Below, piece by piece: positions 1 to 64,000 of a DNA stretch of 64,000 nt; the stretch's first letter is position 1, and every line of letters begins with the position of its first letter. A model generated the notes under the pieces. The model had not been told where the DNA came from. It did not search any database and saw only the letters and a list, made by a program, of their open reading frames with translations. The stretch spans positions 15,540 through 79,539 of the forward strand of contig URCD01000001.1 of the NCBI GenBank assembly GCA_900546215.1, given 5' to 3'. The translations under genes and the position numbers were made by a program. The DNA comes from an uncultured Eubacteriales bacterium (GTDB taxonomy: Bacteria > Bacillota > Clostridia > Lachnospirales > Anaerotignaceae).

Positions 1-447
1 ATGTCTGAAATCAACAGAGCGACATTTTATAAATATTATAATGACCCATTTGACCTGATGGAAAAAATTGAAGAAGAAATGCTGGAGGAGCTTGAGTTTT
101 TGACAGAACAGCCTAAGGAGGATAATTTGGCGGACAGCTTTATACTTATTCTTAAGAGGATTAGGCAGAATGAAGAACTATATCAATCGATTGTTTCTGA
201 AAACGGCGACTGCGAGTTTGCGGAAAGAATTTTTGACATATTTTACAAACGGACTGAAGTAAGCATGGACACGGAGTTTTCTCATATGACCGGTACGCAG
301 CGCGAGTGGCTTTATTATTATATGGCAAAAGGATGCAGCGGAGTTCTAGGAAGATGGATTAAAAATGACATGAGAGAGTCGGAGGCCGAGGTGGCGGTGT
401 TCATAAGCAGACTTGTGAATTCTATAAATAAGGAATTTAAAAAGTAA
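1..447 (+). CDS. TetR/AcrR-family transcriptional regulator, C-terminal part. The gene probably starts upstream of the window
   Basis: ORF is open from base 1. 'NRATFYKYY' resembles the end of a TetR HTH helix 3, followed by a helical ligand-binding domain. Stop at 445-447. Confidence 0.5.
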   Translation: MSEINRATFYKYYNDPFDLMEKIEEEMLEELEFLTEQPKEDNLADSFILILKRIRQNEELYQSIVSENGDCEFAERIFDIFYKRTEVSMDTEFSHMTGTQREWLYYYMAKGCSGVLGRWIKNDMRESEAEVAVFISRLVNSINKEFKK

Positions 448-487
448 CAGCCCTACGCTTTAAGCGTAAGGCTGTTTATTATTTTTT
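446..487. terminator. Bidirectional rho-independent terminator between convergent genes
   Basis: Hairpin cagccctacgc-tttaa-gcgtaaggctg, flanked by an A-run on the left and a T-run on the right. Confidence 0.6.
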
Positions 488-3037
488 CCTGCTGTAGGGC
501 GTATCCTCAAGAGGAAGCTTTGTTCTGAATTTACCGTCATAGTTATAATAAGCCAGCTGGACTGCTGGGGCTGTTGGGATTGAGGCTATTTCGCCTATTC
601 CTTTGGCGCCGTAGGCCAGTCCTCTTATTTTTTTGCCTATTGAAGCTGATTTTATTTCAGGAGTTTTATCAGCTCTGAAAAGTCCAAGACTTCCAAACCT
701 TGCGGCCGGCCTCCCCTCATTGAGAGGATAGTCCTCAGTAAGGGCGTAGCCGAGGCTCATGACAACGCCGCCCTCAATCTGGCCTTCCACAGACTTTGGA
801 TTTACCGGGGTTCCGACATCATGTACCGCCACAACCTGTTTAATTGTTCCGTTGTCATTCAGCTCTACAAGATGGGTTGCGTAGCCGTAGGCAATATGAC
901 TGATAGGATTTTCTTTGTCGGATCCAAGCTTATCAGTAACGCCGGTATATTCACCAAGAAATTCTCGGCCCTCAAGGGCTTCAAGAGAGCCTTCCTGCTC
1001 CATGGCCTCCTTAAGCGCCTTGGCGGCCCTTACCGCGGCCTCGCCTGTAAATAAGGTCTGGCGTGACGCGGTAGTATTGCCGGCATTGGGAGATGTTTTG
1101 GTGTCCGGTGTGTCATATGATATTCTGTCAGGTGAAATCCCCGTTGTTTCGCAGATCATTTGTACCTGTACAGTTCCCATTCCCTGTCCTATACAGGCAG
1201 CGCTGGAGGTAACGTGAATCTTACCTTCCTTTACTGTTATCCGGCATCTTCCAGTATCAGGTACGCCTACTCCTAAACCGCTATTTTTCAGCGCACATGC
1301 AATTCCCGCTTTGGGATTTTTTTCATATATATCCCTTACTGCATCAAGTGTTTCCACAAGTGCTGTGGTATCGTCTGCAATCTGCCCGTTGGGAAGTATG
1401 TTGCCCGGTCTCAGAGCATTGCGGTAGCGTATCTCAAAGGGGGTCAGCCCAGCCATTTCAGCCAGCTGGTTCAAGTTGCACTCTGTAGCAAAGCAGCTTT
1501 GCGTAACACCAAAGCCCCTGAACGCTCCGGCAGGAGGATTATTCGTATAATAAGCTTTTCCGGTTATATCAATAACCTGATAATTATACGGCCCGGCCGC
1601 ATGGGTACAGGCTCTCTGCAAGACGGGACCGCCGAGACTGGCGTAAGCCCCCGTATCTGATATTATTACCGCCTTCATAGCGGTTAGGTAACCGTTTTCA
1701 TCGCAGGCTGTTGTAAAATCCATTTCCATGGCGTGCCGTTTCGGATGGACAAGTATGCTTTCAGCTCTCGTTAGACGCACCTTGACAGGCCGGCCCGTGG
1801 CCTGCGCAAGCAGTGCTGCGTGGTGCTGTACGCTCATATCCTCTTTTCCGCCGAAGCCGCCGCCAACCATAGCCGCTGATACACGAACCTTTTCAATGGG
1901 AATGCCAAGTGCGTCAGAGCATTCACGCTGTGTTTGATATATGCCCTGGTCTCCGCTTATTATGTGTATACCGCCTTCCTCTGGATAGGCCACTGCGCAT
2001 TCCGGCTCCATAAACGCGTGCTCTGTAAAGGGTACGCTGTAGTGGTTTGTGACCTTGTATCTGCTTTTTGCGATTACCTCATCGGCGTTTCCGCGTACAA
2101 GGTGCTCGCTTGCCAAAAGGTTTCCATCCTCATGCACAAGCGGCGCGTTATCTTTCATTGCTTCATTTGGAGAAAACACTCCTTCAAGCGGCGCATACTC
2201 TACCTTGATAAGCTTTTTAGCCTGTTCAAGAATTTCAGCAGTTTCCGCCGCTATAAGCGCTATTGCATCTCCTAAATAGTGGGTAATTCCTCCAACAGGA
2301 ACCATGACATCCCAGTCACGCTTAAGATGTCCTACTTTTTTGGTTCCGGGAATGTCGGCCGCGGTCATTATACAGACAACGCCGTCCAGCTTTTCAGCCT
2401 CAGAGGTGTCAATGGAAAGCACCCTTGCTCTGGGATATTCGCTTCTAAGCGCTGAACCGGCAAGCATGTTTTCCATATAGTAATCGTCAGCATATTTGGC
2501 CTCGCCTGTAACCTTTGCGGCAGCATCAACACGGGCCATGCTCTCGCCTAAAAGGCCGGTAGAAACAGGCTCGTTTATTTCTGAATTTTCTCTGAATATT
2601 TCGGCGGCCATAAGTATGGCATCCTCGATTTTTTTGTAGCCGGTACAGCGGCATATATTATTTTTTATAGCCGTTTTTATATCATCTCTTGAGGGGCTTG
2701 GATTTTTATCCAGAAGAGCTTTGGCGCAGATAACCATGCCGGGTATACAAAATCCGCACTGAACCGCCCCTGCGTGGGAAAAGGCATAGCTGTATACAAC
2801 TTTTTCTCTGTCCGTTAAACCCTCAGTTGTGGTTATGCTTTTTCCGTCAAGGTTTTCAGTCTTCTGTACGCATGCCTTCTGCGCCCTTCCGTCTATAAGT
2901 ACGGTGCAGGTGCCGCAGGCTCCTTCCGCACAGCCGTTTTTCACGGAGGTAAGCCTGAGGCTGTCTCTTAAAAATGTCATTAGTCTTACGTTTTCGGTAA
3001 CTGTGTATGAAATGCCGTTTACTGTAAATACGGACAT
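479..3037 (-). CDS. xdhD: Xanthine-dehydrogenase-family molybdenum hydroxylase with an N-terminal [2Fe-2S] domain fused to a molybdopterin domain (XdhD-like). No FAD domain.
   Basis: N-terminus has the CAEGACGTC and CRCTGY 2Fe-2S motifs, followed by the aldehyde-oxidase/XDH hammerhead 'AAKVTGEAKYADD' and MoCo-binding regions. I prefer the start at 3037 (GGAGAGGAAG RBS 7 nt upstream); the longer ORF to 3070 has no RBS. Confidence 0.75.
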   Translation of the reverse strand: MSVFTVNGISYTVTENVRLMTFLRDSLRLTSVKNGCAEGACGTCTVLIDGRAQKACVQKTENLDGKSITTTEGLTDREKVVYSYAFSHAGAVQCGFCIPGMVICAKALLDKNPSPSRDDIKTAIKNNICRCTGYKKIEDAILMAAEIFRENSEINEPVSTGLLGESMARVDAAAKVTGEAKYADDYYMENMLAGSALRSEYPRARVLSIDTSEAEKLDGVVCIMTAADIPGTKKVGHLKRDWDVMVPVGGITHYLGDAIALIAAETAEILEQAKKLIKVEYAPLEGVFSPNEAMKDNAPLVHEDGNLLASEHLVRGNADEVIAKSRYKVTNHYSVPFTEHAFMEPECAVAYPEEGGIHIISGDQGIYQTQRECSDALGIPIEKVRVSAAMVGGGFGGKEDMSVQHHAALLAQATGRPVKVRLTRAESILVHPKRHAMEMDFTTACDENGYLTAMKAVIISDTGAYASLGGPVLQRACTHAAGPYNYQVIDITGKAYYTNNPPAGAFRGFGVTQSCFATECNLNQLAEMAGLTPFEIRYRNALRPGNILPNGQIADDTTALVETLDAVRDIYEKNPKAGIACALKNSGLGVGVPDTGRCRITVKEGKIHVTSSAACIGQGMGTVQVQMICETTGISPDRISYDTPDTKTSPNAGNTTASRQTLFTGEAAVRAAKALKEAMEQEGSLEALEGREFLGEYTGVTDKLGSDKENPISHIAYGYATHLVELNDNGTIKQVVAVHDVGTPVNPKSVEGQIEGGVVMSLGYALTEDYPLNEGRPAARFGSLGLFRADKTPEIKSASIGKKIRGLAYGAKGIGEIASIPTAPAVQLAYYNYDGKFRTKLPLEDTPYSRKK

Positions 3038-3149
3038 AGTATCGCTTCCTCTCCGTTTTATTATATTCATGTTATCATTTTAAACAGCGTTATTCAAGGC
3101 CGTTGACAATAGTGCGTTATTCTAAATTGAGGATAATGCATTTTCTGAC

Positions 3150-3195
3150 AACGCCTTTATTTACTTTGAGTTTAATGATATAATTTTATAATCAA
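3150..3195 (+). promoter_or_regulatory. Candidate sigma-A promoter region for xdhA (extended -10 'tgatataat')
   Basis: TGnTATAAT-like element at 3176-3184, plus a second tataat at 3187-3192. It sits in the 206-bp divergent region between the two hydroxylase genes. Confidence 0.3.
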
Positions 3196-3243
3196 AAAAA
3201 GTATTGTGGTAAGACATATATATAGACAAAGGGGTGAATAAAT

Positions 3244-5526
3244 ATGGCTGTTGGTGTAAGCGAGAAGCGCGTTGATGCCTTTGAAAAGGTAACAGGACGC
3301 GCTAAATATACCGATGATATGACTGAAAAAAATTTTTTGGTGGCTAAGGTATTCAGGTCCACAATAGCTAATGGAGTCGTAAAATCTCTGGATATTTCCG
3401 AGGCGGAAAAGATACCAGGTGTTGTCAGGATAATTACCTGTTTTGACGTGCCGCAGTATAAATTTCCCACAGCGGGACATCCGTGGTCAACAGACCCACA
3501 TCATCAGGACGTTGCCGACAGGCTTCTGCTAACAAGCAGAGTCAGATATTACGGTGACGATGTTGCCGCTGTAATTGCCGAGGACGAGGTTTCCGCAAAC
3601 CGCGCTTTAAGAGCAATAAAGGCTGAGTATGAGGAGTACCCCTTCGTCCTTGACCAGATAGAGGCTATGCAGGACGGGGCTCCCCAGATACATGAGGAAT
3701 ATAAGAACAATATACTTGCCCATACTCAAATGAAAAAAGGAAATTATGATGAGGCAGCGAAAGAGGAAGGGCTTATAAAGTTTGAGGGCTGGTATGACAC
3801 TCCTACTGTTCAGCACTGCCATATGGAAAACCATATATGCTACGCCTATGAGGAAGCTGGAAGGATAGTCGTTGTGTCCTCGACGCAGATACCGCATATA
3901 GTACGCCGTGTTGTAGGTCAGGCGCTGGGAATTCCCTGGGGTAAGGTAAGGATTATTAAGCCTTATATCGGCGGAGGTTTTGGAAACAAGCAGGACGCGC
4001 TGTATGAGCCTCTGTGCGCATACCTTACAACGCAGGTAGGAGGAAGACCGGTAAAAATTGATATGACAAGGGAGGAAACCTTTGCCTGCAACCGTGTACG
4101 CCACGCCATAAGAGTACATCTTATTACATACGCAAGGCCGGACGGAACATTTGTGGCAAGAAAATGCGAGTCATTCTCAAACCAGGGAGCCTATACCTCC
4201 CATGGGCACAGTATAGCAGCTAAAGGTATTTCCGCATTCAGCCAGATATATAAATGCGATGCCTATGAGGCAGACGCTTATTCAATATATACAAACAGGG
4301 CGACAGCGGGAGCCATGAGAGCCTATGGAATACCTCAGATTACCTTCGCCATGGAAAGCCATGTGGAGGACATTGCGAAAAAGCTTGGCATTGACTCAAT
4401 TAAGCTGCGTCAGAAAAATATGATGGAGGTCGGGTTTAAGGACGATTTCTCGAAGAATGAAAATTACTTTGACAGTCTTAACCAATGTATTGCCAAGGGC
4501 AGGGAATATATACACTGGGACGAGAAGCTGGAGAAATATAAAAATCAGACCGGCCCGGTTCGCAGAGGAATCGGAATGTCAATATTCTGGTACAATACGG
4601 CCGTGTGGCCTATATCGCTTGAGACCAGCGCATGCCGTATGGTGCTTAACCAGGACGGCTCCATACAGCTTCAGGTAGCTGAAACAGAAATTGGACAGGG
4701 AGCTGATACGGTATTTGCACAGATGGCTTCAGAGGCGCTTGGCATTAAATTTGAGGATGTGCATGTAATATCAACGCAGGATACCGATGTTACGCCCTTC
4801 GGTACAGGCGCTTATGCTTCTAGGCAGACCTACGTGGCTGGTTTCTCAATCAAACAGACAGCGGACCTTTTAAAGGATAAAATACTTGGTCATGCACAGG
4901 AGCTTACGAGAATGCCCAAGGCAAATCTTGATATAATAGATGGAAATATTGTTAGAGTATCTGACGGACGCGCGCTTATGACACTGGGTGATTTGGCTAA
5001 CGAGGTGCTTTACAGCCTTACAAACTGCGAGCATATTACAGCCGAAAGTACATATCAGATTAAGAGCAACGCCTATTCCTTTGGTTGTTGTTTTGCGGAG
5101 GTTGAGGTTGATATACCGCTCTGCAGGGTAAACGTACTGGATATCATAAACGTGCATGACTGCGGCAAGCTTATTAATCCTCAGCTTGCTGAAGCACAGG
5201 TTCACGGCGGAATGAGCATGGCAATAGGATACGCCCTGAGCGAGCAGCTTTTATATGACGAAAAGACAGGAAAACCGTTAAATAATAACCTTCTTGATTA
5301 TAAGCTGTGTACAACGATGGATCATCCTCATTTGGAGGCGCAGTTTGTTGAAAATTATGAGCCAACCAGTGCATTTGGTACAAAGGCTCTTGGGGAACCC
5401 CCGGCGGTTCCGGCTGCTCCTGCCATAAGAAATGCAGTTTTGAACGCAACGGGAGTATCCATGTATAAACTTCCTCTTAACCCGCATAATCTTTTTGTGC
5501 GTTTTAAAGAAGAAGGACTTATTTAA
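3244..5526 (+). CDS. xdhA: Xanthine dehydrogenase family, molybdopterin-binding large subunit
   Basis: 760 aa. N-terminal 'RVDAFEKVTGRAKYTDD' is the a/b hammerhead signature, followed by MoCo-binding domains. RBS aaaggggtg. Confidence 0.8.
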   Translation: MAVGVSEKRVDAFEKVTGRAKYTDDMTEKNFLVAKVFRSTIANGVVKSLDISEAEKIPGVVRIITCFDVPQYKFPTAGHPWSTDPHHQDVADRLLLTSRVRYYGDDVAAVIAEDEVSANRALRAIKAEYEEYPFVLDQIEAMQDGAPQIHEEYKNNILAHTQMKKGNYDEAAKEEGLIKFEGWYDTPTVQHCHMENHICYAYEEAGRIVVVSSTQIPHIVRRVVGQALGIPWGKVRIIKPYIGGGFGNKQDALYEPLCAYLTTQVGGRPVKIDMTREETFACNRVRHAIRVHLITYARPDGTFVARKCESFSNQGAYTSHGHSIAAKGISAFSQIYKCDAYEADAYSIYTNRATAGAMRAYGIPQITFAMESHVEDIAKKLGIDSIKLRQKNMMEVGFKDDFSKNENYFDSLNQCIAKGREYIHWDEKLEKYKNQTGPVRRGIGMSIFWYNTAVWPISLETSACRMVLNQDGSIQLQVAETEIGQGADTVFAQMASEALGIKFEDVHVISTQDTDVTPFGTGAYASRQTYVAGFSIKQTADLLKDKILGHAQELTRMPKANLDIIDGNIVRVSDGRALMTLGDLANEVLYSLTNCEHITAESTYQIKSNAYSFGCCFAEVEVDIPLCRVNVLDIINVHDCGKLINPQLAEAQVHGGMSMAIGYALSEQLLYDEKTGKPLNNNLLDYKLCTTMDHPHLEAQFVENYEPTSAFGTKALGEPPAVPAAPAIRNAVLNATGVSMYKLPLNPHNLFVRFKEEGLI

Positions 5527-5541
5527 GGGGAGGTATGACAG

Positions 5542-6423
5542 ATGTATGATATAAAAGCGTTATATGAGGCGCAGTCGGTATCCGATGCTGTGAAGCTCCT
5601 TACGGAACACCCGGATGCCGTTGTAATAGCAGGCGGAAGCGATGTGCTGATAAAGATGAGAGAAGGCAAGCTTGCAGGCTGTGAGCTTGTAAGCATATAC
5701 GGCCTTGACGAGCTTAGGGGAGTAAGGCTTGAGGAGGACGGAACAATCCGTATACTTCCTCTGACAAGCTTTTCGCATATAACAAAAAACGACATAATTC
5801 AAAAATATATAAATGTGCTTGGCGAGGCTGTGGATATGGTAGGCGGCCCGCAGATAAGAAATATCGGAACAATCGGCGGAAATACCTGCAACGGTGTTAC
5901 CTCGGCTGATTCCGCGTCAACGCTTCATGCCTATGACGCTGTTATGGAAATAACGGGGCCTGACGGAATCAGGCAGATTCCTATTCACGATTTTTATATA
6001 AGCGCCGGCAAGGTAGACCTGAAGCATAACGAGCTGCTTACTTCAATACTTATAAAAAAAGAAAGCTATGAAAACTGCTTTGGCCACTACATAAAATACG
6101 CAATGAGAAACGCCATGGATATAGCCACAACTGGATGTTCAGCCAACGTTAAGCTTTCATCGGATAAAAAGACCTTTGAAAGAGTACGTATAGCATATGG
6201 GGTTGCTGCTCCAGTTCCCGTCAGGGCGAAAAGTGCTGAGGATTTTATAAACGGCAGGGCAGTTACGCAGGATACTGTAGACGAGTGTGCAAAGCTTGCC
6301 TTGAATGACGTTAATCCAAGAACAAGCTGGAGAGCCTCAAAGGAGCTGAGACTGCAGCTTATAGAGGAACTTTCAAAAAGGGCTGTTACTGAGGCTGTAA
6401 AGCTGGCTGGAGGTGAGCTGTGA
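5542..6423 (+). CDS. xdhB: Xanthine dehydrogenase family FAD-binding subunit (CoxM/XdhB-like)
   Basis: 293 aa. 'VIAGGSDVLIKMREG' and 'GTIGGN' FAD-binding molybdopterin-dehydrogenase motifs. RBS ggggaggt. Confidence 0.75.
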   Translation: MYDIKALYEAQSVSDAVKLLTEHPDAVVIAGGSDVLIKMREGKLAGCELVSIYGLDELRGVRLEEDGTIRILPLTSFSHITKNDIIQKYINVLGEAVDMVGGPQIRNIGTIGGNTCNGVTSADSASTLHAYDAVMEITGPDGIRQIPIHDFYISAGKVDLKHNELLTSILIKKESYENCFGHYIKYAMRNAMDIATTGCSANVKLSSDKKTFERVRIAYGVAAPVPVRAKSAEDFINGRAVTQDTVDECAKLALNDVNPRTSWRASKELRLQLIEELSKRAVTEAVKLAGGEL

Positions 6424-6908
6424 TGCAGAGAAAGCTTGTAAAATGCACTATTAACGGAAAGTATACCGAGACTATGGTAGATGTAAGGGCATCCCTTACG
6501 GATATGCTCAGAAACGATTACAGGCTTACGTCGGTCAAAAAGGGCTGCGAGGTGGGCGAGTGCGGCGCGTGCAACGTCCTTATAGATGGGGAGTGCTTTA
6601 ACTCCTGTATTTACCTTGCGGTTTGGGCAGACGGAAAGGAAGTCAGAACCCTTGAAAGCCTGCTTGGACCTAATGGAGAGCTTTCAGATATACAGCAGGC
6701 GTTTATCGACGAAGGGGCTGTTCAGTGCGGTTTTTGTACTCCAGGGTTTATAATGTCTGCCGTTGAAATACTTGAGAGCGGAAAAAGGTACTCAAGAGAC
6801 GAGCTGAAAAAACTGCTTTCAGGGCATCTTTGCCGATGTACTGGATACGAAAATATAATTAATGCGGTAGAAAAGACAATGTTAAGCAGACTGGAAAATA
6901 AACAGTAA
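6423..6908 (+). CDS. xdhC: Xanthine dehydrogenase family [2Fe-2S] small subunit
   Basis: 162 aa. The CEVGECGAC, QCGFCTPG and CRCTGY cysteine motifs are present. The ATG overlaps the xdhB stop (TGATG). RBS ggaggtgag. Confidence 0.8.
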   Translation: MQRKLVKCTINGKYTETMVDVRASLTDMLRNDYRLTSVKKGCEVGECGACNVLIDGECFNSCIYLAVWADGKEVRTLESLLGPNGELSDIQQAFIDEGAVQCGFCTPGFIMSAVEILESGKRYSRDELKKLLSGHLCRCTGYENIINAVEKTMLSRLENKQ

Positions 6909-6940
6909 AATGTTTATAAATTTGATGAGCTTCAAAGTAA

Positions 6941-6970
6941 GGCGGATATTATATATCCGTCTTTTTTGTT
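6941..6970 (+). terminator. Rho-independent terminator after xdhC
   Basis: ggcggatat-tat-atatccgtc followed by ttttttgtt. Confidence 0.6.
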
Positions 6971-7433
6971 GCTCGGTAAAAAATTCCTTTATTAAACTAA
7001 AATTTTATATGTTACAAAAAACAATTGTATATAAAATAAAAGGTGGAAATATCGTAAAATAATTCTTTTTTCGTATTATTTAACTTAATTTTGTCGGGAT
7101 AAGTGTGCAAAATCCCGTATTCTATTGACGAAAGTTGAAATATTTAATAAGCTTTATAAAAATACAGAAGGCGTTAAGCCGACTGACACAATTTAATATT
7201 GAAACATAATCCGAAGCCTGGTCCGAAAGAAAGGAGAAGAGCAGAGCGGCCAACCGGCCGCCATAGGAAGAATGAGAGCGGATTTTGTTCAGATATAAAA
7301 GAAACGGCCAAAACACAACAATTCCCCAAAAGCTGTGTTTTTGCCTGCGCTTTTTTGATGAATAAAACCCCTCTAAATTTTCCTCTGCTCACTTCAGCAA
7401 GACCAGGCTTTTTATATTTATTCATAGCTTGGG

Positions 7434-7467
7434 ACAACTTTTAGTTGGGGAATACAATTTTTAGTTG
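7434..7467 (+). promoter_or_regulatory. Tandem direct repeat ACAAyTTTTAGTTG x2, immediately upstream of the enolase-superfamily gene
   Basis: acaacttttagttg (7433-7446) and acaatttttagttg (7454-7467), 8 bp apart, ending 18 nt before the start codon. Confidence 0.3.
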
Positions 7468-7485
7468 TAAAGGATGGTGTTTCAA

Positions 7486-8652
7486 ATGAAAATTGCAGAA
7501 ATCAAAACTTATCCGCTTATGTACATGAAGGAATCTCCTAAAATACCCAGGACATTTCTTCTTTGTAAAATAACAACCGACGACGGGCTGGTGGGCTGGG
7601 GAGAGGCAAGCTCGGCGTACGGTCATTCTTATCCTCTTGTTGTCAAAGAAATCATCGACCACACTCTCTCCAGACTTGTTATAGGAGAGGATCCCCGGGA
7701 TATCGAAAAACTTGTGTCTAAAATGCGCACATGGATATGGGGATACCTCGGCCCTGTGGGAGTTTCAAATCAGGCTATTGCCGCCGTTGAAATTGCCATG
7801 TGGGATATTGTCGGAAAGGCAGCAGGACAGCCGGTGTATAAGCTGCTTGGAGCATTTAGGGACGAAATTGAGATTTACGGGACGGGCTGTACAAATTTTG
7901 ATGTGGATTATGAATGGCACAGGGAGTTTTTCAGACCATTGCTTGAGGCAGGATTTAAGGGGGTAAAATGCCGTGTAGGAAAAAGCAAGGATTGGGATGA
8001 GGCCTTTGTAGCCAACATCCGTGAGTTTATAGGCGACAACAAAAAGTTGTTTATTGATGCGTATATGACGTATACCCCGGAGACCGCATTTGAGATGGCA
8101 GGAAGATTTGCCGGCTATAAGCCTTATTTCTTTGAGGAGCCTATATCACAGTATGACCTTGAATCCTTGGAGAAAATATCTAAAGAGTCCCCTGTTCCTA
8201 TTGCACTGGGGGAACGTGTGACATCTCTTTATGAGTTCAAAAATCTCAGGGAAAAGCATATAGGCCAGATATGGCAGCCGGACGCATGCATAGCCGGAGG
8301 AATATCCGAGGCGAAAAAAATCTGCGCTTTAGGCGAGGCATACAGCATAGAATGCATACCTCATATAGGGGGCATAACGGCTGTAGGTATAGCCGCAAAC
8401 TTAAACCTTGCGCTTTCATGCAGAAATGTTAAGCAGCTTGAGGTTGATGGCGCTATGCTTCAGCCTATGAGGGATGACATAATAGAGGACGACATTTTTA
8501 ACATTGTAAGGATTAAGGATGGAATGCTAAGGCCATCGGGCAGGCCCGGGCTGGGAATAGAAATAAGGGAAGATGTGCTTAAGGATTTTAAATATGAGAG
8601 AGGTCCTGTTTATCCCGATTTCTATCCGCAGTATGGTTCTGGCATACTCTAA
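7486..8652 (+). CDS. Enolase-superfamily enzyme (mandelate racemase / muconate lactonizing enzyme family; dehydratase-like)
   Basis: 'MKIAEIKTYPL', 'VGWGEASS' and the MR/MLE fold pattern. ATG 7486 is preferred over 7474 because of AGGA spacing. Confidence 0.7.
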   Translation: MKIAEIKTYPLMYMKESPKIPRTFLLCKITTDDGLVGWGEASSAYGHSYPLVVKEIIDHTLSRLVIGEDPRDIEKLVSKMRTWIWGYLGPVGVSNQAIAAVEIAMWDIVGKAAGQPVYKLLGAFRDEIEIYGTGCTNFDVDYEWHREFFRPLLEAGFKGVKCRVGKSKDWDEAFVANIREFIGDNKKLFIDAYMTYTPETAFEMAGRFAGYKPYFFEEPISQYDLESLEKISKESPVPIALGERVTSLYEFKNLREKHIGQIWQPDACIAGGISEAKKICALGEAYSIECIPHIGGITAVGIAANLNLALSCRNVKQLEVDGAMLQPMRDDIIEDDIFNIVRIKDGMLRPSGRPGLGIEIREDVLKDFKYERGPVYPDFYPQYGSGIL

Positions 8653-8708
8653 AAAATTTTTATAGAACCAAAACAATATTTTTATGCCGATAAATAAGGG
8701 ATTTTGTA

Positions 8709-8737
8709 TTGACAAAAATATTTTTGTAAAATATAAT
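8709..8737 (+). promoter_or_regulatory. Consensus sigma-A promoter (TTGACA-17-TATAAT) driving the nucleoside-transporter operon
   Basis: ttgaca at 8709-8714, an exact 17-nt spacer, tataat at 8732-8737. About 185-nt leader before the first CDS. Confidence 0.65.
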
Positions 8738-8922
8738 AATTAAAACTTTTATAAATGAGTAATTTGTGATATAATAAAATATTACGCATTTTTATAAAGG
8801 GCTATGAGTCGGTTAGATGACAATGACGTCGTTGCTTTTAAGTAACGGCGTTTTTTGCAAGTTGGACGCTGTTAATTATTGTGTCAAAGGGGCGCAATGA
8901 GGATATAGAAAGGGAGGATAAA

Positions 8923-10038
8923 ATGAAAAGGAATTTAAAGAAACTGCTTGCAATGGCACTATCTGCCACAATGGTACTTTCAGTGGCTGCATGCTCCAGC
9001 TCTAAAAAGGAGGAGCCTGCGGACAAGGGACAGACAGAAGAAAGCGGAACAAAATCTGACATTAAAATTGGCCTTATTACAACAATCGGAGGACTCGGTG
9101 ACAGCTCAATCGGTGATGAGGGCTATAACGGAGTAAAAAACGCTTCCGAAGTACTTGGTTTTGAATTTGACTATTCAGAACCCATGACATCACAGGACCT
9201 TGAGGCACTTATAATCGAGTATTCCGAATCAGGCGAATATGACCTCATAGTCACACTTGGAAATGAATCTCTTGAGCCGGTTCAGTCTGAGCAGGCAAAT
9301 TATCCTGACCAGAAATATCTTGTATATGATATTGAGGCAGAGCATGAAAACGTTATTACAGAATGGTTCTCAAAGGATGAAATCGGTTTCATGGCAGGAT
9401 GCTTCATGGCGCTTATGGAGCCTTACGGACAGCTTATAATTAATGGGGAAACAAAAACCTGGGAACCCGGAAACACATACGGCCTTATAATCGGAGGAGA
9501 GTATCCTTCAACGGTTTCGGCAATTACAGGCGCAGCGGCTGGCATTAAATATATTGACCCTGAGAACGAGTATTTATACGCAATTGTAGGCGACTGGAAA
9601 GACCAGGCTAAAAATAAGGAGCTTGCCCTCTCAATGTACGATCAGGGAGCTCACTTTATTTTCCATAACGCAGGCGGCGGATGCAACGGAATACTTGAGG
9701 CTGCCAAGGAAAGAGACGGTTTCTTTGTTGGTTACGATGGAAACCAGAACAACTTAGACCCTACACATGTAGTTGCTTCTTCAATCAAATGCAACAGTGA
9801 CGTTATTCTTCGTGTGCTTACGCAGTTTGTTGAGACAGGAGAACTGGCATGGGGAACAGCAGAGGAAAATGGATACGCAAACGGCGGTATCGACTTCGTA
9901 TATCAGGACGGACTTGAGGTTCCTGAGGAAGTATCTGCTGCTATGGAAGCAATAAAAGAAAAATTGAAAGCCGGAGAAATAACACCTCCTTCAACATGGG
10001 AAGACGTTGAAACATTCACAGCGGTATACGAAGGCTGA
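8923..10038 (+). CDS. BMP-family (PnrA/TmpC-like) ABC substrate-binding lipoprotein, nucleoside-type
   Basis: Signal peptide and lipobox 'VAACSS'. 'KIGLITTIGGLGDSSIGDEGYNG' is the BMP-family signature. RBS agggagg. The GTG-extended ORF from 8881 is rejected. Confidence 0.8.
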   Translation: MKRNLKKLLAMALSATMVLSVAACSSSKKEEPADKGQTEESGTKSDIKIGLITTIGGLGDSSIGDEGYNGVKNASEVLGFEFDYSEPMTSQDLEALIIEYSESGEYDLIVTLGNESLEPVQSEQANYPDQKYLVYDIEAEHENVITEWFSKDEIGFMAGCFMALMEPYGQLIINGETKTWEPGNTYGLIIGGEYPSTVSAITGAAAGIKYIDPENEYLYAIVGDWKDQAKNKELALSMYDQGAHFIFHNAGGGCNGILEAAKERDGFFVGYDGNQNNLDPTHVVASSIKCNSDVILRVLTQFVETGELAWGTAEENGYANGGIDFVYQDGLEVPEEVSAAMEAIKEKLKAGEITPPSTWEDVETFTAVYEG

Positions 10039-10108
10039 TAAATATGAGATCACACAGATGTCATAGGGGTTCAACCTCTATGACATTTGTTTTAAGGAGG
10101 CCAGACAG

Positions 10109-11650
10109 GTGGAAAACAACATTATTGAAATGAAAAATATCTGCATATCCTTTGGAGACCTCATGGCCAATAAAAACGTAGACTTTTCAGTTAAAGAGGG
10201 AGAGATAATGGCGCTGCTGGGGGAGAACGGAGCCGGTAAGTCAACCCTAATGAAAATTCTCTACGGTCTGTATGCGAGGGACAAGGGCGAAATAACGGTA
10301 GAAGGCAAAAAAATGCCGCATAAGTATTCGCCTATGGATATGATTAATCTTGGTATTTCAATGGTTCCACAGCAGTTTATGCTTGTAGACGCCTTTACGG
10401 TTGCAGAAAATATAATTCTGGGCAAGGAGAAGGTTGTAGGAAAATTTGTATTTAATAAAAAGAAGGCTGAACAGCTGGTTGCGGACCTCTGCGAGGAATT
10501 TGACATACGTCTTAACCCATCCGATACTGTAGCCTCGCTTTCCCTTGGAGAAAAGCAGAAAATAGAAATTCTTAAGGCTCTGTACAGGGGCGGCAGGGTA
10601 ATAATACTTGACGAGCCGACAACAATACTAACCCCTCAGGAGGTTTCAGAGCTTTTTTCTCTTTTAAAATCTCTAAAGGCAAAGGGCATATCGGTGATTT
10701 TAATTGCGCATAAGCTTCAGGAGGTTATGGACGTTACAGACAGGATTACAGTTATGAGGCTTGGGGAAAAGGTGGCGGTAGTTAATACTGCCCAGACAAA
10801 CATAAACGAGCTTGCTGAAACTATGGTAGGCAGAAGGCTTAACAGCGTTTGTGTGGATTTCAAGGAGGAGCATGAGGCTCCGCTTATCAAATTTGTAGAC
10901 GTTTCTACAAAAAAGCAGGGAGAAAGATGCCCTCTCAATAATTTTAACCTGGAGCTTTATCCGTCAAGAGTTGTGGGAATTGCAGGAATTGACGGCAACG
11001 GACAGACAGAACTTGTGGAAGTAATGGCCGGCATAAAGCAGATTAAAAGCGGTTCTATAATAATTGACGGCAAGGAAATCAGGGATAATTCCCATGCCGT
11101 TATGAAAGATCAGGGAATAGGGATAATTCCCGAGGACAGAAGGGAACAGGGATTGGTGCTGGACCTTTCGATTAAGGACAATATTATTATAGGACGAAGA
11201 AAGGACAAGGAATTTGTCAACAAGGGTGTGTTTAAAAAGAGAGATGTTAATGCCTATGCCGATGAGCTTATAAAGGAATTTGACGTGCGTCCGCCCAAAA
11301 GGGACGTTATCTGCCGTTTTGTTTCAGGGGGAAACCAGCAGAAAATAGTACTGGCTAGAGAACTGAGCAGGCCGGGTCTTAAAACAATTGTCGCTTCACA
11401 GCCTATAAGAGGACTTGATATAGGAGCGATAGAGTTTACTCACAGAACCCTTTTAAGATTTCGTGAGGAAGGAAAGGCCGTACTCCTTATATCCAGTGAT
11501 TTGGATGAGATAATGGAGCTGAGCGATTATATAGCGGTATTGTCTGAAGGAGAAATTGTCGCCTTTAAGCCAAGAAACCAGTTTACAGTAGAGGAAATAG
11601 GCCTGTATATGGGCGGAGAAAAAGCTGAGGAAAGGAGAGACGCCATATGA
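10109..11650 (+). CDS. ABC transporter ATP-binding protein with duplicated ATPase domains
   Basis: 513 aa. Walker A 'GENGAGKST', two ABC signature regions, Walker B 'ILDEPT' twice. GTG start 7 nt after aggagg. Confidence 0.8.
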   Translation: MENNIIEMKNICISFGDLMANKNVDFSVKEGEIMALLGENGAGKSTLMKILYGLYARDKGEITVEGKKMPHKYSPMDMINLGISMVPQQFMLVDAFTVAENIILGKEKVVGKFVFNKKKAEQLVADLCEEFDIRLNPSDTVASLSLGEKQKIEILKALYRGGRVIILDEPTTILTPQEVSELFSLLKSLKAKGISVILIAHKLQEVMDVTDRITVMRLGEKVAVVNTAQTNINELAETMVGRRLNSVCVDFKEEHEAPLIKFVDVSTKKQGERCPLNNFNLELYPSRVVGIAGIDGNGQTELVEVMAGIKQIKSGSIIIDGKEIRDNSHAVMKDQGIGIIPEDRREQGLVLDLSIKDNIIIGRRKDKEFVNKGVFKKRDVNAYADELIKEFDVRPPKRDVICRFVSGGNQQKIVLARELSRPGLKTIVASQPIRGLDIGAIEFTHRTLLRFREEGKAVLLISSDLDEIMELSDYIAVLSEGEIVAFKPRNQFTVEEIGLYMGGEKAEERRDAI

Positions 11651-12714
11651 AAGATAATATGAAATTTAAAAAGTTTTTAGGCGACGCCGGAAGAATTGTG
11701 GCGGCATTCCTTATAGCTCTTATAATAGGCGGAATTTTCCTTGCCTTTTTAGGACAGTCACCGATAGAGGCATATATAGTTATTTTTTCCAAGGCCATAG
11801 ACGGCTTTGACCAGGTGCTTAGGCGTATGACCCCGCTTATGCTGACGGGACTTGCGGTTGCTATCCCTCTTAAAACAGGAATGTTAAATATGGGCGGAGA
11901 AGGCCAGATTGCAGTCGGTGCGCTTATAGGAGCGCTTGTCGGCGCATATGTGCCGCTGCCGGGCATTATTCATCCTATAGTATGTATGATAGCCGCTGCA
12001 ATAGGCGGAGGAATTGCGGCGCTTATTCCGGCATTTCTTAAGGTTAAGTTTGGTTCGGGAGAGGTTGTAACCTCTATCATGCTTAACTACGTTATTATGT
12101 ATATCATTAAATATCTTACAATGTATCCGCTGAGAGCATCCAACAACATGCCTCAGACAGCTGATGTTTTAGATTCAGCCGTTTTGGCAAGACCTGTTCA
12201 GGGACAGCAGTGGGCATGGGGGCTTTTTATCGCCCTTGGAATTTGTTTTCTTATGCAGTTTTTCCTTGAAAAAACCAATAAGGGACTGGAGCTTAAAAGC
12301 GCAGGATTAAGCCCGCTTACCTCAAAGTATCAGGGAATCAATATCAGGACGCTTTCTCTGCTTGGCATGGTTATAGGCGGTGCGTTGGCTGGCGTTGGAG
12401 GAACTCTTGAGGTTCTTGGCGGAAAATACGCATATTTGGACGGATATTTTGACAACTATGGATGGGACGGAGTGGCTATCTGTTATATGGCAAAGGGAAA
12501 TCCCATTGTTGTTATACTTACGTCATTCATTATTTCCGTAATAAGGGTAGGTGCGGCTGCGCTGGACAGAAAAACAAATATATCGGTATTCTTTTCCATT
12601 GCCCTCTACGGAGTTATAATCATTCTTCTTGTTTCACCCCATCTTATCCAAATTATTATTGACTTCTTCAAAAAGAGATTTGCACCAAAAGAAACGGCAA
12701 AGGAGGAAGCGTAA
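11647..12714 (+). CDS. ABC transporter permease (BMP-family system)
   Basis: 355 aa, multi-TM hydrophobic. ATG overlaps the upstream stop (ATATGA). Confidence 0.75.
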   Translation: MKDNMKFKKFLGDAGRIVAAFLIALIIGGIFLAFLGQSPIEAYIVIFSKAIDGFDQVLRRMTPLMLTGLAVAIPLKTGMLNMGGEGQIAVGALIGALVGAYVPLPGIIHPIVCMIAAAIGGGIAALIPAFLKVKFGSGEVVTSIMLNYVIMYIIKYLTMYPLRASNNMPQTADVLDSAVLARPVQGQQWAWGLFIALGICFLMQFFLEKTNKGLELKSAGLSPLTSKYQGINIRTLSLLGMVIGGALAGVGGTLEVLGGKYAYLDGYFDNYGWDGVAICYMAKGNPIVVILTSFIISVIRVGAAALDRKTNISVFFSIALYGVIIILLVSPHLIQIIIDFFKKRFAPKETAKEEA

Positions 12715-13599
12715 ATGGCAATATCGACTTTATTATCAAGCTCGCTTAGAATGATGACTCCTCTGCTTTTCGCGGCCCTGGGAGTGCTTGTAACCTCAAA
12801 AGCCGGAGTCGTAAATATGGGCATGGAGGGGAACATGCTCTTTGGCGCATTTATTTCGGTCTATTTTACATACGTCACCGGAAATCCGCTGGTTGGGCAG
12901 ATAGCGGCGCTTATGTTTGGCATGATATACGGACTTGTAATGTCCTTTTTCATAATCATATGCAAGGCAAATCATACCGTGTGCGGCCTTGGACTTAACT
13001 TTGTAGCCCAGGGTGCGACCACTGTTTTGCTTGGCACGGTATGGAACACTTCAGGAATATCTCCGTCAGTTACAAAATTTCCCTCATTCACAATGGGGCC
13101 TTTAGGACTGCAGTCCTATAATATAATCATTGTTCTGCTGCTTTGCGCGCTTGTATGGTTTACGCTTGGCAGGACTAACTTCGGACTCAGAATGCGCTCA
13201 GTTGGCGAAAACCCGGCTGCTGCTGATTCAGTTGGTATATCCGTAGGAAGATACCAGCTTATGGCCATGATTATTGCCGGGGCTTTAGGAGGGCTTGCAG
13301 GTTCTGAGCTTGCCATAGGACAGACAGGCTCCTTTGCTAAGCTTATGACCTCATCAAAGGGCTTCCTTTCCTACTCAGCGGTTATTTTTGGCGGCTACGG
13401 AGTTATAGGAACAATTCTTACAACCTTTGTTCTGGGATTTTTGGACGCGTTCCAGATGAGGGCGCAGACCGTATTCAATATTCCAGGACAGCTTCTTCTT
13501 ATGCTTCCTTACCTGTTTACGCTTATTGCGCTTATAGGTGTGGGCAATGTCAAGAAGCCTGCGGCTATGGGCAAAATTTATGAACGAGGAAAATTCTGA
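12715..13599 (+). CDS. ABC transporter permease (second permease)
   Basis: 294 aa, multi-TM. Starts 1 nt after the upstream stop. Confidence 0.75.
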   Translation: MAISTLLSSSLRMMTPLLFAALGVLVTSKAGVVNMGMEGNMLFGAFISVYFTYVTGNPLVGQIAALMFGMIYGLVMSFFIIICKANHTVCGLGLNFVAQGATTVLLGTVWNTSGISPSVTKFPSFTMGPLGLQSYNIIIVLLLCALVWFTLGRTNFGLRMRSVGENPAAADSVGISVGRYQLMAMIIAGALGGLAGSELAIGQTGSFAKLMTSSKGFLSYSAVIFGGYGVIGTILTTFVLGFLDAFQMRAQTVFNIPGQLLLMLPYLFTLIALIGVGNVKKPAAMGKIYERGKF

Positions 13600-13623
13600 T
13601 ATTTTACGGGAGGCAGATAATCA

Positions 13624-15732
13624 ATGAACGCTATCAACAATATAAAATATTTATTAAGTCCTAAGACAATTGCAATTCTTGGATGCTCGGAAACAAATCC
13701 GGGCGGCGCAACGCTTAAAAATCTTTTGAATTTGGGATATAAAGGTGAAATTTATCCGGTACATCCTAAAAAGGAAGAGGTAATGGGAATAAAGTGCTAC
13801 AAATCACTTGAGGATATAGGCAAAGAGGTTGACTGCTGTGTCGTATCACTTAGAGCCTCACTTATACCGCAGACTATAGAGGATATGAAAAAATGCGGTG
13901 CAAAGGCGGCGGTTGTGTTTGCCAGCGGATTTTCGGAAACAGGAGATGAAGGCAGAAGGCTTCAGGCTGAGGTTTCAAAACAGATTGAGGAGGCCGGAAT
14001 AGCCGTATGCGGAGCAAACTGCCTTGGGCTTATAAACCTTACTGACAATATACCTCTTTACAGCGCACCAATCGATGCGGAAAACGAAAACGGGCCTATC
14101 GGTATGGTAGCCCACAGCGGTTCCGCCTGTATAGCTATGATGAGCGCGGCAAGGGGAACCGGCTACAGCTATCTTATTTCCTGCGGCAATGAGGCTGGCC
14201 TTGGCGTACAGGATTACTTTGAATATATGCTTGAGGATGACAGCACGAAGATTTTGGCAGGCTATCTTGAGGCCGTAAGAAGCCCGGAGAAGCTGGCGCG
14301 CGTTGCCGATATGGCGGTTCAAAAGGGCAAGCCTATTGTAGTGTTTAAAACAGGGCGCTCTGAAATAGGACAGAAAACAGCTTCGGCACATTCAGGTGCG
14401 CTTGCAAGTCCTACGGCTATAGTTGACGCATATTTTAAGAAAAACAATATATTAACGGCGAAAAGCTTTGACGAGCTTGCCGAGGCATGTGAGTTGCTTT
14501 CAAAGCTTAAGGACTGGGACCTTGAAACGGATAAAATTGCATGTACAGCCATTTCGGGCGGTCAGCTGGGCTTTACCAGCGATGTTGCAAGCGAGGAAGG
14601 CGTCGAGTTCGGACAGATTGGTGAGGAGGCCAAGGCAAAAATCAGAGCGGTGCTTCCTGACTTTGCTACGGCTAATAACCCTCTAGACGTTACGACAGCG
14701 CTTTTCGACCCCCCGGCTTATAAGGAATGTATAAGGGCCATGGCGGGAGACCCCTCAATCGGCCTTATACTTATCTGCCAGGATGCGGAGGCAGGAATGG
14801 CTGTTGACGAAAGTAAGCTTTACTGCTCCATAGCGCAGGCTATTGTGGAGGTACAGCAGGAAATCAGCAAGCCCATAGCAGTTTTCTCACCAATATCGGC
14901 AGGCTTTGACAAACCGTTCGCGAAAATATTAAGAGACGGCAATATACCGCTTTTACAGGGCGCACATGAGAGTCTTCATGCGGTTAAGCTGCTTATTGAT
15001 TGGGATAAAATTAAAAAGAATTATGGTAAAAAGGCAGAGATAACAGAGCAGAAAAAACTTGATTTTAACGGAAGCAGAGTTCTCAGTGAAAGGCAGAGTA
15101 AGGCCCAGTTTGAAAAATTCGGACTTAGCGTGGCTAAGGATATTCTGGTTCAGACCAAGGACGAGGCAGTTAAGGCTGCGGATGAAATAGGGTATCCTGT
15201 GGTAATAAAGGTAGACTCACCCGATATTCTTCATAAAACAGAGGCTGGAATTGTAAAGCTGAATATTAAAAATGAGGCTGAACTTACTGAGGCATATGAT
15301 GCTGTGATTGCCAACACTAAGAGTTATAATGCTGACGCGAGGATAAGCGGCGTTTCAGTTCAGGAGATGGTTGAAAGCGGTGTTGAAATGCTTATCGGCG
15401 CTAAAAATGATCCTTCTTTTGGACCGTCGGTAATGGTGGGTCTGGGAGGCATATTCGTAGAGGTATTTAAGGATTTCTCCCTGTCTCTGGCTCCGGTTAA
15501 TAGGGCTGAAGCCTTAGAAATGATAAATTCGCTTAAGGGAAGCAAGCTTCTTTATGGAGCTAGGGGAGCAAAAGAAGCAGATACAGAAGCCCTTGCCGAT
15601 TTTATTGTAAAATTCAGCCAGATGGTTGCCGCAAATAGAGATACCTTTGCTGAAATAGATATTAACCCTGTGATAGTTCTTGAAAAGGGAAAGGGTGTAA
15701 AGGCTGTTGACGGACTTATTATCAGCAAATGA
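13624..15732 (+). CDS. ADP-forming acyl-CoA synthetase (acetate--CoA ligase [ADP-forming] family: CoA-binding + succinyl-CoA-synthetase-like + ATP-grasp domains)
   Basis: 702 aa. N-terminal CoA-binding 'IAILGCSE' Rossmann, a C-terminal ATP-grasp-like region, and overall NDP-forming ACS architecture. RBS gggagg. Confidence 0.65.
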   Translation: MNAINNIKYLLSPKTIAILGCSETNPGGATLKNLLNLGYKGEIYPVHPKKEEVMGIKCYKSLEDIGKEVDCCVVSLRASLIPQTIEDMKKCGAKAAVVFASGFSETGDEGRRLQAEVSKQIEEAGIAVCGANCLGLINLTDNIPLYSAPIDAENENGPIGMVAHSGSACIAMMSAARGTGYSYLISCGNEAGLGVQDYFEYMLEDDSTKILAGYLEAVRSPEKLARVADMAVQKGKPIVVFKTGRSEIGQKTASAHSGALASPTAIVDAYFKKNNILTAKSFDELAEACELLSKLKDWDLETDKIACTAISGGQLGFTSDVASEEGVEFGQIGEEAKAKIRAVLPDFATANNPLDVTTALFDPPAYKECIRAMAGDPSIGLILICQDAEAGMAVDESKLYCSIAQAIVEVQQEISKPIAVFSPISAGFDKPFAKILRDGNIPLLQGAHESLHAVKLLIDWDKIKKNYGKKAEITEQKKLDFNGSRVLSERQSKAQFEKFGLSVAKDILVQTKDEAVKAADEIGYPVVIKVDSPDILHKTEAGIVKLNIKNEAELTEAYDAVIANTKSYNADARISGVSVQEMVESGVEMLIGAKNDPSFGPSVMVGLGGIFVEVFKDFSLSLAPVNRAEALEMINSLKGSKLLYGARGAKEADTEALADFIVKFSQMVAANRDTFAEIDINPVIVLEKGKGVKAVDGLIISK

Positions 15733-16750
15733 ATTTGAAAGGCCGATAAAGGACTGGCCTAAAATTGACCTTCACAGACATTTGGAGGGAGCTGTGAGAA
15801 CGGACACCTTCAAAGATATAGTCAGGGAATATAAAATAGAACTCCCGGAGGGGGAATATACGGGCATACGGGACAATATATGCATATGCTCAGGGGATGA
15901 AAAATCCCTTACAGCCTTCCTTAAAAAGTTTGTATGGCTGAGAAAATTATTTGTTAATAAAGAGGCTCTCGCAAGGATAACCTACGAGGCTGTTGAGGAC
16001 GCGGCAAAAGACAATGTAATATATCTTGAGCTGAGGTTTAATCCGGCAAGGATGTTTGGCTGCGGGCTTTCGCATAGTGATGTAATTGACGGCATAAATG
16101 AAGGCATAAGGCTTGCAAAGGCAAAATATCGGATTAATGTCGGCCTTATATGCGGCATAGCAAGGGATATGGAGTATAGCTTCGCCTCAGATACAATTGC
16201 TTTCGCAGTAAAAAATATGGACAAGGGCATACTGGCTATGGACATCATGGGAGACGAAAAGTCCAGCCCCAAGGAGTTCAGCCGGCTTATAAAAGAGGCA
16301 GCAAAGGCTGGTCTTCCCGCTACCGTACACGCCGGAGAGGCAGGTCCTGCCGAAAACATAATTGAGAGTATAAATGAGCTTGGAGCTGTAAGGATAGGCC
16401 ATGGCAGCCATATACTTGAAAATAAGACGGCTCTGGAGCTTGTAAAGGAGAAAAACGTACTTATAGAGGCATGCCTTACAAGCAACGTACAGACAGGAGC
16501 GGTAAAGGATATGGTCAGCCATCCGCTTAAAACGCTGCTGGCAGAGAATGTACCTGTATGCCTTAATACCGATGACCCGGGCGTCAGCGGATGCCTTGAT
16601 TTGAGCGGTGAGTTTTATACGGCTAAAAGCGTATTTTCATTGGACTTTGAGGATTTAATCAAAATGCTTATGACAGGCGCTGAACATATATTTGACATAA
16701 ACAGCAGGGACACAATAAAGAGGGATATAAAAAACTATTTTAAAATTTAG
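15707..16750 (+). CDS. Adenosine/adenine deaminase family amidohydrolase
   Basis: 'IDLHRHLEGAV', 'HAGE' and 'CLNTDDPG' are the classic ADA metal-binding motifs. Its TTG start overlaps the upstream gene by 26 nt. Confidence 0.75.
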   Translation: MTDLLSANEFERPIKDWPKIDLHRHLEGAVRTDTFKDIVREYKIELPEGEYTGIRDNICICSGDEKSLTAFLKKFVWLRKLFVNKEALARITYEAVEDAAKDNVIYLELRFNPARMFGCGLSHSDVIDGINEGIRLAKAKYRINVGLICGIARDMEYSFASDTIAFAVKNMDKGILAMDIMGDEKSSPKEFSRLIKEAAKAGLPATVHAGEAGPAENIIESINELGAVRIGHGSHILENKTALELVKEKNVLIEACLTSNVQTGAVKDMVSHPLKTLLAENVPVCLNTDDPGVSGCLDLSGEFYTAKSVFSLDFEDLIKMLMTGAEHIFDINSRDTIKRDIKNYFKI

Positions 16751-16761
16751 GAGGAATTATT

Positions 16762-17574
16762 ATGAGTACTGTTATAACGGAAGTAAAAAGAAGAGTAGGC
16801 TACATAACAATGAACAGGCCTGAAAAGCTTAATGCCTTAAATGATGACCTTCTTATTGATTTATACGACGCTCTCGATAAATTTGATAAGGATGAAGATG
16901 TAAGGTGCGTTATCCTCAAGGGTGCAGGACGTGCATTCTGCCCCGGATTTGACCTTTCTCCCAGAGAGAATCCCTTTGTTACGGTTCCGGACTGGAGAGG
17001 ACATGTTGAACTCGGAAATAAGGTTACATGGAAGATCTGGGAAATGACAACGCCTGTAATCGCGGCTGTTCATGGCTTCTGTCTTGGCGGCGGCTGCGAC
17101 CTTGCTGCTGTATGCGACTTTACAATCGCTTCTGAGGACGCGGTTTTTGCAGAGCCTGAAATACAGTTTAACTCAGCTCCTCCGTTTATGATGCTTCCAT
17201 ATGTTGTGGGAATTAAAAAGGCTAAGGAAATTATCCTTACCGGAGACCGTTTCTCAGCTTCCGAAGCTGAAAAAATCGGACTTGTAAACAAAGTTGTACC
17301 GGCTGACAAGCTTGATGAGGAAGCAACTGCCCTTGCTATTAAGCTTGTTAAAATACCTCAGATTTCGGTTCAGATGAATAAGCTTTCAATCAACAGAATT
17401 TATGAGGCGGCAGGCTTCAGAAGCGGCATTAACGCGGGAGCGGAGATGTTCCCTCTTGTACTTATGACAAGTACACCTGAATTTGAGAGATTTAACGAGG
17501 TTAAGGAAAAGGAAGGACTTGCCGCCGCTTTTAAGTGGAGAGATCAGTTCTTTGCAGATGACAACCAGGAGTAA
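16762..17574 (+). CDS. Enoyl-CoA hydratase/isomerase (crotonase) family protein
   Basis: 'KGAGRAFCPGFDL' and 'AAVHGFCLGGGCDLA' are the crotonase oxyanion-hole motifs. RBS aggagg. Confidence 0.8.
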   Translation: MSTVITEVKRRVGYITMNRPEKLNALNDDLLIDLYDALDKFDKDEDVRCVILKGAGRAFCPGFDLSPRENPFVTVPDWRGHVELGNKVTWKIWEMTTPVIAAVHGFCLGGGCDLAAVCDFTIASEDAVFAEPEIQFNSAPPFMMLPYVVGIKKAKEIILTGDRFSASEAEKIGLVNKVVPADKLDEEATALAIKLVKIPQISVQMNKLSINRIYEAAGFRSGINAGAEMFPLVLMTSTPEFERFNEVKEKEGLAAAFKWRDQFFADDNQE

Positions 17575-17586
17575 GGAGGAAGCCCT

Positions 17587-18393
17587 ATGGCATTTGAAAC
17601 CCTTAAATACTCAGTAGAAAATAATGTTGCCTCAATTACCTTTACAAGGCCTGAAAAGCTGAATACGCTTAACATGAAGGTATGGGCGGAAATTGTAGAG
17701 GCTTTGGATACGGCAGAAAAGGACGACGAGGTAAACAGCATGCTCATTATGGGCGAGGGGCGCGCTTTCTGCGCAGGCTTTGACATGGACGACTCCGCAG
17801 AACAAAAGGAGCAGTCCGTGTGGGAGCAGTGGCTGGAGCTTAGGAGCGAAAGGGAAAATTCCCTCAGGCTATGGAATTTCAGGAAGCCGATTGTTGCCGC
17901 AGTACAGGGCTACTGCCTTGGCGGAGGCCTTGAGCTTGTCAATCTTGTGGATTTCATAATTGCGGCTGACAACGCTAAATTCGGGGAAAGTGAAATGCAG
18001 TATTCTTTCCTGCCTCAGCCATCAATGCTTTGGCTTTTGGGAGCTAGAAAAACTAAGGAAATTCTTATGCTGGCCGAGCGTTTCACAGCGGAGGAAGCAT
18101 ATAGGATCGGCTTTGTAAATAAAGTTGTTCCCCTTGAAAATCTTGAGGCGGAGTCAAGAAGAGTAGCGGAGCGCCTTGCAAAAATGCCTACGGAGACAAT
18201 GCAGCTTACAAAGAAAATGATAAATAAGGCCCTTGACGAGCAGGGCATGGATATTATCGGTGAGTGGGGCTGGGATACATTCCTTGTTTCCAAGCTTATG
18301 ACGACAAAACTAAGCGCCGAATATGACAGAATAGCCGCTGAGCAGGGCACCTCGGCAGCTATAAAATGGATGAACGAAAGATTTAAAAACTAA
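17587..18393 (+). CDS. Enoyl-CoA hydratase/isomerase (crotonase) family protein, second paralog
   Basis: 'GEGRAFCAGFDM' and 'AAVQGYCLGGGLELV'. RBS aaggagg. Confidence 0.8.
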   Translation: MAFETLKYSVENNVASITFTRPEKLNTLNMKVWAEIVEALDTAEKDDEVNSMLIMGEGRAFCAGFDMDDSAEQKEQSVWEQWLELRSERENSLRLWNFRKPIVAAVQGYCLGGGLELVNLVDFIIAADNAKFGESEMQYSFLPQPSMLWLLGARKTKEILMLAERFTAEEAYRIGFVNKVVPLENLEAESRRVAERLAKMPTETMQLTKKMINKALDEQGMDIIGEWGWDTFLVSKLMTTKLSAEYDRIAAEQGTSAAIKWMNERFKN

Positions 18394-18397
18394 TTGA

Positions 18398-18436
18398 AGA
18401 GAGGGCGCAGCGTAAGCTGCGCCCTCTCTGTTTATA
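18398..18436. terminator. Bidirectional terminator between the crotonase gene and helD
   Basis: agagagggcgcagc-gtaa-gctgcgccctctct, a perfect 14-bp stem. Confidence 0.7.
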
Positions 18437-18440
18437 AGGG

Positions 18441-20603
18441 TCATAATAAATGACTTGCCTCACCTTCACAAAACAGATTAAGCCTGTGAAGGGCTCTTGT
18501 GCATGCGATATACAAAAGCTTCCTGTCATCTTCCGTATAAAAATTAATGCTGTCGGCGCCGCAAACTAAAACCGCGTCAAACTCTAGTCCCTTAGACATA
18601 TATACAGGTATTATAAATATACCTTCAAGATCCAATGAGCAGCCGTTTTTAATTAACTTTATATCAATACATTCATTCAAGCTCTCAAACAGCGAAGACG
18701 CGGCTTTTTCTGTTTTGCATATCAGGCCGATTGATTTGTATCCGGCTTGCGTACATGTCCGGATTTCTGAGACAATCATATTTATAAACGAGGTATGGTC
18801 AAAACCGATGTGAATTTCCGGTTTTTCTCCATGCCGGCTGAAGCCAGAAAAATCTTCGGTTTTTCCTAAAAATTTCAAGCTGTAATTTAATATCTCTTTG
18901 GTACAGCGAAAGCTTTTATCCATTATTACAAGAGCTGGCCTTTTTTTATTCAATATTTTTTTAATTTGCTCATATAGCCCTAAATCCTCCCGCTTTTCAA
19001 GCGTTTGATTTATATCGCCTAATATCGTGAATTTTGCGTTTGGAAAAAGCAGATTAAATATTTCATAATGCAGAGGATAATAATCCTGAGCCTCGTCAAT
19101 TACGACCTGTTTTATATTTCTATATTTTTTTTCACCGTACAATTTTAGTGTTAAATATGCATTTGCAGCGGCGTCGTCATAATATAAAGCTGCTGAGCTT
19201 AGATTTTCACACGTATAATTAATAATATCTCCAATATTGTCCGGCATATCAAGATTTTCTGACAAACTCATAAAATAATTGTTATCGCTGAACAGGCATC
19301 TGTAAAGGCGTCTGACATCAAGCCTTATAAACCTCTGTATTTCAGACTTAATTTTCAATATCTTAAATTTATCGAATTGCTTAGAGCTGAGTTTTGCGCT
19401 CTCTAAAATAAAATCCGAAAGCTGTTCCAGCCTAAGCCCCAACGGAGTGGATTTCCTTCCGGATAAAATTTTGTTTTTAAGAGTATCTTTGCTGACAATA
19501 AGATTTCCGTTGTAATATATATCCTCAAAATCGATCCACCTGATTGGCAGGTCGTCAATAAAACGGTCTAATATTTCTGTAAAAAGAGGTGACATTTTAA
19601 ATTCCATGCTTTTTTTGATTATATCCCGGCTGTTGGAATTAGAGATTAGGTTTTCCAAAAATTTGTCTTTAGGCTGAATACGCTCCGTCTTTAAAATATT
19701 AGAAAGAATACCGTCAAACACTTCAGAAATCACATTTTCTTCTCCAAGCTCCGGCAGAACGTTGGAAATATAACGTTCAAACACAGGGCTGGGCGAAATA
19801 ATTATTATGTTGCTTGAGAGCAGATTATCCGACAGACCCTGATACATAAGATAGGCCGCCCTGTGAAGGGCAACGGACGTTTTTCCGCTTCCGGCTGAAC
19901 CCTGAACCATAATTAAGTCACTGTCTAAATTCCTGATAACAATATCCTGTTCCTTCTGTATCGTCTCAACAATGGATTTCATTTTGGCGGAAGTATTTTG
20001 AGACAGCAGTTTCCTGAGAAATTCGTCCGCAATTTGAATGTCAGAGTCAAAAAAATATTCCAATAGTCCATTATTTATCTCGTACTGACGCTTCAGTGTT
20101 ATCTCGCCGTATATCCTACCAATTGGGGCGTCATAGTATGCCGGACCGGATGCAAAACGGTAAAATACACCTGCTATAGGAGATCTCCAGTCATAGACGC
20201 ACATATCTGCCGAATCATCCTTTGACAGGGAAAAACGTCCTATATAGATTTTTTCTGGCGTTTCCTCATCCTCGAATTTAAAATTAATTCGGGCAAAGTA
20301 GGGAGACTTAATTAAGTTTTCAAGTATAAGTATTTTATTTTCAACTGTATCGTATTCAGCTATCTTATCACTAAGAGGATTGACGTACTGGCTTAACTCG
20401 GCAAGGGCCTCAAAGCCCTCGCTTCCCCAAAGACCTGATATATAGTGGGAAGTGTTTTCACGCAGTTCCTTTTTGACATTGGCAATGGCTGCCCGGTTTT
20501 CGTTATTGCGCTGTCTTGCCTGATTAAGCTTGTTTTTAGCTAAAGCTATGGTTTTAAAGAGCCGTTGAGTTTCATAATCAAGTTCGGACTGTAGATCTCC
20601 CAT
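18441..20603 (-). CDS. helD: HelD-like UvrD-family DNA helicase (helicase IV)
   Basis: 720 aa. Walker A 'GSAGSGKTSVALHRAAYL', Walker B 'VIDEAQDY', an N-terminal coiled-coil region, and a C-terminal UvrD_C region. Confidence 0.7.
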   Translation of the reverse strand: MGDLQSELDYETQRLFKTIALAKNKLNQARQRNNENRAAIANVKKELRENTSHYISGLWGSEGFEALAELSQYVNPLSDKIAEYDTVENKILILENLIKSPYFARINFKFEDEETPEKIYIGRFSLSKDDSADMCVYDWRSPIAGVFYRFASGPAYYDAPIGRIYGEITLKRQYEINNGLLEYFFDSDIQIADEFLRKLLSQNTSAKMKSIVETIQKEQDIVIRNLDSDLIMVQGSAGSGKTSVALHRAAYLMYQGLSDNLLSSNIIIISPSPVFERYISNVLPELGEENVISEVFDGILSNILKTERIQPKDKFLENLISNSNSRDIIKKSMEFKMSPLFTEILDRFIDDLPIRWIDFEDIYYNGNLIVSKDTLKNKILSGRKSTPLGLRLEQLSDFILESAKLSSKQFDKFKILKIKSEIQRFIRLDVRRLYRCLFSDNNYFMSLSENLDMPDNIGDIINYTCENLSSAALYYDDAAANAYLTLKLYGEKKYRNIKQVVIDEAQDYYPLHYEIFNLLFPNAKFTILGDINQTLEKREDLGLYEQIKKILNKKRPALVIMDKSFRCTKEILNYSLKFLGKTEDFSGFSRHGEKPEIHIGFDHTSFINMIVSEIRTCTQAGYKSIGLICKTEKAASSLFESLNECIDIKLIKNGCSLDLEGIFIIPVYMSKGLEFDAVLVCGADSINFYTEDDRKLLYIACTRALHRLNLFCEGEASHLL

Positions 20604-20711
20604 TATTAAAGCCTCCTTACTTTTAAAAACGTGGTTTTAAACTGTTATAAAAGTCTAGCACGGCTGATGATGCAAAAACAGTCTTGTTGTTGCTTTTTTC
20701 TCATGGTACAA

Positions 20712-20752
20712 TAAAAATGGAAGGGCAGATTTATTGCCCTTCCATTTTTATA
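20712..20752. terminator. Terminator downstream of the ABC-2 permease operon (minus strand)
   Basis: atggaagggca-gatttat-tgcccttccat with A/T runs on both sides. Confidence 0.6.
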
Positions 20753-21944
20753 TTTCCTTTTTCTTTTCCTTTTTGCAGGCTGCCATGCACAGGACTGCGC
20801 CCAGTATTAGTGCAGAGCACGGCACTATGGCCTCAATTCCGGGTATGCCGCTTATTTTATAAAGCGGACTGGAGTAATAAAAGGCATTCACCAGAAGCTT
20901 CATCGCAATTATAGCGCTGATTATTATAAGAGGTATAAGCTTCAGCAGCATAGCAACCAGGTTTTGGCTGTATCTTGATAAAAAGAAGGCGGCTGAAGCG
21001 GCAGAAACGCCCGCCGCATAGGACAGCAGAACCATAACGGCAAGCCAGCCTCGTAATGTCCAGTTGAACCACGGCAGGCTTCCCTGCATGAACGAGAGCA
21101 TACGGCAGTCAAAAAATACGGATGGGATTTTTAACAGAAATACTGTGCCGAACAATAAAATATTAATTGTGGTAAGCGCAATGGCTGAAAGTACGGATGC
21201 CTTAAACTGCGTATTAAGTATTTTTCTTCCATGGCGTGAGCTCCATTGCAGCTGTCTCATTTTTCTCATTTTATCCCTGACTGTAAGAGGTGAAATAAGC
21301 AGGCACACTGACACAATGATCCAAACGAGCAGATTTGAAAAGTACCGAGAGGCTGTATCGGTAATCTCATTAGGAAGCATATTTTGCCATAAAACTCCGT
21401 CTGAAAGAAGTTTATTTGCATTGGACAGCTCTTTTTTGTCATATTCTGCTGCCTGCAAGGCTGAAAGCCAGCTGTCGTACATTTGGGTATACGTATCCAA
21501 CGCGTATATACGGCCGTCTATATTTTTGGTTTCCTCACTTTGAAGATAATTCAGCATAATGTTGGCGTCTGAATACAGCTTCTGCTCATCGGCGCCGATC
21601 TGGCCTGACACGCTGTAGACCGCTTTGTTATAGAATTCCTTGAACTCATCATAGCTATTTACCCCATGTTCTTTAAACAGGCTGTTGGAGGCCGTATATC
21701 TGTCCGCCTCCGCGATAAGCTTCGGATAAGCGGCCTTAGCCTTAGCAGCTTCGTCGGGGGAGAGGGATGTGCCGTATTCTTCTGCCCATTGTTCAGCCGT
21801 TCGCATCAGTCCGTCCATTTGAGGGCCGTTTGGAAAATACTGAACATAAAAGTTTAAAAACATCGCATAAAAGACAGCGCCAGTTAAAATAAGCACAGCT
21901 ATAATTCCCGGCCGCCAGATTTTTTTAATTTCTTCTTTTATCAT
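20748..21944 (-). CDS. ABC-2 type transporter permease / polytopic membrane protein
   Basis: Multi-TM protein. Start placed at Met 21944 (RBS gaaaggatg; TAATG overlap with the upstream stop). The longer ORF to 22040 would overlap the upstream gene. Confidence 0.6.
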   Translation of the reverse strand: MIKEEIKKIWRPGIIAVLILTGAVFYAMFLNFYVQYFPNGPQMDGLMRTAEQWAEEYGTSLSPDEAAKAKAAYPKLIAEADRYTASNSLFKEHGVNSYDEFKEFYNKAVYSVSGQIGADEQKLYSDANIMLNYLQSEETKNIDGRIYALDTYTQMYDSWLSALQAAEYDKKELSNANKLLSDGVLWQNMLPNEITDTASRYFSNLLVWIIVSVCLLISPLTVRDKMRKMRQLQWSSRHGRKILNTQFKASVLSAIALTTINILLFGTVFLLKIPSVFFDCRMLSFMQGSLPWFNWTLRGWLAVMVLLSYAAGVSAASAAFFLSRYSQNLVAMLLKLIPLIIISAIIAMKLLVNAFYYSSPLYKISGIPGIEAIVPCSALILGAVLCMAACKKEKKKEI

Positions 21945-23089
21945 TATATAACATCCTTTCTGCCAAAACGCCGTAAGCTTGTTTTCAGCAAAAACGCTCC
22001 TGTAATAAGGCATACCGCTGCAGAGCAGCATTCCTGCCACGGTACCATTGCTCCGGCGCCCATATCAGTGAACCATAGGGGCTCAAACCACCACAGCGGA
22101 ATGTATGTCCAGTGCATGAGCTGGTAAATAAGCCAAAGCTTGCTGTCTCCGGAGAATATAAAAATACCAAAGTTCAATACAGCGGCTGAAAACAGAAGCA
22201 GAAAACCCTTATAGGTATCTGAGCATAAAATTCCGGCTGAAAATGCTATGATATAGGCAATTATAACGGTTACAGCCCCAAGACCGGCTGAAGCAATCGT
22301 ATATTCAAGCAGTGTAAACGGCTTCCAGGTAATAAACGGGATGCTGTATCCTACAGAATATATTTTGTTAAACTGGCTTGAGACGTTTGAGTTCCATATT
22401 CCTCCCATAGAGTTCATCGCCGAAAAGGCAAGTACTGCCGCGGCAATAAGAAGCGTGTAAACTGAAACTGTCCATATTCCTCCGGTAATTGCTTTAAGCC
22501 GCTGTATTTTACGGCCCGTTTTAGTCGAGTATATGCAGTATGCGGTTCCCTTCTGCTTTTCACAGCCGGAAAGGTAAAGCGCCATAAGCGCCGCAATTAT
22601 GATTCCTTCTGTAACAGCGGCCCTGATTACAGTTCGGAAAAGTCTTTCATGTAGCAATTCCGTCTCCTCTGCGGCATATACGCTCAGTGAAGCTTCCGTT
22701 TTAGCTAGGGCATTAACGCTGTACTGAAGCTTTTTATATTTACTGTCAATTATATCGGCGGCAGTTCCGCCTATTTTGTACAGGCCTATATAATGATTTC
22801 CTATTTCAGAGGCGTCAAAGCCCTCGAAAATGTCCTCAGCGCCGGCTGTATTGGAAATCAGCCTGTCTTTGTATTCATTATCGGGAAGTCTGCAGAGCTT
22901 TTCTGTGAAATCATCTCCCATAACACCTTCCGTATACTCATATACGCTTCCTATGTAGGCTATATATTTCCTGCTCTCTCCGGGAAGGCACAGCAGAGTA
23001 TTAATAATCAGGCACAGCACTGTGAATATTGCAAACATCGGTACTGACCACAGCTTTTTGGTCTCGTGTACTAAAAGCTCTTTTTTCAT
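21944..23089 (-). CDS. ABC-2 type transporter permease / polytopic membrane protein
   Basis: 381 aa, multi-TM. ATGA overlap with the ATPase gene. Confidence 0.6.
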   Translation of the reverse strand: MKKELLVHETKKLWSVPMFAIFTVLCLIINTLLCLPGESRKYIAYIGSVYEYTEGVMGDDFTEKLCRLPDNEYKDRLISNTAGAEDIFEGFDASEIGNHYIGLYKIGGTAADIIDSKYKKLQYSVNALAKTEASLSVYAAEETELLHERLFRTVIRAAVTEGIIIAALMALYLSGCEKQKGTAYCIYSTKTGRKIQRLKAITGGIWTVSVYTLLIAAAVLAFSAMNSMGGIWNSNVSSQFNKIYSVGYSIPFITWKPFTLLEYTIASAGLGAVTVIIAYIIAFSAGILCSDTYKGFLLLFSAAVLNFGIFIFSGDSKLWLIYQLMHWTYIPLWWFEPLWFTDMGAGAMVPWQECCSAAVCLITGAFLLKTSLRRFGRKDVI

Positions 23090-23937
23090 AATTCCTCATC
23101 CCTGTATACATAAAGGAAAACGTCCTCAAGACTTGGTATTGCCGGGCGACCGTTTGCCGGTGGCTCATCAGATACTATCCGAAGCATAGTCCCGCCTTCT
23201 CCCTGTATTTCGCTTAACATCAGCTGACCTGGCCTTATTCCCTGCGTCGACGGAACCTCAAATATCTTTCCGCTGAGTAAGGAGCATATGTTTAACGGGC
23301 TGTCGCAGCAGTAAAGCCTGTGGTCCTTAAGCATAATTATTTGCCCGGCTATAGTTTCAATGTCAGATACTATATGTGTAGAAAGTATAACTATCCTGTT
23401 GTCCGCAAGGGAGTGTATCAGGTTTCTGAAGCGTACTCGCTCCTTTGGGTCAAGACCGGCTGTAGGTTCGTCAAGGATTAGTATTTTCGGGTCGTTAAGC
23501 ATTGCCTGAGCTATGCCTACACGCTGTATCATTCCGCCGGAGAAACGCCCCATCTTTTTGTTTTTAAAACCGCTAAGGGAGACAAGCTCCAAAAGCATGT
23601 CTATCCGCTTGGCGGCCTCTTTCCTATTTAGTCCCTGAAGGGCGGCCATATATTTCAAGAACTGAACAGGAGTGTAGTTCTGATAATATCCAAACTCCTG
23701 AGGAAGGTATCCCAATAAGCCGCGGTATTTTTCGTCCAAGTTGATAATATCCTCGCCTTTCCACAAAATTGAGCCCTCTGTTGGGAAAATCAGTGTTGTA
23801 AGCATTTTTATAAGAGTGGTTTTTCCTGCCCCGTTAGGTGCAAGCAGGCCGTAAACGCCGTTTTTAAAGGACAGGCTGATATCCTCAAGGGCGGTAAAGG
23901 TTCCAAAGCGTTTTGTAACATGATTAACTGAAAGCAT
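23086..23937 (-). CDS. ABC transporter ATP-binding protein
   Basis: Walker A 'GPNGAGKTT', signature 'FSGGMIQR', Walker B 'LILDEPT'. Start 23937 (AAGGAGG 6 nt upstream) is preferred over 23979. Confidence 0.8.
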   Translation of the reverse strand: MLSVNHVTKRFGTFTALEDISLSFKNGVYGLLAPNGAGKTTLIKMLTTLIFPTEGSILWKGEDIINLDEKYRGLLGYLPQEFGYYQNYTPVQFLKYMAALQGLNRKEAAKRIDMLLELVSLSGFKNKKMGRFSGGMIQRVGIAQAMLNDPKILILDEPTAGLDPKERVRFRNLIHSLADNRIVILSTHIVSDIETIAGQIIMLKDHRLYCCDSPLNICSLLSGKIFEVPSTQGIRPGQLMLSEIQGEGGTMLRIVSDEPPANGRPAIPSLEDVFLYVYRDEEL

Positions 23938-24661
23938 TGACTGCCTCCTTTCTGTCAAATAAATAATGACGTACTTCAATAAGATATATGGACAGTGCCA
24001 GTACAGAGGTTAAATAAAACAAAAATACAGGGACTTTAAGAAGCAGTTCTCCAAATTTTTCACCTGAATTAAGCATTATTACTGATACTGTTGTCCAGAT
24101 GGCATACACACCCAATATATACCTTTTCTTTCCGGATATAAATGCCGCAAGAAGAACAGCGGCGAATATAAACAGTGATGAAAATGATACTCCCATAAGA
24201 CGGGGAAACGATACCGACTCTCCGCTCAGGACATAGAAAAGTGAAGTGACAGGCACACATACTATAATTGATATGCCCCCAAATAGAAGCATCCGCAGGG
24301 CTGTAAGCTGACGCAGAGTGTATCTGCAGGTCATCTTAAGCTCGTAAGTACCGCTCATTCGCTCTTTCCACTGTGTTAAAAAGTGGAGAAGCCCGTAAAG
24401 CGCGGGAGAAAATACGAATACAGCGGGGCACAGTGAGCCTTCTCCTCCTGAAGCCGAATAGGCAAACGGAATTATAAACAGCGCGAAGGCCAGAAAGGCC
24501 AGAAAAAGGCAGTCGCCAACCCCAAAAAACAGCGTTTGCATATCAACAGACTTAAAAAGCTTTGGAATACTGCTCCTTAGGGTCTTCGGCCTTGGCATTC
24601 CCTGGCTGATTATAAAATCAATGGATTTATTTTTTTCTTCTTCACTAATAATCATTGCCAA
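23924..24661 (-). CDS. Polytopic membrane protein immediately downstream of an ECF sigma (putative anti-sigma factor)
   Basis: 245 aa with about 6 TM segments. Start overlaps the sigma-gene stop. RBS gaaaggag. Confidence 0.5.
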   Translation of the reverse strand: MAMIISEEEKNKSIDFIISQGMPRPKTLRSSIPKLFKSVDMQTLFFGVGDCLFLAFLAFALFIIPFAYSASGGEGSLCPAVFVFSPALYGLLHFLTQWKERMSGTYELKMTCRYTLRQLTALRMLLFGGISIIVCVPVTSLFYVLSGESVSFPRLMGVSFSSLFIFAAVLLAAFISGKKRYILGVYAIWTTVSVIMLNSGEKFGELLLKVPVFLFYLTSVLALSIYLIEVRHYLFDRKEAVNAFS

Positions 24662-25181
24662 ACTCCTTTCTGAGCCGCGATGTTAAACGGTAGTATACAG
24701 CCTTTATTTTTGCTTCGGGCTGACCCGTCAAAGAGGCTATTTCTGGAAACGTTTTTTCACCATAGACGCGCAGACGGAATATTTCCTGAACTGCAGGGTC
24801 AAGGGCTGAAACGTATTTTTCCACAATTTCCAACAGCTCCTGATTTTCAATATTGGTAATAAAGCTGTCCTCGGTACTTATGTCATTATCCTCAATTGGA
24901 ACTGTGACGGGAACGAAACGCCGTCTTAAATCAATGACCTTATTGGTTGCTATACGGTACAGCCATGTACGGAAAGAGGCTTTTTTGCTGTCAAAGGAGG
25001 GCAGGGAGCCCAGTGCCGCTATAAAAATATTTTGGGTAAGGTCAAGGGCTTCATCTTTATTAGAGCATTGCCGGAAAGTATATATATAAATTTCGTCGTA
25101 ATACGTCCGAATAAGCTCGTCAGCGGCGGTCTTTGAACCGCGTCGGAGAATATCCCGTATAAGCTTTGTATCCCTGTCCAT
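24645..25181 (-). CDS. ECF-subfamily RNA polymerase sigma-70 factor
   Basis: 178 aa. Region-2 'DLTQNIFIAAL' and a region-4 HTH. Typical ECF size. Confidence 0.75.
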   Translation of the reverse strand: MDRDTKLIRDILRRGSKTAADELIRTYYDEIYIYTFRQCSNKDEALDLTQNIFIAALGSLPSFDSKKASFRTWLYRIATNKVIDLRRRFVPVTVPIEDNDISTEDSFITNIENQELLEIVEKYVSALDPAVQEIFRLRVYGEKTFPEIASLTGQPEAKIKAVYYRLTSRLRKEFGNDY

Positions 25182-25347
25182 CTTTCACACTCCTTCCCGT
25201 ACATTTATATATTCGGATAAAGCATAGCTGCCGTTGCACTTATTATAGCAAATAGTTTAAAAAAATATATTTATAGACGGAATATTGCATTAGTGCTACA
25301 ATTGTTTTAAAGATGAGATCGGAATTTATTTTGTCAGGAGGCGAGAA

Positions 25348-27015
25348 ATGAAATCAATACAGACTAAATTTATAGCGCTTATATTAAGCTGTGTAGTTTT
25401 ATGCGCCGCCGTTATCGGGGGTGCGGGCGTAATAAACTCCAAAAAAGTTGTTGATACAGATTCATCTAAAATTATGAATCTGACATGCAGTGAAAAAGCC
25501 CAGGAGCTGAACGGACAGCTTACGCGCATACAGCAGTCTGTGGAAACCTTGGCTTATTATACTACAGAGCAGCTTGAAAGCGTGGAACGCCTCATGACGG
25601 ATAAGGAGTATATGGCTGAATATACGAAAAAGCTTGAGGATGTGGCTGTAAATGCGGCGAATAATACTGAGGGGGCTGTAGCTGTCTATGTACGGTTTAA
25701 TCCTGAATACTGGGAGCCTACGTCGGGCTTGTTTTGGAGCAAAACGGAATTAAGCGGAATATTCCAGCAGCTGACGCCGACGGACTTTTCCAATTATAAT
25801 CCTGACGATGTGGAGCATGTCGGCTGGTACTATATTCCGGTCAAAAACGGAAAAGCAACTTGGCTTTCTCCATACATGAACCAGAATATAAACATAAATA
25901 TGATTTCCTATGTTATTCCCATATACAGAAACAACATTATAGTTGGCGTTGTTGGAATGGACATTGATTTTGACGTAATTACAAGCACTGTGGCTGATAT
26001 GAAAATCTATGACACCGGATATGCATTTTTAACTGACAGCCAAGCCGATATAATGTACCATAAAGACCTTACAATAGGTGTTAATATGGAAAATGCCGAC
26101 GCAAGCCTTGGACCTGTAGCGCATGAACTGGAGAATGGGACCAGCGGAAGCTCACTGTTCTCATATCAGTGGCAGGGAGTACAGAAAGAGCTGGCTTTCA
26201 GAAGCCTTGTTAATGGCATGAGATTAGCTCTCACCGCACCGAAGTCAGAAATTGACGCTGCTAAAAACAGCCTGATTTTTCAAATAAGCATTGCCGGGCT
26301 TTGTATTTGCATAGTGTCTGTTCTGCTTACGGTCTCGCTTACCAGAAAAATAATTAAACCGCTGAGAGAGCTGAATGACGCTGCTAAAAAAATAGCTGAG
26401 GGGGATTTGAGCATAGCTTTAACCAAGCAGACAAAGGATGAAGTTGGAATGCTGGCTGAAAGCTTCCAGCTTACTGTAAACCATTTGCAGAAGTATGTTA
26501 ACTATATAAATGGCCTTGCCTACCGGGATTCCATGACGGGAGTTAAAAATAAAACTGCTTATGACGAAATGGCTAAAAAAATAGAGGAAAAGATGCGTAC
26601 AGAGCAGCCTGAATTTGCGGTCATAGTATTTGACATAAACGGGCTTAAACAGGTAAATGATAATTTTGGCCATGATTTTGGGGATATTCTCATAATTGAC
26701 TGCAGTAAACTGATATGTAAAAGCTTTAAACGAAGTCCGGTATACCGTATAGGCGGAGACGAATTTGTAGTTATATTGGAAAACGATGATTTGGAACATT
26801 ATCAGGAACGTCTTGAGGATTTCCAAAGAGAGATAGAAGAGGCTAACCGCACCTCAAATGTTGGCTTTAAAATTTCAATAGCCAGGGGCATTGCTATTTA
26901 CAACAGCGGAACGGATTTAGTTTTTGCCAATGTATTTAAAAGGGCCGACGAAGCTATGTACCAAAATAAACAGATAATGAAACAGATTGAATTAAAGCAA
27001 AACACACCTAAATAA
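25348..27015 (+). CDS. Membrane-anchored Cache-HAMP-GGDEF diguanylate cyclase
   Basis: N-terminal TM plus periplasmic sensor, a second TM, a HAMP-like segment, then a GGDEF domain with an intact 'RIGGDEF' active site. RBS caggagg. Confidence 0.8.
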   Translation: MKSIQTKFIALILSCVVLCAAVIGGAGVINSKKVVDTDSSKIMNLTCSEKAQELNGQLTRIQQSVETLAYYTTEQLESVERLMTDKEYMAEYTKKLEDVAVNAANNTEGAVAVYVRFNPEYWEPTSGLFWSKTELSGIFQQLTPTDFSNYNPDDVEHVGWYYIPVKNGKATWLSPYMNQNININMISYVIPIYRNNIIVGVVGMDIDFDVITSTVADMKIYDTGYAFLTDSQADIMYHKDLTIGVNMENADASLGPVAHELENGTSGSSLFSYQWQGVQKELAFRSLVNGMRLALTAPKSEIDAAKNSLIFQISIAGLCICIVSVLLTVSLTRKIIKPLRELNDAAKKIAEGDLSIALTKQTKDEVGMLAESFQLTVNHLQKYVNYINGLAYRDSMTGVKNKTAYDEMAKKIEEKMRTEQPEFAVIVFDINGLKQVNDNFGHDFGDILIIDCSKLICKSFKRSPVYRIGGDEFVVILENDDLEHYQERLEDFQREIEEANRTSNVGFKISIARGIAIYNSGTDLVFANVFKRADEAMYQNKQIMKQIELKQNTPK

Positions 27016-27017
27016 TT

Positions 27018-27055
27018 AAAAGCCTCTGAAAATATTTTCAGAGGCTTTTTTGTTA
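27018..27055. terminator. Bidirectional terminator (cyclase / queG convergent)
   Basis: Perfect palindrome aagcctctgaaaat-a-ttttcagaggctt, followed by ttttttg. Confidence 0.7.
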
Positions 27056-28204
27056 TCTGTTTTTTTCCAACGCCAATTTTATTTCAGCTCTAACGGCGCT
27101 GTCATTTTCAGTTTTGTTAAGCTCATTAAGATAATTAATGGCTTCTATTCCGCCTATTTTACCCAGAGCCCAGACTGCATATTCCCTTATGAGAGGGTCG
27201 CTGTCCTGGGCGGCGGTTATCAGGTCGGGGACGTACTTTTCATCCCGGCTGTTTCCTATAGCTATGGCTGCGTTTCGTCTGAAATAGCGGATGCCCCTTA
27301 TATAGTTATACATAATTGGCCATACTACTTCCTCATAGTATTCATCGTCCATGTTAAGCACCTTTGCAAGGTCAAATTTTTCAGCAGTAAGCTCGAGAAA
27401 ATTATCCTTTACACATGCCTTTGATAAAACGGCCTTGTTTCTTGGACATACCTCCTGACAGACGTCGCAGCCATGTATACGCAAGCCCATTTTATCTCTT
27501 ATATCATGAGGTATATGAGTAACGGGCGAGCCGTCTTTGTTTGGCGGAAGCCAGTTTTCCTGCGTAAACCAGTTGTTAAACGCGAGACATTTTCTTGGAT
27601 TGAGTACGCCGGGGGCCTCTATTGCCCCTGTGGGACAGCGGTCTATACATATATGGCAGTCCTGTGGACATTGGCGTTTAATTGTAGGCTCATCATAATC
27701 AAGCTCTCGATCTACAACAACCGATGTAAGTATAACGAATGAGCCAGTTCCTTTAACGTACGCAAAATTATTTTTCCCATAGGTAGCAATACCTGCTCTT
27801 GCCGCGGCCAATCTGTCTGGAACGGTAGTTCCTTTACAGACATTTATTCCATTATCCTTTAAAAATTCCTTAAACAGGCCAATGCGCGCTCCGTTCATGG
27901 TTTTTTCTCTTGGATTATAGCACCTTGCCTGATAAGCCCTGCCTACCTTGCCGATAAGCTTTTCCGGGAATGCAATGTGGGAGAAGCCGTAAGCAAGGGA
28001 GATAATGGATTTAGCTTCAGGATTTGTCTTCTTTGGAGCCGCGCCTGTTAATGGGCTTCTTGCGTTGGAAATATAAAAATCATATGTATCGGTACGGCTG
28101 CCCAATTCATCTATGTATTCCGTAAACTCGTCTGCGGAACATACTCCAACGTCGATGTAGCCTAATTCAAGTGCCTTTGACTTAATTTTTTCGGTTAAGG
28201 TCAT
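27053..28204 (-). CDS. queG: tRNA epoxyqueuosine reductase QueG
   Basis: 383 aa. Two 4Fe-4S ferredoxin motifs (CPQDCHICIDRCP, CDVCQEVCP) plus C-terminal HEAT repeats 'DPLIREYAVWALGKIGG'. Confidence 0.8.
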   Translation of the reverse strand: MTLTEKIKSKALELGYIDVGVCSADEFTEYIDELGSRTDTYDFYISNARSPLTGAAPKKTNPEAKSIISLAYGFSHIAFPEKLIGKVGRAYQARCYNPREKTMNGARIGLFKEFLKDNGINVCKGTTVPDRLAAARAGIATYGKNNFAYVKGTGSFVILTSVVVDRELDYDEPTIKRQCPQDCHICIDRCPTGAIEAPGVLNPRKCLAFNNWFTQENWLPPNKDGSPVTHIPHDIRDKMGLRIHGCDVCQEVCPRNKAVLSKACVKDNFLELTAEKFDLAKVLNMDDEYYEEVVWPIMYNYIRGIRYFRRNAAIAIGNSRDEKYVPDLITAAQDSDPLIREYAVWALGKIGGIEAINYLNELNKTENDSAVRAEIKLALEKNR

Positions 28205-28246
28205 AATAACTCTCCTTTTGTGTATTTACACTATTAGTTTAAAATT

Positions 28247-28669
28247 TTATTCTGCTGTCTGAAGATTGTAAAGCATTTCCATCAGCAGACCGGCATTTTT
28301 ACTGCCAAGCATCTCGGTTATTTTATCCTGTACAGACTGCCATATTGGAATGGTTCTTTTTAGAAGATAACGTCCCTCACTGGTAACTGTAAGCTGGTTG
28401 TTGCGCTCTCCTTCTTCTGATATGTCCTGAATATATCCCATAGCTATTATGGACTTCAGGTTTCTAACAAGAGTGCTTCTTTCTAAGCCGATATGGTCGG
28501 CCAACTCAGTTGTTGTCGCCATACCGAGTTTATTAAGATTTATTATAATTGAGAACTGGTTGAGGGATATGCCTTCGTTTTTAAGGGCCTCGTCATACAG
28601 CTCGGTTACGGCTGACGCCGCACGGCGAAGCATTATACAGTAGCATATACTGTTTACGGGTTTTTTCAT
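28247..28669 (-). CDS. MarR-family transcriptional regulator
   Basis: Winged-HTH 'LNQFSIIINLNKLGMATTTELADHIGLERSTLVRNL'. Start 28669 (RBS agaggtga) is preferred over the GTG-extended ORF. Confidence 0.75.
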   Translation of the reverse strand: MKKPVNSICYCIMLRRAASAVTELYDEALKNEGISLNQFSIIINLNKLGMATTTELADHIGLERSTLVRNLKSIIAMGYIQDISEEGERNNQLTVTSEGRYLLKRTIPIWQSVQDKITEMLGSKNAGLLMEMLYNLQTAE

Positions 28670-28680
28670 AATATCACCTC

Positions 28681-28694
28681 TGTGTATATACACA
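28681..28694. promoter_or_regulatory. Perfect 14-bp palindrome TGTGTATATACACA upstream of marR (candidate operator)
   Basis: Seen directly. It lies 12 nt upstream of the chosen marR start, on the minus strand. Confidence 0.4.
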
Positions 28695-28715
28695 AAATAT
28701 CACATAATCTAAAAC

Positions 28716-28756
28716 ATGTCAAGGCGTTTAAAAAAGGTATGGCATTTATTTAATGC
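28716..28756 (-). terminator. Terminator for the SDR gene (minus strand)
   Basis: aaggtatggcatt-tattt-aatgccatacctt, with an A-run on its plus-strand left side. Confidence 0.6.
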
Positions 28757-28867
28757 CATACCTTAAATATCGTCAAGCTTATATTTATCAGCCAACGGTT
28801 TTGCAGAAATACTTCCGGCATATTAACACACAAAATTATTTAATCAGTAATAACCAAGCAATACCGT

Positions 28868-29647
28868 TTAAATGCTGGTATAGCCGCCGTCTATATATAT
28901 TATCTGTCCCGTTGTATAGTTTGAAGCCTCCGACGCAAAATAAACAACCATTCCCGCAAGGTCGCAATCAGCGTTGCCGAAACGTTTAACAGGAATATGC
29001 CTGAACATTTCTTCTCTTGTTGCAGGATCCTCGAAAAGTACCTTTGTCATAGCTGTTTCAAAGAAGCCGGGCGCCACTGCGTTTACAGTAATTCCATACT
29101 GTGCCCATTCAACGGCAAGGGCCTTTGTCATCTGCATTACTGCTCCCTTAGCTGCAACATAGGAAACTATATTGGGACGTGCCACAACACGGGCATTAAT
29201 GGACGAAATATTAATAATTTTTCCTTTTATTCCTTTTTCAATCATGTGCTTTCCTACAGCCTGACATGCAAGGAATACGCCTTTAAGCTGTACATCCTGC
29301 ACCTTGTCCCAATCCTCTACTGTATATTCTATAGCGGGCTTTCTTATATTTACGCCTGCGCTGTTTACGAGGATATCAATATGTCCAAGTTTATCAATAA
29401 CCTTTTCTACAAGAGCGTCAACGCCGTCCTTTGTTGAGATGTCAGCTGATATTCCATAGCACTGTCCGCCGGTTTTTTCAGTGATACCGTTTGCCGCCTT
29501 GTCACAGTCAGCCTGATTACGGCTGGATACTACTGCTGCTGCGCCTGCTTCAACAAGCCCCTTGGCGATACCCTCTCCAAGCCCCTTGCTTCCTCCGATT
29601 ACAAGCGCTACCTTACCTTTAAGTGAAAACATGTCCATAACACTCAT
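28868..29647 (-). CDS. SDR-family NAD(P)-dependent oxidoreductase (gluconate-5-dehydrogenase-like)
   Basis: 'VALVIGGSKGLG' Rossmann motif, an 'NSAG' motif and a catalytic YxxxK ('YVAAKGAV'). Confidence 0.8.
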   Translation of the reverse strand: MSVMDMFSLKGKVALVIGGSKGLGEGIAKGLVEAGAAAVVSSRNQADCDKAANGITEKTGGQCYGISADISTKDGVDALVEKVIDKLGHIDILVNSAGVNIRKPAIEYTVEDWDKVQDVQLKGVFLACQAVGKHMIEKGIKGKIINISSINARVVARPNIVSYVAAKGAVMQMTKALAVEWAQYGITVNAVAPGFFETAMTKVLFEDPATREEMFRHIPVKRFGNADCDLAGMVVYFASEASNYTTGQIIYIDGGYTSI

Positions 29648-29769
29648 GATATAATCCTCCTTAATTTCGCTTATTGTTGAAATTTCCCTATTAATTATAA
29701 CACATAGGCATATTGGTGTACATAATTAATTAATAACATAATTATATATAAGCAATTTTTGTGCCAAAT

Positions 29770-29810
29770 ATAAAACAGCCTAAATCCCATACTAGGGATT
29801 TAGGCATGTC
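29770..29810 (-). terminator. Terminator for the sigma/anti-sigma operon (minus strand)
   Basis: gcctaaatccc-atacta-gggatttaggc, with an A-run on the plus-strand left. Confidence 0.6.
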
Positions 29811-29867
29811 TTTGTTTCAAGACTAATTTTGTTGTTAAAACAAAACTGATGTTTTGATTTCACTACT

Positions 29868-31259
29868 TTAATCTAATGTAAATACATATTCGTCCGACAA
29901 TATATAATGTGGAGAGGAAAGTGTGACGCTTCTATAGTCATTTAAATTAATTCTGTCATTTCCAAACGCCGCTTTCCACTGGCCGTTTTCATTTTCGGTC
30001 CAGCTGGCTGTTCCGCCGATATTTTTGCCGTTTATGATTCTAAATCCAATTTCAGATAAATGTATATTGTCCTGCTTGTCAGTAGCAGTAAATTCGATGC
30101 CAATGCTTTCATCCCACTTTTCTGAACCTACTGTCATGTTAGTTATATTCAGGTCTGCATACTTTAAGCTGACTTTTTTAGGAAAATCAATTGTCCCGTC
30201 CTTTTTAACCTTAAAGTTCAAAACTATATCCTCATTATCAAGAACCTCAACAACCGGAACATGAAGCTCTGCCGCGGTTTTTTCTTCATCGGTAAATCCG
30301 TATGAACCAAGGTCGAAATAGAATTCCGTTCCGTCGCCTCCGTTGTAGCCGGCTGGTATTTCCTGTCCGCCGATAACGAGGTACGGCAGTATATCATCGC
30401 CATTTTCCTTTGCGGCGTACTGAATATATCCATATACCTGGGCAAATTCACTGTAGTTGAGAGAATACATCTTTATATAAAGGGTATCATCGTCCCATCT
30501 GGGAACCACTGTCAGCGAAATATTATTTCTCATGGCTGTTGGGCCTATTTGATCAATACTGTCATAGAATTCTATAGGCTTGAGCTTGACGTCAAAGGAA
30601 AGGTCTCCTATTGTAAGGTTTATTGGAAGGTTCACTCCGTATTCCTCTATGGTTTCAATCAAATCTGTTACTCTTACCGTGTTTGTCATCTCCGTCCGGC
30701 TGCCGCCGCCGTAATAATCAGGTGACTCACAGGCTTTACCGGCTACTATGACATCCGGAACAATATTAAAGGACGGGCCAAATGGGCTTCCATTATCTGA
30801 AACTTTTATAAAAGATGATACACCGTTGTCGTCCAGCAATTTTTGAAGGTCATCGGCAGTTGCGTTGTATTTTATATCATCTTCTTTAATGAAATCCAGA
30901 GTTATTTTATATACTATATCCACATTAAAGTCAGATACATAGGCGTTTTCCAATGTGACTGTAACCTTTCCGTCCGTCTGGGTAACGGGGTCGCCGTCCA
31001 TGGAATAAAGTATCCCTGAGGGAGCCCTTGTGGTGTCATTCTGTTCACTTATTGACATACCGGGAATAAATGAAAAGATTTTCTTTATAGCCGCCTGTGC
31101 CGAAGGGGAGTAGCTGACCGCGGTAACTGCTACGGCAAATGCCGCGGCCGCAACTGCCCACCTTCTCCACATAACAGGCTTTTTAGCGGGCTCGTCAGCC
31201 TCTTCAATATAATTTGGGTCTATATTACCAAGTTCCTTATATAAATCTTCTTTTTTCAT
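29868..31259 (-). CDS. Single-pass membrane protein downstream of a sigma factor (DUF4179-like anti-sigma factor with a large extracellular domain)
   Basis: 463 aa. Short cytoplasmic N-terminus, a TM 'WAVAAAAFAVAVTAV', and a long extracytoplasmic domain. ATGA overlap with the sigma-gene stop. Confidence 0.55.
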   Translation of the reverse strand: MKKEDLYKELGNIDPNYIEEADEPAKKPVMWRRWAVAAAAFAVAVTAVSYSPSAQAAIKKIFSFIPGMSISEQNDTTRAPSGILYSMDGDPVTQTDGKVTVTLENAYVSDFNVDIVYKITLDFIKEDDIKYNATADDLQKLLDDNGVSSFIKVSDNGSPFGPSFNIVPDVIVAGKACESPDYYGGGSRTEMTNTVRVTDLIETIEEYGVNLPINLTIGDLSFDVKLKPIEFYDSIDQIGPTAMRNNISLTVVPRWDDDTLYIKMYSLNYSEFAQVYGYIQYAAKENGDDILPYLVIGGQEIPAGYNGGDGTEFYFDLGSYGFTDEEKTAAELHVPVVEVLDNEDIVLNFKVKKDGTIDFPKKVSLKYADLNITNMTVGSEKWDESIGIEFTATDKQDNIHLSEIGFRIINGKNIGGTASWTENENGQWKAAFGNDRINLNDYRSVTLSSPHYILSDEYVFTLD

Positions 31260-31810
31260 ATCTCAATTCCCTCCTTTTCCAAGTATTCTCTTAAGGCAGT
31301 CCTTGTTCTGAAAAGGGATGACTTCACTTTGCCCTGACTTATACCGTATCTTTTTGCAATATCGGATATGGAATCAGAGTGCCAGTATCGCCTGACAAAG
31401 TAAATTCTCGCGTCCTTTTTAATGCCTGACAGAAATAAATTTATGGCTCGGGAAATCTCGCCTTTTTCATAATCTTGCTGCGCTGTCTGGGACGGTATCA
31501 TTTCCTCAACCTCCGAAAGCAGCATATCAAACTGGGAATTTCTTTTTTGGGCCCTGTAATATTCATAGCGGTTTAAAGCAGTTCTTCTGGCAAGCATACC
31601 GAGGTATGTTTTAAGAGGATTTGGCTCTGCGGGAGGTATGGTATTCCATGCCTTTAGATAGGTGTCATTTACCGCTTCCTCACTGTCCTGCCTGTTCTGT
31701 AGTATGTTCATTGATATTTTCCTGCAGTAGGATCCGTATTTGACATTGGTTTCTTCAATGGCGTTTTCCATGCGTCCGATATATAAATCAATTATTTGTT
31801 TGTCGGTCAT
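31256..31810 (-). CDS. Sigma-70 family RNA polymerase sigma factor (ECF-like)
   Basis: Region 2 'EAVNDTYLKAWN' and a region 4 HTH 'ISDIAKRYGISQGKVKSSLFRTR'. Start 31810 is preferred (GAAAGGA with 9-nt spacer). Confidence 0.7.
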   Translation of the reverse strand: MTDKQIIDLYIGRMENAIEETNVKYGSYCRKISMNILQNRQDSEEAVNDTYLKAWNTIPPAEPNPLKTYLGMLARRTALNRYEYYRAQKRNSQFDMLLSEVEEMIPSQTAQQDYEKGEISRAINLFLSGIKKDARIYFVRRYWHSDSISDIAKRYGISQGKVKSSLFRTRTALREYLEKEGIEI

Positions 31811-31893
31811 TATTGTCATTCCTTTCTAAGGGCCCTTCACTAATAAATACAGGAAATGCCGGCGGAGGTTTCATTTATATACTAATTATATCG

Positions 31894-31925
31894 AAAAAAT
31901 TCCGCGGATTATCCGCGGAATATAT
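31894..31925 (-). terminator. Perfect palindrome aattccgcggat/atccgcggaatt: terminator of the ModE-like gene or a protein-binding site
   Basis: 11-bp arms with a 1-nt centre, and an A-run on the plus-strand left side. Confidence 0.4.
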
Positions 31926-31983
31926 AAAGCTGATTAAAGAATTTATCCTTTGACTTCAGGAAATCCTCAGCAAGAAGGTTGCT

Positions 31984-32355
31984 TTATAGTTCATTACCCA
32001 ATTCAGATATGGGATAAAATGAAAATATATCTTTAATAATACGGTCAGAAGCATCCTCAATTTCAGCGCAGTACTGCCTGTAGGCGGCCATCATTTTTTT
32101 AGCCTCATCGGTTACTTTAGCGCCGCCTCCGCTTTTTCCGCCGGTTGTGGAGCATAAAAGCTTAAACCCTAAATTTTTTTCGCATTCCTTAACAATTTTC
32201 CATGCCTTAGAATAGGCCATGTCCATACTGATAGCGGCTCTGCGGAGCGAGCCATATTCCTCTATCTGCTCCAAAAGGAGGCATATTCCCGGACCGAAGC
32301 ACTTGTCCTCGGTATACAGATGTATTCTAATCTTAGCCTTAAGTTCCTTTTCCAT
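31984..32355 (-). CDS. ModE-N-terminal-like winged-HTH regulator (LysR-type HTH / molybdate-responsive regulator family)
   Basis: 123 aa. 'GSLRRAAISMDMAYSKAWKIV' matches the ModE/LysR HTH. Divergent from yqeC. Confidence 0.55.
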   Translation of the reverse strand: MEKELKAKIRIHLYTEDKCFGPGICLLLEQIEEYGSLRRAAISMDMAYSKAWKIVKECEKNLGFKLLCSTTGGKSGGGAKVTDEAKKMMAAYRQYCAEIEDASDRIIKDIFSFYPISELGNEL

Positions 32356-32413
32356 TGTAAACCCTCCAAAAAAGTGTTATCCTTAGAATAATATAACGGT
32401 GAGGTGTAGGCGT

Positions 32414-33085
32414 ATGCTTTCAGAAATTTTAAATATTAAACCCGGGCTTACCTCAATTATAGGAAGCGGCGGTAAAACAACGCTTATGTACAGTCTTGCC
32501 AAAGAACTGTCAGCGTCAAAAAAGGTCGTTATCTGCACCTTTACAAAAATTTATAAGCCTGAACATATTATAACACTTACAGACCCATCAGAGGAAGATA
32601 TAAAAAATGCACTTTTGGCCAATAACTGTATATGTGTCGGAAAGTTATCCACAGAAGAAAAATTAACAATGCCGGATATTCCTGTGGAAATTTTGCTGAA
32701 ATACGCGGATTATGTAATTTCAGAGGCAGACGGGGCAAAGGGGCTGCCTTTAAAAGCCCATAGGCATTATGAGCCGGTTATCCACAGAAAACCTGTGAAT
32801 ACAATTCAAGTTCTGGGGATAAGTGGCATAAATAAAAAAATTAAGGATGTCTGCCATAGGCCTGAAACATATGCGGAAATAGCCGGAGCGTCAATAAACG
32901 ATAAAGTAACGCCTGAAATGGCCGCCCGTGTGGTCAAAAGGGAAGGTCTATGCGACACGCTTATAATAAACCAGGTGGAAAATGACGATAATATGAAGGA
33001 CGCGGAAAAAATTGCCGCTTATTTGGACATACCGGTTTTTGCCGGAGAAATAAGGAAAGGGGATTTGATATGCTTGCGATTATAA
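32414..33085 (+). CDS. yqeC: Selenium-dependent molybdenum hydroxylase accessory protein YqeC (P-loop protein)
   Basis: About 224 aa. N-terminal P-loop 'IGSGGKTTLMY'. Positioned next to yqeB and selD. ATG 32414 (RBS ggtgaggtg) is preferred over the GTG-extended ORF. Confidence 0.65.
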   Translation: MLSEILNIKPGLTSIIGSGGKTTLMYSLAKELSASKKVVICTFTKIYKPEHIITLTDPSEEDIKNALLANNCICVGKLSTEEKLTMPDIPVEILLKYADYVISEADGAKGLPLKAHRHYEPVIHRKPVNTIQVLGISGINKKIKDVCHRPETYAEIAGASINDKVTPEMAARVVKREGLCDTLIINQVENDDNMKDAEKIAAYLDIPVFAGEIRKGDLICLRL

Positions 33086-33855
33086 AAGGGGCTGGAGACA
33101 TCGCTTCAGGAATAGCACTCAGGCTCAGGCACGCTAAATTTGATGTTGTTATGACAGACTTGAAAAAGCCTACGGCAATCAGACGTACCGTCTGTTTTTC
33201 TCAGGCAATAGTAAACGGAGAAACGGCTGTGGAGGATGTTAAAGCCGAAAAAGCCGATAATACGGACGATATACAGGATATTATAAACAGGGGAAACATT
33301 GCGGTTATAGCCGATGCAGAGGGAGAGTGTATAAAAAAGCTTAAACCCTATTTTCTGATAGACGCTGTATTGGCAAAGAAAAACTTAGGAACGTCAATTG
33401 AGGACGCTCCGGTCGTTATAGGCGTGGGCCCAGGCTTTACCGCCGGTATTGACTGCGATGCTGTTATTGAAACCCAAAGGGGACACTATCTTGGCAGGGT
33501 TATATTAAAGGGAAGTGCTGCTGAGAATACGGGGGTTCCCGGAAATATAGGAGGATATACCACCGAAAGAATAATTAGGGCGGCAAAAGACGGTATTTTT
33601 TCACCCGTCTGCGCCATAGGCGATATTGTGGAGGCCGGTCAGACTGTGGCATATGTTGATGATGAGCCTGTTAAGAGCCAAATCGGCGGAGTGCTCAGAG
33701 GTATTCTGCCTAAGGGAACTCCTGTATTTAAAGGAATGAAAAGCGGCGACGTTGACCCGAGATGTAAAATTGAACACTGCTGGTGCGTATCAGACAAGGC
33801 ATTAGCTGTCGGCGGCGGGGTACTTGAGGCAATGCTTGCGCTGAAGGAGGATTGA
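33070..33855 (+). CDS. yqeB: Selenium-dependent molybdenum hydroxylase system protein YqeB (EF2563 family)
   Basis: 261 aa. 'IIKGAGDIASGIA' N-terminus is typical of the YqeB family. Overlaps the yqeC 3' end by 16 nt and the selD start. Confidence 0.65.
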   Translation: MLAIIKGAGDIASGIALRLRHAKFDVVMTDLKKPTAIRRTVCFSQAIVNGETAVEDVKAEKADNTDDIQDIINRGNIAVIADAEGECIKKLKPYFLIDAVLAKKNLGTSIEDAPVVIGVGPGFTAGIDCDAVIETQRGHYLGRVILKGSAAENTGVPGNIGGYTTERIIRAAKDGIFSPVCAIGDIVEAGQTVAYVDDEPVKSQIGGVLRGILPKGTPVFKGMKSGDVDPRCKIEHCWCVSDKALAVGGGVLEAMLALKED

Positions 33856-33857
33856 AA

Positions 33858-34892
33858 ATGGATGATATAAGGCTTACAAAGCTGGCTGACTGTGCTGGCT
33901 GCGGTGCAAAGGTAGGCGCCGGCGTGCTTGCAAAGCTTCTTGAGGATATAGAGGTGCTTGATGACCCAAACCTGCTGGTTGGATTTGATAAAAGCGACGA
34001 TGCATCAGTATATAAAATAAATAATGAGCAGGCCATTGTCCAGACTGTGGATTTCTTTCCTCCCATATGCGATGACCCATATATATTTGGACAGATTGCG
34101 GCTGCAAATGCCATGTCTGATATATACGCAATGGGCGGACAGCCTAAGCTTGCACTGAATATAATGGCTGTTCCAACGTCTATGAACAAGGAGCATGTCC
34201 ATGCAATCCTAAAGGGCGGATATGAGAAGGTTTACGAGGCCGGGGCGCTGATAACGGGAGGACATTCTATTTATGACAAGGAACCAAAATATGGTCTTTC
34301 AGTGACTGGCTTTGTACATCCGGATAAAATAATTACAAACAGCGGAGCAAGGGAAGGCGATGTGCTTATACTTACAAAGCCAATAGGAATCGGAATTATT
34401 ACAACAGCCGCTAAGGCTGACATGGTATCTGAGGAAGGCCTGCAATTTGTGTATTGCCTTATGTCAACGCTTAATAAGTCGGCGAGGGACATAATGGTCA
34501 AGTACAACGTGCATGCATGTACAGATGTGACAGGCTTCGGACTCATGGGGCATCTTTTGGAAATGGCGCAGGGTTCAGATAAAGCCGCTGTTGTTGATAC
34601 AGAAAATATAGATTATATAAATGAGGCAAAGTTTTTAGCACAAAGTGGTATACTGCCGGAGGGACTTTACCGAAACAGGAGCTACGCGGAAGGATTTGTT
34701 GAACCTGGAAATATAAAGCTTTCAGTGCAGGACATGCTGTTTGATCCCCAGACCTCAGGAGGACTGCTTATCGCGGTTTCTCCAGAGGATGCGGATATGC
34801 TGTTCAATGAGCTGAAGGGAAGGGTGCCAAGCGCCCAAAGGATAGGACATATAGAAAATTATAAGGGCGGAGCTAGGATTATTTTGAGATAA
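33858..34892 (+). CDS. selD: Selenide, water dikinase (selenophosphate synthetase), Cys-type
   Basis: 'DCAGCGAKVGAG' corresponds to the SelD GCGCK active-site loop, with Cys (not TGA) at the catalytic position. AIR-synthase-like fold motifs are present. RBS gaaggagg 7 nt upstream. Confidence 0.8.
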   Translation: MDDIRLTKLADCAGCGAKVGAGVLAKLLEDIEVLDDPNLLVGFDKSDDASVYKINNEQAIVQTVDFFPPICDDPYIFGQIAAANAMSDIYAMGGQPKLALNIMAVPTSMNKEHVHAILKGGYEKVYEAGALITGGHSIYDKEPKYGLSVTGFVHPDKIITNSGAREGDVLILTKPIGIGIITTAAKADMVSEEGLQFVYCLMSTLNKSARDIMVKYNVHACTDVTGFGLMGHLLEMAQGSDKAAVVDTENIDYINEAKFLAQSGILPEGLYRNRSYAEGFVEPGNIKLSVQDMLFDPQTSGGLLIAVSPEDADMLFNELKGRVPSAQRIGHIENYKGGARIILR

Positions 34893-34952
34893 CTCTATTG
34901 TGTACAAACCTGTTTTGACGTATAATAAAGCGTTAAAGGGGGTTGAAAATGA

Positions 34953-35669
34953 GTGAAGGAATATAAATTTGCAGTTAAAAAGGTTCTGCCTGTGCTGTTT
35001 TCATATATATTTATCGGAATCGCAAGCGGGCTTTTGCTTAGGGATGCGGGATACTCATTCATTTGGGCGCTCCTTTCAGGAATGTTTGTATACGCCGGCT
35101 CCATGCAGATAGTTATGGTACCTCTTCTTGCAGCCAAAACCCCGATATGGCTTTTGGCTGTGATGACGCTGTTCATAAACGCACGGCATATTTTTTACGG
35201 AATTGGCTTTATAGATGAGTTTAAGGAAATAAAGAAGCGTTGTTTTTGGAAATATCCTTATATGATATTAACTGTAACGGATGAAACCTACTCAATACTT
35301 TGCTCACTTGACTGCCCAAAGGAATATGACAGGCTTAATGTGGAATTTTACATACTTTGCACAACGCATATTTTATGGATAGTAAGCTGTACGCTTGGCT
35401 CCATTATTGGAAACGTAATACCGTTTGACACGACTGGCATAGATTTTTCGGCTACCGCATTTTTTATATGTATTGTAGTGGACCAATGGAAGCAGTTTAA
35501 ATCCCATATCCCTGCTGTGACAGGGGCTGTAAGCGCCGCTGTATTCTATTTTATTTTAGGAGCTGAGAGCTTTCTTCTTCCTGCGCTTTCCATAAGCGCA
35601 CTTGTCCTTGTTTTAATGAAGGACAGGGTCAGAGTGAAAATGATGAGGGGAGAGGTTGCAAATGAATGA
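34953..35669 (+). CDS. azlC: AzlC-family branched-chain amino acid exporter subunit
   Basis: 238 aa, multi-TM, with an AzlC N-terminal pattern. GTG start. Confidence 0.65.
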   Translation: MKEYKFAVKKVLPVLFSYIFIGIASGLLLRDAGYSFIWALLSGMFVYAGSMQIVMVPLLAAKTPIWLLAVMTLFINARHIFYGIGFIDEFKEIKKRCFWKYPYMILTVTDETYSILCSLDCPKEYDRLNVEFYILCTTHILWIVSCTLGSIIGNVIPFDTTGIDFSATAFFICIVVDQWKQFKSHIPAVTGAVSAAVFYFILGAESFLLPALSISALVLVLMKDRVRVKMMRGEVANE

Positions 35670-35997
35670 CGCTGTATTCACGGCTTTATCTATAGCAGTA
35701 ATAGCTTTAACGACATGGCTGTGCCGTGCATTTCCTTTTATATTATTTTCGGGGAAACGTAATATACCGGAAACAATTTCCTACTTAGGAGGAGTGCTTC
35801 CGGCGGCTATTATGATAATTCTGGTAATATATTGTCTCAGAAATGTGGATCTTATAAATTATCCGCACGGGCTTGCGGAAATTGTTTCTATAGCCGTTAT
35901 TGTTTTTCTCCAATGGAAGAAGGGCAATACAATTCTTACCATAGTTGTGGGCACTGTTTTATATATGACTTTAATACGAACTGTATTTCCGATATAA
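35656..35997 (+). CDS. azlD: AzlD-family branched-chain amino acid exporter small subunit
   Basis: 113 aa hydrophobic protein overlapping the azlC end. Confidence 0.65.
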   Translation: MQMNDAVFTALSIAVIALTTWLCRAFPFILFSGKRNIPETISYLGGVLPAAIMIILVIYCLRNVDLINYPHGLAEIVSIAVIVFLQWKKGNTILTIVVGTVLYMTLIRTVFPI

Positions 35998-36031
35998 AAT
36001 GGCCGAAGCATAAGCTTCGGCCATTTTTTTA
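35996..36031. terminator. Bidirectional terminator (azlD / dehydrogenase convergent)
   Basis: aaatggccgaagc-ataa-gcttcggccattt followed by ttttttt. Confidence 0.7.
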
Positions 36032-36940
36032 GATTTCCAGCTTGCCAATGGTAACGGCTAGCTTCTCAGCTATAGTATCAAGCCTTGATTTTTGCTCGCC
36101 TATAAGCTGCGGCATTTCATAGCTTTTTATTCCATTGCATCCAACTGCCACAGGTACTCCGAAAGATACGCCGCTGTAGCCGTATTCTCCCTCAAGCACT
36201 GAGGAGCATTCAAGAACCTTGCCTGAGTCGGTCGCAACTGCCTCAATAAGCTCCTCAATGTTTATTGACGATGCCCAGCCTGATGTTCTTCCGCAGTCAA
36301 GGGCAGAAAACTGGACAAAAAAATTCGACGTAATGCTTTCAATTTCCTCTATCTGCTGGTCAGACAGGTTAAGAGGTTTTTTGCCGCATGTCATTTTATC
36401 ATAGAGATTTATCTGCCCATTGCCGTGCTCGCCTATACAGAAGCCGTCAAGCTCCTTGAAATCCCGTCCGGTAACCTTAGAGGCGGCCCACTTAAGGCGG
36501 TAGGTATCATTTCCGTTGAAACCTAAGATTTTTTTCCTGTCCCAGCCTAAAATTTTATATATTACATAATTAAAAATGTCGACAGGATTTGTAGCATTAA
36601 TGATTACGGCTTCTGAGCAATTGGCCTTTATCTGCTCGCAGATGGGCTTAACTATTTTCATATTATCACGGAGATATTCCATTCTGTCCTCAACCCTGCG
36701 TTCAGGAATGCTGGCGGTTATAAGAATTATGCCGCAGTCCGCCAAATCGCTGTAGCTTCCAAAGGAAATTTTTGTTTTAGAGGCGCTGTATACGGCCTGT
36801 CCCATATCCATTACGTGGTTTTTAACCAAATTTTCCTTTATATCCACCAGCTTTATTTCTTCCAGATAACCCTTCATCCCCGCGAGAAAAGCTGAAGTCG
36901 AGCCTAACAGCCCCGCACCTCCAATTACACCAAGTTTCAT
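36029..36940 (-). CDS. Lactate/malate dehydrogenase family NAD-dependent 2-hydroxyacid dehydrogenase
   Basis: 'MKLGVIGGAGLLGSTSAFLAGM' Rossmann motif, 'ITASIPERR' and a 'GEHGN' substrate/catalytic loop. Confidence 0.7.
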   Translation of the reverse strand: MKLGVIGGAGLLGSTSAFLAGMKGYLEEIKLVDIKENLVKNHVMDMGQAVYSASKTKISFGSYSDLADCGIILITASIPERRVEDRMEYLRDNMKIVKPICEQIKANCSEAVIINATNPVDIFNYVIYKILGWDRKKILGFNGNDTYRLKWAASKVTGRDFKELDGFCIGEHGNGQINLYDKMTCGKKPLNLSDQQIEEIESITSNFFVQFSALDCGRTSGWASSINIEELIEAVATDSGKVLECSSVLEGEYGYSGVSFGVPVAVGCNGIKSYEMPQLIGEQKSRLDTIAEKLAVTIGKLEI

Positions 36941-36955
36941 AGCTAAAACCTCCTT

Positions 36956-37597
36956 TTATAAAAGATTGATAATATTTCCTGACCATTCCATAAGCATTTT
37001 GGAAGAACCGTCAAAATCCTCCTTCCATTTTTCCTCAGCCAGCAGTTCAAGTACAGGCTTATCCTCACCCGTCAGCAGCGGAATAAGATCGGCATTTTTT
37101 TTGATATATTCCTTGTTTTCAAGATAATGTTTAGCTTTGATAACAAACGAAGCCTGTTTTAAAATTTCTCTGAGCGCATCAGGGCTCTTTTCGTGTACAG
37201 CGTTATGAACGCAGGCATGGTATATGTTGCAAGCGCCCATATGTACAAAGCGTCGTATGTCGTAATTGGCTATATATCCCCTTATCCAGTCAATACTGCC
37301 GTAAACTGCAGTTGTGTCATAATAAAACTGGAATAAATCGGTTCTGTCCCAATTGGCCAGCTCCTCGCGCCCAGATATAAAGCCGCATATTTTGTCCCTG
37401 CTTTCCAGACTGGATATGGCAGTTTCATATTTTTTTAAATCCTCATAGGAGAGCTTATCCAATACAACCACAACATCTATATCGCTGTCCGCAGTGGCTT
37501 CACCTCTGCCTTGGCTTCCCTGAATTCCAACAAATAACGTTCTTCCGGGAAAGGTCTGCAGCACCCTCTCGGCAAATCTGTTAAGCCATTCTTTCAT
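36956..37597 (-). CDS. Pol-beta-superfamily nucleotidyltransferase domain protein (ANT/KNTase-like fold)
   Basis: 'GIQGSQGRGEATADSDIDVVVVL' is the G[SG]...D.D nucleotidyltransferase motif, with a helical C-terminal domain. Start 37597 (GGAGGTAAGG RBS) is preferred. Confidence 0.6.
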   Translation of the reverse strand: MKEWLNRFAERVLQTFPGRTLFVGIQGSQGRGEATADSDIDVVVVLDKLSYEDLKKYETAISSLESRDKICGFISGREELANWDRTDLFQFYYDTTAVYGSIDWIRGYIANYDIRRFVHMGACNIYHACVHNAVHEKSPDALREILKQASFVIKAKHYLENKEYIKKNADLIPLLTGEDKPVLELLAEEKWKEDFDGSSKMLMEWSGNIINLL

Positions 37598-37654
37598 AGT
37601 CAACCTTACCTCCAAAATATACGGCAAAGCCGCAGTGTCTACTGCGGCTTATAT

Positions 37655-40606
37655 TTAAAGCAAATAACCGTACTCGTTTTTTACCGTTAAAATTATTGTC
37701 TCAATATTTTTGTCCAGTGTGTTGTTTTCAGAAAGGTCATAATCATTTACCTCTCCGTTTATGCGAACCTTATATTTGTTTTCTCCGAGAGGCAGAAATC
37801 CGTTGTTTTCACTGTCACGGAAGTCCTCTGCGCTGTTAAACAGCGTAAGCTTATCCTTATAGGGTGCGCTGTCATAGGGACAGAAGGTTTTGCAGTTTCC
37901 GCACTCGTTGCACATACGGTCAACATGCAGTATCTGTGCGCCCATTCCCTTTGGCTTAATAATGACGTTGGCCCTGTTGGGGCATACGTCTGCGCAGCAT
38001 TCGCACACAACATTGCAGGAAAGACATCTGTCACCCTCGCATGAGGAAGGCATTTTCAATATTCCCTTTTTCGCCGCGGCTGACTCCTCACATTCATGCG
38101 CGCAGTCGGGGATAACGGCTTCAATGGGTGCATTTGCCACAGCCTTTGCAAATTCTTTGGCATCGGCTATACACTCAACAACCGTAGAGGGCCCCCTAAG
38201 TGCGTCGCCTGCAGCATATACTCCGTCAATATTTGTTTTAAATTCGGGACGGCCTTTTTTGTTTACATCTATGCCCTGGGTTTTAAAGAAGTCTCCGTCA
38301 ACGCCCTCACCGACAGCGGCTATTACTGTGTCGGCATTTATATATATCAGCTCGTCTGTCTCAACGGGGCTTCTTCTTCCGCTTTCATCAGGGTCGCCCA
38401 ATACCATTTTTCTGGCAGTCAGTATGCCGTGGGACTGGCACACTGGAGCGGCAAGCTCAATAAATTCCACTCCGTCGTGTATAGCCAGCATAAGTTCCTC
38501 AGTGTCGGCCGGCATATATTTTTTTGTGCGCCTGTATACAATTGCCACATTTTCTACGCCATCTGCCCGCTTTGCGGCCCTTGCGGCGTCCATTGCCGTG
38601 TTTCCTCCGCCGATAACGGCCACGTTTTTACCAAGCTCAATATTTTTACCGGACTTTAAGTCTCTTAAAAATTCAATTACATTTAACACATTACCATCAA
38701 TATCAAGCTTTCCGGGCTTTTCAGCGCCAACACAGTAAAGTATATGAGTGTAGCCCTTGCCTTTAAGCTCAGAAAGTGAAGGGGCGGGAGTATTCAGTTT
38801 GATTTCAGCGCCCATTTTTTCAATGAGGTCCGTGTCCTTTTCTATAGATTCATCGCTTATTCTGAAGGCGGGTATTACATTCCTTACAATTCCGCCAAGC
38901 CTGGCTTCCTTCTCGTAGACTGTTGTCCTGATACCGCTTTTGCCTAAGAAGTATGCGGCCGCCATACCGGCCGGCCCTCCCCCTACAATAGCGGCCTTGG
39001 CCTTTGATACGGGTTCAGGGGCCTTTAAATTTTTCATTATCTCATCATAGCCGTTTTCCGCCGCCGTAAGCTTCTCCGCGCGTATCATTACAGGCTCTTC
39101 ATAGAAATTCCTTGTGCATTTGTCCATACAGTGATGGGCGCATATGGTTCCGGTTATGAAGGGCAGAGGGTTTTTATCAGTAATAACCTTAAGTGCGTCA
39201 GCATATTTTCCCTGCCTGCACAGCTCTATATATTCAGGGATATCCTGCCCAATTGGACAGCCGCCCTTGCAAGGCGCTGTGAAGCAGTCTGTAAGGGGAA
39301 CCTTTTTATCCAGCTTTCTTTTAGGCAGAGGCTTGATTGGCTTTATATGATGTATGTCAGATTTAGCTGATTCGGAAAGTTCAGATGTCTTTGCGCAGTC
39401 CACACCTGAAAACGGATTAAACGGACAGGCCTCAAGCTTTTGGGCAAGTTGTGTAAGCCTCTGGTAGCCTCCAGGCTTGAGTATTGTCGTAGCGACAGTT
39501 ATAGGCCATATCCCGGCTTCAAATAACTTATCTATGTTGAAATAATCAGCGCCGCCCGAATAGCTGATACGCATCTTTCCACCAAACTGGGCAGCAATTC
39601 GGTTTGCCATTTCAATAGTAAGCGGATAAAGTGCCTTGCCGCTCATATACATTTCCTCAGAAGGAAGCTCTCCTGCCTTTACGTCTACCGGGAATGTGTT
39701 TGAAAGCTTCAGTCCAAATTCCAAACCATTGTCATCTGCAAGCCTTTTAAGCCTTGTAAACATAGGTACAGCATCCTCATACTGCAAATCCTCGTTAAAA
39801 TGGTGCTCGTCAAAGGCAATGTAGTCATAGCCCATATCATCCAGGGTTTTTCTTGCATAGTCATAACCAAGAATTGTTGGATTGCATTTTACAAAGGTAT
39901 GCAGATGCTTTTCTGTAATCAGATAAGATGCTATGCGCTCAATTTCCTGCGGAGGACAGCCGTGCAGTGTGGATAAGGTAACGCTTGTGCATACTTTGGG
40001 CGTAATACTTTCTATATGTTCTGCTTCGGAAGGAAAATATTTTTTAAGAACTGACTTGTATTCATTCCACTGGGGAAGCCTTGAGGCGTCCTTAAGCCCT
40101 TCTATAAAATTATCAATTTTTTCACTCTTTATGCCTTCAAGGTCATAGCCTACGCTCATATTAAAAATAAACCCGTCAGATGAGCCAAGGCCAAATGCCT
40201 TTGAGAATACCTTAAGCGCAAGCCATGCCTTTACGTACTCGTCAAGCGCCTGCCAGACCAGAAGCTCGGTGGACCATTCGCAGTTGTAGCCTTCGTCCTC
40301 CGCCAGTATACACGGCCTTGCTATACACGCCGCAAGCTCCTCGCCGTCCATTATCTGTACTGTTTTAAGCTCGAAAAACCTGCTTCCGGCAAAATAGGCT
40401 GCGATTATGTTCTGCGCGAGCTGTGTGTTGGGGCCGGCCGCCGGGCCGAACGGCGTTTCCATGCTTTCTCCAAATATAGAAAGCGTTTTATTATCTTTTT
40501 TTATGTAGGGGCGCTGTACGCCAAACATTTTTCCGGTGCTATTGTATTCCGTTACCGCCCAGTTTATAAGCCTGTCAAAGGGAATGGGCGTCATTCGTTC
40601 ACTCAT
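37655..40606 (-). CDS. ygfK: YgfK-like large Fe-S flavoprotein (dihydropyrimidine-dehydrogenase-like TIM barrel + GltD-like FAD/NAD(P) domain + ferredoxin domain; 'putative selenate reductase subunit YgfK' family)
   Basis: 983 aa. GltD-like 'CKGGCPIGQDIPEYIELCRQGKYADALKV', dinucleotide fold 'AIVGGGPAGMAAAYFL', and C-terminal 4Fe-4S motifs 'CLSCNVVCECCADVCPN' and 'CNECGNCKTFCP'. Confidence 0.7.
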   Translation of the reverse strand: MSERMTPIPFDRLINWAVTEYNSTGKMFGVQRPYIKKDNKTLSIFGESMETPFGPAAGPNTQLAQNIIAAYFAGSRFFELKTVQIMDGEELAACIARPCILAEDEGYNCEWSTELLVWQALDEYVKAWLALKVFSKAFGLGSSDGFIFNMSVGYDLEGIKSEKIDNFIEGLKDASRLPQWNEYKSVLKKYFPSEAEHIESITPKVCTSVTLSTLHGCPPQEIERIASYLITEKHLHTFVKCNPTILGYDYARKTLDDMGYDYIAFDEHHFNEDLQYEDAVPMFTRLKRLADDNGLEFGLKLSNTFPVDVKAGELPSEEMYMSGKALYPLTIEMANRIAAQFGGKMRISYSGGADYFNIDKLFEAGIWPITVATTILKPGGYQRLTQLAQKLEACPFNPFSGVDCAKTSELSESAKSDIHHIKPIKPLPKRKLDKKVPLTDCFTAPCKGGCPIGQDIPEYIELCRQGKYADALKVITDKNPLPFITGTICAHHCMDKCTRNFYEEPVMIRAEKLTAAENGYDEIMKNLKAPEPVSKAKAAIVGGGPAGMAAAYFLGKSGIRTTVYEKEARLGGIVRNVIPAFRISDESIEKDTDLIEKMGAEIKLNTPAPSLSELKGKGYTHILYCVGAEKPGKLDIDGNVLNVIEFLRDLKSGKNIELGKNVAVIGGGNTAMDAARAAKRADGVENVAIVYRRTKKYMPADTEELMLAIHDGVEFIELAAPVCQSHGILTARKMVLGDPDESGRRSPVETDELIYINADTVIAAVGEGVDGDFFKTQGIDVNKKGRPEFKTNIDGVYAAGDALRGPSTVVECIADAKEFAKAVANAPIEAVIPDCAHECEESAAAKKGILKMPSSCEGDRCLSCNVVCECCADVCPNRANVIIKPKGMGAQILHVDRMCNECGNCKTFCPYDSAPYKDKLTLFNSAEDFRDSENNGFLPLGENKYKVRINGEVNDYDLSENNTLDKNIETIILTVKNEYGYLL

Positions 40607-40668
40607 TGGATTTCATCTCCTTGGGTATTAAGTTTGCAGCCGTTATTCGGATTTTCTGAAAGGGTTTA

Positions 40669-42006
40669 TCAGAGGCTGTAGTTTATATTCTTCCAAAGCT
40701 TTTTGGCTGTCTCAAGAATTTTAGAGTTTATCTCTTCCTCATCTATATCAATAAGCTGTCTGTTATGCATAAGTATTTTTCCGTTTGCAACAGTTGTAAG
40801 GCACTGCCTGCCGTTCATTCCGAATATCATGTGACCGTCAATGTTGTCGGCTGAAAAAGGAGTGTACGGCTTATAGTCCATAACTATAATGTCCGCCGCG
40901 GCTCCCGACTTTAAAACGCCAAGCGGTTCGTCAAAATATCTGGCGCATATTTTTGCGTTGTTCGTAAACAGCATTCCTGTAGCTTCAGCCCAGCCGACAT
41001 TAGGCATTTTTGCGTTATGTCGCTGGATTGCGAGCGCCGCCTTAAGGCTTTCAAGCATATCGTGGGTATAGGCGTCTGTACCAAGGCCGATAAGTATTCC
41101 CCTGTTGTAAAGATTAAGTACTGGAGAACAGCCAACGGCGTTGCCCATATTGGATTCAGGATTATTCACCACCATAGTGTCGCTTTCTCTGATTATGTTC
41201 ATTTCCCTGTCGTTTACATGTATACAGTGGCCAAGTATTGTTTTGGGGCCGAGTATATTCATGTCCCTAAGCCTTTCAACAGGACGTTTTCTGTGTTTTT
41301 CCCATGTATCCTGTACGTCGTTTATGCCCTCGGATACATGTATATGAAAGCCTGTCATACCGTTATTCGCCTCAACGCATTTTTCAAGCGTTCTATCCGA
41401 AAGGGTAAACAGCGCATGCAGTCCAAACATAGCCTTCAGCATGCAGTCTGGCTCGTCTGCCGTATGCTTTATAAAGTCGTAGTTTTCCTTAATGGCCTGA
41501 TTTGCTTTTACCTCGCCGTCCCTGTCGCTTACCTCATAGCAAAGACAGCTTCTTATGCCCATTTCCTTAGCAACGTCCGCAATTTCAAAAAGTGAGGATG
41601 GAATATATCCATAGCTTGCGTGATGGTCAAATATGGTGGTAACGCCATTTTTAATGCATTCTATGTAGGTTGCATATGCCGAGGCTCTGGTGCCCTCCAA
41701 ATCCAGCTTTCTGTCGATATTCCACCACATTCCCTCCAGTATTTCATAGAAATTTCTTGGGTTATAGCCGTTTATTGAAAGACCCCTTGCGAGGGCGCTG
41801 TATATATGAGTATGAGTGTTGATAAAGGCAGGCATTATTACGTTGCCCTCCGCGTCTATTATCTCTGCGTTGGGATATTTCAGCTTAAGGGTAAGGTCGT
41901 CGCCGACTTCCACAATTTTATTGCCCTCAACAGCAACTCCGCCGTCCTCGTAATATGGGTTATCACTGTCTCGGGTAATAACTTTTCCGTTTGTAATCAG
42001 ATACAT
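40669..42006 (-). CDS. ssnA: SsnA-like amidohydrolase (chlorohydrolase/aminohydrolase family associated with Se-dependent Mo hydroxylases)
   Basis: Amidohydrolase metal ligands 'INTHTHIY', 'HASYG' and 'GTDA'. Start 42006 (GGGAGGAA RBS) is preferred over the 26-codon N-terminal extension. Confidence 0.65.
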   Translation of the reverse strand: MYLITNGKVITRDSDNPYYEDGGVAVEGNKIVEVGDDLTLKLKYPNAEIIDAEGNVIMPAFINTHTHIYSALARGLSINGYNPRNFYEILEGMWWNIDRKLDLEGTRASAYATYIECIKNGVTTIFDHHASYGYIPSSLFEIADVAKEMGIRSCLCYEVSDRDGEVKANQAIKENYDFIKHTADEPDCMLKAMFGLHALFTLSDRTLEKCVEANNGMTGFHIHVSEGINDVQDTWEKHRKRPVERLRDMNILGPKTILGHCIHVNDREMNIIRESDTMVVNNPESNMGNAVGCSPVLNLYNRGILIGLGTDAYTHDMLESLKAALAIQRHNAKMPNVGWAEATGMLFTNNAKICARYFDEPLGVLKSGAAADIIVMDYKPYTPFSADNIDGHMIFGMNGRQCLTTVANGKILMHNRQLIDIDEEEINSKILETAKKLWKNINYSL

Positions 42007-42186
42007 ATATATTCCTCCCTCGCTTTTCATAAATTTTTTCAAATAGTCTAAATAAATTTTATTATACTTTGGACAGAAAAGCAATTAAAACATTGGCTGG
42101 AGCAGATACGCATTGTTTATTTTTATCGAAACATATATAATAGAACAAGCCGGACGTAGCGGTTAATAAAATATAGGAGGACTGGA

Positions 42187-42657
42187 ATGAAGCTGCTGTT
42201 TAAGCAAAGACTTTTTACATGGTTTGACAGTTACGATATTTATAATGAAAACGGAGACACACTTTACACCGTTGAGGGCCAGTTTAGCTGGGGACATTGC
42301 CTGCATATTCTGGACAGAAACGGCACGCACGTCGCAACGGTGCAGGAAAAGGTTTTTAGGCTGCTTCCGAAATTTGAGCTGTACATAGGAGATAACCTAA
42401 TCGGCTGCATTGAAAAGGAATTTACGTTTTTTAAACCATCATACAATATAGATTTTAATGGCTGGAGAGTAGAGGGCGAAATATTTGAATGGGATTATAA
42501 CATAATTAACCCTCAGGAGGAAATTGTGGCAGTAATAACCAAGGAGCTTTTCCGCTTTACTGATACATACGTTATTGAAGTAAAAAACAGCGGAGATGCT
42601 TTATATGCCCTTATGCTGACGCTTGCCATAGACGCGGAGAAATGCTCAAGGAATTAA
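42187..42657 (+). CDS. LURP-one-related / DUF567 (tubby-like fold) family protein
   Basis: 156 aa. The 'LFTWFDSYDIYNENGDTLYTVEGQ' pattern is typical of the YxjI/LURP1 family. RBS aggagg. Confidence 0.5.
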   Translation: MKLLFKQRLFTWFDSYDIYNENGDTLYTVEGQFSWGHCLHILDRNGTHVATVQEKVFRLLPKFELYIGDNLIGCIEKEFTFFKPSYNIDFNGWRVEGEIFEWDYNIINPQEEIVAVITKELFRFTDTYVIEVKNSGDALYALMLTLAIDAEKCSRN

Positions 42658-42693
42658 TCCGCTTTTATAGATTATTTTTTTGGAGGTACTGAT

Positions 42694-43725
42694 ATGATAA
42701 GATTTAACAACGACTACAGCGAGGTGGGACATGAGCGCATACTTAAAAAGCTCGCCGATATAAGCGGTACTCAGGTATGCGGCTATGGCGAGGATGAGTA
42801 TTGCAGGGAGGCTGCCGATATAATTAGGAACCTTATCGGAAAGGCCGATGCGGACGTACATTTTCTTGTCGGAGGCACACAGGCAAACCTTACGGTTATC
42901 TCGGCGGCTTTAAGACCCCACCAGTGCGCTCTATGTGCCCAAACGGGACATATAAACGTGCATGAGACAGGCGCGATAGAGGCAGTGGGACATAAATGCA
43001 TGGCAATTAAAACGAAGGACGGGAAGCTTACAGCGGAAATGGTGCGAAGGGTGCACAAAGACCATTGGGCAGACGGTTCGCATGAGCACATAGCGCAGCC
43101 GAAGCTTGTTTATATATCCAATTCAACTGAAATCGGAACAATATACAAAAAGGCTGAGCTGGAGGAGCTTTACAGGGCGTGCAGGGAATGCGGGCTTTAT
43201 CTGTTTATGGACGGCGCAAGGCTTGGCTACGCGCTGGCAAGCAGCGAAAATGATTTGGATTTAAAGACAATCGCCGACAACTGCGACGTTTTTTACATAG
43301 GAGGAACAAAGGGCGGAGCAATGTTCGGAGAGGCCGTTGTTATTATGAATGAGGCTTTAAAGGAAGATTTCAGGTATATAATTAAGCAGAAGGGCGGAAT
43401 GCTTGCAAAGGGCTGGCTTCTGGGCATCCAGTTCAGTGAGCTTTTAAGGGACGGCCTTTATTTTGAGCTGGCGCAGCATGCCGACAGGCTGGCTGATAAA
43501 ATTAAAGATGCCGTTAAAGAGGCCGGTTATCCGTTTTATTCTGAAAGTCCCACAAATCAGCAGTTTGTTATTTTCCCCGACAGCCTTATTGAGAAGCTCT
43601 CGGAGAAATATGTGCTTTCATATCAGGAGAGAATTGATGAAAGCCACAGCGCTGTCAGGATATGTACAAGCTGGGCGACAAAAGAGGAAAATGTGGATAT
43701 GCTGATTAAGGATATAATGGGTTGA
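42694..43725 (+). CDS. Low-specificity L-threonine aldolase (beta-eliminating lyase family, PLP-dependent)
   Basis: 343 aa. 'IRFNNDYSEVGHERIL', and 'GGTKGGAMFGEAVV' fits the PLP lysine region of threonine aldolases. RBS ggaggt. Confidence 0.7.
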   Translation: MIRFNNDYSEVGHERILKKLADISGTQVCGYGEDEYCREAADIIRNLIGKADADVHFLVGGTQANLTVISAALRPHQCALCAQTGHINVHETGAIEAVGHKCMAIKTKDGKLTAEMVRRVHKDHWADGSHEHIAQPKLVYISNSTEIGTIYKKAELEELYRACRECGLYLFMDGARLGYALASSENDLDLKTIADNCDVFYIGGTKGGAMFGEAVVIMNEALKEDFRYIIKQKGGMLAKGWLLGIQFSELLRDGLYFELAQHADRLADKIKDAVKEAGYPFYSESPTNQQFVIFPDSLIEKLSEKYVLSYQERIDESHSAVRICTSWATKEENVDMLIKDIMG

Positions 43726-43730
43726 GAAAA

Positions 43731-43768
43731 TTAAAAAAGGACTTGGAAAATTCCAAGTCCTTTTTGTA
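43731..43768. terminator. Bidirectional terminator
   Basis: aaaaggacttggaa-aat-ttccaagtccttttt. Confidence 0.7.
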
Positions 43769-43774
43769 TATGTA

Positions 43775-44110
43775 TTATTTTGCCTTAGCTACTTTAGCCA
43801 GTACGGTATGCTCTTCAAAATTAGTCTCAACGGCTTTTTTGATTACATCAACATCCATTTTTACATTTTCCATGTCTTCGGACAGAGTGTCCAGCTTACC
43901 CAGCTTTTCAGACATAGCGCTGTAACTCTCAACCAATAACTGTATATTCTTATTTATAACAGTCTCCTGCGTTGTTTCTATTTTAATAAGACGCTTATCC
44001 ATGGCATCCATTTTAGCGTTTAAATCGGCGTTCATGTTGTCCATTTTACTGTTAAGAACAGAAAACATTTCTTTTACGGCACTAATAACTTCGTTTGTTT
44101 CATCAGTCAT
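43775..44110 (-). CDS. Small coiled-coil protein of unknown function, translationally coupled to the XRE regulator
   Basis: 111 aa, heptad-rich with no TM. Start 44110 (AAGGGGGAT RBS) overlaps the XRE stop by 8 nt. Confidence 0.5.
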   Translation of the reverse strand: MTDETNEVISAVKEMFSVLNSKMDNMNADLNAKMDAMDKRLIKIETTQETVINKNIQLLVESYSAMSEKLGKLDTLSEDMENVKMDVDVIKKAVETNFEEHTVLAKVAKAK

Positions 44111-44456
44111 TTTTATCCCCCTTAAAACTTTCATATTCCTTTATTAAAGCAGTCATAGTGGATATTATAAATTCTTTCTCTTTTTGATTTAACTGGTTCA
44201 TTAAAAGAGACAATTCCTTTTCTTTATAAGGGTTATTATTTTCATCATTAAAAAATTCTGACGGAGTTATATCTAGGTACTCACAAATATAGAAAAAACC
44301 TGTCATTGATGGGAACCCACGACGATTTTCTATTTGATTAATATATGCTTCATTTTGTCCAAGATTTAAACTCATATCCCTTGCGGTAACGCCTTTTTTG
44401 ACCCTTAATTCCTGTAACCTTCTATAAAATAAATTTTCTATATCTGAAGAATGCAC
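44103..44456 (-). CDS. XRE-family helix-turn-helix transcriptional regulator
   Basis: 117 aa. HTH 'VTARDMSLNLGQNEAYINQIENRRGFPS'. GTG start with a GAGGAGG RBS. Confidence 0.75.
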   Translation of the reverse strand: MHSSDIENLFYRRLQELRVKKGVTARDMSLNLGQNEAYINQIENRRGFPSMTGFFYICEYLDITPSEFFNDENNNPYKEKELSLLMNQLNQKEKEFIISTMTALIKEYESFKGDKND

Positions 44457-44512
44457 CTAACTCACCTCCTCACAGATTATTATACTTATGTTGTATTTAA
44501 TTAATATGAGAT

Positions 44513-44608
44513 ACAATCCTATATTTATGTTGATATATGCTGGTAAAAATCATAAAATAGATATTGTATAGGATTGTGGCTTATTTTTAAGTGGCAATCT
44601 ATAGGATT
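44513..44608. promoter_or_regulatory. Operator-like repeats: an 11-bp perfect inverted repeat ACAATCCTATA / TATAGGATTGT plus a third TATAGGATT copy
   Basis: Copies at 44513-44523, 44567-44577 and 44600-44608, in the AT-rich divergent region between the XRE gene and the dehydratase operon. Confidence 0.5.
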
Positions 44609-44688
44609 AAAACTAATTTATTTAATTAGTTATGCGATTATATTAAATTTTTTCTCACTTTTATTGTTAAATAAAAAAGGGCGGTTTT

Positions 44689-44961
44689 ATGGCTGGAAAA
44701 ATTATCTGCCTCCGAAAAGACTGCATAGGTAATCTTTGTGATGAATGTCAGCTTTTGGAGTTCTTTGATATCGAAATAGGAAGAAATAAAAAATGCCAAT
44801 TCTATAAAAAAGACAAAAACTACAGAAAAATAAAACATATAGAAAGCCTGAAGCCTGCTGATGACAGGCCTTGGGACGAGATACTGGCCGATATAGACTG
44901 GGACAGCCTGACAGCTAGGATTTTTCATAGTATAGATGAAAAATTAAAAGGAAAAAAGTAA
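44689..44961 (+). CDS. Hypothetical small Cys-containing protein (CxxC...CxxC)
   Basis: 90 aa ORF with a weak RBS. 'CLRKDCIGNLCDEC'. Coding status is uncertain. Confidence 0.3.
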   Translation: MAGKIICLRKDCIGNLCDECQLLEFFDIEIGRNKKCQFYKKDKNYRKIKHIESLKPADDRPWDEILADIDWDSLTARIFHSIDEKLKGKK

Positions 44962-45063
44962 AATTGGGCGGCGGCATAAACATTGACTTCTTTAACCATT
45001 GTGTTACTATTAAATGTAATCTGCTTTTAAATAAATCAGTAAATGGATATAAAGGAGACTGCA

Positions 45064-46335
45064 ATGCCAGACATTATAACAAAATTTGGACAGCATATTA
45101 ATAAAGAAATTGTAAAGAACCCTGATATGGCAAGAAAAGAGCTTCTTTTAGGCTATAGAACATTTAACCTCAAAATGAGATACGCTCCTGACAAACGGCT
45201 TTCACCTGCCAGAAAATATCTGGGCAAGGTGTGCATGGACGAGCATATAAAGTCCTTTGCGCATGCTGATAACTCGGCATTGGTAAGTGTGTTTCTTCCA
45301 TGTGAAATAATACACGCCTTTGGCCTTAACACAATATTTGCCGAGGGCTTTGCCGGATATATGACGGGAGCCTACGCTGAAAAGGCCTTTGTTGAGGCCG
45401 CGGAGGCTGAAGGAATAGCCGAAACCTACTGCTCCTACCATAAAATTCTGATGGGCGCGGCATTTACCCAGGTACTGCCGAAGCCTAAGTTTATTATAAA
45501 TACGTCAATTGTATGCGACGCGAATAATCTTACATTCAGGGCCCTGGCCGACTATTATGGTGTTCCGCAGTTTTACGTTGACGTACCGACAGCGGCAGAC
45601 GAGGAAAGCGTTAAATATGTCGCAGAGCAGCTTAAAGAGATGACAGCCTTTATTGAACGACAGACGGGTAAAAAGCTCGACGAATCCGTCCTTAAAGCGT
45701 CCGTAGCAAGGACAAGGGACTCTATAAACAACTTTAAAGAATGTCTTGAGCTTAAAAAGAACACATATTTAGCCAACGATATTACAAGCGAGATGTATGA
45801 GGTTTTTGCAACGCACCCGCTTTTTGGAACAGAGGAAACCCTTAAATATTCGCAGATGCTTGTTGAGGATTTAAAAAATGCGGAGCCTAAAAGGGGAATA
45901 AGGCTGCTGTGGATGCATACGATACCTTATTTTCAGGAGCCGCTCAGGGACAGGCTTAATTTCAATGAAAAGTGCCAGATTATAAGCTGCGACATGAACT
46001 TTGAAAACCTTGTTGAGACAGACCCCGAAAAGCCCTACGAGAGCATGGCGCGGCGTATTGTTATGAGCAGCTTTAACGGTTCTGCAGAAAACAGGATAAA
46101 TAAGGCCGCAGAGATAGCTGAAAGCCTTGGCGCCGACGGCGTAATTTATTTTTGCCATTGGGGCTGCAAGCAGACGATGGGCGCGGCGGTAAACGCGAAG
46201 AAAAAGCTGGAGGAAAGGGGTTTCCCAACGCTTGTGTTAAACGGCGACGGAGGGGACAGAAGAAATACCAGCGACGGGCAGATACTTACAAGGCTTGACG
46301 CTTTTATAGAAATGCTGGAGGATATGAAAAAATGA
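45064..46335 (+). CDS. 2-Hydroxyacyl-CoA dehydratase family protein (HgdA/HadB/FldB-like component D subunit)
   Basis: 'CSYHKI', 'VCDANN' and 'GVIYFCHWGCKQT' are the HGD-D family cysteine-ligand motifs. Start at the internal Met after the AAAGGAGA RBS. Coordinates are uncertain by +/-1 nt: my reading of the sequence text places the RBS-adjacent ATG one base later than the ORF track implies. Confidence 0.65.
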   Translation: MPDIITKFGQHINKEIVKNPDMARKELLLGYRTFNLKMRYAPDKRLSPARKYLGKVCMDEHIKSFAHADNSALVSVFLPCEIIHAFGLNTIFAEGFAGYMTGAYAEKAFVEAAEAEGIAETYCSYHKILMGAAFTQVLPKPKFIINTSIVCDANNLTFRALADYYGVPQFYVDVPTAADEESVKYVAEQLKEMTAFIERQTGKKLDESVLKASVARTRDSINNFKECLELKKNTYLANDITSEMYEVFATHPLFGTEETLKYSQMLVEDLKNAEPKRGIRLLWMHTIPYFQEPLRDRLNFNEKCQIISCDMNFENLVETDPEKPYESMARRIVMSSFNGSAENRINKAAEIAESLGADGVIYFCHWGCKQTMGAAVNAKKKLEERGFPTLVLNGDGGDRRNTSDGQILTRLDAFIEMLEDMKK

Positions 46336-47981
46336 TGTATTATGTTTGCAAATATACTCCCCTGGAGCTCATGGAAGGGCTTGGCGCGCAGATGATGAGG
46401 CTGGAGCCCCTGCCAAGTAATTTTGACATCGCAGAAAGTCTCGGTCATCCCAATATGTGCGGCTACGGCAAGGCTGTTATTGAGGAAATATACGCCAAGG
46501 ATATTAAGGAAATTCTGCTGGTGGACTGCTGCGACGTTATCCGCAGGGTTTATGATATACTTGTGGAAAGCGGCCGTATGGACTTTGTCTATCTGCTTGA
46601 GCTTCCACATAAAACCGGGTTGGCTGAAACAGAGCTGTTTAAAATGAATTTGAGAAAGCTGGCAAAGGCCTACAGTGCCTACAGCGGGAATTCTTTCGAT
46701 GTAAAGCGCGCAATGTCAGCCTTTACCGAAACAAAGAAAAATCCTGATGAAAAGCATATAAGCATACTTGGCGCACATGGAGGAAAGTACCTTTATAAGA
46801 CTATAAGCGGTAAATTTTCAATGCCGGTGCATGACGATACATGTACGGGAAACAGGTCAATTGACGTACCGGGAACGCCTGAGAATATAGATGAATTTAT
46901 AGACGGATATGCTCCGGGACTGCTTAGGCAGACGCCCTGCATGCGTATGTATGATAACAGCACAAGGGGAGAAACGGCAAAGGGCGCCGCGGGAATAATA
47001 TATCATACAATGAAGTTCTGTGATTATTACAGCTTTGAATACATGGGCATTAAAAATAAGACGGGTGTTCCGCTCCTGAAAATAGAGACTGACTGTACCA
47101 GCCAGAGCGAAGGCCAGCTTTCAACTCGATTGGAGGCCTTTGCGGAAACTATAGATACAGGCGTGAAACGGAGGAGACCAGACATGAAGACAGACGGAAA
47201 AATATATACTGCGGGAATTGACAGCGGCTCCACAAGTACCGACGCGGTTATAATGGACAGGGATAAAAACATAATTGGAAAGGCGATTGTACCGACTGGT
47301 GCGGGCGCCACAAACGGCGCTAAAAAGGCTTTGGCAGCGGCGCTTGAGGAAGCGGGAATAAATGAGGACAGCCTTACGCTAACTGTAACAACAGGCTACG
47401 GAAGGGAAAACATAAGCTTTGGGAATTCGTCCGTGACAGAAATAACTTGCCATGCCAAGGGAGCGCATTACCTTGACCCTTTGGCAAGAACGGTAATAGA
47501 CATTGGGGGTCAGGACTCAAAGGCAATAAGAATTGATGAAAACGGCTCTGTTCTTAGCTTTGTAATGAATGATAAATGCGCAGCTGGAACCGGACGGTTC
47601 CTTGATATGATGGCGAGGACAATGGAACTTACGCTGGATGAAATGGGAGAGCTTGGACTGCATTGGAAAAACGATGTTGTTATTTCAAATATGTGTACGG
47701 TTTTTGCAGAGTCTGAGGTTGTCTCACTTGTGGCTCAGGATACGCCTCCGGCTGATATTATTCACGGGCTTAATAATTCGGTCGCGGGAAAAACAGTATC
47801 TCTGGTAAAGAGACTTGGCGGCGAAAAAGGGTATATAATGACCGGCGGAGTGGCTAAAAATAAGGGAATTGTTGAGGCGCTTGAAGAAAAACTTGGTGAG
47901 AAGGTATTTATATCAGAAAATGCCCAGCTTTGCGGGGCAATAGGCGCGGCGCTTATCGGAATGGAATCATTGACTGAATAG
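46332..47981 (+). CDS. Fusion protein: 2-hydroxyacyl-CoA dehydratase small-subunit-like domain (N-terminal) + BadF/BadG/BcrA/BcrD-type ATPase activase (HgdC-like, C-terminal)
   Basis: N-terminal ~280 aa has HGD-D-like Cys clusters ('MCGYGK', 'VDCCDV'). The C-terminal domain has 'IYTAGIDSGSTSTDAVIMD' (ASKHA phosphate-1 motif) and 'DIGGQDSKAI', typical of dehydratase activators. ATGATG overlap with the upstream gene. Confidence 0.65.
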   Translation: MMYYVCKYTPLELMEGLGAQMMRLEPLPSNFDIAESLGHPNMCGYGKAVIEEIYAKDIKEILLVDCCDVIRRVYDILVESGRMDFVYLLELPHKTGLAETELFKMNLRKLAKAYSAYSGNSFDVKRAMSAFTETKKNPDEKHISILGAHGGKYLYKTISGKFSMPVHDDTCTGNRSIDVPGTPENIDEFIDGYAPGLLRQTPCMRMYDNSTRGETAKGAAGIIYHTMKFCDYYSFEYMGIKNKTGVPLLKIETDCTSQSEGQLSTRLEAFAETIDTGVKRRRPDMKTDGKIYTAGIDSGSTSTDAVIMDRDKNIIGKAIVPTGAGATNGAKKALAAALEEAGINEDSLTLTVTTGYGRENISFGNSSVTEITCHAKGAHYLDPLARTVIDIGGQDSKAIRIDENGSVLSFVMNDKCAAGTGRFLDMMARTMELTLDEMGELGLHWKNDVVISNMCTVFAESEVVSLVAQDTPPADIIHGLNNSVAGKTVSLVKRLGGEKGYIMTGGVAKNKGIVEALEEKLGEKVFISENAQLCGAIGAALIGMESLTE

Positions 47982-47990
47982 GGTGGTTAT

Positions 47991-48557
47991 ATGGGAAATT
48001 ACGACGACTATAAAAGGGGACGGGATTTAGCTTGGGAGACGCTGATTAACAGCGGCGTTTCTTCGCTGCCCGTTGAACTTGACCGGGTTGCCGTCTGCTG
48101 CGGGGTTAGCGTGATTTCCTTTGAGAGGGCTGTTAAGGCTGGATATATTTATGAGGACGAGGCTGTGGGCAGAATGTTTGCCAAAACCATAGACGGTATA
48201 AAAACAGTTTTTGTGAATAACACCTTGGAGAACAAGGGGAGCATCCGCTTCTTAATCGCTAAGGGCATTGGCTGCTGCCTTTTGGCTAAAAATCCTTCAT
48301 ATATAACGGAAAGAACAGCTTATGAGGCCGGAATTTTTGCAAGAGACCTGCTTATGCCGGCAACGGTGCTGTTTGGACTTGGAGTGAAGGACGCTGCCGA
48401 CATCGCAAGAATATGTCATGTGTCTCAGAGAGCAGCGCAAATAAGGGCGGAAAGAATGGCGCAGCTGTACGAAAGAAACCGTTTCAATGGACACCCTTTG
48501 GAGAAACAGGTCAGAGCCCAGTTTGACATATTTATAAATGAAAATAAACTGAATTAA
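47991..48557 (+). CDS. ImmA/IrrE-like (COG2856) protein with a degenerate metalloprotease motif
   Basis: 188 aa. 'RFLIAKGIGCCLL' aligns with the ImmA 'RFTLAHELGHLLL' (HEXXH replaced by K-G-x-x-C). The C-terminus, 'ICHVSQRAAQIRAERM', is ImmA-like. It starts 10 nt after the fusion gene. Confidence 0.45.
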   Translation: MGNYDDYKRGRDLAWETLINSGVSSLPVELDRVAVCCGVSVISFERAVKAGYIYEDEAVGRMFAKTIDGIKTVFVNNTLENKGSIRFLIAKGIGCCLLAKNPSYITERTAYEAGIFARDLLMPATVLFGLGVKDAADIARICHVSQRAAQIRAERMAQLYERNRFNGHPLEKQVRAQFDIFINENKLN

Positions 48558-48590
48558 AAAGGACAGCCAATAATCGGCTGTCCTTTTAAT
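48555..48590. terminator. Bidirectional terminator
   Basis: aaaaaggacagcc-aataat-cggctgtcctttt. Confidence 0.65.
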
Positions 48591-49129
48591 TAGTCTTCGC
48601 CCAGGGAAGGAAGCTCCTCCATTTGGTTATCCTTTGGACTTCCGCCCACATAGGTTATTTTACTTCTGTCAAGGTCATTTATTTCGCAGTACATCTTACA
48701 GGTGACATCATTTCCTGATATATAGATAATATTCATGCCCTTCTTTAGCTGAACGGTATCATTTGACCAAATTGCGTCATAGGCTTCATCTGTTGCGGGA
48801 GAAAGCTTAAAGACCGTTTTGCTGTCTTCGTCCTCAGCGTAATATCCTAGCTCAACACCATCCTCGTCGTTTGTGCTGTAGGTATATTTAAGCGTAATGT
48901 CGGTATCCTCAGCCGCTTCAATGTAAAAGATATTTCCTTCATTTTCAGAAAGATAGACCTCAAACTCCGCTGTAACGGGGTCGCCTGCATCAATGGTAAG
49001 CTCCCTGAACACTGTGGTTTCATAGTCAATCAGCTTCCTGTCCTTATAAGAGGACTCATCTGTCCTGACGCATGCTGACAGGCCAAGCGCTGTTATACAG
49101 CACGTTAAAATAATTGCTGCCCGTTTCAT
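48590..49129 (-). CDS. Secreted lipoprotein of unknown function
   Basis: Signal peptide with lipobox 'LGLSAC', and an acidic mature domain. Confidence 0.55.
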   Translation of the reverse strand: MKRAAIILTCCITALGLSACVRTDESSYKDRKLIDYETTVFRELTIDAGDPVTAEFEVYLSENEGNIFYIEAAEDTDITLKYTYSTNDEDGVELGYYAEDEDSKTVFKLSPATDEAYDAIWSNDTVQLKKGMNIIYISGNDVTCKMYCEINDLDRSKITYVGGSPKDNQMEELPSLGED

Positions 49130-49209
49130 TTAATCCCTCCCAATATTCTGTTTTCCTTAGTATACATGGTGTTTTTAAAGAAACGAAGCTTTTTTTCTTA
49201 AATTTTTCC

Positions 49210-49246
49210 AAATAAACAGGCACAGCGGATAAATGCTGTGCCTATA
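49210..49246 (-). terminator. Terminator for the aminotransferase/ECF operon (minus strand)
   Basis: aggcacagc-ggataaat-gctgtgcct, with an A-rich plus-strand left side. Confidence 0.55.
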
Positions 49247-49249
49247 GCT

Positions 49250-50395
49250 TTAATAAATAACGTTTTTATTTATCTCATCCATAAATACTTCGTACATACT
49301 GGCCTTTAAAGGATACTCAAGCTTGGCAAAGGTTTTGTCAAGAGCCTGGAAGGTTTCGGCCATATCTCTAATATTGGCATTTTCTCCCATGTGGCCTATT
49401 CTGAATACCTTTCCGGAAAGCATATCAAAGCTTCCTGCAAGAAGTATATTGTAATCATCCCTCATTGTATCAAGTATCTGATCGTCCGTAAGCATTTCAG
49501 GCACGTTGACTACCGTTACCGTATCGGAGTAGCCGCAGTCAGGATAAAGAGTAAGGCCGGCGGCCTTTACAGCCTTTCTGGAAGCTTCAGCTATAACAGA
49601 GTGCCTTTCAAAGACAGTCTTATCAAAGTACACATTTTTGACGGCCTTATTAAGCCCTATAATGTCGCTGATGGGCATTGTATAGGGAAACCATTTCTGT
49701 GTGTAATAATCCTTAAAGGTAAGTATGTTGCAGTAAAAAGAGGCGATAGGCGTTTTTCTGTCAACCATTGCCTTTAAGGCATCGCCGCTTACGGAAAGCA
49801 TAGTAAGCCCCGGAGGTGCGGAAAGCGCCTTTTGTGAGCCCATACAGCAAATATCTATCTGCGCCTCATCCACATTTAAAGGTACTCCGAAGGACGACGA
49901 AACAGCGTCCACAACAGTGAGAATTCCGTATTCCTTAAGTATAGGACATATGGCGGCAACGTCATTTAATATGCCGCTTGGCGTGTCGCAGTGAACAAGG
50001 GTAGCGTATTTGAAATTGCTGTCACCCTCAAGATAATTTCTAAGCTCCGCCGGGTCAATGGGCTTATGATAATCCTTGGTATAATAAACGGGCTTACCCC
50101 CGTATATTTTGACAAAGTCTCCAAATCCCTTGCCGTATACACCGTTATCGATTATAAGCACTCTGTCGCCCTGGTCGGTAAGTGAGGCGCAGGACGCCTC
50201 AAGTCCGAGTATGCCCTCACCGGAAAGTATATATATATTTCCGGAAGAATTAATTATTTTTCCAATCATATCGCAGGTTGTTTTATAATATTCGGCAAAA
50301 TCCTTGTCAATATCTGGATTAGTTGTTATAAGGCTCCTTGCGGCCCTTACGTTATCCCTAACCTGGGTAGGTCCCGGTGTCATTATTTTGTACAT
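49250..50395 (-). CDS. Class V PLP-dependent aminotransferase (alanine-glyoxylate / serine-pyruvate aminotransferase-like)
   Basis: 'MTPGPTQV' N-terminus, typical of AGT-family class V. Start 50395 (AAGGAG RBS) is preferred. Confidence 0.7.
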   Translation of the reverse strand: MYKIMTPGPTQVRDNVRAARSLITTNPDIDKDFAEYYKTTCDMIGKIINSSGNIYILSGEGILGLEASCASLTDQGDRVLIIDNGVYGKGFGDFVKIYGGKPVYYTKDYHKPIDPAELRNYLEGDSNFKYATLVHCDTPSGILNDVAAICPILKEYGILTVVDAVSSSFGVPLNVDEAQIDICCMGSQKALSAPPGLTMLSVSGDALKAMVDRKTPIASFYCNILTFKDYYTQKWFPYTMPISDIIGLNKAVKNVYFDKTVFERHSVIAEASRKAVKAAGLTLYPDCGYSDTVTVVNVPEMLTDDQILDTMRDDYNILLAGSFDMLSGKVFRIGHMGENANIRDMAETFQALDKTFAKLEYPLKASMYEVFMDEINKNVIY

Positions 50396-50399
50396 AGTA

Positions 50400-50936
50400 T
50401 CAACTCCTTGCAATCAATTGTAGCTGCTTTTTAAGCGGCTTAGCCAAAGGCACCACTATAACGGCTGCGGTAAGAATCTGGACAATATTGCCGGGGATGC
50501 TGGCGGCAGGAACGGCCCAGTTGCCATAAATTATGGCTTCCGCTATATAGTAGCCTAATATCTTTATTATAAGCGCTGCAGCAACTGCAAGCAAGTACCA
50601 CAATATAGTGTTGTGCTCATTTTTTTCAGTGATTTTTCCAACAGTGTATCCCATTATGCCAACAATAACAAAGGTAAACGGTGCCCACAGCGTCCAGCCT
50701 GAAAAAAGGTCGAAAAGCGCCATTCCGAATGCGCCGCAGATGGCCCCAGTCTTTTTTCCGAAAATTATCGCCGCAAGGAAAAGGGGCACATTGCCTAAAT
50801 GTATAAGCCCTCCGTTGGCCGCAATAGGCAGCCTTATGTTAATAAAGCCGGTTGCTAAAAATACAAGGGCAATAGAAAGCCCGTTAATTGCTAAGGTTTT
50901 TACAGATGATTTTGAATTTACTGCTGTTCCGCTCAT
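50400..50936 (-). CDS. ECF-transporter substrate-specific (S) component family membrane protein
   Basis: 178 aa, about 5-6 TM, glycine-rich helices typical of S components. RBS AAGGAGG. Confidence 0.5.
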   Translation of the reverse strand: MSGTAVNSKSSVKTLAINGLSIALVFLATGFINIRLPIAANGGLIHLGNVPLFLAAIIFGKKTGAICGAFGMALFDLFSGWTLWAPFTFVIVGIMGYTVGKITEKNEHNTILWYLLAVAAALIIKILGYYIAEAIIYGNWAVPAASIPGNIVQILTAAVIVVPLAKPLKKQLQLIARS

Positions 50937-50942
50937 AGATGT

Positions 50943-50971
50943 TTCCTCCTTATTGACTGTAAATAGTATGT
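50943..50971 (+). promoter_or_regulatory. Consensus sigma-A promoter (TTGACT-17-TATAAT) for the MocR-type regulator
   Basis: ttgact at 50943-50948, a 17-nt spacer, tataat at 50966-50971. Confidence 0.55.
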
Positions 50972-51047
50972 GACATATAATACTATTAAACTGATTGTAT
51001 TAAAACTGCCAGTTTATAAAAATATTATGGTATCAGATGGAGGGCCT

Positions 51048-52448
51048 ATGATAAATTTATCCAACAGAAATGAAGGACAACCCTTGTATTTCCAAATATA
51101 TACTCAGCTAAAAGAAGAAATACAAAACGGAAGACTTAAGGCTGGAGATAAGCTTTTTTCAAAAAGAAAAATGGCGGAAAGCCTGAATGTAAGCGTAAAT
51201 ACCATAGAGACCGCTTACAGCCAGCTCCTAAGCGAGGGCTTTATAGAGGCGCGAGTAAAAAGCGGCTATTATGTATGTGACATTGATGAGTTTATTTTTA
51301 CGAATATAAAGCCGGTGCCCAGGTCTTTAGATGGTGTTAAGGAAAAATCTATAGATATAAAATATAATTTTGCTACAGACGGAGTAGATTACGAAAATTT
51401 TCCCTATAATACATGGCGCAGACTTATGAAAAGCTGCTTTAATGAATACAATCCGTTTATATTGAGAGGCGCTCCTCCGGAGGGGGACTATGAACTGAGA
51501 AAGGCTGTAGCATCGCATATATACAGTTCCAGGGGCGTAAGCTGCCGGACAGAGCAGGTGATAATAGGCGCCGGGGTAGACAATCTTCTAAATACCATCA
51601 GCGGCATTTTGGGCAACGGATGCAAAATAGCAATGGAGGAACCGGTATATTTCGAAGCATACTCATTCTTTAAGGCATTAGGGCACAGTCTTTGCTCAAT
51701 TCAGGTTGATGACGGGGGAATCCGTACTGATTTGCTTCCTGAGGATGACAATACGGCTGTATATGTTACACCGTCACACCAATTTCCTTTAGGAATAACC
51801 ATGCCCGCTGGACGAAGGGTAAAGCTTTTGAACTGGGCCTATGCCAAGGAAAATCGGTATATAATCGAGGACGATTACGACAGCGAATTCAGATATAATT
51901 CCAAACCGATACCGTCTGTACAAAGCATAGACGTAAAGGGAAGGGTTATTTATTTGGGTACATTTTCAAAGACAATAGCTCCCTCAATTCGTATAAGCTA
52001 TATGGTTCTGCCGGAGAAGCTTTTGGAGTTTTATAATGAAAGATATACCAAATTTTCCTCTGCCGTGTCTGTTCTCGAGCAAAATATACTTACGGCTTTT
52101 ATAAGTGAGGGCCACTATGAAAGGCATTTGAACCGAATGAGGAAACTATATGGAGAGAAAAGGGCTGTTTTGCTGAACGAGCTGAAAAAAATCGGAGGAA
52201 AAATAAAAATAAACGGGGAAAATGCGGGACACCATATGGCAATCAGGCTGATGTCTGATTTAAGCGAGGAGGAAATGATTGAATCTGCCAAAAAGTGCGG
52301 CGTCAGGGTCTATCCGATTTCCACTTATTTTATCAGGAGCGTGCCGCAAAAATACAGAAGCACAGTGCTTATAGGATATGCTGAGCTTTCAAAAAAGCAG
52401 ATTACAGAAGGCATTTCATTATTAAAAAAAGCATGGGGATTAAATTAA
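51048..52448 (+). CDS. MocR/GabR-family regulator (GntR HTH fused to a class-I aminotransferase-like domain)
   Basis: N-terminal GntR HTH 'LYFQIYTQLKEEIQNGRLKAGDKLFSKRKMAESLNVSVNTIETAY', then an aminotransferase-fold domain. ATG 51048 (RBS ggaggg) is preferred over the upstream-extended ORF. Confidence 0.75.
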   Translation: MINLSNRNEGQPLYFQIYTQLKEEIQNGRLKAGDKLFSKRKMAESLNVSVNTIETAYSQLLSEGFIEARVKSGYYVCDIDEFIFTNIKPVPRSLDGVKEKSIDIKYNFATDGVDYENFPYNTWRRLMKSCFNEYNPFILRGAPPEGDYELRKAVASHIYSSRGVSCRTEQVIIGAGVDNLLNTISGILGNGCKIAMEEPVYFEAYSFFKALGHSLCSIQVDDGGIRTDLLPEDDNTAVYVTPSHQFPLGITMPAGRRVKLLNWAYAKENRYIIEDDYDSEFRYNSKPIPSVQSIDVKGRVIYLGTFSKTIAPSIRISYMVLPEKLLEFYNERYTKFSSAVSVLEQNILTAFISEGHYERHLNRMRKLYGEKRAVLLNELKKIGGKIKINGENAGHHMAIRLMSDLSEEEMIESAKKCGVRVYPISTYFIRSVPQKYRSTVLIGYAELSKKQITEGISLLKKAWGLN

Positions 52449-52543
52449 TCGTCTTTTTATTGAACTGTTTTCTTCCAGATGGTATACTTAACGAGTATTT
52501 AACATCGAATTTACTCTGATTTAACAGAAAAAGGGAGAAAACA

Positions 52544-53596
52544 ATGACTGTAACACTATCCGAATTTCTCGGGCAAATATCGTCTAATCCAATGATGGCG
52601 GTTACCGTAATACTTACACTGGGCGTTATACTTATGAACGGCTGTACCGACGCTCCAAACGCCATCGCTACATGTGTGTCCACAAGGGCAATGCGGCCGC
52701 AGCATGCCATAGCAATGGCCGCGATATTCAATTTTATCGGTGTTCTTGTTATGACAATGATAAACGCAAATGTTGCTTCAACCATTTATAATATGGTGGA
52801 TTTCGGCACTGATACGAGAGCGGCGACAGTCGCTATATGCGCTGCTTTATTTGCCATAATCGTATGGTCCTTCACATCATGGAGGCTTGGGCTTCCTACC
52901 AGTGAAAGCCATGCTCTTGTGGCCGGAATTTCCGGTGCGGCCATCGCCATACACGGAGGTATCGCGGGAATTAACGGGGCCGAGTGGATAAAGGTTATTT
53001 ATGGACTTGTGCTTTCCACACTTCTTGGCTTCTTTTCAGGATACATAGTAGTAAAGGTTATAGAAAAAATCTGTAAACGAATGGACAGGCTTAAAACAAC
53101 GAAATTTTTTAAGGGAGCCCAAATTGTCGGCGGAGCTTCAATGGCATTTATGCACGGAGCTCAGGACGGACAGAAGTTTATGGGCGTTTTTATGCTCGGT
53201 ATATTTATATCAACCGGCAGATCCGGAATAACAGAGTTTGAGATACCGATTTGGCTTATGGTAATATGCTCTGCCGTAATGGCTTTTGGTACATCGGTAG
53301 GTGGCTATAGGATTATCAAGTCAGTGGGAATGGATATGGTTAAGCTTGAATCCTATCAGGGCTTTGCGGCCGATATAGGAGCTGTTGTCAGTCTGCTTGT
53401 GGCGTCTGTTACAGGTATACCTGTAAGTACGACACATACAAAAACAACATCAATTATGGGCGTTGGAGCCTCAAGAAGAATTTCTGCGGTAAACTGGAGC
53501 GTTGTAAAAAATATGGTTAAAACATGGATACTGGTATTTCCGGGCTGCGGACTTATGGGCTATATAATGGTAAAAGTGTTTATGATGGTATTCTAG
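52544..53596 (+). CDS. PiT-family inorganic phosphate transporter
   Basis: 350 aa. Contains the 'GCTDAPNAIAT' (GANDVANA-like) PiT signature, here and repeated near the C-terminus. Confidence 0.75.
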   Translation: MTVTLSEFLGQISSNPMMAVTVILTLGVILMNGCTDAPNAIATCVSTRAMRPQHAIAMAAIFNFIGVLVMTMINANVASTIYNMVDFGTDTRAATVAICAALFAIIVWSFTSWRLGLPTSESHALVAGISGAAIAIHGGIAGINGAEWIKVIYGLVLSTLLGFFSGYIVVKVIEKICKRMDRLKTTKFFKGAQIVGGASMAFMHGAQDGQKFMGVFMLGIFISTGRSGITEFEIPIWLMVICSAVMAFGTSVGGYRIIKSVGMDMVKLESYQGFAADIGAVVSLLVASVTGIPVSTTHTKTTSIMGVGASRRISAVNWSVVKNMVKTWILVFPGCGLMGYIMVKVFMMVF

Positions 53597-53606
53597 GAGG
53601 ATAAAG

Positions 53607-54236
53607 ATGTCTGCTGATAGAAAAAAAGATTTTGATTACTTCGGTTACTTCTGCAAATGTGCTGATTTCGTATGCCAGGCTGCGGATTACCTTAATGAGT
53701 GCATAACAAATTTTGAATATGCCTCAGTATTTGAAAGGGTAACGCTTATGCATAAGATTGAAAATGAGGCTGACCTTACAAAGCATGAAATGACAAAGGC
53801 GCTTACCCACGAGTTTCTGCCGCCAATTGAAAGAGAGGATATTGTTTCCCTTTCCGTAAAGCTGGATGACGTTGTGGATGCTATAGAGGACGTTATGCGC
53901 CGGATATACATGTTTGATGTAAAGGAGATACGACCGGAGGTTCTGGAGTTCACAAAACTTATTGTTGAGGCCTCCAAGGGGCTTAAGGCCACTCTTACTG
54001 AATTTCGCAACTTTAAATCCTCAAAGATTATAAAGGAGCAGATAGTTGCCGTTAATACAGTCGAGAGCAAGGGAGACTATCTTCATACAAAGATTTATCA
54101 TAAGCTTTTCAGCGACGGTACAGATACAAGGGACATTATAATATGGACAAACATATTTGATGAGTTGGAGGACTGTCTGGATGCCTGCGAGGAGGCAGTA
54201 GACGTCGTGGAGCTTGTAATAATGAAAAACTCTTAA
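53607..54236 (+). CDS. DUF47 / TIGR00153 PhoU-related protein (Pit accessory)
   Basis: 209 aa, helical, with PhoU-like repeats. RBS taggagg. Confidence 0.6.
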   Translation: MSADRKKDFDYFGYFCKCADFVCQAADYLNECITNFEYASVFERVTLMHKIENEADLTKHEMTKALTHEFLPPIEREDIVSLSVKLDDVVDAIEDVMRRIYMFDVKEIRPEVLEFTKLIVEASKGLKATLTEFRNFKSSKIIKEQIVAVNTVESKGDYLHTKIYHKLFSDGTDTRDIIIWTNIFDELEDCLDACEEAVDVVELVIMKNS

Positions 54237-54311
54237 ATTACCATTAGTGAATATTATTTCCCTATATCTGCGGCAAAAATGACAAAGTTTTTATAAATGT
54301 CGTAAGATGTA

Positions 54312-54340
54312 TTGACTTTACTAAGAAATGATGTTACTAT
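54312..54340 (+). promoter_or_regulatory. Sigma-A promoter (TTGACT-17-TACTAT) for the riboswitch-controlled transcript
   Basis: ttgact at 54312-54317, a 17-nt spacer, tactat at 54335-54340. Confidence 0.5.
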
Positions 54341-54382
54341 CCACGATAGAATATTAATATCTGCTTTGGGCGACCAAAGCTC

Positions 54383-54612
54383 TGATAGAGGCGCAGAAAA
54401 AATCAGTATTGCGGAACAATGGCGGGCGGCCGTTCTGCTTGAAAGGGTTTTCTGCCGAAGCTTGTTTGTTCTGCCCGGGACAAGCTGGCTGGGACGATGC
54501 ATAACATGCAGCGTACTGTCACTTATGTGGAGAGCTATCATAAAACCTTATGATTTGTTTTATCAGTGCCGAATCTTCACTTGAGCAGAGGAATATTCGG
54601 CACTTTTTATTT
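54383..54612 (+). promoter_or_regulatory. Lysine riboswitch (L-box) aptamer plus intrinsic terminator expression platform
   Basis: L-box consensus blocks are present in order: GATAGAGGCGC, AGTATTGC, GAAAGGG, GCCGAAG, ACTGTCA, TGGAGAGCTATC. They are followed by the terminator gtgccgaat...attcggcac plus a T-run (54563-54612), 30 nt before the transporter start. Confidence 0.75.
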
Positions 54613-54646
54613 GTATTAAAATTTTACATTAAAGGAAGGTATGAAC

Positions 54647-55540
54647 ATGAAGAAAAAGTTATTTTCAGTAGCAGCATTAGCGATGGCTTGTACAGTCGCA
54701 TTGGCAGGCTGCTCATCAAAATCAAACGAAACATCAAATGAAGACTCAGGAAAACAGCAGACAGCGGCTGACGGTGAAGGCGCGGCAGCAGACAACGTAC
54801 TCACAGTAGCAATGGAATGCGGATACGCTCCATATAACTGGACACAGCCGACAGACCAGAACGGAGCAGTTCAGATTAAGGACAGCCCCGACTATGCTTA
54901 CGGATATGACGTAATGATGGCAAAGCATATTGCTGAGGAGCTTGGCATGGAGCTTGAAATCGTTAAGCTTGACTGGGATTCACTTGTACCAGCAGTTCAG
55001 TCGGGAACAGTAGACTGTGTTATCGCAGGACAGTCAATCACATCTGAAAGACTTGAAATGGTAGACTTTACAGAGCCTTACTACTATGCTTCAATCGTTA
55101 CGCTTACAAAGGCAGACAGCCCCTACGCAGACGCTGCAAGTGTAGCTGACCTTGCCGGCGCAACATGTACTTCACAGCAGAACACAATATGGTATAACGT
55201 TTGCCTCCCTCAGATTCCCGATGCAAACATTCTTCCTGCACAGGAATCAGCTCCGGCTATGCTTGTTGCGCTTGACGCAGGCAAATGCGACATCGTTGTA
55301 ACAGACCAGCCTACAGGGCTTGCGGCTACAGTAGCATATCCTGACTTCAAGCTTCTTGACTTTACAGGCACAGAGGGCGAATTTGAAGTATCAGATGAAG
55401 AAATCAATATCGGTATCTCTCTTCAGAAGGGCAATACAGAGCTTCTTGACAAAATCAACGGCGTACTTTCCACTATGACACCTGATGACTATGTTCAGCT
55501 GATGAACGAGGCTATATCTGTTCAGCCCCTCAGCGAGTAA
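54647..55540 (+). CDS. Amino-acid ABC transporter substrate-binding lipoprotein (probably lysine-specific, given the riboswitch)
   Basis: Lipobox 'LAGCSS' and a family-3 SBP fold pattern. Start 54647 (aaggaagg, 7-nt spacer). Confidence 0.75.
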   Translation: MKKKLFSVAALAMACTVALAGCSSKSNETSNEDSGKQQTAADGEGAAADNVLTVAMECGYAPYNWTQPTDQNGAVQIKDSPDYAYGYDVMMAKHIAEELGMELEIVKLDWDSLVPAVQSGTVDCVIAGQSITSERLEMVDFTEPYYYASIVTLTKADSPYADAASVADLAGATCTSQQNTIWYNVCLPQIPDANILPAQESAPAMLVALDAGKCDIVVTDQPTGLAATVAYPDFKLLDFTGTEGEFEVSDEEINIGISLQKGNTELLDKINGVLSTMTPDDYVQLMNEAISVQPLSE

Positions 55541-55580
55541 TTTATAATATTTTGCGCCAGACAGAAAGGAGAGAGCTAAA

Positions 55581-56402
55581 ATGCCCGCAACATTCGGAGA
55601 ACGAGTATTGTACATCTGGGAGCGCTACAGCGGATCCTTTCTGCGCGGCGCCGGAAATACAATGCTTATTGCTCTGATATCAACCTTAATAGGCTGTATT
55701 ATCGGATTTATTGTAGGTATTATCCAGACAATACCCACTGACAGAAAAAAGAACCCAATCAAATGGTTTTTCGTAGGCTTAATAAAGTTTATACTGAACG
55801 TTTATGTCGAGGTGTTCAGAGGAACGCCAATGATGGCGCAGGCCATGTTCATTTACTTTGGCTCCGCAGTCCTGTTTAATATTAATATGGGAATGTGGCA
55901 GGCCGCGTTCTTCATTGTTTCCATAAATACCGGAGCGTATATGGCGGAGACGGTCAGAGGCGGAATACTCTCAATTGACCCCGGTCAGACTGAGGGTGCG
56001 AAGGCTATAGGCATGACTCATTTTCAGACAATGGTTAACGTAATTCTTCCACAGGCTCTGAGGAATATTATGCCTCAGATAGGAAATAACCTTATAATCA
56101 ATATTAAAGATACCTGTGTTCTTTCAGTAATAGGAATTGTAGAGCTTTTCTATACCACAAAGGGTATTGCCGGAGCGCTTTATACTTATTTTGAAGCATT
56201 TGCAATCACAATGGTAATCTATTTCATACTTACATTCGCATGCTCAAGAATACTGCGTTTTTGGGAAAACAGGATGGACGGTCCGGATAACTTCGACTTG
56301 GCCACAACCGATACGCTTGCGCATACAAGCGGAATGTACAGCTATAATAAAAAGGTATCTAAGGTTGGAAACCTTAATAACGACAGCAGGGAGGGAAGGT
56401 AA
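55581..56402 (+). CDS. Amino-acid ABC transporter permease (HisM/GlnP family)
   Basis: Multi-TM with the EAA-like loop '[23 protein letters not shown]'. Confidence 0.8.
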
Positions 56403-57145
56403 TGGAGGATAATCATGTATTCCAGATAAACCATTTAGGCAAGACCTTCGGTGCGAACGTCGTTTTAAAGGATATAGACTTTACAGTAGACCACGGCGAC
56501 GTCACATGTATAATTGGCGCGTCGGGCTCAGGAAAATCGACTCTTCTCAGATGTATGAATCTTCTTGAAACTCCGACAAGCGGCGAGATACTTTTCCACG
56601 GCAAGCCCATAACAGGCAAAAACTTTGACCAGTGCTCCTACCGTGCCAAGGTTGGAATGGTATTCCAAAGCTTTAATCTTTTCAGTAACATGACCGTACT
56701 TGAAAACTGTATGGTAGGTGTTACAAAGGTTTTGAAAAGAAGCAAGGAAGAGGCACGCCAGTCAGCTATTTATTATCTTGAGAAAGTAGGCATGGCACCG
56801 TATATAAATGCTAAGCCAAGACAGCTTTCAGGCGGACAGAAACAGCGTGTTGCAATTGCGCGCGCCCTCGCAATGAAACCTGAGGTAATTCTCTTTGACG
56901 AGCCGACATCGGCGCTTGACCCGCAGATGGTTGGTGAGGTTCTTGCAGTTATAAGAACTCTTGCTGAGGAAGGCTTTACGATGATAATTGTAACCCATGA
57001 GATGGCCTTTGCCAGAGACGTTTCCAGCAACGTTGTGTTTATGGCAGACGGAGTTATATGCGAAAAGGGAAGCCCTGAGGAAATATTTGAAAATCCAAAG
57101 GATGAAAAGATGAAGGAATTCCTTTCAAGGTTTAGAAATTCATAA
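56402..57145 (+). CDS. Amino-acid ABC transporter ATP-binding protein (GlnQ-like)
   Basis: Walker A 'GASGSGKST', signature '[15 protein letters not shown]', Walker B '[11 protein letters not shown]'. Confidence 0.85.
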
Positions 57146-57146
57146 A

Positions 57147-57182
57147 ACAAAAGCCTCACTCATTGGGTGAGGCTTTTATTAA
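57147..57182. terminator. Bidirectional terminator
   Basis: aaaagcctcac-tcattgg-gtgaggctttt. Confidence 0.7.
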
Positions 57183-57238
57183 TTAATCAGAGATTTTTGC
57201 ATTACAAAGTTTGTAAGAAATACTCCGTTTCTTAATAC

Positions 57239-57637
57239 CTACTGTTCTTTAATTACATTGTAGCCGCGCCTTAGAAAAAATGGCTTTGCCGTTATAGATG
57301 CGTGTACAGTTATCAGGCCTGTATTAACAGATGCCTCAAGCAGGCTGCAAATAGCCGATGCTGTGCCCTTTCCCTGAAAATTCCTATGTACGAAAAGCCT
57401 ATCCAGATAGCCCGTTTCATCTATATCTCCAAAACCGATTAATATTCCGTTTTCTACCGCAACTAAGCAATAATGCTGCGTAAGTGAACGGTCCCATTTA
57501 TCAAGGTCCGGATTTTTCGGCGCCCATGCATCAAGCTGCTCCTTACTGTAGTCTGCTGCGTTGACCGTATGTACGGTATTATAAAACAGCTTTGCGGTAG
57601 CCGGACAGTCAGCTGAATTGTATTTTCTTATAACCAC
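57239..57637 (-). CDS. GNAT-family N-acetyltransferase
   Basis: 132 aa. 'RNFQGKGTASAICS' acetyl-CoA binding motif. Confidence 0.7.
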   Translation of the reverse strand: MVIRKYNSADCPATAKLFYNTVHTVNAADYSKEQLDAWAPKNPDLDKWDRSLTQHYCLVAVENGILIGFGDIDETGYLDRLFVHRNFQGKGTASAICSLLEASVNTGLITVHASITAKPFFLRRGYNVIKEQ

Positions 57638-57741
57638 ACTGTATCCTCCTTAAACAAAAATTAAATTTGCCGATACAGCCAATAATAGCATATAAGCAAT
57701 TCCAAGGCAACAAAGTGATGAGGCACATCAGTATTTCTGTA

Positions 57742-57770
57742 TTGACCGAGCAGTGATTTTATGCTATCAT
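57742..57770 (+). promoter_or_regulatory. Sigma-A promoter (TTGACC-17-TATCAT) upstream of a leader ORF and the corC-like gene
   Basis: ttgacc at 57742-57747, a 17-nt spacer, tatcat at 57765-57770. Confidence 0.45.
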
Positions 57771-57822
57771 ATATTGCAATAACTATTTCTAGAGGTTTGA
57801 TTTTAAGGAGGATTGTTTGGCA

Positions 57823-57930
57823 ATGGAAGATGACAGCGGCGATAGTTGCGACCATAATTATACTCGATTGCTTGAACTTGAATATCTTGAATATTTTATA
57901 AGAGGCATACCCGCAGTTTACAGGAATTAA
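57823..57930 (+). CDS. Candidate 35-codon leader peptide ORF (MEDDSGDSCDHNYTRLLELEYLEYFIRGIPAVYRN)
   Basis: An AAGGAGGA RBS lies 11 nt upstream. It is not in the ORF track (<60 aa). Its stop codon lies inside the downstream hairpin. Confidence 0.25.
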   Translation: MEDDSGDSCDHNYTRLLELEYLEYFIRGIPAVYRN

Positions 57931-57960
57931 GCTATGGGTGTGCCTTTTTGTACTTTTTTT
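57903..57960 (+). terminator. Hairpin plus T-run between the leader ORF and the corC-like gene (candidate attenuator)
   Basis: ggcatacccgcag...ctatgggtgtgcc (imperfect) followed by tttttgtacttttttt. Confidence 0.35.
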
Positions 57961-57990
57961 AGGGTTATTTAAATATTTAGGAGGATTAAA

Positions 57991-59295
57991 TTGAGTTCAC
58001 TAATACTACAGATTGTACTTATATTTTTAAACGCGGTTTTCGCTTCCGCCGAAATTGCGGTTATTTCAGCTAATGACGCCAGGCTTTCCAAGCTTGAAGA
58101 GGAAGGCAACAAAAACGCCGCAAAATTAAAAAGATTAACTGACCAGCCTGCAAAATTTTTAGCAACAATACAGGTAGCCATTACTCTTTCGGGCTTTCTG
58201 GCATCAGCCTTTGCCGCCGAAAACTTTTCCGATAAGCTTGTAGACTGGGTAATTGGAATGGGCTATACGGCTGTACCGGCCTCAACACTCAATTCAATAG
58301 CTGTCGTTTTGATTACATTGATACTTTCATATTTTACATTGATTTTCGGTGAGCTTGTGCCTAAACGTATTGCTATGAAAAAGGCCGATAAGCTTGCTCT
58401 GGCAATGGCGCCTATGATAACTGTTGTATCAATGGTCTTTGCTCCGATTGTTTGGCTTTTGACGGCTTCTACAAATGGGATACTTCGCCTTATAGGCATT
58501 GACCCCAACGCTGAGGAGGATGATGTCAGCGAGGAAGAGATAAGGCTTATGGTTGACGAAGGCGGTCAAAAGGGAATTATTGATGTTGAAGAGCAGGAAA
58601 TGATAAATAATGTGTTTGAGTTTGACGATTTGACAGTGGATGAATTTGCTACACACAGAACGGATATATCGCTTCTCTGGCTTGACGAGTCGGTTGAGGA
58701 ATGGGCGAACACTATACATGAAAGCAGACATACTAAATATCCTGTATGTGACGAAACTGTTGATAAAATAATAGGAATACTTGATGTTAAGGACTTTTTC
58801 AGGCTTATGGATGAGCCTAAGGAAAGAATTATTAAGGATGCTGTAAAGCCGGCGTATTTTGTTCCGGAAAGCGTCCACGCAGATGTGCTGTTCAGACAGA
58901 TGAAAAATACTCATAATTATTTCGCGGTTGTACTTGATGAATACGGAGGAATGACGGGTATAGTAACAATGAACGACCTGCTTGAGCAGATTGTAGGAGA
59001 TTTGGATGAGGAGCCTACCCCCGAGGAGGAAGAACCGGATATAGAAAAAATCGACTCAAAGACATGGAAAATACAGGGAGGTGCGGAGCTTGACGAAGTA
59101 GCCGATACCCTTAAAATACAACTTCCTATTGAGGAATATGACACCTTTGGAGGCTATATTTTCGGTAATTACGGTACAATACCTGATGACGGCTCTGTGT
59201 TTGAAATCAGCCTTCCGCCGCTTCATGTGAAGGTTACGGAAATTAAGGACCATAGGATAAAAAAAGCACTCGTGTGCTTTGACGAGGCTTTATAA
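57991..59295 (+). CDS. HlyC/CorC (CNNM) family transporter: DUF21 + CBS pair + CorC_HlyC domain
   Basis: 434 aa. N-terminal DUF21 TM region, two CBS domains, and a C-terminal transporter-associated domain. TTG start 5 nt after taggagga. Confidence 0.7.
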   Translation: MSSLILQIVLIFLNAVFASAEIAVISANDARLSKLEEEGNKNAAKLKRLTDQPAKFLATIQVAITLSGFLASAFAAENFSDKLVDWVIGMGYTAVPASTLNSIAVVLITLILSYFTLIFGELVPKRIAMKKADKLALAMAPMITVVSMVFAPIVWLLTASTNGILRLIGIDPNAEEDDVSEEEIRLMVDEGGQKGIIDVEEQEMINNVFEFDDLTVDEFATHRTDISLLWLDESVEEWANTIHESRHTKYPVCDETVDKIIGILDVKDFFRLMDEPKERIIKDAVKPAYFVPESVHADVLFRQMKNTHNYFAVVLDEYGGMTGIVTMNDLLEQIVGDLDEEPTPEEEEPDIEKIDSKTWKIQGGAELDEVADTLKIQLPIEEYDTFGGYIFGNYGTIPDDGSVFEISLPPLHVKVTEIKDHRIKKALVCFDEAL

Positions 59296-59308
59296 TGCTA
59301 CATAAGAC

Positions 59309-59340
59309 TTGCCGGGTTATTAACCCGGCTTTATTTATGC
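59309..59340 (+). terminator. Rho-independent terminator
   Basis: gccgggtta-t-taacccggc followed by tttattt. Confidence 0.6.
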
Positions 59341-59489
59341 TGATTTATATATTTGAGTTTTGTTTATAATGTTCAATATACGGCTGTTTTAGAAATGAAT
59401 TTTATAAGATTTAAAGATAAAATCTTTTTGACTTAAATGCGTTAAAGTGCTAAAATAAGAATGCATATTTTAGGAAAGGACTTAAAAAA

Positions 59490-60797
59490 ATGAATAATAT
59501 CAAATTGAAGTACGGAAAATCAGAAGTTGAAATATCTCTTGAGGGTGCGAAAAGCGTAACAACGCTGCTTGAAAATCCTATGGAAGAGATTAAAGATATA
59601 AAAAAGGAATTTCGATATTGTGTTGAGGATGGGGCAATAGGCACGAAGCCCTTGAAGGAGCTTATTGCCTCCGATGATCCTGTAACAATAGTTATAAGCG
59701 ATATGACAAGATTTTGGATGCATCAGGATGTGATTTGTGAGCTTCTAGTAAGATACCTTCATGAGGATATGCAGGTGCCCTTTGAAAACATTGCCGTGGT
59801 CATAGCCCTTGGCACTCACAGGAAGAATACCGAAGAGGAAAAGAAAATTCTTGCAGGGGAATATGTTTATAGCAATGTCGCTGAGGTAGTTGACCATGAC
59901 TGCGACGCTGATGACCTTGTTTTCGTCGGAACAACTGATATGGGGACAGCGGTCAGCGTCAATCCGCTTGCTGTAGGAAGAAAGCTCATTGTAATCAGCG
60001 GTACGGTTCATCACCTGATGGCAGGCTACGGCGGGGGCAGAAAGAGTATTGTTCCGGGAATAGCTTCAAGAGAGACAATAAAGATGAATCATATAAGGGC
60101 GCTTGACCCATCTGAGCCTAAATCGGATGACAGGGTTGGGAGCGGCAAGTTCACAATGAATCCGATAAATATTGATATGAGAGAGGCCGGGGAGCTTGTA
60201 AATCCCGTATTTGGTATTAATATCTGCGTCAACTCTGCGTCAAAGCACAGCGGACTTTTCTGCGGCGATTTTGATAAGGCATGGAAGGAGAGCTGCATGT
60301 ATATTCAAAGGTCATATGGACTTCCGATACAGAGCGAGGCGGATGTTGTATTTGTAAGCTGCGGCGGATTTCCAAAGGATCTGAACTTCTACCAGTCCAC
60401 AAAAAGCCTTTTTAACGGTATAAGGGCCCTGAAGGAGGGCGGTACAATAGTAATGCTTGCGGAATGCAGTGAGGGCAGCGGGGCAAGGGATTTCTTTGAC
60501 TGGATAGAGCCGTTAAAGGCAGGCTGTCTCGATGAAAGCCTGAGAAAGGACTTTACAATCGGCGGGTATATATTCTATGCGGCATGCGAGTCAATAAGAA
60601 AGGGCAATGTGCTGCTTCTTTCAAGCCTTGACCCCAATGAAATTAAGGATATGGGCGTAAAATCATTTAACAGCATGGACGAGCTCATGAAAAATGTTGA
60701 TTTAAACGGAAAGGATGTATATGTAATACCATATGGAGGCAGCCTTGTGCCCCAGCTTCAGGAGACATACATGGAATTTATTGACGACTTAAAATAA
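59490..60797 (+). CDS. larA: LarA-family (nickel-pincer-nucleotide-dependent lactate racemase-like) 2-hydroxyacid racemase/epimerase
   Basis: 435 aa. N-terminal DUF2088 pattern 'VEISLEGAKSVTTL', the 'DMTRFWMHQD' region, and a C-terminal LarA domain. Substrate specificity is not assignable from sequence. Confidence 0.55.
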   Translation: MNNIKLKYGKSEVEISLEGAKSVTTLLENPMEEIKDIKKEFRYCVEDGAIGTKPLKELIASDDPVTIVISDMTRFWMHQDVICELLVRYLHEDMQVPFENIAVVIALGTHRKNTEEEKKILAGEYVYSNVAEVVDHDCDADDLVFVGTTDMGTAVSVNPLAVGRKLIVISGTVHHLMAGYGGGRKSIVPGIASRETIKMNHIRALDPSEPKSDDRVGSGKFTMNPINIDMREAGELVNPVFGINICVNSASKHSGLFCGDFDKAWKESCMYIQRSYGLPIQSEADVVFVSCGGFPKDLNFYQSTKSLFNGIRALKEGGTIVMLAECSEGSGARDFFDWIEPLKAGCLDESLRKDFTIGGYIFYAACESIRKGNVLLLSSLDPNEIKDMGVKSFNSMDELMKNVDLNGKDVYVIPYGGSLVPQLQETYMEFIDDLK

Positions 60798-60816
60798 AAC
60801 TTGGAGGACACCAAAG

Positions 60817-62223
60817 ATGAACATACCTTTAATCATAGTTGTTTTATACGTAATACTGCTGTTTGGAATTAGCTTTTATGTTTCTAATAAACAGAAAAAG
60901 GACGGAGATTCTTTTCTGCTTTATAAGGGCAAAAACGGAATATTTGTCGTGGCCTCAAGTATTGCCGGGCTTGCGATTGGAGGGGCTTCTACCATAGGTA
61001 TAGCCGAAAACGCATTTACGGTAGGTCTCTCGGCAGGCTGGTATGATACTGCATGGGCTATAGGCGCTGTTATAACAGCCTTTCTGGCGGTTAAATATTT
61101 ACGAAAAAGCGGTTACAGTACAATAAGCGCCTTGGTAAATGAAATGTACGGCAAAAAAACAAGCTTTATTATGGTAATATCCATGTGTATAATCCAGTCT
61201 GGTATAATTGCCCTCCAGTATAAGGCCGGAGGCTCAATACTGGCGGCGCTGCTCCCCGAAATTTTTACGACGGAGTCAGGCACATTCTTTTCATTTATCA
61301 TTTTCATGCTTGTAGCCATGATTGGCGGAATGGGCAGCGTATCTCTAACAAATGTACTTAACCTCATACTTATATATGTCGGCGTCATCGTTGCGACTAT
61401 AATTGTTCTCAGCGGTCACGGCGGCTGGGGTGCAATACAGACGCTTGTTGCGGCGGAACCCGAGGTTCCTTATATGAGCCTTACAGAAGGCATGGGCTGG
61501 ATAGGAATTATAAGCTGGATTATAGTTATGATTGGAAATACAAACTCAGTACAGGGAGTTGTGCAGATTGGCCTTACTGGAAAGGACGACAGGTCAGCAA
61601 AATGGGGGTATATAATAGGGGCAGTGCTTATGGTACCGGTAGGCTTTATATGCGCGCTTTTGGGTGTTGCCAGCAAGGCGCTTCTTCCGGAGGCTGCGGC
61701 TGCGGAGGCTCTTCCGAAAATACTAATGAGCATACCTCCTGTGTTGGGCGGAATTACGCTTTCCGGCCTTTGGGCGGCAGATATGGGAACCGGCTGTTCT
61801 ATGATCGTGGGCCTTTCCACAACTGTAAGCTCAGACATAGTATACCGTCTGCCTGTTGGACAGAAGCTGCAAAACAGAAAGGCAGTCGTCAACAAAATTA
61901 TAGTTGTACTTTCAAGTATAGTTACATATCTCATAGCCACTCAGATGGGGGCAATTCTCGGCGCGATGCAGAAGGCACTTTCACTTGCAATCGGAACCTC
62001 ATTTATAGTAATAGGCGCCCTTCTCGCGCCTAAATTTTCAAGCAGAAAGGCTGGCTTCTGGACGATTTTGGCCTCAATTATAGCTATCATACTTTGGAAT
62101 TTTGTTCCATCGCTTACAGGCATATTTAAGAGCGTCGGCATATTCATGGTTATTGTCTGCGGAGTGGTATTTATTATAATAAGCGCGGTCGATAAGGATA
62201 AGGTGCAGATTAACAGACAGTAA
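60817..62223 (+). CDS. Sodium:solute symporter (SSS) family transporter
   Basis: 468 aa, about 13 TM. N-terminal 'LLYKGKNGIFVVASSIAGLAIGGASTIG' resembles the SSS signature region. RBS ggagga. Confidence 0.55.
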   Translation: MNIPLIIVVLYVILLFGISFYVSNKQKKDGDSFLLYKGKNGIFVVASSIAGLAIGGASTIGIAENAFTVGLSAGWYDTAWAIGAVITAFLAVKYLRKSGYSTISALVNEMYGKKTSFIMVISMCIIQSGIIALQYKAGGSILAALLPEIFTTESGTFFSFIIFMLVAMIGGMGSVSLTNVLNLILIYVGVIVATIIVLSGHGGWGAIQTLVAAEPEVPYMSLTEGMGWIGIISWIIVMIGNTNSVQGVVQIGLTGKDDRSAKWGYIIGAVLMVPVGFICALLGVASKALLPEAAAAEALPKILMSIPPVLGGITLSGLWAADMGTGCSMIVGLSTTVSSDIVYRLPVGQKLQNRKAVVNKIIVVLSSIVTYLIATQMGAILGAMQKALSLAIGTSFIVIGALLAPKFSSRKAGFWTILASIIAIILWNFVPSLTGIFKSVGIFMVIVCGVVFIIISAVDKDKVQINRQ

Positions 62224-62225
62224 AT

Positions 62226-62262
62226 AAAAAGGAGATGTTTTTAACATCTCCTTTATTTTTAT
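62226..62262. terminator. Bidirectional terminator
   Basis: aaaggagatgtt-ttt-aacatctccttt followed by a T-run. Confidence 0.7.
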
Positions 62263-62873
62263 TCAATTATCTCGTCAGCCAGTCTTTTAATTGCGTCCCA
62301 GTCATTGCGGTTCATATGGTCATAAACGGCTATTAAATGGCAGCCGGCGCCCTTTGCGCTTTTGGCCGCATAAAGAGCGTCCTCATAGACTGTTGTGCTT
62401 TCAGGCCTGAAGCCCATTAAATCACAGGTTTTTAAAAATATATCCGGGGTTCGCTTAGACATCCCAAGGGTTTGGGCGGTATAAACCTCTTTAAAGCAGT
62501 GGCCTATTCCATTTCTGTTCATAGCTGCAATCGCTAAATCTCTGTCGGAGGTCGTAAGTATACACATTTTAGAGCCGCTTTCGTATTCGGAGAGAACGAG
62601 CTCCTTCATTCCCGGTTTTAGTTTAAGCTCATTGCGGTAGTTATTGCTTATCAGCTTTAGGAAATCCTTAACAATACTCTTTACGGTTCCTTCAAGCCCA
62701 AGATGTGTGATAAAATACTGCGCGGATTCTTCCATCGTCTTGTTCTCTATTACCTCCCTTAAATCAGGAGGAGGGTTTATTCCCTTTTTTATAAGATATA
62801 TACTGCCGAGATTTTCCCACATTCCCATGGAATCCAGCAGTGTTCCGTCCATGTCAAAAATTATATTTCTCAT
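62259..62873 (-). CDS. HAD-superfamily hydrolase (beta-phosphoglucomutase-like subfamily IA)
   Basis: 'IIFDMDGTLLDS' motif I at the N-terminus. Confidence 0.75.
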   Translation of the reverse strand: MRNIIFDMDGTLLDSMGMWENLGSIYLIKKGINPPPDLREVIENKTMEESAQYFITHLGLEGTVKSIVKDFLKLISNNYRNELKLKPGMKELVLSEYESGSKMCILTTSDRDLAIAAMNRNGIGHCFKEVYTAQTLGMSKRTPDIFLKTCDLMGFRPESTTVYEDALYAAKSAKGAGCHLIAVYDHMNRNDWDAIKRLADEIIE

Positions 62874-63193
62874 TATTCCCAGTCTTTTTCATTGTTTCCG
62901 TCAAGGTACTTGTCTGTTTTCTGGTTGATTGTAAGTATTCCATCAGTCGGGTTAAAGTCTATTTTTACATAACTCATTACGCTTGGAGCGCCGGCTTCAA
63001 TTGCTATGTACTGGCACTGCTTTACAATATCTATAAGCTGGTCAAGCTCGCCCTCGATAGTTGTTTCAAAGGGTGACACAAATGTTTTAAGCCCCTGGGC
63101 TTTAATATATTCTATGCACTTGTCAACTACTTCGCAGATTTTGTCTTTTTCAGTTACTCCCGGCAGAACCTGTATTGCTACACTTGCTTTCAT
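62873..63193 (-). CDS. MTH1187/YkoF-family (thiamine-binding-like) small protein
   Basis: 'MKASVAIQVLP' start, typical of the family. Start 63193 (AAGGAGGA RBS) is preferred over the longer ORF. Confidence 0.55.
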   Translation of the reverse strand: MKASVAIQVLPGVTEKDKICEVVDKCIEYIKAQGLKTFVSPFETTIEGELDQLIDIVKQCQYIAIEAGAPSVMSYVKIDFNPTDGILTINQKTDKYLDGNNEKDWE

Positions 63194-63295
63194 GCTGTAT
63201 TCCTCCTTAATGTAATTAAATTCCTTTATCCTATAGAATATCACAGTGATAATTTTTATTCAAGGCCATAATTTTTTGTTTTTTCAAGGGTGTAT

Positions 63296-63328
63296 AATAA
63301 ATGCCCCGGAAATTCCGGGGCATCTAAA
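63296..63328 (-). terminator. Terminator downstream of the livF-like gene
   Basis: atgccccgga-aat-tccggggcat. Confidence 0.55.
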
Positions 63329-63329
63329 A

Positions 63330-64000
63330 TCAGCCTTTTCCAAGATATAATTCTTTTACCTTCTCATTGGCCAGAAGCTCTTTTCCGGTGCCATGGAGGG
63401 CTATTGTGCCTGTCTCTAGAACATAGGCTATATCGGCCGTATGGAGGGCCATATTGGCATTCTGCTCTATGAGCAGTATTGTAACGCCGTTTTTATTTAT
63501 CTCTTTTATAATATTGAATATTTCCTTAACTATAAGCGGAGCAAGTCCCAGTGAGGGCTCATCCATCATTATCAGCTTGGGACGGCTCATAAGAGCTCTA
63601 CCTACAGCCAGCATCTGCTGCTCGCCGCCGGAAAGTGTACCGGCCTGCTGCCAGTTTCTTTCCTTAAGACGGGGAAACAATGTGTATACCCATTCAATAT
63701 CATCATTAAGGTTATCCTTGCGGAGGTAGGCTCCGATTTTCAGATTTTCAAGAACAGTCATATCAGGAAATACATGACGGCCTTCTGGTACCAGCGTAAT
63801 TCCTTTATTAACTATACCGTAAGTCGGAAGCTTGGTAAGCTCCTCGCCGTTATATGTTATCGAACCGGAGGCAGGATGAACCAATCCGGTAATTGTGCGC
63901 AGTATTGTCGATTTTCCGGCTCCGTTTGCGCCGATAAGCGTTACAATTTTACCTTCTGGAACCTCAAATGAAACATCGCGGACGGCTTTGATACCGCCGT
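63330..64000 (-). CDS. Branched-chain amino acid ABC transporter ATP-binding protein (LivF-like). The N-terminus continues beyond the window end
   Basis: Walker A 'GANGAGKST' is encoded at ~63900-63930, with an ABC signature and Walker B downstream. The ORF is open to position 64000. Confidence 0.7.
   Translation of the reverse strand, partial: GGIKAVRDVSFEVPEGKIVTLIGANGAGKSTILRTITGLVHPASGSITYNGEELTKLPTYGIVNKGITLVPEGRHVFPDMTVLENLKIGAYLRKDNLNDDIEWVYTLFPRLKERNWQQAGTLSGGEQQMLAVGRALMSRPKLIMMDEPSLGLAPLIVKEIFNIIKEINKNGVTILLIEQNANMALHTADIAYVLETGTIALHGTGKELLANEKVKELYLGKG

Follow-up and report, generated by a model that had tools for sequence, protein, structure and literature searches.

Divergent xdhAC-type fusion and xdhABC genes in a gut Clostridia genome as probable upper steps of anaerobic purine degradation via 2,8-dioxopurine

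The XdhAC protein of Clostridium sporogenes (CLOSPO_02131) has been identified as a 2,8-dioxopurine dehydrogenase, DOPDH (Liu et al. 2025, bioRxiv 10.1101/2025.04.24.650524). Methyl viologen, but not NAD(P)H, supports its interconversion of urate and 2,8-dioxopurine, and the enzyme is inactive when purified from a selD mutant. The C. sporogenes genome also carries selD, yqeB, yqeC, ygfK, ssnA and a separate XdhABC, with YgfK (DOPOR) and SsnA (ring opening) acting after DOPDH as the following two enzymes of the 2,8-dioxopurine pathway. In both E. coli and C. sporogenes, genetics ties the xanthine dehydrogenase (XDH) to urate formation from xanthine or hypoxanthine: mutation of XDH in C. sporogenes blocks the route from hypoxanthine and xanthine to urate, and xanthine is not consumed by an E. 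coli xdhA deletion mutant. E. coli XdhD-YgfM (TIGR03313/TIGR03312) is an NADH-dependent urate-to-isoxanthine reductase (Li et al. 2025, bioRxiv 10.1101/2025.05.19.654654), whose reported reaction is that of DOPDH and whose pathway position is likewise upstream of YgfK/SsnA, and which requires the FAD subunit YgfM. Enterococcus faecalis EF2570, the founding member of TIGR03311, was published as a 'selenium-dependent xanthine dehydrogenase', an assignment predating the recognition of 2,8-dioxopurine; its genome encodes no other XDH-family enzyme, and the gene is part of a uricolytic/selenium cluster.

The window analysed here is a 64-kb stretch of DNA from an uncultured Eubacteriales bacterium, in which, unlike in E. 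faecalis, two XDH-family enzymes are encoded. On the minus strand, an xdhAC-type fusion gene (479..3037) encodes an 852-aa protein with two [2Fe-2S], hammerhead and MoCo domains, initiating at the ATG at 3037 with a GGAGAGGAAG ribosome-binding site 5' of it. A longer form starting at the ATG at 3070 (863 aa) is unlikely, because the ATGTCCGTAT start is conserved across four species and the region upstream is not. The plus strand carries xdhA (3244..5526; 760-aa molybdopterin subunit with hammerhead and MoCoBD_1/2), xdhB (5542..6423; 293-aa FAD subunit with the Pfam domains FAD_binding_5 and CO_deh_flav_C) and xdhC (6420..6908; 2x[2Fe-2S] subunit with Fer2 and Fer2_2), the Mo, FAD, Fe-S gene order of E. 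coli XdhABC and C. sporogenes XDH (XdhA EDU37525.1). These open reading frames, the Pfam results and the divergent control region of exactly 206 bp (3038..3243) bear out the layout given in an earlier note on this DNA. The overlapping junctions described there are confined to xdhB/xdhC, which overlap by 4 nt if xdhC starts from GTG (162 aa) or by 1 nt if it begins at the ATG at 6423 (161 aa, as in the gene call for locus L001), whereas 15 nt lie between xdhA and xdhB. xdhC is translationally coupled to xdhB, and a terminator-like hairpin with a T-run on the plus strand (6939..6973; 11-bp stem, 3-nt loop, tail TTTTGTTGCT), beginning 31 nt past the xdhC stop codon, closes the operon. Genes in the neighbourhood are purine-related, including a nucleoside-type BMP ABC transporter, adenosine deaminase, ygfK, ssnA and selD/yqeBC.

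Pfam searches of the fusion recovered Fer2/Fer2_2 (residues 5-141), an a/b hammerhead (177-284), MoCoBD_1 and MoCoBD_2, while neither FAD_binding_5 nor CO_deh_flav_C was found within its 852 aa; C. sporogenes XdhAC is likewise an Fe-S and MoCo fusion without an FAD domain. The fusion scored 1363.7 bits against TIGR03311 (cut-off 830.45), the family of EF2570, and fell under every cut-off of the XdhD, aldehyde-oxidoreductase, PucD, CODH and 4-HBCR models. A Vagococcus locus related to EF2570 (L013), whose gene content agrees with EF_2563-2582, encodes a TIGR03311 protein (1498 bits) with 57% identity to the fusion. The earlier term 'XdhD-like' fits the domain architecture, which the large subunit of E. 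coli XdhD shares, but not the family (230 bits against TIGR03313, cut-off 1102; 28% identity to E. coli XdhD) or the active site, in which Q449, N525, Q557 and Y559 of E. coli XdhD are replaced by E399, R475, R507 and F509 and the E606 insertion is missing.

Alignment to bovine XDH indicates that the fusion keeps Q767, E802, R880, R912, F914 and E1261 (as Q364, E399, R475, R507, F509 and E816), and has V590 at the position of F1009 and T656 at that of A1078. The retained E802 and R880 form the canonical xanthine-binding pair. The two substitutions agree with the DOPDH signature of C. sporogenes, F1009V with A1078T/S in a site that otherwise resembles that of XDH (Liu et al. 2025, bioRxiv 10.1101/2025.04.24.650524). 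Among 29 genome homologues with at least 46% identity, the threshold used by Liu et al., position 1078 is T or S in all 29 and position 1009 is V in 28 and M in one. The nearest solved structure per residue is the selenium-dependent nicotinate dehydrogenase of Eubacterium barkeri (3HRD; 296 bits over 408 residues), in agreement with the cluster analysis of Liu et al., in which this selenium-dependent nicotinate dehydrogenase is likewise the closest solved relative of C. sporogenes XdhAC. The E. barkeri enzyme is a molybdenum hydroxylase with a labile selenium ligand; unlike the fusion, it has a split Mo subunit, separate FAD and Fe-S subunits and L rather than E at the bovine E802 position, and its substrate is nicotinate. 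The 852-aa fusion is thus probably a selenium-dependent DOPDH, and its putative orthology to C. sporogenes XdhAC rests on the HMM match, signature residues and synteny rather than on direct identity. The earlier view that sequence does not reveal the substrates is by now too pessimistic, given the available synteny and the signature residues in the literature.

For each of XdhA, XdhB and XdhC, the score exceeds the cut-offs of two equivalog models, including NF043082 (1261 bits, cut-off 780) and NF007426 (1202 bits, cut-off 916) for XdhA, NF043083 (444 bits, cut-off 310) for XdhB and NF043084 (257.5 bits, cut-off 217) for XdhC. XdhA lacks E802 and R880 of bovine XDH, with Q250 and K327 in their place, but shares 47% identity and the site residues Q215, Q250, R359, Y361 and E718 with E. 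coli XdhA, whose site carries the same variants (Q at 802 and Y at 914, with E1261 retained) and differs at position 880 (A318). By these sequence comparisons, XdhABC corresponds to the urate-forming xanthine dehydrogenase of E. coli and C. sporogenes. Each of the two enzymes clears only its purine-family NCBIfam cut-off, which supports their earlier placement among purine-type hydroxylases rather than aldehyde, CO or 4-hydroxybenzoyl-CoA enzymes.

The window also contains selenium-cofactor maturation and selenophosphate synthetase genes, yqeC-yqeB-selD (32399..34892, plus strand), about 29 kb from the fusion-gene start and all over their cut-offs (TIGR03172, 158.7 bits; TIGR03309, 358.7 bits; TIGR00476, 405.9 bits, respectively), so that both enzymes are, as proposed earlier, credible selenium-cofactor enzymes. 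On the minus strand lie ygfK (37655-40606; TIGR03315, 1340.8 bits, cut-off 835) and ssnA (40669-42084; NF005540, 656 bits, cut-off 444). In contrast to C. sporogenes, the fusion gene is divergent to xdhABC, 35 kb from ygfK-ssnA and outside a uricolytic cluster, and the lower pathway genes hyuA, ygeW, ygeX, ygeY and yqeA were not found within the 64-kb window, which therefore does not establish a complete pathway. Among the 29 homologues, ygfK or ssnA occurs within 10 kb in 16 and at least one pathway gene is nearby in 20, and in locus L007 the genes follow the order seen in C. sporogenes, ygeW-ygfK-ssnA-ygeY-(yqeA)-xdhAC. The divergent fusion/xdhABC pair is kept in three related species with unrelated flanking genes, and other Clostridia (L003, L009, L019, L026, L033) carry xdhAC followed in tandem by xdhABC. 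Two genomes (L025, L032) encode an XdhD-type and a fusion-type enzyme within a single cluster, so that XdhD-type and TIGR03311-type enzymes may not simply stand in for each other.

We interpret the locus, with a probability of roughly 0.7, as encoding the two upper Mo- and Se-dependent steps of anaerobic purine degradation via 2,8-dioxopurine, on the basis of the domains present, the protein families, the active-site signature and the synteny seen in relatives, with reactions and selenium dependence taken from the homologue literature. An XdhAC-type fusion beside an XDH-type XdhABC makes it most likely that the pair encodes two successive reactions, from (hypo)xanthine to urate and from urate to 2,8-dioxopurine. 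XdhABC would hydroxylate hypoxanthine and xanthine to urate, and the fusion would catalyse the opposite of a hydroxylation at C6, reducing urate to 2,8-dioxopurine; lacking an FAD site, it would be supplied with electrons by a low-potential carrier and not by NAD(P)H. The product would pass to YgfK, an NADPH-dependent reductase, and then to SsnA for ring opening, while SelD, YqeB and YqeC would supply the labile selenium ligand to both molybdenum enzymes. More tentatively, co-expression would fit the redox balance, as xanthine to urate gives two electrons and urate to 2,8-dioxopurine takes two. [quoted passage not shown] As both enzyme types were already characterised in 2025, this gut Clostridia locus is a clear, if unremarkable, instance of a known enzyme pair.

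The curated family name counts against the DOPDH reading: the TIGR03311 product name, which NCBI also gives to a 99%-identical protein, is a xanthine dehydrogenase, as is the published name of EF2570 behind it. The fusion could then be a selenium-dependent enzyme forming urate from xanthine, with XdhABC as a second purine hydroxylase, partly redundant or differently specific (e.g. for hypoxanthine or thiopurines). The retained E802, R880 and F914 would suit this, as would a Blautia 'sd-XDH' associated with the conversion of 6-mercaptopurine to 6-thioxanthine, but the Blautia claim is correlative and xdhABC adjoins there (L033). We consider this reading unlikely, given F1009V with A1078T in the fusion and relatives adjoining ygfK-ssnA, whose products consume 2,8-dioxopurine; moreover, E. 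faecalis has this homologue only, and a related Enterococcus forms an isoxanthine-like fluorescent product from urate.

Still more improbable is the earlier borrowing model, by which the fusion would bind XdhB or a YgfM-like flavoprotein encoded elsewhere and work NAD-linked, as E. coli XdhD-YgfM does. E. coli XdhD, also an Fe-S/Mo fusion, co-purifies with YgfM and uses NADH, and here xdhB is 2.5 kb away, with both gene sets linked in several lineages. However, the fusion lies outside the XdhD family, C. sporogenes XdhAC uses methyl viologen and not NAD(P)H, and the window has no second FAD-subunit gene. Borrowing is left unsupported because relatives usually adjoin ygfK-ssnA without an FAD-subunit gene: none lies within 10 kb in 19 of the 29 close relatives and one lies directly upstream in a single case, compared with 9 of 29 distant fused homologues (<40% identity). 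That either or both enzymes take non-purine substrates (nicotinate, aldehydes, aromatic acyl-CoA) is very improbable. The nearest solved structures would point that way, being D. gigas aldehyde oxidoreductase and E. barkeri nicotinate dehydrogenase for the fusion and the 4-hydroxybenzoyl-CoA reductase alpha subunit, then CO dehydrogenases, for XdhA, as would Q250 and K327 of XdhA. This ranking is a sampling effect, because solved structures are lacking for closer purine enzymes of these subfamilies; both enzymes score far under the curated cut-offs of those families and over purine-family ones, the XdhA variant site is that of an E. coli enzyme whose deletion ends xanthine consumption, and the neighbouring genes are purine-related.

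The control region (29% G+C) carries conserved blocks in a four-species alignment and gave no Rfam match even at E<=1. Reading of the sequence predicts a fusion-gene promoter on the minus strand (3069..3097), with a -35 TTGAAT (reverse complement of 3092-3097), a 17-nt spacer and an extended -10 TGATAACAT (reverse complement of 3069-3077); its CTTGAA and TAAAATGATAACAT are kept in the alignment, although it was absent from the output of a consensus promoter scanner. The predicted xdhABC promoter on the plus strand (3156..3184) has a -35 TTTATT, a 17-nt spacer and an extended -10 TGATATAAT, with TAATGnTATAAT and TTTATTTA invariant in the alignment.

A possible new regulatory detail is a ModE-type palindrome, CGTTAT-N12-ATAATG (3115..3138), exactly midway between the two predicted promoters, with 55.0 bp between its centre and that of either predicted -10. 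This putative operator shares half-sites and spacing (RTTAT-N12-ATAAY) with the E. coli modA operator CGTTATATTGTCGCCTACATAACG and agrees with the EMSA-validated archaeal ModE motif RTTATGT-N8-RCATAAY of Methanosarcina acetivorans, both likewise located in promoter regions of molybdenum-related genes. It is one of two matches in 64 kb, where 0.09 were expected, and is kept in L083 and L084/85, although a ~200 bp insertion in L084 disrupts the symmetric operator-promoter geometry; in L003 the operator is 5' of xdhA only. An extra half-site, GCGTTATTC (3087..3095, plus strand), overlaps the predicted -35 of the fusion gene and is an exact direct repeat of 3114-3122, weakly conserved among relatives. 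The second putative operator, TGTTAT-N12-ATAACG (32375..32398), lies between yqeC and a gene for a candidate regulator, a 123-aa ModE-like winged-helix protein (31984..32355, minus strand). This protein consists of a DNA-binding domain with a Pfam HTH_1 match and 29% identity over 83 aa to the N-terminal part of E. coli ModE, scores 58 bits against TIGR00637 (cut-off 98.5) and, unlike E. coli ModE, has no Mop/TOBE molybdate-binding domains. With lower confidence, one palindrome would govern both divergent predicted promoters, and the small ModE-like protein would act through it and also on yqeC-yqeB-selD. Counterparts of the second operator occur 5' of yqeC in L084 (4685-4708) and L003 (19012-19035), and the equivalent ModE-like gene in L084 is located between xdhC and yqeC.

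The gene for the Fe-S/molybdopterin fusion protein occupies an open reading frame at 479..3070 on the minus strand, for which the open reading frame table and the sequence make the ATG at 3037 the likeliest start (852 aa). A GGAGAGGAAG ribosome-binding site lies upstream of this ATG, and in a cross-species alignment four related species share ATGTCCGTAT at this position, with the sequence further upstream diverging. Across a spacer of 206 bp (3038..3243), the plus strand carries xdhA (3244..5526, 760 aa, MoCo domains), xdhB (5542..6423, 293 aa, FAD domain) and xdhC (6420..6908, 162 aa, 2Fe-2S domains), followed 31 nt past xdhC by a hairpin and T-run that end the operon. Pfam resolves the fusion chain into Fer2/Fer2_2, a/b hammerhead and MoCoBD_1/2 domains, with about 30 residues linking the Fe-S and hammerhead domains and no FAD domain. 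The divergent layout, domain content and spacer length described in the earlier note are borne out by open reading frames, sequence and Pfam; of the overlapping xdh junctions it described, that of xdhB and xdhC is present, but xdhA and xdhB are 15 nt apart. An identical 852-aa protein has been recorded in 124 assembly blocks, including a 262-kb gut-metagenome scaffold (L001), the genus under which NCBI names a 99%-identical protein lies within the Clostridia, and the nearest 120 clusters listed in a protein search with the fusion are all at least 81% identical to it.

The fusion scores 1363.7 bits against TIGR03311 (cut-off 830.45), covering residues 4–850 of 852, and falls below the cut-offs of the other family models considered: 230.5 bits for the E. 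coli XdhD family TIGR03313 (cut-off 1101.9), 481 for aldehyde oxidoreductase (1100), 465 for PucD (784), 316 for 4-hydroxybenzoyl-CoA reductase (995) and 195 for CO dehydrogenase (950). Its nearest solved structures are the aldehyde oxidoreductase of D. gigas and the nicotinate dehydrogenase of E. barkeri, the latter (3HRD) being the best match per residue with 296 bits over 408 residues, while those nearest to the window XdhA are 4-hydroxybenzoyl-CoA reductase and CO dehydrogenases. Reading function from these structures was rejected as a sampling artefact: the nearest solved enzymes are non-purine enzymes because of which subfamilies have been crystallised, and the family cut-offs disagree with them. 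XdhA scores 328 bits against aldehyde oxidoreductase (cut-off 1100), 321 against CO dehydrogenase (950) and 525 against 4-hydroxybenzoyl-CoA reductase (995), so that the fusion and XdhA both lie below all three cut-offs and the proposal that the two are purine-type enzymes stands. The three subunits each pass NCBIfam XdhABC equivalogs, E. coli-derived models included, in the order Mo-FAD-FeS: XdhA with 1261.2 bits (cut-off 780) and 1202.5 bits (cut-off 916), XdhB with 444.1 (310) and XdhC with 257.5 (217). XdhA is 47% identical to its E. coli counterpart.

The fusion has a purified homologue in XdhAC of Clostridium sporogenes, the 2,8-dioxopurine dehydrogenase (DOPDH), likewise an Fe-S/MoCo fusion without FAD, which interconverts urate and 2,8-dioxopurine with methyl viologen and not with NAD(P)H, is inactive when derived from a selD mutant, has selenium-dependent nicotinate dehydrogenase as its nearest cluster and carries F1009V and A1078T/S relative to bovine xanthine oxidoreductase (Liu et al., 10.1101/2025.04.24.650524). 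These authors assign DOPDH at a minimum of 46% identity and 80% coverage to EDU35963.1 (10.1101/2025.04.24.650524). For the fusion, the widely propagated name "selenium-dependent xanthine dehydrogenase" that databases give is probably both outdated and a misdescription.

Active-site residues of the fusion were placed by HMMER alignment to bovine xanthine dehydrogenase (XDH; 3UNA/1FO4), and E. coli XdhA and XdhD were read from NC_000913 and aligned with the window proteins using MAFFT. In the order bovine, fusion, window XdhA, E. coli XdhA and E. coli XdhD, the equivalent residues are Q767, Q364, Q215, Q206 and Q414; E802, E399, Q250, Q241 and Q449; R880, R475, K327, A318 and N525; R912, R507, R359, R350 and Q557; F914, F509, Y361, Y352 and Y559; and E1261, E816, E718, E710 and E917. 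Bovine F1009 and A1078, placed in the fusion alone, correspond to V590 and T656, which match the DOPDH signature; among 29 homologues of at least 46% identity, the first position is V in 28 and M in one, and the second is T or S in all 29. The fusion is also the only one of the four to hold the substrate-orienting pair E802 and R880 of bovine and R. capsulatus XDH (E399 and R475). Retention of this pair had favoured a canonical or bifunctional XDH, a reading superseded by the data of Liu et al. and the signature residues. The window XdhA lacks the pair, having Q250 and K327 instead, and otherwise shares its site residues with E. coli XdhA, including the catalytic Glu E718 (bovine E1261); the two differ at position 880 (K versus A).

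The earlier note had called the fusion XdhD-like and had it borrow an FAD subunit, either xdhB or a YgfM-like protein. Membership of the E. coli XdhD family is ruled out by the TIGR03313 score, 28% identity and the site residues, the pocket of XdhD (L002:26317-29187, E. coli) being Q/N/Q/Y and that of the fusion E/R/R/F, and the 64-kb window holds neither a ygfM homologue nor a second FAD-subunit gene. Within the XDH superfamily, XdhD and the DOPDH family seem to have arrived independently at the reaction that both are reported to catalyse. XdhD E606 was discarded as a marker of urate-to-isoxanthine enzymes, since it sits in an XdhD-specific insertion missing from both window proteins and is uninformative on TIGR03311. 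Borrowing of XdhB was assessed from neighbourhoods: a profile of the fusion family (alignment A1) yielded 80 loci from species genomes, annotated by tblastn with window and E. coli proteins, and the 29 homologues at least 46% identical were treated as close relatives with a radius of 10 kb. Any FAD-subunit gene is nearby in only 10 of these 29, always belonging to a distinct three-subunit set or to an XdhD-YgfM pair, and directly upstream in only one, which leaves the borrowing of XdhB unsupported; as a rule, the TIGR03311-type family thus appears to work without FAD. Among fused homologues of less than 40% identity, an FAD gene is directly upstream in 9 of 29, most of them with N for R880. 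These nine (L045, L049, L053, L056, L057, L059, L062, L063 and L068; 31–39% identity) come from Chloroflexota, Actinomycetota and others, N at R880 occurring in most of the actinomycetotal ones, and this group looks like a separate, uncharacterised subfamily.

Genes of the remaining pathway accompany the family. Within 10 kb, ygfK or ssnA is found in 16 of the 29 close relatives and at least one pathway gene in 20. The locus L007, whose protein is 60% identical to the window fusion, has the gene order of C. sporogenes, and L013 (Vagococcus) has the genes listed for the E. faecalis EF_2563-2582 cluster; the two score 1498–1616 bits against TIGR03311. The window itself contains yqeC, yqeB and selD (32399-34892) and ygfK and ssnA (37655-42084), all above cut-offs and lying 29–35 kb from the fusion gene rather than adjacent to it, while homologues of hyuA, ygeW, ygeX, ygeY and yqeA were not found in the 64 kb. 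Of the 29 close-relative loci, 7 have an E. coli-type xdhABC no more than 10 kb away, and xdhAC followed by xdhABC on the same strand is seen in five loci (L003, L009, L019, L026 and L033). The divergent layout is kept in three related species (L083, L084/85 and L086) with proteins 82–85% identical and unrelated flanking genes, which marks the four genes as a unit that moves together; in L084, a ModE-like gene and yqeC-yqeB-selD come immediately after this unit.

The pathway is defined by two preprints of 2025. In C. sporogenes, a separate XdhABC-type XDH is required to turn hypoxanthine and xanthine into urate, loss of selD gives the same phenotype as the XDH/DOPDH double mutant, and YgfK is an NADPH-dependent 2,8-dioxopurine reductase (10.1101/2025.04.24.650524). 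E. coli XdhD-YgfM carries out the same urate-to-isoxanthine reduction with NADH, with dearomatisation and ring opening then carried out by YgfK and SsnA, and an xdhA deletion mutant leaves xanthine unconsumed (Li et al., 10.1101/2025.05.19.654654). Combining these studies with our family, residue and neighbourhood analyses, we consider it likely, with a probability of about 0.7, that XdhABC makes urate from (hypo)xanthine and the fusion turns the urate into 2,8-dioxopurine for YgfK and SsnA, both enzymes depending on SelD, YqeB and YqeC. The xanthine step of XdhABC would release two electrons and the urate step of the fusion would consume two, a redox complementarity that may provide the rationale for co-expression and may point to a candidate electron donor for DOPDH.

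In the spacer, blocks conserved across species (alignment A2) were read as two predicted promoters, TTGAAT-17 nt-TGATAACAT for the fusion gene and TTTATT-17 nt-TGATATAAT for xdhA, which place transcription starts near 3062 and 3191; a generic sigma-70 scanner returned a single weak minus-strand site, no better than chance. Between the two predicted promoters lies a ModE-type palindrome, CGTTAT-N12-ATAATG (3115-3138), whose midpoint lies 55.0 bp from that of either predicted -10. In the E. coli genome the modA operator reads CGTTAT-ATTGTCGCCTAC-ATAACG, and the TTAT-N12-ATAA spacing is also that of the EMSA-validated Methanosarcina ModE motif RTTATGT-N8-RCATAAY. Allowing at most one mismatch to CGTTAT-N12-ATAACG, the 64-kb window has two matches against 0.09 expected (two in 0 of 100 shuffles), the second (32375-32398) lying between yqeC and the gene for a 123-aa ModE-like winged-helix protein (31984-32355, minus strand); both sites fit RTTAT-N12-ATAAY. 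This candidate regulator scores 58 bits, under the cut-off of 98.5, and has no Mop/molybdate-binding domain. Similar sites recur in several Clostridia, in xdhAC/xdh spacers of the related species (L083:9899-9922; L084:9872-9895, also L085), upstream of yqeC (L084:4685-4708; L003:19012-19035), upstream of xdhA (L003:13462-13485) and upstream of selD (L026:12833-12856; L029:14644-14667). The control region of L084 carries an insertion of about 200 bp (~9620-9870; A2 columns 184-398) with abundant G+C hairpin-forming repeats, which parts the operator from the xdhA-side promoter and breaks the symmetry. A permissive Rfam scan of 2950-3350 found no riboswitch or structured RNA in the spacer, and a literature search found nothing specific on ModE control of xdh genes in Clostridia. 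A TetR gene (1-447) was set aside as local regulator, being missing from equivalent loci of related species.

These sites allow a more ambitious proposal, which we regard as rather unlikely: a molybdenum-responsive ModE-type regulon would comprise both enzymes and yqeC-yqeB-selD, with XdhABC supplying electrons to DOPDH. The two sites and a truncated, DNA-binding-only ModE-like protein would switch on the Se/Mo purine enzymes and their maturation genes together, and under stoichiometric co-expression electrons from xanthine oxidation by XdhABC could drive urate reduction by DOPDH, making xanthine to 2,8-dioxopurine a redox-neutral isomerisation. If true, this would answer the question of the physiological electron donor of DOPDH, for which the recurrent XdhABC linkage suggests a candidate source. 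The shared ModE-type operator is the one element of the locus that may be new; if real, it would tie expression of urate-degrading enzymes and selenium-cofactor genes to molybdate supply, in keeping with a reported requirement for the two trace elements when urate is eliminated in the intestine. E. coli K-12 also has a ModE-type site with one mismatch (CGTTATTAGCCCCTATAAATAATG; L002:20129-20152) between the divergent yqeC and mocA, in their promoter region, and molybdate control of selenium-cofactor genes may therefore be widespread.

Gut bacteria with the 2,8-dioxopurine pathway reduce host urate, a matter of relevance to gout, hyperuricaemia and chronic kidney disease, and Candidatus Metalachnospira, abundant uncultured gut Clostridia, has both Se/Mo entry enzymes in one compact, predicted co-regulated module. 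Thiopurine drugs may be inactivated by the same enzymes. Oxidation of 6-mercaptopurine in B. wexlerae has been attributed in print to 'sd-XDH', for which an adjacent XdhABC could equally be a candidate; an uncultured Blautia sp. (L033) carries ssnA-ygfK-xdhAC-xdhABC-yqeB-yqeC as one block. In Candidatus Crickella caballi (L025:1011-12874) and in L032, an XdhD-type enzyme with a YgfM-like protein, a DOPDH-type enzyme and xdhB/xdhC share one uricolytic cluster (TIGR03313 1226.7 bits for the XdhD-type and TIGR03311 1114.7 bits for the DOPDH-type). Both types are reported to turn urate into 2,8-dioxopurine, and here they may differ in electron donor or role.

Downstream of xdhABC (7474-18393, plus strand) lie genes for an enolase-superfamily dehydratase, a four-gene BMP/PnrA-type ABC transporter, an ADP-forming acyl-CoA ligase, an adenosine deaminase and two crotonases, a string that fits a purine/nucleoside context and may serve nucleoside uptake and catabolism. 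Some 6–7 kb past the left edge of the window, the source scaffold has genes for a TusA/DsrE fusion and a Se_S_carrier protein (PF11823) (L001:18640-19562), which may represent further selenium handling. Between the shared promoter region and xdhA, two of the related loci carry a 132–138-aa open reading frame without Pfam domains (L084:9141-9539; L086:9377-9793), missing from the window and L083. Across the whole window, the only Rfam match at gathering threshold is a lysine riboswitch (RF00168, 94.4 bits; 54378-54545, plus strand) ahead of an operon for an amino-acid ABC transporter (54641-57145). Also on the plus strand, the window encodes a 2-hydroxyacyl-CoA-dehydratase/double-cubane-like protein, fused or paired with an activase ATPase (45043-47981), and a homologue of the LarA-family nickel-pincer 2-hydroxyacid racemase (59490-60797).

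What the first reader, a model, noticed from the sequence alone, without database searches (positions are those of the whole stretch)
8709..18393. Nucleoside importer operon that runs straight into CoA-dependent enzymes: candidate uncharacterised CoA-linked nucleobase catabolic route
Seen in sequence, downstream of a textbook TTGACA-17-TATAAT promoter, nine genes lie in one orientation with gaps of 0-70 nt or overlaps:
- BMP-family substrate-binding protein
- double ATPase
- two permeases
- ADP-forming acyl-CoA synthetase (CoA-binding + ATP-grasp)
- adenosine-deaminase-family amidohydrolase, whose TTG start overlaps the synthetase gene by 26 nt
- two crotonase-family enzymes

A strong terminator follows at 18398.

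Established knowledge:
- BMP/PnrA-type importers carry purine nucleosides.
- NDP-forming acyl-CoA synthetases interconvert an organic acid with its CoA thioester while conserving ATP.
- Crotonases hydrate, isomerise, decarboxylate or dehalogenate acyl-CoAs.

Inference:
- Coupling nucleoside uptake and deamination to acid-to-CoA activation and crotonase chemistry is not part of any described purine or pyrimidine pathway.
- It may be a CoA-dependent processing route for a ring-cleavage product of the purine hydroxylase pathway encoded immediately upstream.
- Alternatively the deaminase-family member acts on a non-nucleoside substrate.
Basis: partly seen in the sequence, partly recalled or inferred. 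Interest (0 to 1): 0.65.

Follow-up and report, generated by a model that had tools for sequence, protein, structure and literature searches.

The report
Uncharacterised importer–deaminase–CoA catabolic gene cluster
A gut anaerobe carries a tightly packed operon joining an unusual nucleoside-type importer, an adenosine-deaminase-like enzyme, a CoA ligase and crotonases; the same combination recurs in distant bacteria but matches no described pathway, so it probably breaks down a still-unidentified nitrogen-heterocycle acid.

Summary
There are eight (not nine) co-directional genes at 8923-18393, behind a perfect TTGACA-17-TATAAT promoter, ending in a 14-bp terminator. ADA overlaps ACS by 26 nt. 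The adjacency is not chance. ACS orthologues are rare (about 10 of 185,579 species genomes), and nearly all have crotonase genes beside them. In Oscillospiraceae and Chloroflexota they are interleaved with the same BMP-type ABC importer, a cluster-specific ADA-family clade and an MR-subgroup enolase-superfamily enzyme. Relatives add acyl-CoA dehydrogenase/EtfAB, a nitroreductase-family protein and an FlK-family thioesterase. Two modules are separable: importer+ADA+MR/MLE occurs alone, and so does ACS+crotonase. The binding protein lacks the PnrA residues that hold a purine, so "nucleoside importer" is not supported. Most homologous clusters lack molybdenum hydroxylases, and the published anaerobic urate pathways use no CoA, so the "purine ring-cleavage product" reading is weak. 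My best reading is an inducible route for an imported carboxylate-bearing, adenine-type compound: deamination, β-elimination, CoA activation, then crotonase chemistry. The substrate is unknown. No literature was found on this gene combination.

The parts
7205..7290 (+). Conserved structured RNA motif in the leader of the MR/MLE gene (candidate riboswitch or attenuator sensor)
   Evidence: It is 85% identical over about 90 nt to the leader of the BMP gene in the triad-only operon of L092, while the flanking leader sequence does not align. There are two compensatory pairs in the closing helix. No Rfam family matches. Only two examples are known.
7383..7420 (+). 3' arm of a long alternative helix plus U-run (terminator-like) that pairs with the 5' half of the motif
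   Evidence: Inverted repeat 7214-7241 / 7383-7410. The whole leader 7165-7425 folds at -87.8 kcal/mol, z = -8.4.
7486..8652 (+).
   Evidence: Pfam MR_MLE_N and MR_MLE_C. Best solved relative is 5olc, then other acid-sugar dehydratases. Orthologues of 57-65% identity sit inside the operon in L007, L008, L047, L087, L089 and L102, and orthologues of 79-81% in the triad-only loci. Conserved residues are K165-x-R167, D195, E221, E247, D270, H297.
8709..8737 (+). Sigma-70-type promoter TTGACA-17-TATAAT
   Evidence: 12 of 12 positions match.
8825..8856 (+). Leader hairpin (12 bp) followed by a U-run: attenuator-like element before the first gene
   Evidence: Fold of 8745-8925: -44.9 kcal/mol, z = -3.7; sequence.
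8923..10038 (+). BMP/PnrA-family substrate-binding lipoprotein with a remodelled ligand pocket
   Evidence: Pfam Bmp. PDB hits are weak and equal for nucleoside and riboflavin binders. The PnrA base-contact residues are replaced. The motif TTIGGLGDxAIGD is conserved in the clade.
10109..11650 (+). ABC ATPase with two nucleotide-binding domains
   Evidence: Pfam ABC_tran x2. NCBIfam hits are all below their cutoffs.
11647..13599 (+). Two BPD_transp_2 permeases (11647-12714 and 12715-13599)
   Evidence: They overlap or abut their neighbours.
13624..15732 (+). Fused ADP-forming (ACD-superfamily) acyl-CoA synthetase
   Evidence: Domains. The phosphohistidine loop AHSGAL with H256 is invariant. Nearest solved proteins are the 4-hydroxybutyrate-CoA ligase, the 3-hydroxypropionate-CoA ligase and DddX. 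The orthologue group (44-68% identity) is rare.
15707..16750 (+). Adenosine-deaminase-family hydrolase of a cluster-specific clade
   Evidence: PF00962; TIGR01430 scores 254 bits against a cutoff of 217. The clade is P0122-P0144, and every context examined is this cluster.
16762..17574 (+). Crotonase ECH1 (Asp at the first catalytic Glu position, Glu at the second)
   Evidence: The best PDB hit, 4k29, is deposited only under a generic family name (Enoyl-CoA hydratase/isomerase).
17587..18393 (+). Crotonase ECH2 (both hydratase glutamates present)
18398..18434 (+). Intrinsic terminator
   Evidence: 14-bp G+C-rich stem, -31.8 kcal/mol, z = -7.4, followed by UGUUU.

Best explanation
This is an inducible catabolic gene cluster for an imported, carboxylate-bearing compound that carries an adenine-type (6-aminopurine-like) ring. 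The compound is not an ordinary nucleoside. The cluster is built from two modules that also exist separately.

Module A:
- A BMP-type ABC importer, whose pocket is altered where PnrA contacts the purine base and its 6-substituent, brings the compound in.
- A dedicated ADA-family zinc hydrolase removes the exocyclic amino group, or an N6 substituent.
- The MR-subgroup enolase-superfamily enzyme (7486-8652) abstracts the proton alpha to the free carboxylate and eliminates a beta leaving group (dehydration, ring opening or C-N cleavage).

Module B:
- The ADP-forming ligase converts the resulting short acid to its CoA thioester.
- The two crotonases hydrate, isomerise or eliminate on that thioester.
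- In relatives, an acyl-CoA dehydrogenase/EtfAB (or an NMO-family reductase) reduces the enoyl-CoA. An FlK-family thioesterase or a CoA-transferase releases the product.

Expression is controlled by two leaders: a structured motif before the MR/MLE gene and an attenuator hairpin before the importer gene.

Shown: gene content, family membership, catalytic residues and conserved synteny. Inferred: the order of steps, the direction of the ligase and the class of substrate.
For: - Operon anatomy: tight junctions including a 26-nt overlap between ACS and ADA, one strong promoter and one strong terminator.
- ACS orthologues occur in about 10 of 185,579 species genomes. A crotonase gene lies directly beside the ACS in all of these but Rhodococcus, where it lies about 4.5 kb away across an ABC transporter.
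- The interleaved order importer-ACS-(ADA)-MR/MLE-ECH recurs in Oscillibacter (L007), Ornatilinea (L008), a Chloroflexia MAG (L047) and metagenome contigs L087, L089, L097, L098, L102 and L104.
- The ADA clade (41-49% identity) was found only inside such clusters. It differs from 96 generic relatives at gate-helix positions and at the mouse A183/G184 equivalents, which read DLMNDE instead of DLAGDE.
- The binding-protein clade lacks the PnrA base-contact residues. A canonical Bmp sits next to cdd in the same contig L102.
- MR/MLE keeps the D/E/E metal ligands and the His-Asp dyad but has K-x-R instead of K-x-K. That fits a one-base eliminase rather than a racemase.
- The ACS is nearest to ligases that activate C3/C4 acids and to DddX, which sits in a transporter-ligase catabolic cluster.
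- The importer+ADA+MR/MLE triad occurs as a complete operon in L092 and L094. L092 shares the RNA motif with the window.
Against: - No substrate is identified, and all biochemical steps are inferred.
- The modules are separable, so they might serve different substrates. L092 and L094 lack ACS/ECH. L009-L012 and Rhodococcus lack the importer, ADA and MR/MLE.
- ADA is absent from about half of the clusters (L047, L087, L086).
- In the window the MR/MLE gene has its own leader and is not inside the operon.
- The window's own ADA keeps Gly at the G184-equivalent position (DIMGDE).
- The ADA passes NCBI's adenosine-deaminase cutoff, so plain adenosine remains a possible substrate.
- The RNA motif rests on two sequences only.
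Confidence: 0.45

Rival explanations
1. Two unrelated functions are merely packed together. One is a nucleoside salvage unit (BMP ABC importer plus a genuine adenosine deaminase). The other is a short-chain acyl-CoA unit (ADP-forming ligase plus crotonases, for example for 3-hydroxypropionate, acrylate or crotonate, or for making ATP from acyl-CoA).
For: - The modules occur separately.
- The ADA exceeds the TIGR01430 cutoff and has all catalytic residues.
- Bmp operons commonly sit with nucleoside enzymes, as in the cdd+Bmp operon of L102.
- The nearest characterised relatives of the ACS and ECHs act on C3/C4 acids.
Against: - The genes are interleaved rather than juxtaposed. ACS lies between the permease and ADA, and ADA lies between ACS and MR/MLE or ECH. 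That order is kept across Bacillota and Chloroflexota.
- The ADA and binding-protein clades are specific to the cluster.
- The binding protein lacks the nucleoside-contact residues.
- A canonical nucleoside operon coexists in L102.
Confidence: 0.2
2. One reading: the CoA enzymes process a ring-cleavage product of the purine hydroxylase pathway encoded upstream. That would be a CoA-dependent lower branch of anaerobic purine degradation.
For: - The window has a fused 2Fe2S-Mo hydroxylase (479-3070, minus strand) and an XDH-like L/FAD/2Fe2S set (3244-6908) directly upstream.
- It also has SsnA-, YgfK-, YqeC- and SelD-like genes at 32-42 kb.
- In L010, ACS-ECH1 is followed by a 50%-identical Mo hydroxylase and a protein with a Fer4_20 domain and FAD/NAD(P)-binding (Pyr_redox_2) domains, as in the window's YgfK-like gene, plus a CCG domain.
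- L006 has an Ade-type adenine deaminase nearby.
- The Rhodococcus locus has PucR, AtzD-like and amidase genes.
Against: - Eight other clusters have no Mo hydroxylase within 10 kb.
- The XDH-like operon ends in its own terminator.
- The published 2,8-dioxopurine / reductive urate pathway needs no CoA.
- A dedicated importer implies an external substrate rather than an internal intermediate.
Confidence: 0.1
3. The substrate is not a purine at all. It would be a sugar-acid or amino-sugar-acid-like compound for which the ADA-fold enzyme has been recruited to hydrolyse a different amidine or amide. The MR/MLE enzyme would be the dehydratase, and the CoA module would ferment the 2-keto-3-deoxy or enoate product.
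For: - MR/MLE is nearest to acid-sugar dehydratases and cycloisomerases.
- There is a GntR-FCD regulator in L094, GFO/IDH/MocA and Zn-ADH genes in L092, 2-hydroxyacid dehydrogenases in L092, L086 and L006, and an altronate/galactarate-dehydratase-family (GD_AH) gene and TRAP transporter genes around L006.
- The binding-protein pocket is not nucleoside-like.
Against: From general knowledge of the family, characterised PF00962 members act on adenine-type rings; I did not check this with a tool. The full ADA catalytic set is conserved. The nearest relatives are annotated adenosine deaminases.
Confidence: 0.15

Closest known systems
DddX-type catabolic clusters (ATP-dependent DMSP lyase of the ADP-forming acyl-CoA synthetase superfamily; PMC8163506)
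   Same: Both have a fused ~700-aa ACD-superfamily enzyme placed directly after a transporter in a catabolic operon. It activates a small substituted acid to its CoA thioester, and downstream enzymes handle the enoyl- or hydroxyacyl-CoA. The window ACS scores 307 bits against 7cm9, and the Glu aligned with DddX Glu432 is kept.
   Different: The cation-pi residues Trp391 and Phe435 are Thr and Leu here. The transporter is a BMP ABC system rather than BCCT. Partners are crotonases, ADA and MR/MLE rather than DddB/DddC. The ACS is closer to the Nitrosopumilus 4-hydroxybutyrate-CoA ligase (383 bits).
Menaquinone MenC-MenE-MenB logic (enolase-superfamily eliminase, then CoA ligase, then crotonase)
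   Same: The same three superfamilies act in sequence: elimination on the free acid, CoA activation, then crotonase chemistry on the thioester. This rests on established knowledge and is an analogy only.
   Different: MenE is AMP-forming, whereas this ligase is ADP-forming. No men genes are present. The MR/MLE here belongs to the MR subgroup, not the OSBS/MLE subgroup. The context is catabolic and includes an importer.
PnrA/BmpD purine-nucleoside ABC receptors (PMC7093131)
   Same: Same Bmp fold, lipoprotein signal, and operon with a double ATPase and two BPD_transp_2 permeases.
   Different: The base-recognition residues are replaced: Asp27, Ser28, Phe36 and Asn37 become Thr, Ile, Ile and Gly, and Phe186 becomes Trp as in the riboflavin binder RfuA. 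Similarity is only about 72 bits.
Adenosine deaminase (Add, TIGR01430) and N6-substituted-adenine hydrolases of the same family
   Same: All Zn ligands and catalytic Glu, His and Asp-Asp residues are present, and the score is above the TIGR01430 cutoff.
   Different: It forms a separate clade that occurs only in this cluster. Substitutions lie in the gate-helix region and at the A183/G184 equivalents. It is translationally coupled to a CoA ligase.
2,8-dioxopurine / reductive urate pathway of gut anaerobes (10.1101/2025.04.24.650524; 10.1101/2025.05.19.654654)
   Same: It shares a genomic neighbourhood in this window: XdhD-like, YgfK-like and SsnA-like genes plus selenium-cofactor genes.
   Different: Neither paper mentions CoA, a hydratase, an adenosine deaminase or an ABC transporter. 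Most homologous clusters are not next to those genes.
CoA-dependent reductive routes with ACAD/ETF (carnitine Cai/Fix; caffeate CarABCDE)
   Same: In the fuller versions of the cluster (L008, L047, L087, L089, L102) a ligase, a crotonase, an acyl-CoA dehydrogenase and EtfBA are combined, as in those electron-sink pathways.
   Different: The window itself has no ACAD/ETF. The extra ADA, MR/MLE and BMP importer have no counterpart there.

Membership tests
PnrA-type purine nucleoside receptor | Bmp (PF02608) fold in an ABC operon | tested here: met
   144 bits against a cutoff of 24. The operon has an ATPase and two permeases.
PnrA-type purine nucleoside receptor | Purine stacked between two Phe residues, with Asp27 and neighbouring loop residues contacting the base (PMC7093131) | tested here: not met
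   Alignment to 2fqw shows Asp27 to Thr, Ser28 to Ile, Phe36 to Ile, Asn37 to Gly and Phe186 to Trp. The changes are conserved in the clade.
PnrA-type purine nucleoside receptor | Binds purine nucleosides | not testable with these tools
   Needs DSF, ITC or co-crystallisation.
Adenosine deaminase (PF00962 / TIGR01430) | HxH, H and D zinc ligands plus catalytic Glu, His and Asp | tested here: met
   H23, H25, H208, E211, H232, D289 and D290 are invariant.
Adenosine deaminase (PF00962 / TIGR01430) | Score above the curated equivalog cutoff | tested here: met
   TIGR01430 scores 254.3 against 216.55. All PRK09358 sub-models are below their cutoffs.
Adenosine deaminase (PF00962 / TIGR01430) | Substrate pocket like that of generic ADAs (DLAGDE loop, gate helix) | tested here: inconclusive
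   The clade consensus is DLMNDE and the window has DIMGDE. Differences at positions 54, 58, 81 and 82 separate the clade from 96 relatives. HLEG in place of HLDG is shared by all 120 nearest homologues, so it is not diagnostic.
NDP-forming acyl-CoA synthetase (ACD superfamily) | CoA-binding, CoA-ligase flavodoxin and ATP-grasp domains, plus the phosphohistidine loop | tested here: met
   Domains. H256 in AHSGAL is invariant across 20 orthologues. It aligns to His292 of DddX.
DddX DMSP lyase | Trp391 and Phe435 cation-pi pair and the Glu432 base (PMC8163506) | tested here: not met
   The aligned residues are Thr, Leu and Glu. The region aligns poorly.
Crotonase superfamily enoyl-CoA hydratase | ECH fold with two catalytic glutamates (rat E144 and E164 positions) | tested here: met
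   ECH2 has GGGLELV and FGESEM, so both glutamates are present. ECH1 has GGGCDLA and FAEPEI, so Asp plus Glu, which makes hydratase activity uncertain for ECH1.
Enolase superfamily, mandelate racemase subgroup | D/E/E metal ligands, His-Asp dyad, K-x-K on strand 2 | tested here: inconclusive
   D195, E221, E247, D270 and H297 are present. The K-x-K motif is K165-x-R167 in all six orthologues.
2,8-dioxopurine / reductive urate pathway | Enzyme set XdhD or XdhAC, YgfK, SsnA, HyuA, YgeW, YgeY, YgeX, YqeA, with no CoA intermediates | tested here: not met
   None of the eight genes belongs to those families. The papers contain no CoA, hydratase or ADA terms.

The most novel reading that the evidence does not exclude
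The importer, the ADA-family hydrolase and the enolase-superfamily eliminase form a dedicated pathway for a carboxylate-bearing modified adenine nucleoside or nucleoside analogue released from decaying biomass. Candidates are N6-threonylcarbamoyladenosine (t6A) or another N6- or N9-carboxyalkyl adenine. In this reading the ADA-like enzyme cleaves at C6 and the MR/MLE enzyme performs a beta-elimination on the released or remaining hydroxy-acid. The CoA ligase, crotonases and ACAD-ETF then ferment the carbon skeleton. The conserved 75-90-nt leader motif would be a new riboswitch class that senses the compound.
Probability: 0.12. Interest if true: 0.85.

Novelty: new variant of a known kind. Interest (0 to 1): 0.6.

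Why it matters
Every component belongs to a well-known superfamily, but the combination has no described counterpart. It joins a BMP-type importer, an ADA-family hydrolase, an MR-type enolase-superfamily enzyme, an ADP-forming CoA ligase and several crotonases, with or without ACAD/Etf. It is conserved in gut Oscillospiraceae and in Chloroflexota of the kind recovered from anaerobic environments. Finding its substrate would add a new catabolic route, possibly for a modified purine or another N-heterocyclic acid that currently has no known microbial fate. It would also assign functions to cluster-specific clades of five large enzyme families and show that the BMP binding-protein family reaches beyond nucleosides. 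It might yield a new cis-regulatory RNA. Cultured carriers exist (Oscillibacter sp. PC13, Chakrabartyella piscis BP5G), so the question can be tested directly.

Tried and rejected
- Known riboswitch in either leader: Rfam at gathering thresholds over the whole window found only a lysine riboswitch at 54378-54545. A permissive scan of 6900-9000 gave only noise.
- Resemblance of the motif to ykkC (CUGGUCCGAGAG) and to the PyrR site (UCCAGAGAGG) is recalled from memory and was not supported by Rfam.
- More copies of the RNA motif: a pattern search over 104 loci, a covariance model over 30 sources and a scan of viral contigs found none beyond the window (L001 is the same contig) and L092.
- Glu in place of mouse ADA Asp19 as a sign of adenine-deaminase-like specificity: rejected, because all 120 nearest homologues have HxH[LVF]EG.
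- DddX-like sulfonium lyase: the cation-pi residues are not conserved.
- Ribose or pentonate catabolism after ordinary nucleoside cleavage: no nucleosidase, phosphorylase or sugar dehydrogenase is conserved in the cluster.
- A 645-aa ORF after MR/MLE in L092 is an antisense artefact. The real genes there are a convergent 2-hydroxyacid dehydrogenase and a DUF1836 gene.
- ACAD, Etf, FlK-family, nitroreductase-family, NMO and ANTAR homologues are absent from the 64-kb window.
- Literature searches for the gene combination and for bacterial t6A catabolism found nothing relevant.
- Look-ups of P0043 and of the window protein 50970-52448 found no record.

Full report
**1. Observation**

The interval contains eight co-directional genes:
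- a Bmp-family binding protein, whose true start is the ATG at 8923 behind a GGAGG (371 aa, as called on the identical ENA contig L001);
- a double ABC ATPase;
- two BPD_transp_2 permeases;
- a fused ADP-forming acyl-CoA synthetase (CoA_binding_2 + Succ_CoA_lig + ATP-grasp_5);
- an A_deaminase-family protein;
- two ECH_1 crotonases.

Junctions are +70, -4, 0, +24, -26, +11 and +12 nt. The TTG start of the deaminase gene is forced by an in-frame TAA at 15698 and by the HxH motif beginning at codon 23.

The promoter at 8709-8737 matches 12 of 12 positions. The terminator at 18398-18431 is a 14-bp G+C-rich hairpin (-31.8 kcal/mol, z = -7.4). The 185-nt leader holds a 12-bp hairpin followed by a U-run (8825-8856; z = -3.7 for the leader), so the operon probably has an attenuation step.

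**2. The adjacency is not chance**

The synthetase has a sharply bounded orthologue group: 44-68% identity, then a drop to 41% or less. A scan of one genome per species (185,579 species) found orthologues in about ten:
- a Eubacteriales MAG that is 97% identical (probably the source species);
- Chakrabartyella piscis;
- Oscillibacter sp. PC13;
- Angelakisella;
- an Oscillospiraceae MAG;
- Ornatilinea and a Chloroflexia MAG;
- Radiobacillus, Virgibacillus byunsanensis and Rhodococcus jostii.

I ran tblastn of the window proteins against these loci and against metagenome contigs found through homologues. I also used gene calls with Pfam hits. Together they give one picture:
- Nearly every ACS orthologue has at least one crotonase gene directly beside it. 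In Rhodococcus jostii the crotonase lies about 4.5 kb away, across an ABC transporter.
- In the anaerobes the order is (FlK-family thioesterase)-Bmp-ATPase-permease-permease-ACS-(ECH)-(ADA)-MR/MLE-ECH x 2-4. It is often flanked by MarR and by acyl-CoA dehydrogenase-EtfB-EtfA-nitroreductase-family genes (L008, L047, L087, L089, L097, L098, L102, L104).
- Oscillibacter (L007) has an NMO-family reductase and an ANTAR response regulator with its kinase.
- L085/L086 replace ADA and MR/MLE with a CoA-transferase, an isochorismatase-family hydrolase and a 2-hydroxyacid dehydrogenase.

The same interleaving in Bacillota and Chloroflexota argues for a functional unit, whether it was inherited or transferred as a block.

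**3.

Its orthologues (57-65% identity) sit inside the operon elsewhere, between ADA or ACS and the crotonases.

All six orthologues aligned here keep the D195/E221/E247 metal ligands and the D270-H297 dyad of the mandelate-racemase subgroup. They have K165-x-R167 instead of K-x-K. The best solved relatives are acid-sugar dehydratases and cycloisomerases (5olc and others). A single-base eliminase is therefore more likely than a racemase.

**4. Two separable modules**

The closest relatives of the window's MR/MLE (79-81% identity; L091-L095) lie in operons Bmp-ATPase-permease-permease-ADA-MR/MLE with no ACS or crotonase. Their neighbours are a GntR-FCD regulator (L094), GFO/IDH/MocA and Zn-ADH genes, and a convergent 2-hydroxyacid dehydrogenase (L092).

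Conversely, ACS+ECH occurs without the triad in several loci:
- L009, next to a sodium:solute symporter.
- L010, next to two XdhD-like Mo enzymes and a protein that has a Fer4_20 domain and FAD/NAD(P)-binding (Pyr_redox_2) domains, as the window's YgfK-like gene does, plus a CCG domain.
- The two Bacilli. Both have an NMT1-type ABC system and an ECH_2 hydrolase-like gene; Virgibacillus (L012) also has Fe-ADH and aldehyde dehydrogenase genes.
- Rhodococcus, with an ABC system, PucR regulators, an AtzD-like protein and an amidase.

The window is a compact fusion of both modules.

**5. Individual components**

*Binding protein.* It scores only 72-88 bits against solved Bmp proteins, and the riboflavin binder RfuA scores as well as the nucleoside binder PnrA. 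In the alignment to 2fqw, PnrA Asp27/Ser28 (the loop that contacts the purine 6-substituent, PMC7093131) and Phe36/Asn37 become Thr/Ile and Ile/Gly. Phe186 becomes Trp. The motif TTIGGLGDxAIGD is conserved in the cluster clade and, in a variant form, in the triad-only loci. Contig L102 carries, 5 kb downstream of the cluster, a cytidine-deaminase+Bmp+ABC operon whose Bmp has the canonical D...SFN motif. So 'purine nucleoside importer' is a family label, not a supported function.

*ADA-family protein.* It has all zinc and catalytic residues and passes the TIGR01430 cutoff. It belongs to a clade (P0122-P0144, 41-49% identity) that was embedded in this cluster in every context examined. Compared with 96 generic relatives, the clade differs at positions 54, 58, 81 and 82 (the gate-helix region), at 181/182 (mouse A183/G184; DLMNDE against DLAGDE), and at 242 and 328. 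The window's own protein reads DIMGDE. I first took the Glu replacing mouse Asp19 as a sign of base rather than nucleoside specificity. It is shared by all 120 nearest homologues, so I dropped the argument.

*ACS.* It keeps the phosphohistidine loop (H256). It is nearest to the Nitrosopumilus 4-hydroxybutyrate- and 3-hydroxypropionate-CoA ligases and to the DMSP lyase DddX. The DddX cation-pi residues are not conserved, so it is not a sulfonium lyase.

*Crotonases.* ECH2 has both hydratase glutamates. ECH1 has Asp at the first of the two positions. The best solved hit for both, 4k29, is deposited only under a generic family name. The Metallosphaera 3-hydroxypropionyl-CoA dehydratase ranks second for ECH2 and third for ECH1.

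**6. Regulatory RNA**

The XDH-like operon upstream ends with its own terminator (6939-6963). The 320-nt leader of the MR/MLE gene folds at -87.8 kcal/mol (z = -8.4).

Within it, 7205-7290 is 85% identical to the leader of the Bmp gene of the triad-only operon in L092, although the rest of the two leaders does not align. The closing helix shows two compensatory changes, and an internal hairpin has a G-C to G-U change and a different loop. The 5' half of the motif can alternatively pair with 7383-7410, which is followed by a U-run. That is the geometry of an ON-type attenuator.

No Rfam family matches. I found no further copies in the loci held or in viral contigs. With two sequences this is a lead, not an established RNA family.

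**7. Relation to purine catabolism**

The window also encodes the following:
- a fused 2Fe2S-Mo hydroxylase (479-3070, minus strand);
- an XDH-like L/FAD/2Fe2S set (3244-6908);
- at 32-42 kb, YqeC-like and SelD-like genes, a YgfK-like flavoprotein and an SsnA-like amidohydrolase.

These are parts of the recently described 2,8-dioxopurine / reductive urate pathway. Neither paper mentions CoA, hydratases, ADA or ABC transporters, and eight other clusters have no Mo hydroxylase nearby.

Weak links to purines do recur: L010, the Ade-type adenine deaminase beside the C. piscis cluster, and the PucR and AtzD-like genes in Rhodococcus. These are compatible with the released ring feeding purine catabolism. 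They do not show that the CoA enzymes act on a purine ring-cleavage product.

**8. Mechanism proposed**

Family membership, catalytic residues and synteny are shown. The steps below are inferred.
1. The importer takes up a carboxylate-bearing compound with an adenine-type ring.
2. The ADA-like enzyme hydrolyses at C6.
3. The MR-type enzyme eliminates a beta substituent from the free acid.
4. The ligase forms the CoA thioester.
5. ECH1 and ECH2 hydrate, isomerise or eliminate. Relatives go on to reduce an enoyl-CoA with ACAD/EtfAB and release the product with an FlK-family thioesterase or a CoA-transferase.

The logic parallels MenC-MenE-MenB and DddX-type clusters. I give this single-pathway reading 0.45.

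A specific and attractive but untested candidate class is modified adenine nucleosides with a carboxylate, such as t6A. I found no literature on their bacterial catabolism.

**9. Verdict**

This is a real, conserved and apparently undescribed catabolic cluster made of familiar parts. I class it as a new variant of a known kind and score interest at about 0.6. That score would rise sharply if the substrate turns out to be a modified nucleoside, or if the leader motif proves to be a riboswitch.

Noticed in passing
window 54378-54545 (+): Lysine riboswitch (RF00168, 94 bits) upstream of genes at 54641-57145.
   Followed up: no
window 32399-42084: YqeC-like and SelD-like genes, an Ldh-like gene, a nucleotidyltransferase, a 983-aa YgfK-like flavoprotein (37655-40606, minus strand) and an SsnA-like amidohydrolase (40669-42084, minus strand). 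These are parts of the selenium-dependent 2,8-dioxopurine / reductive urate pathway. HyuA, YgeW, YgeX, YgeY and YqeA were not seen among the window genes I annotated.
   Followed up: partly
window 45043-47981 (+): Two 2-hydroxyacyl-CoA-dehydratase-type genes. One has an HGD-D domain; the other has an HGD-D domain fused to a BcrAD/BadFG activator ATPase. A beta-eliminating-lyase-family gene lies just before them at 42694-43725.
   Followed up: no
window 59490-60797 (+): LarA-family (lactate racemase-like) gene.
   Followed up: no
window 6939-6963 and 479-6908: A fused 2Fe2S-Mo hydroxylase (minus strand) is divergent from an XDH-like L/FAD/2Fe2S operon that ends in its own 11-bp terminator. This makes it a separate transcription unit from the cluster studied.
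   Followed up: partly
L007 4300-4560: The leader of the Oscillibacter cluster holds two tandem copies of an ~80-nt unit (ACTTATGGCTGGTG...CAATGGTGGCTACTC...), each ending in a hairpin plus T-run. It lies downstream of an ANTAR response regulator and kinase, so it looks like ANTAR-controlled antitermination. L086 has a comparable leader.
   Followed up: no
L102 18749-21026: A canonical nucleoside operon (cytidine deaminase, a Bmp with the D...SFN motif, an ABC ATPase) lies 5 kb from the cluster in the same contig.
   Followed up: yes
L010 13041-20966: ACS-ECH1 is followed by two XdhD-like 2Fe2S-Mo hydroxylases (one 50% identical to window 479-3070) and a 742-aa protein with Fer4_20, Pyr_redox_2 and CCG domains, the first two as in the window's YgfK-like gene.
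   Followed up: partly
L011 and L012 (Radiobacillus, Virgibacillus): Distant ACS orthologues (44-46% identity) sit with NMT1/OpuAC-like ABC systems, several crotonases and an ECH_2 hydrolase-like gene. L012 also has Fe-ADH and aldehyde dehydrogenase genes. The layout resembles DMSP, acrylate or 3-hydroxypropionate catabolic clusters.
   Followed up: no
L047 10001-12102: The ACS gene of the Chloroflexia MAG matches in two overlapping segments in different frames (probably a frameshift or an assembly error). L102 and L104 show similar splits.
   Followed up: no
L104 1921-4320: Two tandem Bmp binding-protein genes precede the ABC genes in a Ruminococcaceae genome. This may reflect two related ligands.
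   Followed up: no

Follow-up and report, generated by a model that had tools for sequence, protein, structure and literature searches.

The linkage of selD with yqeB (TIGR03309) and yqeC (TIGR03172) to hydroxylases of the xanthine dehydrogenase (XDH) family is known from Enterococcus faecalis (EF2563-EF2582) and E. coli (ygeV-ygfO), and is the signature of the selenium-dependent molybdenum hydroxylase (SDMH) trait, carried by about 6% of bacterial genomes (Haft & Self 2008, PMC2276186; Zhang et al. 2008). In organisms other than the present one such hydroxylases have been shown to contain labile selenium that is not selenocysteine and that their activity requires. Of the three ways in which bacteria use selenium, its insertion into these enzymes is the one least well understood. 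The enzymes drive urate breakdown by gut bacteria, hence their relevance to gout and hyperuricaemia. Growth of C. difficile on xanthine and urate requires yqeB and selD, while yqeC is dispensable (Johnstone & Self 2024, PMC11448449). In C. sporogenes a function was described for the YgfK homologue, XdhAC purified from a selD mutant is inactive, and YqeBC and SelD are present in every strain of the study that has a urate cluster (10.1101/2025.04.24.650524). This published genetic evidence for the trait was missed by an earlier, sequence-only reading of the DNA described below.

The DNA analysed here is a stretch of 64 kb (the window) from an uncultured gut or anaerobic-digester Clostridia. Its lineage is known from metagenomes and metagenome-assembled genomes (MAGs) alone, and the nearest MAGs are labelled Eubacteriales, Ca. 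Metalachnospira and Anaerotignum. The genes yqeC, yqeB and selD form a tight block that is divergent from a gene for a helix-turn-helix (HTH) protein, the four ORFs lying where the sequence-only reading had placed them (Table 1). We assign segment 31984-34892 to a selenium-cofactor maturation module within a purine-catabolism island, acting by the mechanism proposed below, with a probability of about 80%. That the locus represents the SDMH trait had been proposed before and is borne out by the family matches of YqeC, YqeB, SelD, the hydroxylases, YgfK and SsnA. The assignment is correct but not new: the signature was described in 2008, and the locus is an ordinary copy of the gene set.

Table 1. 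Coordinates of the features of the window discussed in the text.
Feature	Position	Strand	Remarks
Fused 2Fe-2S + Mo-binding hydroxylase	479..3070	-	TIGR03311; XdhAC architecture, no FAD domain
Second, weaker dyad-like element	3116..3137	.	divergent intergenic region between two hydroxylase operons
xdhA-xdhB-xdhC, three-subunit xanthine dehydrogenase (Mo, FAD, 2Fe-2S subunits)	3244..6908	+	NF043082, NF043083, NF043084
SDR, DUF4179 anti-sigma-like, ECF-like sigma genes	28868..31819	-	kept in all close relatives
Terminator-like hairpin after HTH gene	31899..31921	-	10-bp stem, then T run
ModE-N-like HTH gene	31984..32355	-	123 aa, stand-alone winged helix
Dyad GTTAT-N12-ATAAC, candidate operator	32376..32397	.	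conserved position in relatives
yqeC, P-loop NTPase accessory protein	32414..33085	+	223 aa from ATG; alternative GTG start 32399
yqeB, selenium-dependent molybdenum cofactor maturation protein	33070..33855	+	261 aa
selD, Cys-type selenophosphate synthetase	33858..34892	+	344 aa from ATG; mechanical ORF start = TTG 33852
LDH/MDH-like dehydrogenase	36029..36940	-	after selD in all close relatives
ygfK, NADPH:2,8-dioxopurine oxidoreductase homologue	37655..40606	-	TIGR03315; older annotation 'putative selenate reductase subunit'
ssnA, urate/2,8-dioxopurine pathway amidohydrolase	40669..42006	-	NF005540, TIGR03314; 445-aa start per gene caller on identical contig L001

Membership was judged by the NCBI curated equivalog cut-offs (TIGR and NF models), complemented by Pfam. 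As in described SDMH loci, all three marker families are present, each above its cut-off, with genes for XDH-family molybdenum hydroxylases in the neighbourhood. YqeC scores 158.7 bits with TIGR03172 (cut-off 73) and 122.9 bits with Pfam PF19842. YqeB reaches 358.7 bits with TIGR03309 (cut-off 220), covering positions 2-255 of the 256 of the profile. SelD gives 405.9 bits with TIGR00476 (cut-off 125), matches both AIRS domains (N, PF00586; C, PF02769) and hits E. coli SelD 3U0O at E=7e-70. Its loop C-A-G-C-G-A-K aligns over G-A-G-C17-G-C19-K20 of the E. coli protein, which confirms the Cys-type enzyme recognised earlier: the equivalents of Cys17 and Lys20 are kept, the position of Cys19 is occupied by Ala, and the selD reading frame has no in-frame TGA. 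The other cluster-linked SelD copies examined are also Cys-type except that of locus L011, whose N-terminal loop is unreadable. The 16-nt overlap of yqeC with yqeB is as first described. The yqeB stop codon, a TGA at 33853-33855, adjoins the selD start after a gap of 2 nt, the likeliest start being the ATG at 33858 and not the TTG at 33852; a GGAGG lies about 7 nt upstream of this ATG, which is also the one chosen by the gene caller on the identical contig L001. To judge by this arrangement, the three genes are translationally coupled in one operon.

The neighbours of the module are also those of the SDMH trait, namely a selenium-dependent XDH (TIGR03311), YgfK (TIGR03315) and SsnA (TIGR03314). 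The product of ORF 479-3070 matches the full length of TIGR03311 ('selenium-dependent xanthine dehydrogenase') with 1363.7 bits (cut-off 830). It is a likely selenium-dependent client of the module and a candidate 2,8-dioxopurine dehydrogenase, its architecture matching that of C. sporogenes XdhAC (10.1101/2025.04.24.650524). XdhABC, whose subunits score 1261 bits (NF043082), 444 (NF043083) and 257 (NF043084), each above cut-off, is likely a second client enzyme. YgfK scores 1340.8 bits with TIGR03315 (cut-off 835) and SsnA 656 bits with NF005540 and 578 bits with TIGR03314. The window thus shares with the 2,8-dioxopurine (anaerobic urate) pathway of C. sporogenes an XdhAC-type hydroxylase, YgfK (DOPOR), SsnA, a separate XdhABC, YqeBC and SelD. 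However, the criterion for a 2,8-dioxopurine cluster asks for 4 or more of the 7 markers XdhAC, YgfK, SsnA, HyuA, YgeW, YgeY and YgeX (Liu et al. 2025), and the 64-kb window holds 3 of the 7, counted by family model. Within the window we found no hyuA, ygeW, ygeX, ygeY or yqeA, no Moco genes and no genes for MocA/YgfJ (TIGR03310), XdhC or a TIGR03527 sulfurtransferase-like protein; ygfJ/mocA, TIGR03527, ygeW, ygeX, ygeY, hyuA and yqeA belong to the described SDMH setting. This lineage instead keeps genes for LDH-like, PLP aldolase-like, SDR and 2-hydroxyacyl-CoA-dehydratase-like proteins around the cluster.

The host, an anaerobic, host-associated Firmicute, resembles about 80% of the carriers of the trait, and physical linkage of selD to yqeB/yqeC is shared with E. 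faecalis. The tightly coupled order yqeC-yqeB-selD differs from the arrangements described for the trait, and a short ModE-N-like protein and an ECF sigma/anti-sigma pair are found where other loci have the sigma-54 activators YgeV/DioR. C. difficile has the same protein families with the same predicted role in selenium-dependent use of xanthine and urate, but there the three genes lie apart from one another, transcription of yqeB starts from a SigL promoter and the selenocysteine (Sec) trait is present as well; that species is cultured and genetically tractable, unlike the host of the window. The locus had been presented as a compact model for the selenium-insertion step. This description is overstated: between hydroxylases and module there are 25 kb, of which 21.9 kb are an insertion not shared by relatives, and the host is uncultured while tractable cultured models exist in C. 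difficile, C. sporogenes and E. faecalis. A complete and compact 15-gene cluster, in which hydroxylases, module and ssnA-ygfK are contiguous, is found in the related loci L005, L006 and L008. The window is one further example of the trait, in an uncultured organism, and offers no new way into the problem of selenium insertion. Its contribution is modest and concerns the families as such, through the folds of YqeB and YqeC and a candidate lineage-specific regulator with its operator.

The sequence-only reading called selD an orphan, having seen no selA, selB, tRNA-Sec or TGA-interrupted gene. Their absence is confirmed within the 64-kb window, where the tRNA search returns 0 tRNAs, the Rfam scan matches a lysine riboswitch alone, no real gene is interrupted by TGA and every large ORF can be assigned to a family that is neither SelA nor SelB. 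In the sense of Haft & Self an orphan SelD belongs to a genome without Sec and without a selenouridine system; since this is a property of the whole genome, a 64-kb window cannot show it. In current usage the term designates a SelD without any known trait (PMC5029168), and it does not apply here as selD has one, the selenium cofactor. It is quite conceivable, if somewhat short of an even chance, that one selD serves all selenium uses of this cell, the Sec genes (selA, selB, tRNA-Sec) and/or the selenouridine gene (selU/ybbB) being located elsewhere in the genome. The module would then be real and its selD not orphan. Selenium traits overlap significantly, all three being found in 96 of 312 organisms with the selenium cofactor (PMC5029168), and both C. 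difficile and C. sporogenes carry the cofactor and Sec traits. The related locus L039 has a tRNA-Sec gene 1.4 kb from yqeB, showing that the cofactor trait coexists with Sec elsewhere. Against a shared selD stand the lack of tRNA, selA, selB and TGA-interrupted genes in the window and the coupling of selD to yqeB, not to selA/selB, in an arrangement kept throughout the lineage; both observations are silent on the rest of the genome, of which 64 kb are in view.

The nearest mechanistic parallels are found among chaperones and delivery NTPases. In the maturation of Rhodobacter xanthine dehydrogenase the molybdenum cofactor (Moco) is sulfurated by XdhC and NifS4: the chaperone holds the cofactor, the terminal chalcogen ligand is installed and insertion into the apo-enzyme follows. 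UreG, HypB and MeaB are G3E/SIMIBI metallocentre-delivery NTPases, in which the NTPase gates delivery. YqeB and YqeC share this chaperone/NTPase logic, YqeC through its predicted SIMIBI fold and YqeB through the fusions to XdhC found in some species, but selenium comes here from selenophosphate whereas the sulfur of XdhC/NifS4 comes from a cysteine desulfurase.

Structure prediction assigns to YqeB a Rossmann-like domain and a biotinyl-like barrel (barrel-sandwich hybrid fold), and to YqeC the fold of a SIMIBI-class P-loop NTPase, with Walker A and Walker B motifs. Invariant residues were sought across 39 homologues of YqeB and 29 of YqeC (25-94% identity). The Rossmann-like domain of YqeB has an invariant GxGD fingerprint and its barrel is rich in invariant Arg, His, Lys and Asp. 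Biotinyl/lipoyl carrier domains have a modifiable Lys in an (A/V)MKM hairpin, of which the YqeB barrel may or may not have a counterpart. No cysteine is invariant among the 39 homologues, so that a relay through a cysteine perselenide in YqeB is unlikely. The 261-aa protein is a short form that lacks the XdhC-like N-terminal half of E. coli YqeB, and it has neither a detectable sequence match nor a top-ranking fold match to XdhC. Some YqeC homologues carry PF02492 (CobW/HypB/UreG domain). Yet across the 29 diverse sequences there is no invariant Cys or His, whereas UreG and HypB have conserved Cys/His motifs for metal binding, and N186, at least 90% conserved, sits in a motif NQVE/NKVE and not NKxD. 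A placement of YqeC within the G3E family (UreG/HypB/CobW) was rejected on these grounds. From its modelled fold YqeC would resemble a delivery NTPase in its working, yet stand outside G3E on present evidence. We are confident in what is new here at the level of prediction: a Rossmann-like plus biotinyl-like barrel architecture of YqeB with no invariant cysteine, and a SIMIBI NTPase assignment of YqeC with no G3E metal-binding motifs. As the sequence-only reading stated, the literature searched (including PMC11448449) contains no demonstration of a biochemical function for YqeB or YqeC. The fold assignments narrow the plausible chemistry and point to residues for mutation.

These features could also be those of general Moco maturation or insertion factors (XdhC-like, MobB-like) that handle no selenium, linkage to selD reflecting shared clients and selenium being delivered by another protein. 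The absence of an invariant cysteine in YqeB, the predicted fold of YqeC, which is that of generic delivery NTPases, the existence in E. coli and Haloarcula of fusions between the YqeB domain and an XdhC-like maturation factor (PMC2276186) and the suggestion that each protein alone may serve processes unrelated to selenium (PMC5029168) all agree with such a role. We consider it quite improbable: members of TIGR03309 are confined to selD-positive genomes (PMC2276186), deletion of yqeB phenocopies selD mutants on selenium-dependent substrates and not on hypoxanthine (PMC11448449), and in the window selD starts 2 nt past the yqeB stop.

In the selenium-specific mechanism that we favour, selenide and ATP are converted to selenophosphate by SelD, an activity established for its family, and the protein encoded here has the catalytic Cys and Lys. 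With selenium derived from selenophosphate, YqeB would turn the Moco of XDH-family hydroxylases into its labile selenium-ligated form, its clients in this organism being presumably the XdhAC-type enzyme and XdhABC. The predicted fold of the GxGD-containing domain suggests binding of a nucleotide-bearing ligand, the best candidate being the cofactor in its dinucleotide form, otherwise selenophosphate; YqeB may present this ligand through its barrel domain. YqeC probably gates or speeds the hand-over of the cofactor by nucleotide hydrolysis, in the manner of UreG, HypB and MeaB; it would not be strictly essential, its deletion in C. difficile having no phenotype. Once matured, the enzymes would channel urate and xanthine into the pathway of YgfK and SsnA, whose genes lie 2.7 kb downstream.

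The HTH protein had been taken for a ModE-like regulator. It is encoded divergently and resembles a ModE-N winged helix, with 30.5 bits to Pfam HTH_1 and matches to the solved structure 2IJL, a short ModE-like protein from Agrobacterium (E=4.5e-10), and to E. coli ModE 1B9M (E=3e-6). These matches point to a winged-helix N-terminal domain like theirs, and the protein probably acts as a dimer on a dyad operator. It is not ModE proper: its 58.1 bits with the ModE_repress domain (TIGR00637) are below the cut-off of 98.5, and family scans of its mere 123 aa give no match to Mop or TOBE, the di-Mop/TOBE domain being the part of ModE that binds molybdate. Because this domain is missing, molybdate sensing in the fashion of ModE is impossible. 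The hairpin that follows the gene indicates that it is monocistronic. The start codons of the HTH gene and yqeC are separated by 58 nt that contain the dyad GTTAT-N12-ATAAC. Divergence from yqeC, and with it the order HTH | yqeC-yqeB-selD, is kept in L002-L006 and L008 only, and the dyad occurs at the same place in these loci, within this lineage only. This conservation is seen among fairly close relatives and could be neutral. The yqeC promoter has no recognisable sigma-70 -35 element. Its position makes the dyad at 32376-32397 a candidate operator overlapping both core promoters, to which the ModE-N-like protein would probably bind, controlling its own gene and the operon. The dyad seems to be only loosely similar to ModE boxes.

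It is rather unlikely, in our opinion, that the HTH gene is a bystander, or a molybdate-responsive ModE for molybdenum uptake, and the dyad a mere consequence of AT-rich overlapping core promoters. The dyad halves do resemble -10 boxes, and an HTH gene lies beside yqeB in 7 of 39 loci, being absent from the other 32. The loose form of the dyad pattern is not enriched (4 found in the window, 2.9 expected), and the second copy at 3116 has no equivalent in L005, L006 and L008, so that it may be due to chance. The refined pattern is found twice against 0.31 expected per shuffled window. The missing Mop domain and the lack of molybdate transporter genes near the module argue against a role in molybdenum uptake. 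The divergent layout is preserved with a gap of 55-74 nt in relatives whose HTH proteins are just 60-67% identical. The exception is L003, where a 370-bp insertion extends the gap to 429 nt and the yqeC-side element nevertheless survives. We retain the candidate lineage-specific regulator and operator as an addition to the described systems.

A wider scheme that joins all these elements is doubtful. In it, a previously undescribed Mop-less ModE-N-like regulator would run the selenium-cofactor operon from GTTAT-N12-ATAAC, possibly together with the adjacent ECF sigma/anti-sigma pair. A variant purine pathway would use LDH-like, PLP-aldolase-like, SDR and 2-hydroxyacyl-CoA-dehydratase-like enzymes in place of the YgeW, YgeX, YgeY, HyuA and YqeA steps. 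Selenium would pass directly from selenophosphate to a dinucleotide cofactor bound by YqeB, with no protein perselenide, as the GxGD site and the lack of an invariant cysteine suggest. The SDR, DUF4179 and ECF sigma genes keep their place directly upstream of the HTH gene in every close relative.

The four ORFs that the sequence-only reading had described are all present at its coordinates, and the products of yqeC, yqeB and selD each exceed the curated cut-off of the corresponding NCBIfam equivalog, which confirms by HMM search the family identities proposed for them. The 16-nt overlap of yqeC and yqeB is seen as claimed, and selD does adjoin the yqeB stop: the TGA at 33853-33855 is followed after 2 nt by ATG 33858. 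This ATG, preceded by GGAGG, is more convincing as the selD start than the alternative TTG 33852. yqeC probably starts at ATG 32414; gene calls on an identical metagenomic contig (L001) agree with both ATG positions. SelD is of the Cys type: its loop C-A-G-C-G-A-K aligns over G-A-G-C17-G-C19-K20 of E. coli SelD (3U0O), with the catalytic Cys17 and Lys20 kept and Cys19 replaced by Ala. In a Family XIII MAG (L011, 1903-3255, + strand) the SelD homologue neighbouring yqeB is part of a longer, N-terminally extended ORF, and its Cys-loop is not picked up by the simple pattern applied to other SelD copies.

Features of the window, with family scores in bits (curated cut-off in brackets)
Feature	Position	Strand	Family match and score	Remark
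SeXDH, fused hydroxylase	479-3070	-	TIGR03311 'selenium-dependent xanthine dehydrogenase', full-length, 1363.7	
Near-copy of the dyad	3116-3137			SeXDH/xdhA divergent intergenic region
XdhA, XdhB, XdhC	3244-6908			
21.9-kb block	6909-28867			insertion relative to L005, L006, L008
SDR and DUF4179 anti-sigma / ECF-like sigma pair	28868-31819			accompany Se module in all close relatives
HTH protein, 123 aa	31984-32355	-	TIGR00637 ModE_repress, 58.1 (98.5)	
Dyad	32376-32397			HTH-yqeC gap
YqeC		+	TIGR03172, 158.7 (73)	
YqeB		+	TIGR03309, 358.7 (220)	
SelD		+	TIGR00476, 405.9 (125)	
azlC/azlD	34953-35997			inserted directly 3' of selD
LDH/MDH-like dehydrogenase	36029-36940			accompanies Se module in all close relatives
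Nucleotidyltransferase	36956-37627			extra gene relative to relatives
YgfK			1340.8	
LURP-one-related protein	42187-42657			extra gene relative to relatives
PLP Beta_elim_lyase/threonine-aldolase-like protein	42694-43725			accompanies Se module in all close relatives
2-hydroxyacyl-CoA-dehydratase-like protein with fused activase	45043-47981			accompanies Se module in all close relatives
Lysine riboswitch	54378-54545	+	RF00168, 94.4	upstream of amino-acid ABC transporter operon 54641-57145

SeXDH combines 2Fe-2S and Mo-binding parts in one polypeptide without a FAD domain. The order of genes 3' of selD is azlC/azlD, the LDH/MDH-like gene, the nucleotidyltransferase gene, ygfK and ssnA. None of hyuA, ygeW, ygeX, ygeY and yqeA is found in the window, nor are mocA/ygfJ, xdhC or Moco biosynthesis genes. 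The association of selD, yqeB and yqeC with XDH-family genes was defined as a signature in 2008 (PMC2276186). A count over about 5,200 bacterial genomes gave 312 with the selenium cofactor trait; these carriers are mostly anaerobic and host-associated, often with the Sec and SeU traits alongside (PMC5029168). The fused XdhAC of C. sporogenes is a selenium-dependent 2,8-dioxopurine dehydrogenase, inactive if purified from a selD mutant, YgfK of the same organism is an NADPH:2,8-dioxopurine oxidoreductase, and YqeBC and SelD are present in every gut strain having the urate cluster (10.1101/2025.04.24.650524). The published identity criterion for XdhAC is at least 46% to the C. sporogenes enzyme (EDU35963.1). 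Assignment of the module to the selenium-dependent molybdenum hydroxylase (SDMH) trait is correct, though already established; mildly new are solely the family-level inferences on fold and conservation for YqeB and YqeC, and a candidate lineage-specific regulator.

Identical copies of YqeB are found on many metagenomic contigs, e.g. ENA ERZ1310737, whose NODE_278 is identical to the contig of the window; CAUHBX01 is the nearest genome in GTDB. Among the species-representative genomes searched, the closest homologues belong to MAGs: an uncultured Eubacteriales MAG (L002, 94% identity) and Clostridia or Clostridiales MAGs (82-83%), with Ca. Metalachnospira at 78% and the isolate Anaerotignum sp. 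MSJ-24 at 77%. The HTH gene on the minus strand facing yqeC-yqeB-selD on the plus strand is an order common to the related loci L002 to L006 and L008. In L005 and L006 (Ca. Metalachnospira) and L008 (Anaerotignum) the entire system forms a single compact cluster, which starts with SeXDH, xdhABC and the SDR, anti-sigma, sigma and HTH genes ahead of yqeC-yqeB-selD, and continues after selD with LDH-like and PLP-aldolase-like genes, ssnA-ygfK and a 2-hydroxyacyl-CoA-dehydratase-like gene. In the window, unlike in these three loci, a 21.9-kb insertion separates the hydroxylases from the module; an SDR gene is found between them in the window also. The inserted block codes for an enolase-type dehydratase, a BMP-type ABC transporter, an ADP-forming acyl-CoA ligase, adenosine deaminase, two crotonases, HelD, an ABC exporter with its own sigma factor, a GGDEF protein, a QueG-like protein and MarR, and no mobile-element genes were recognised in it. 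The azlC/azlD pair, present likewise in L004, follows selD with no obvious terminator, and the aldolase-ssnA-ygfK segment (within 36956-43725) has the opposite orientation to that in L005, L006 and L008. These two insertions and the inversion make the window a less compact version of the locus. Describing the locus as a 'compact model locus' is not justified, given the disruption of the cluster, the uncultured status of the organism and the tractable models already available. Of the 38 related loci, about 25 have yqeC, and about 14 have selD, no more than 10 kb from yqeB. The conserved companions of the module may belong to a lineage-specific pathway variant, or else ygeW, ygeX, ygeY, hyuA and yqeA may lie elsewhere in the genome.

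Selenophosphate is the product of SelD, as shown for the family elsewhere. In C. difficile, selD and yqeB are needed for Se-dependent purine hydroxylases and yqeC is dispensable (PMC11448449). A literature search found neither biochemistry nor structures for YqeB and YqeC, in line with the earlier statement, and no solved homologues of either were detected by sequence. Invariant residues among 39 YqeB homologues of 41-94% identity are G7-x-G9-D10, R38, E134-T-Q-R-G-H-Y140, K224, D227, D229-P-R231, S241, K243 and E253; they include no cysteine. A cysteine perselenide relay had appeared plausible from Cys129 and Cys237, which seemed invariant in a shallow alignment (at least 63% identity), and was dropped because both are less than 90% conserved in the diverse set (n=39); the lack of an invariant cysteine argues against a conserved protein perselenide. 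Structure prediction and residue conservation favour a phosphate- or nucleotide-bearing ligand of YqeB, which could be a dinucleotide cofactor or selenophosphate. The invariant M223-K224 resembles the 'MKM' of BCCP, an analogy to biotinyl-lysine that we set aside as the pair falls off the biotinyl-Lys hairpin in a manual alignment. The invariants of YqeC are a Walker A motif, an ExDG motif and P121, with no others; it thus does not have the metal-binding Cys/His motifs of G3E chaperones. YqeC is probably a nucleotide-gated delivery or assembly helper, consistent with its dispensability in C. difficile. The 355-aa YqeB homologue P0002, on an NCBI contig, has a score near that of a near-identical match at a listed identity of its own of only 56%, and may represent a fusion or an extended version of the protein.

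The product of the divergent gene had been described as similar to the ModE N-terminal domain. Besides passing Pfam HTH_1, it resembles 2IJL, a short ModE-like protein of solved structure (E=4.5e-10), as well as the E. coli ModE N-domain (E=3e-6), but stays under the TIGR00637 cut-off; no Mop/TOBE domain is found in it. Only close relatives have the gene, which occurs at 7 of 39 loci when L001 is counted. Its start codon and that of yqeC are 58 nt apart, and the dyad GTTAT-N12-ATAAC, which nearly fills this gap, is kept at the equivalent place in L002 to L006 and L008. A dimer of the HTH protein probably achieves autoregulation and control of the operon, specifically in this lineage. A terminator-like hairpin lies 3' of the HTH gene; no convincing sigma-70 promoter was found in the gap, the overall scan count being no higher than in shuffles. 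A loose dyad pattern shows no enrichment in the window (4 matches, 2.9 expected), while a stricter one gives 2 sites, in this gap and at 3116-3137, against 0.31 expected per shuffled window. The second strict site, GTTATTCT-N9-GATAAT, is absent from the same region of L005, L006 and L008 and is a weak lead to another target of the HTH protein; a wider regulon was rejected on the loose-pattern count and this poor conservation. In L003 the dyad beside yqeC survives a 370-bp insertion. There (8916-9344) the spacer grows from about 58 to 429 bp; the insertion holds a GC-rich repeat of about 70 nt twice in direct orientation, is edged by a dyad half-site beside the HTH gene and the full dyad beside yqeC, and may itself be a small element, repetitive or mobile.

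The reported lack of selA, selB, tRNA-Sec and in-frame TGA codons holds within the 64 kb. ARAGORN finds no tRNA in the window, SelA and SelB are absent from it, each large ORF being assigned to another family, and the lysine riboswitch is its sole Rfam match. Read-through candidates from a mechanical TGA scan all lie in frames that do not code for protein or coincide with normal ends of genes, and no TGA-joined reading frames were found inside real genes of the window. The term 'orphan' SelD is used at present in a sense different from that of the sequence-only reading. In a distant locus of Clostridiales bacterium DTU023 (L039) a tRNA-SeC (8484-8580, + strand) is found 1.4 kb upstream of yqeB, so in other lineages a physical link between the Se-cofactor and Sec traits can occur.
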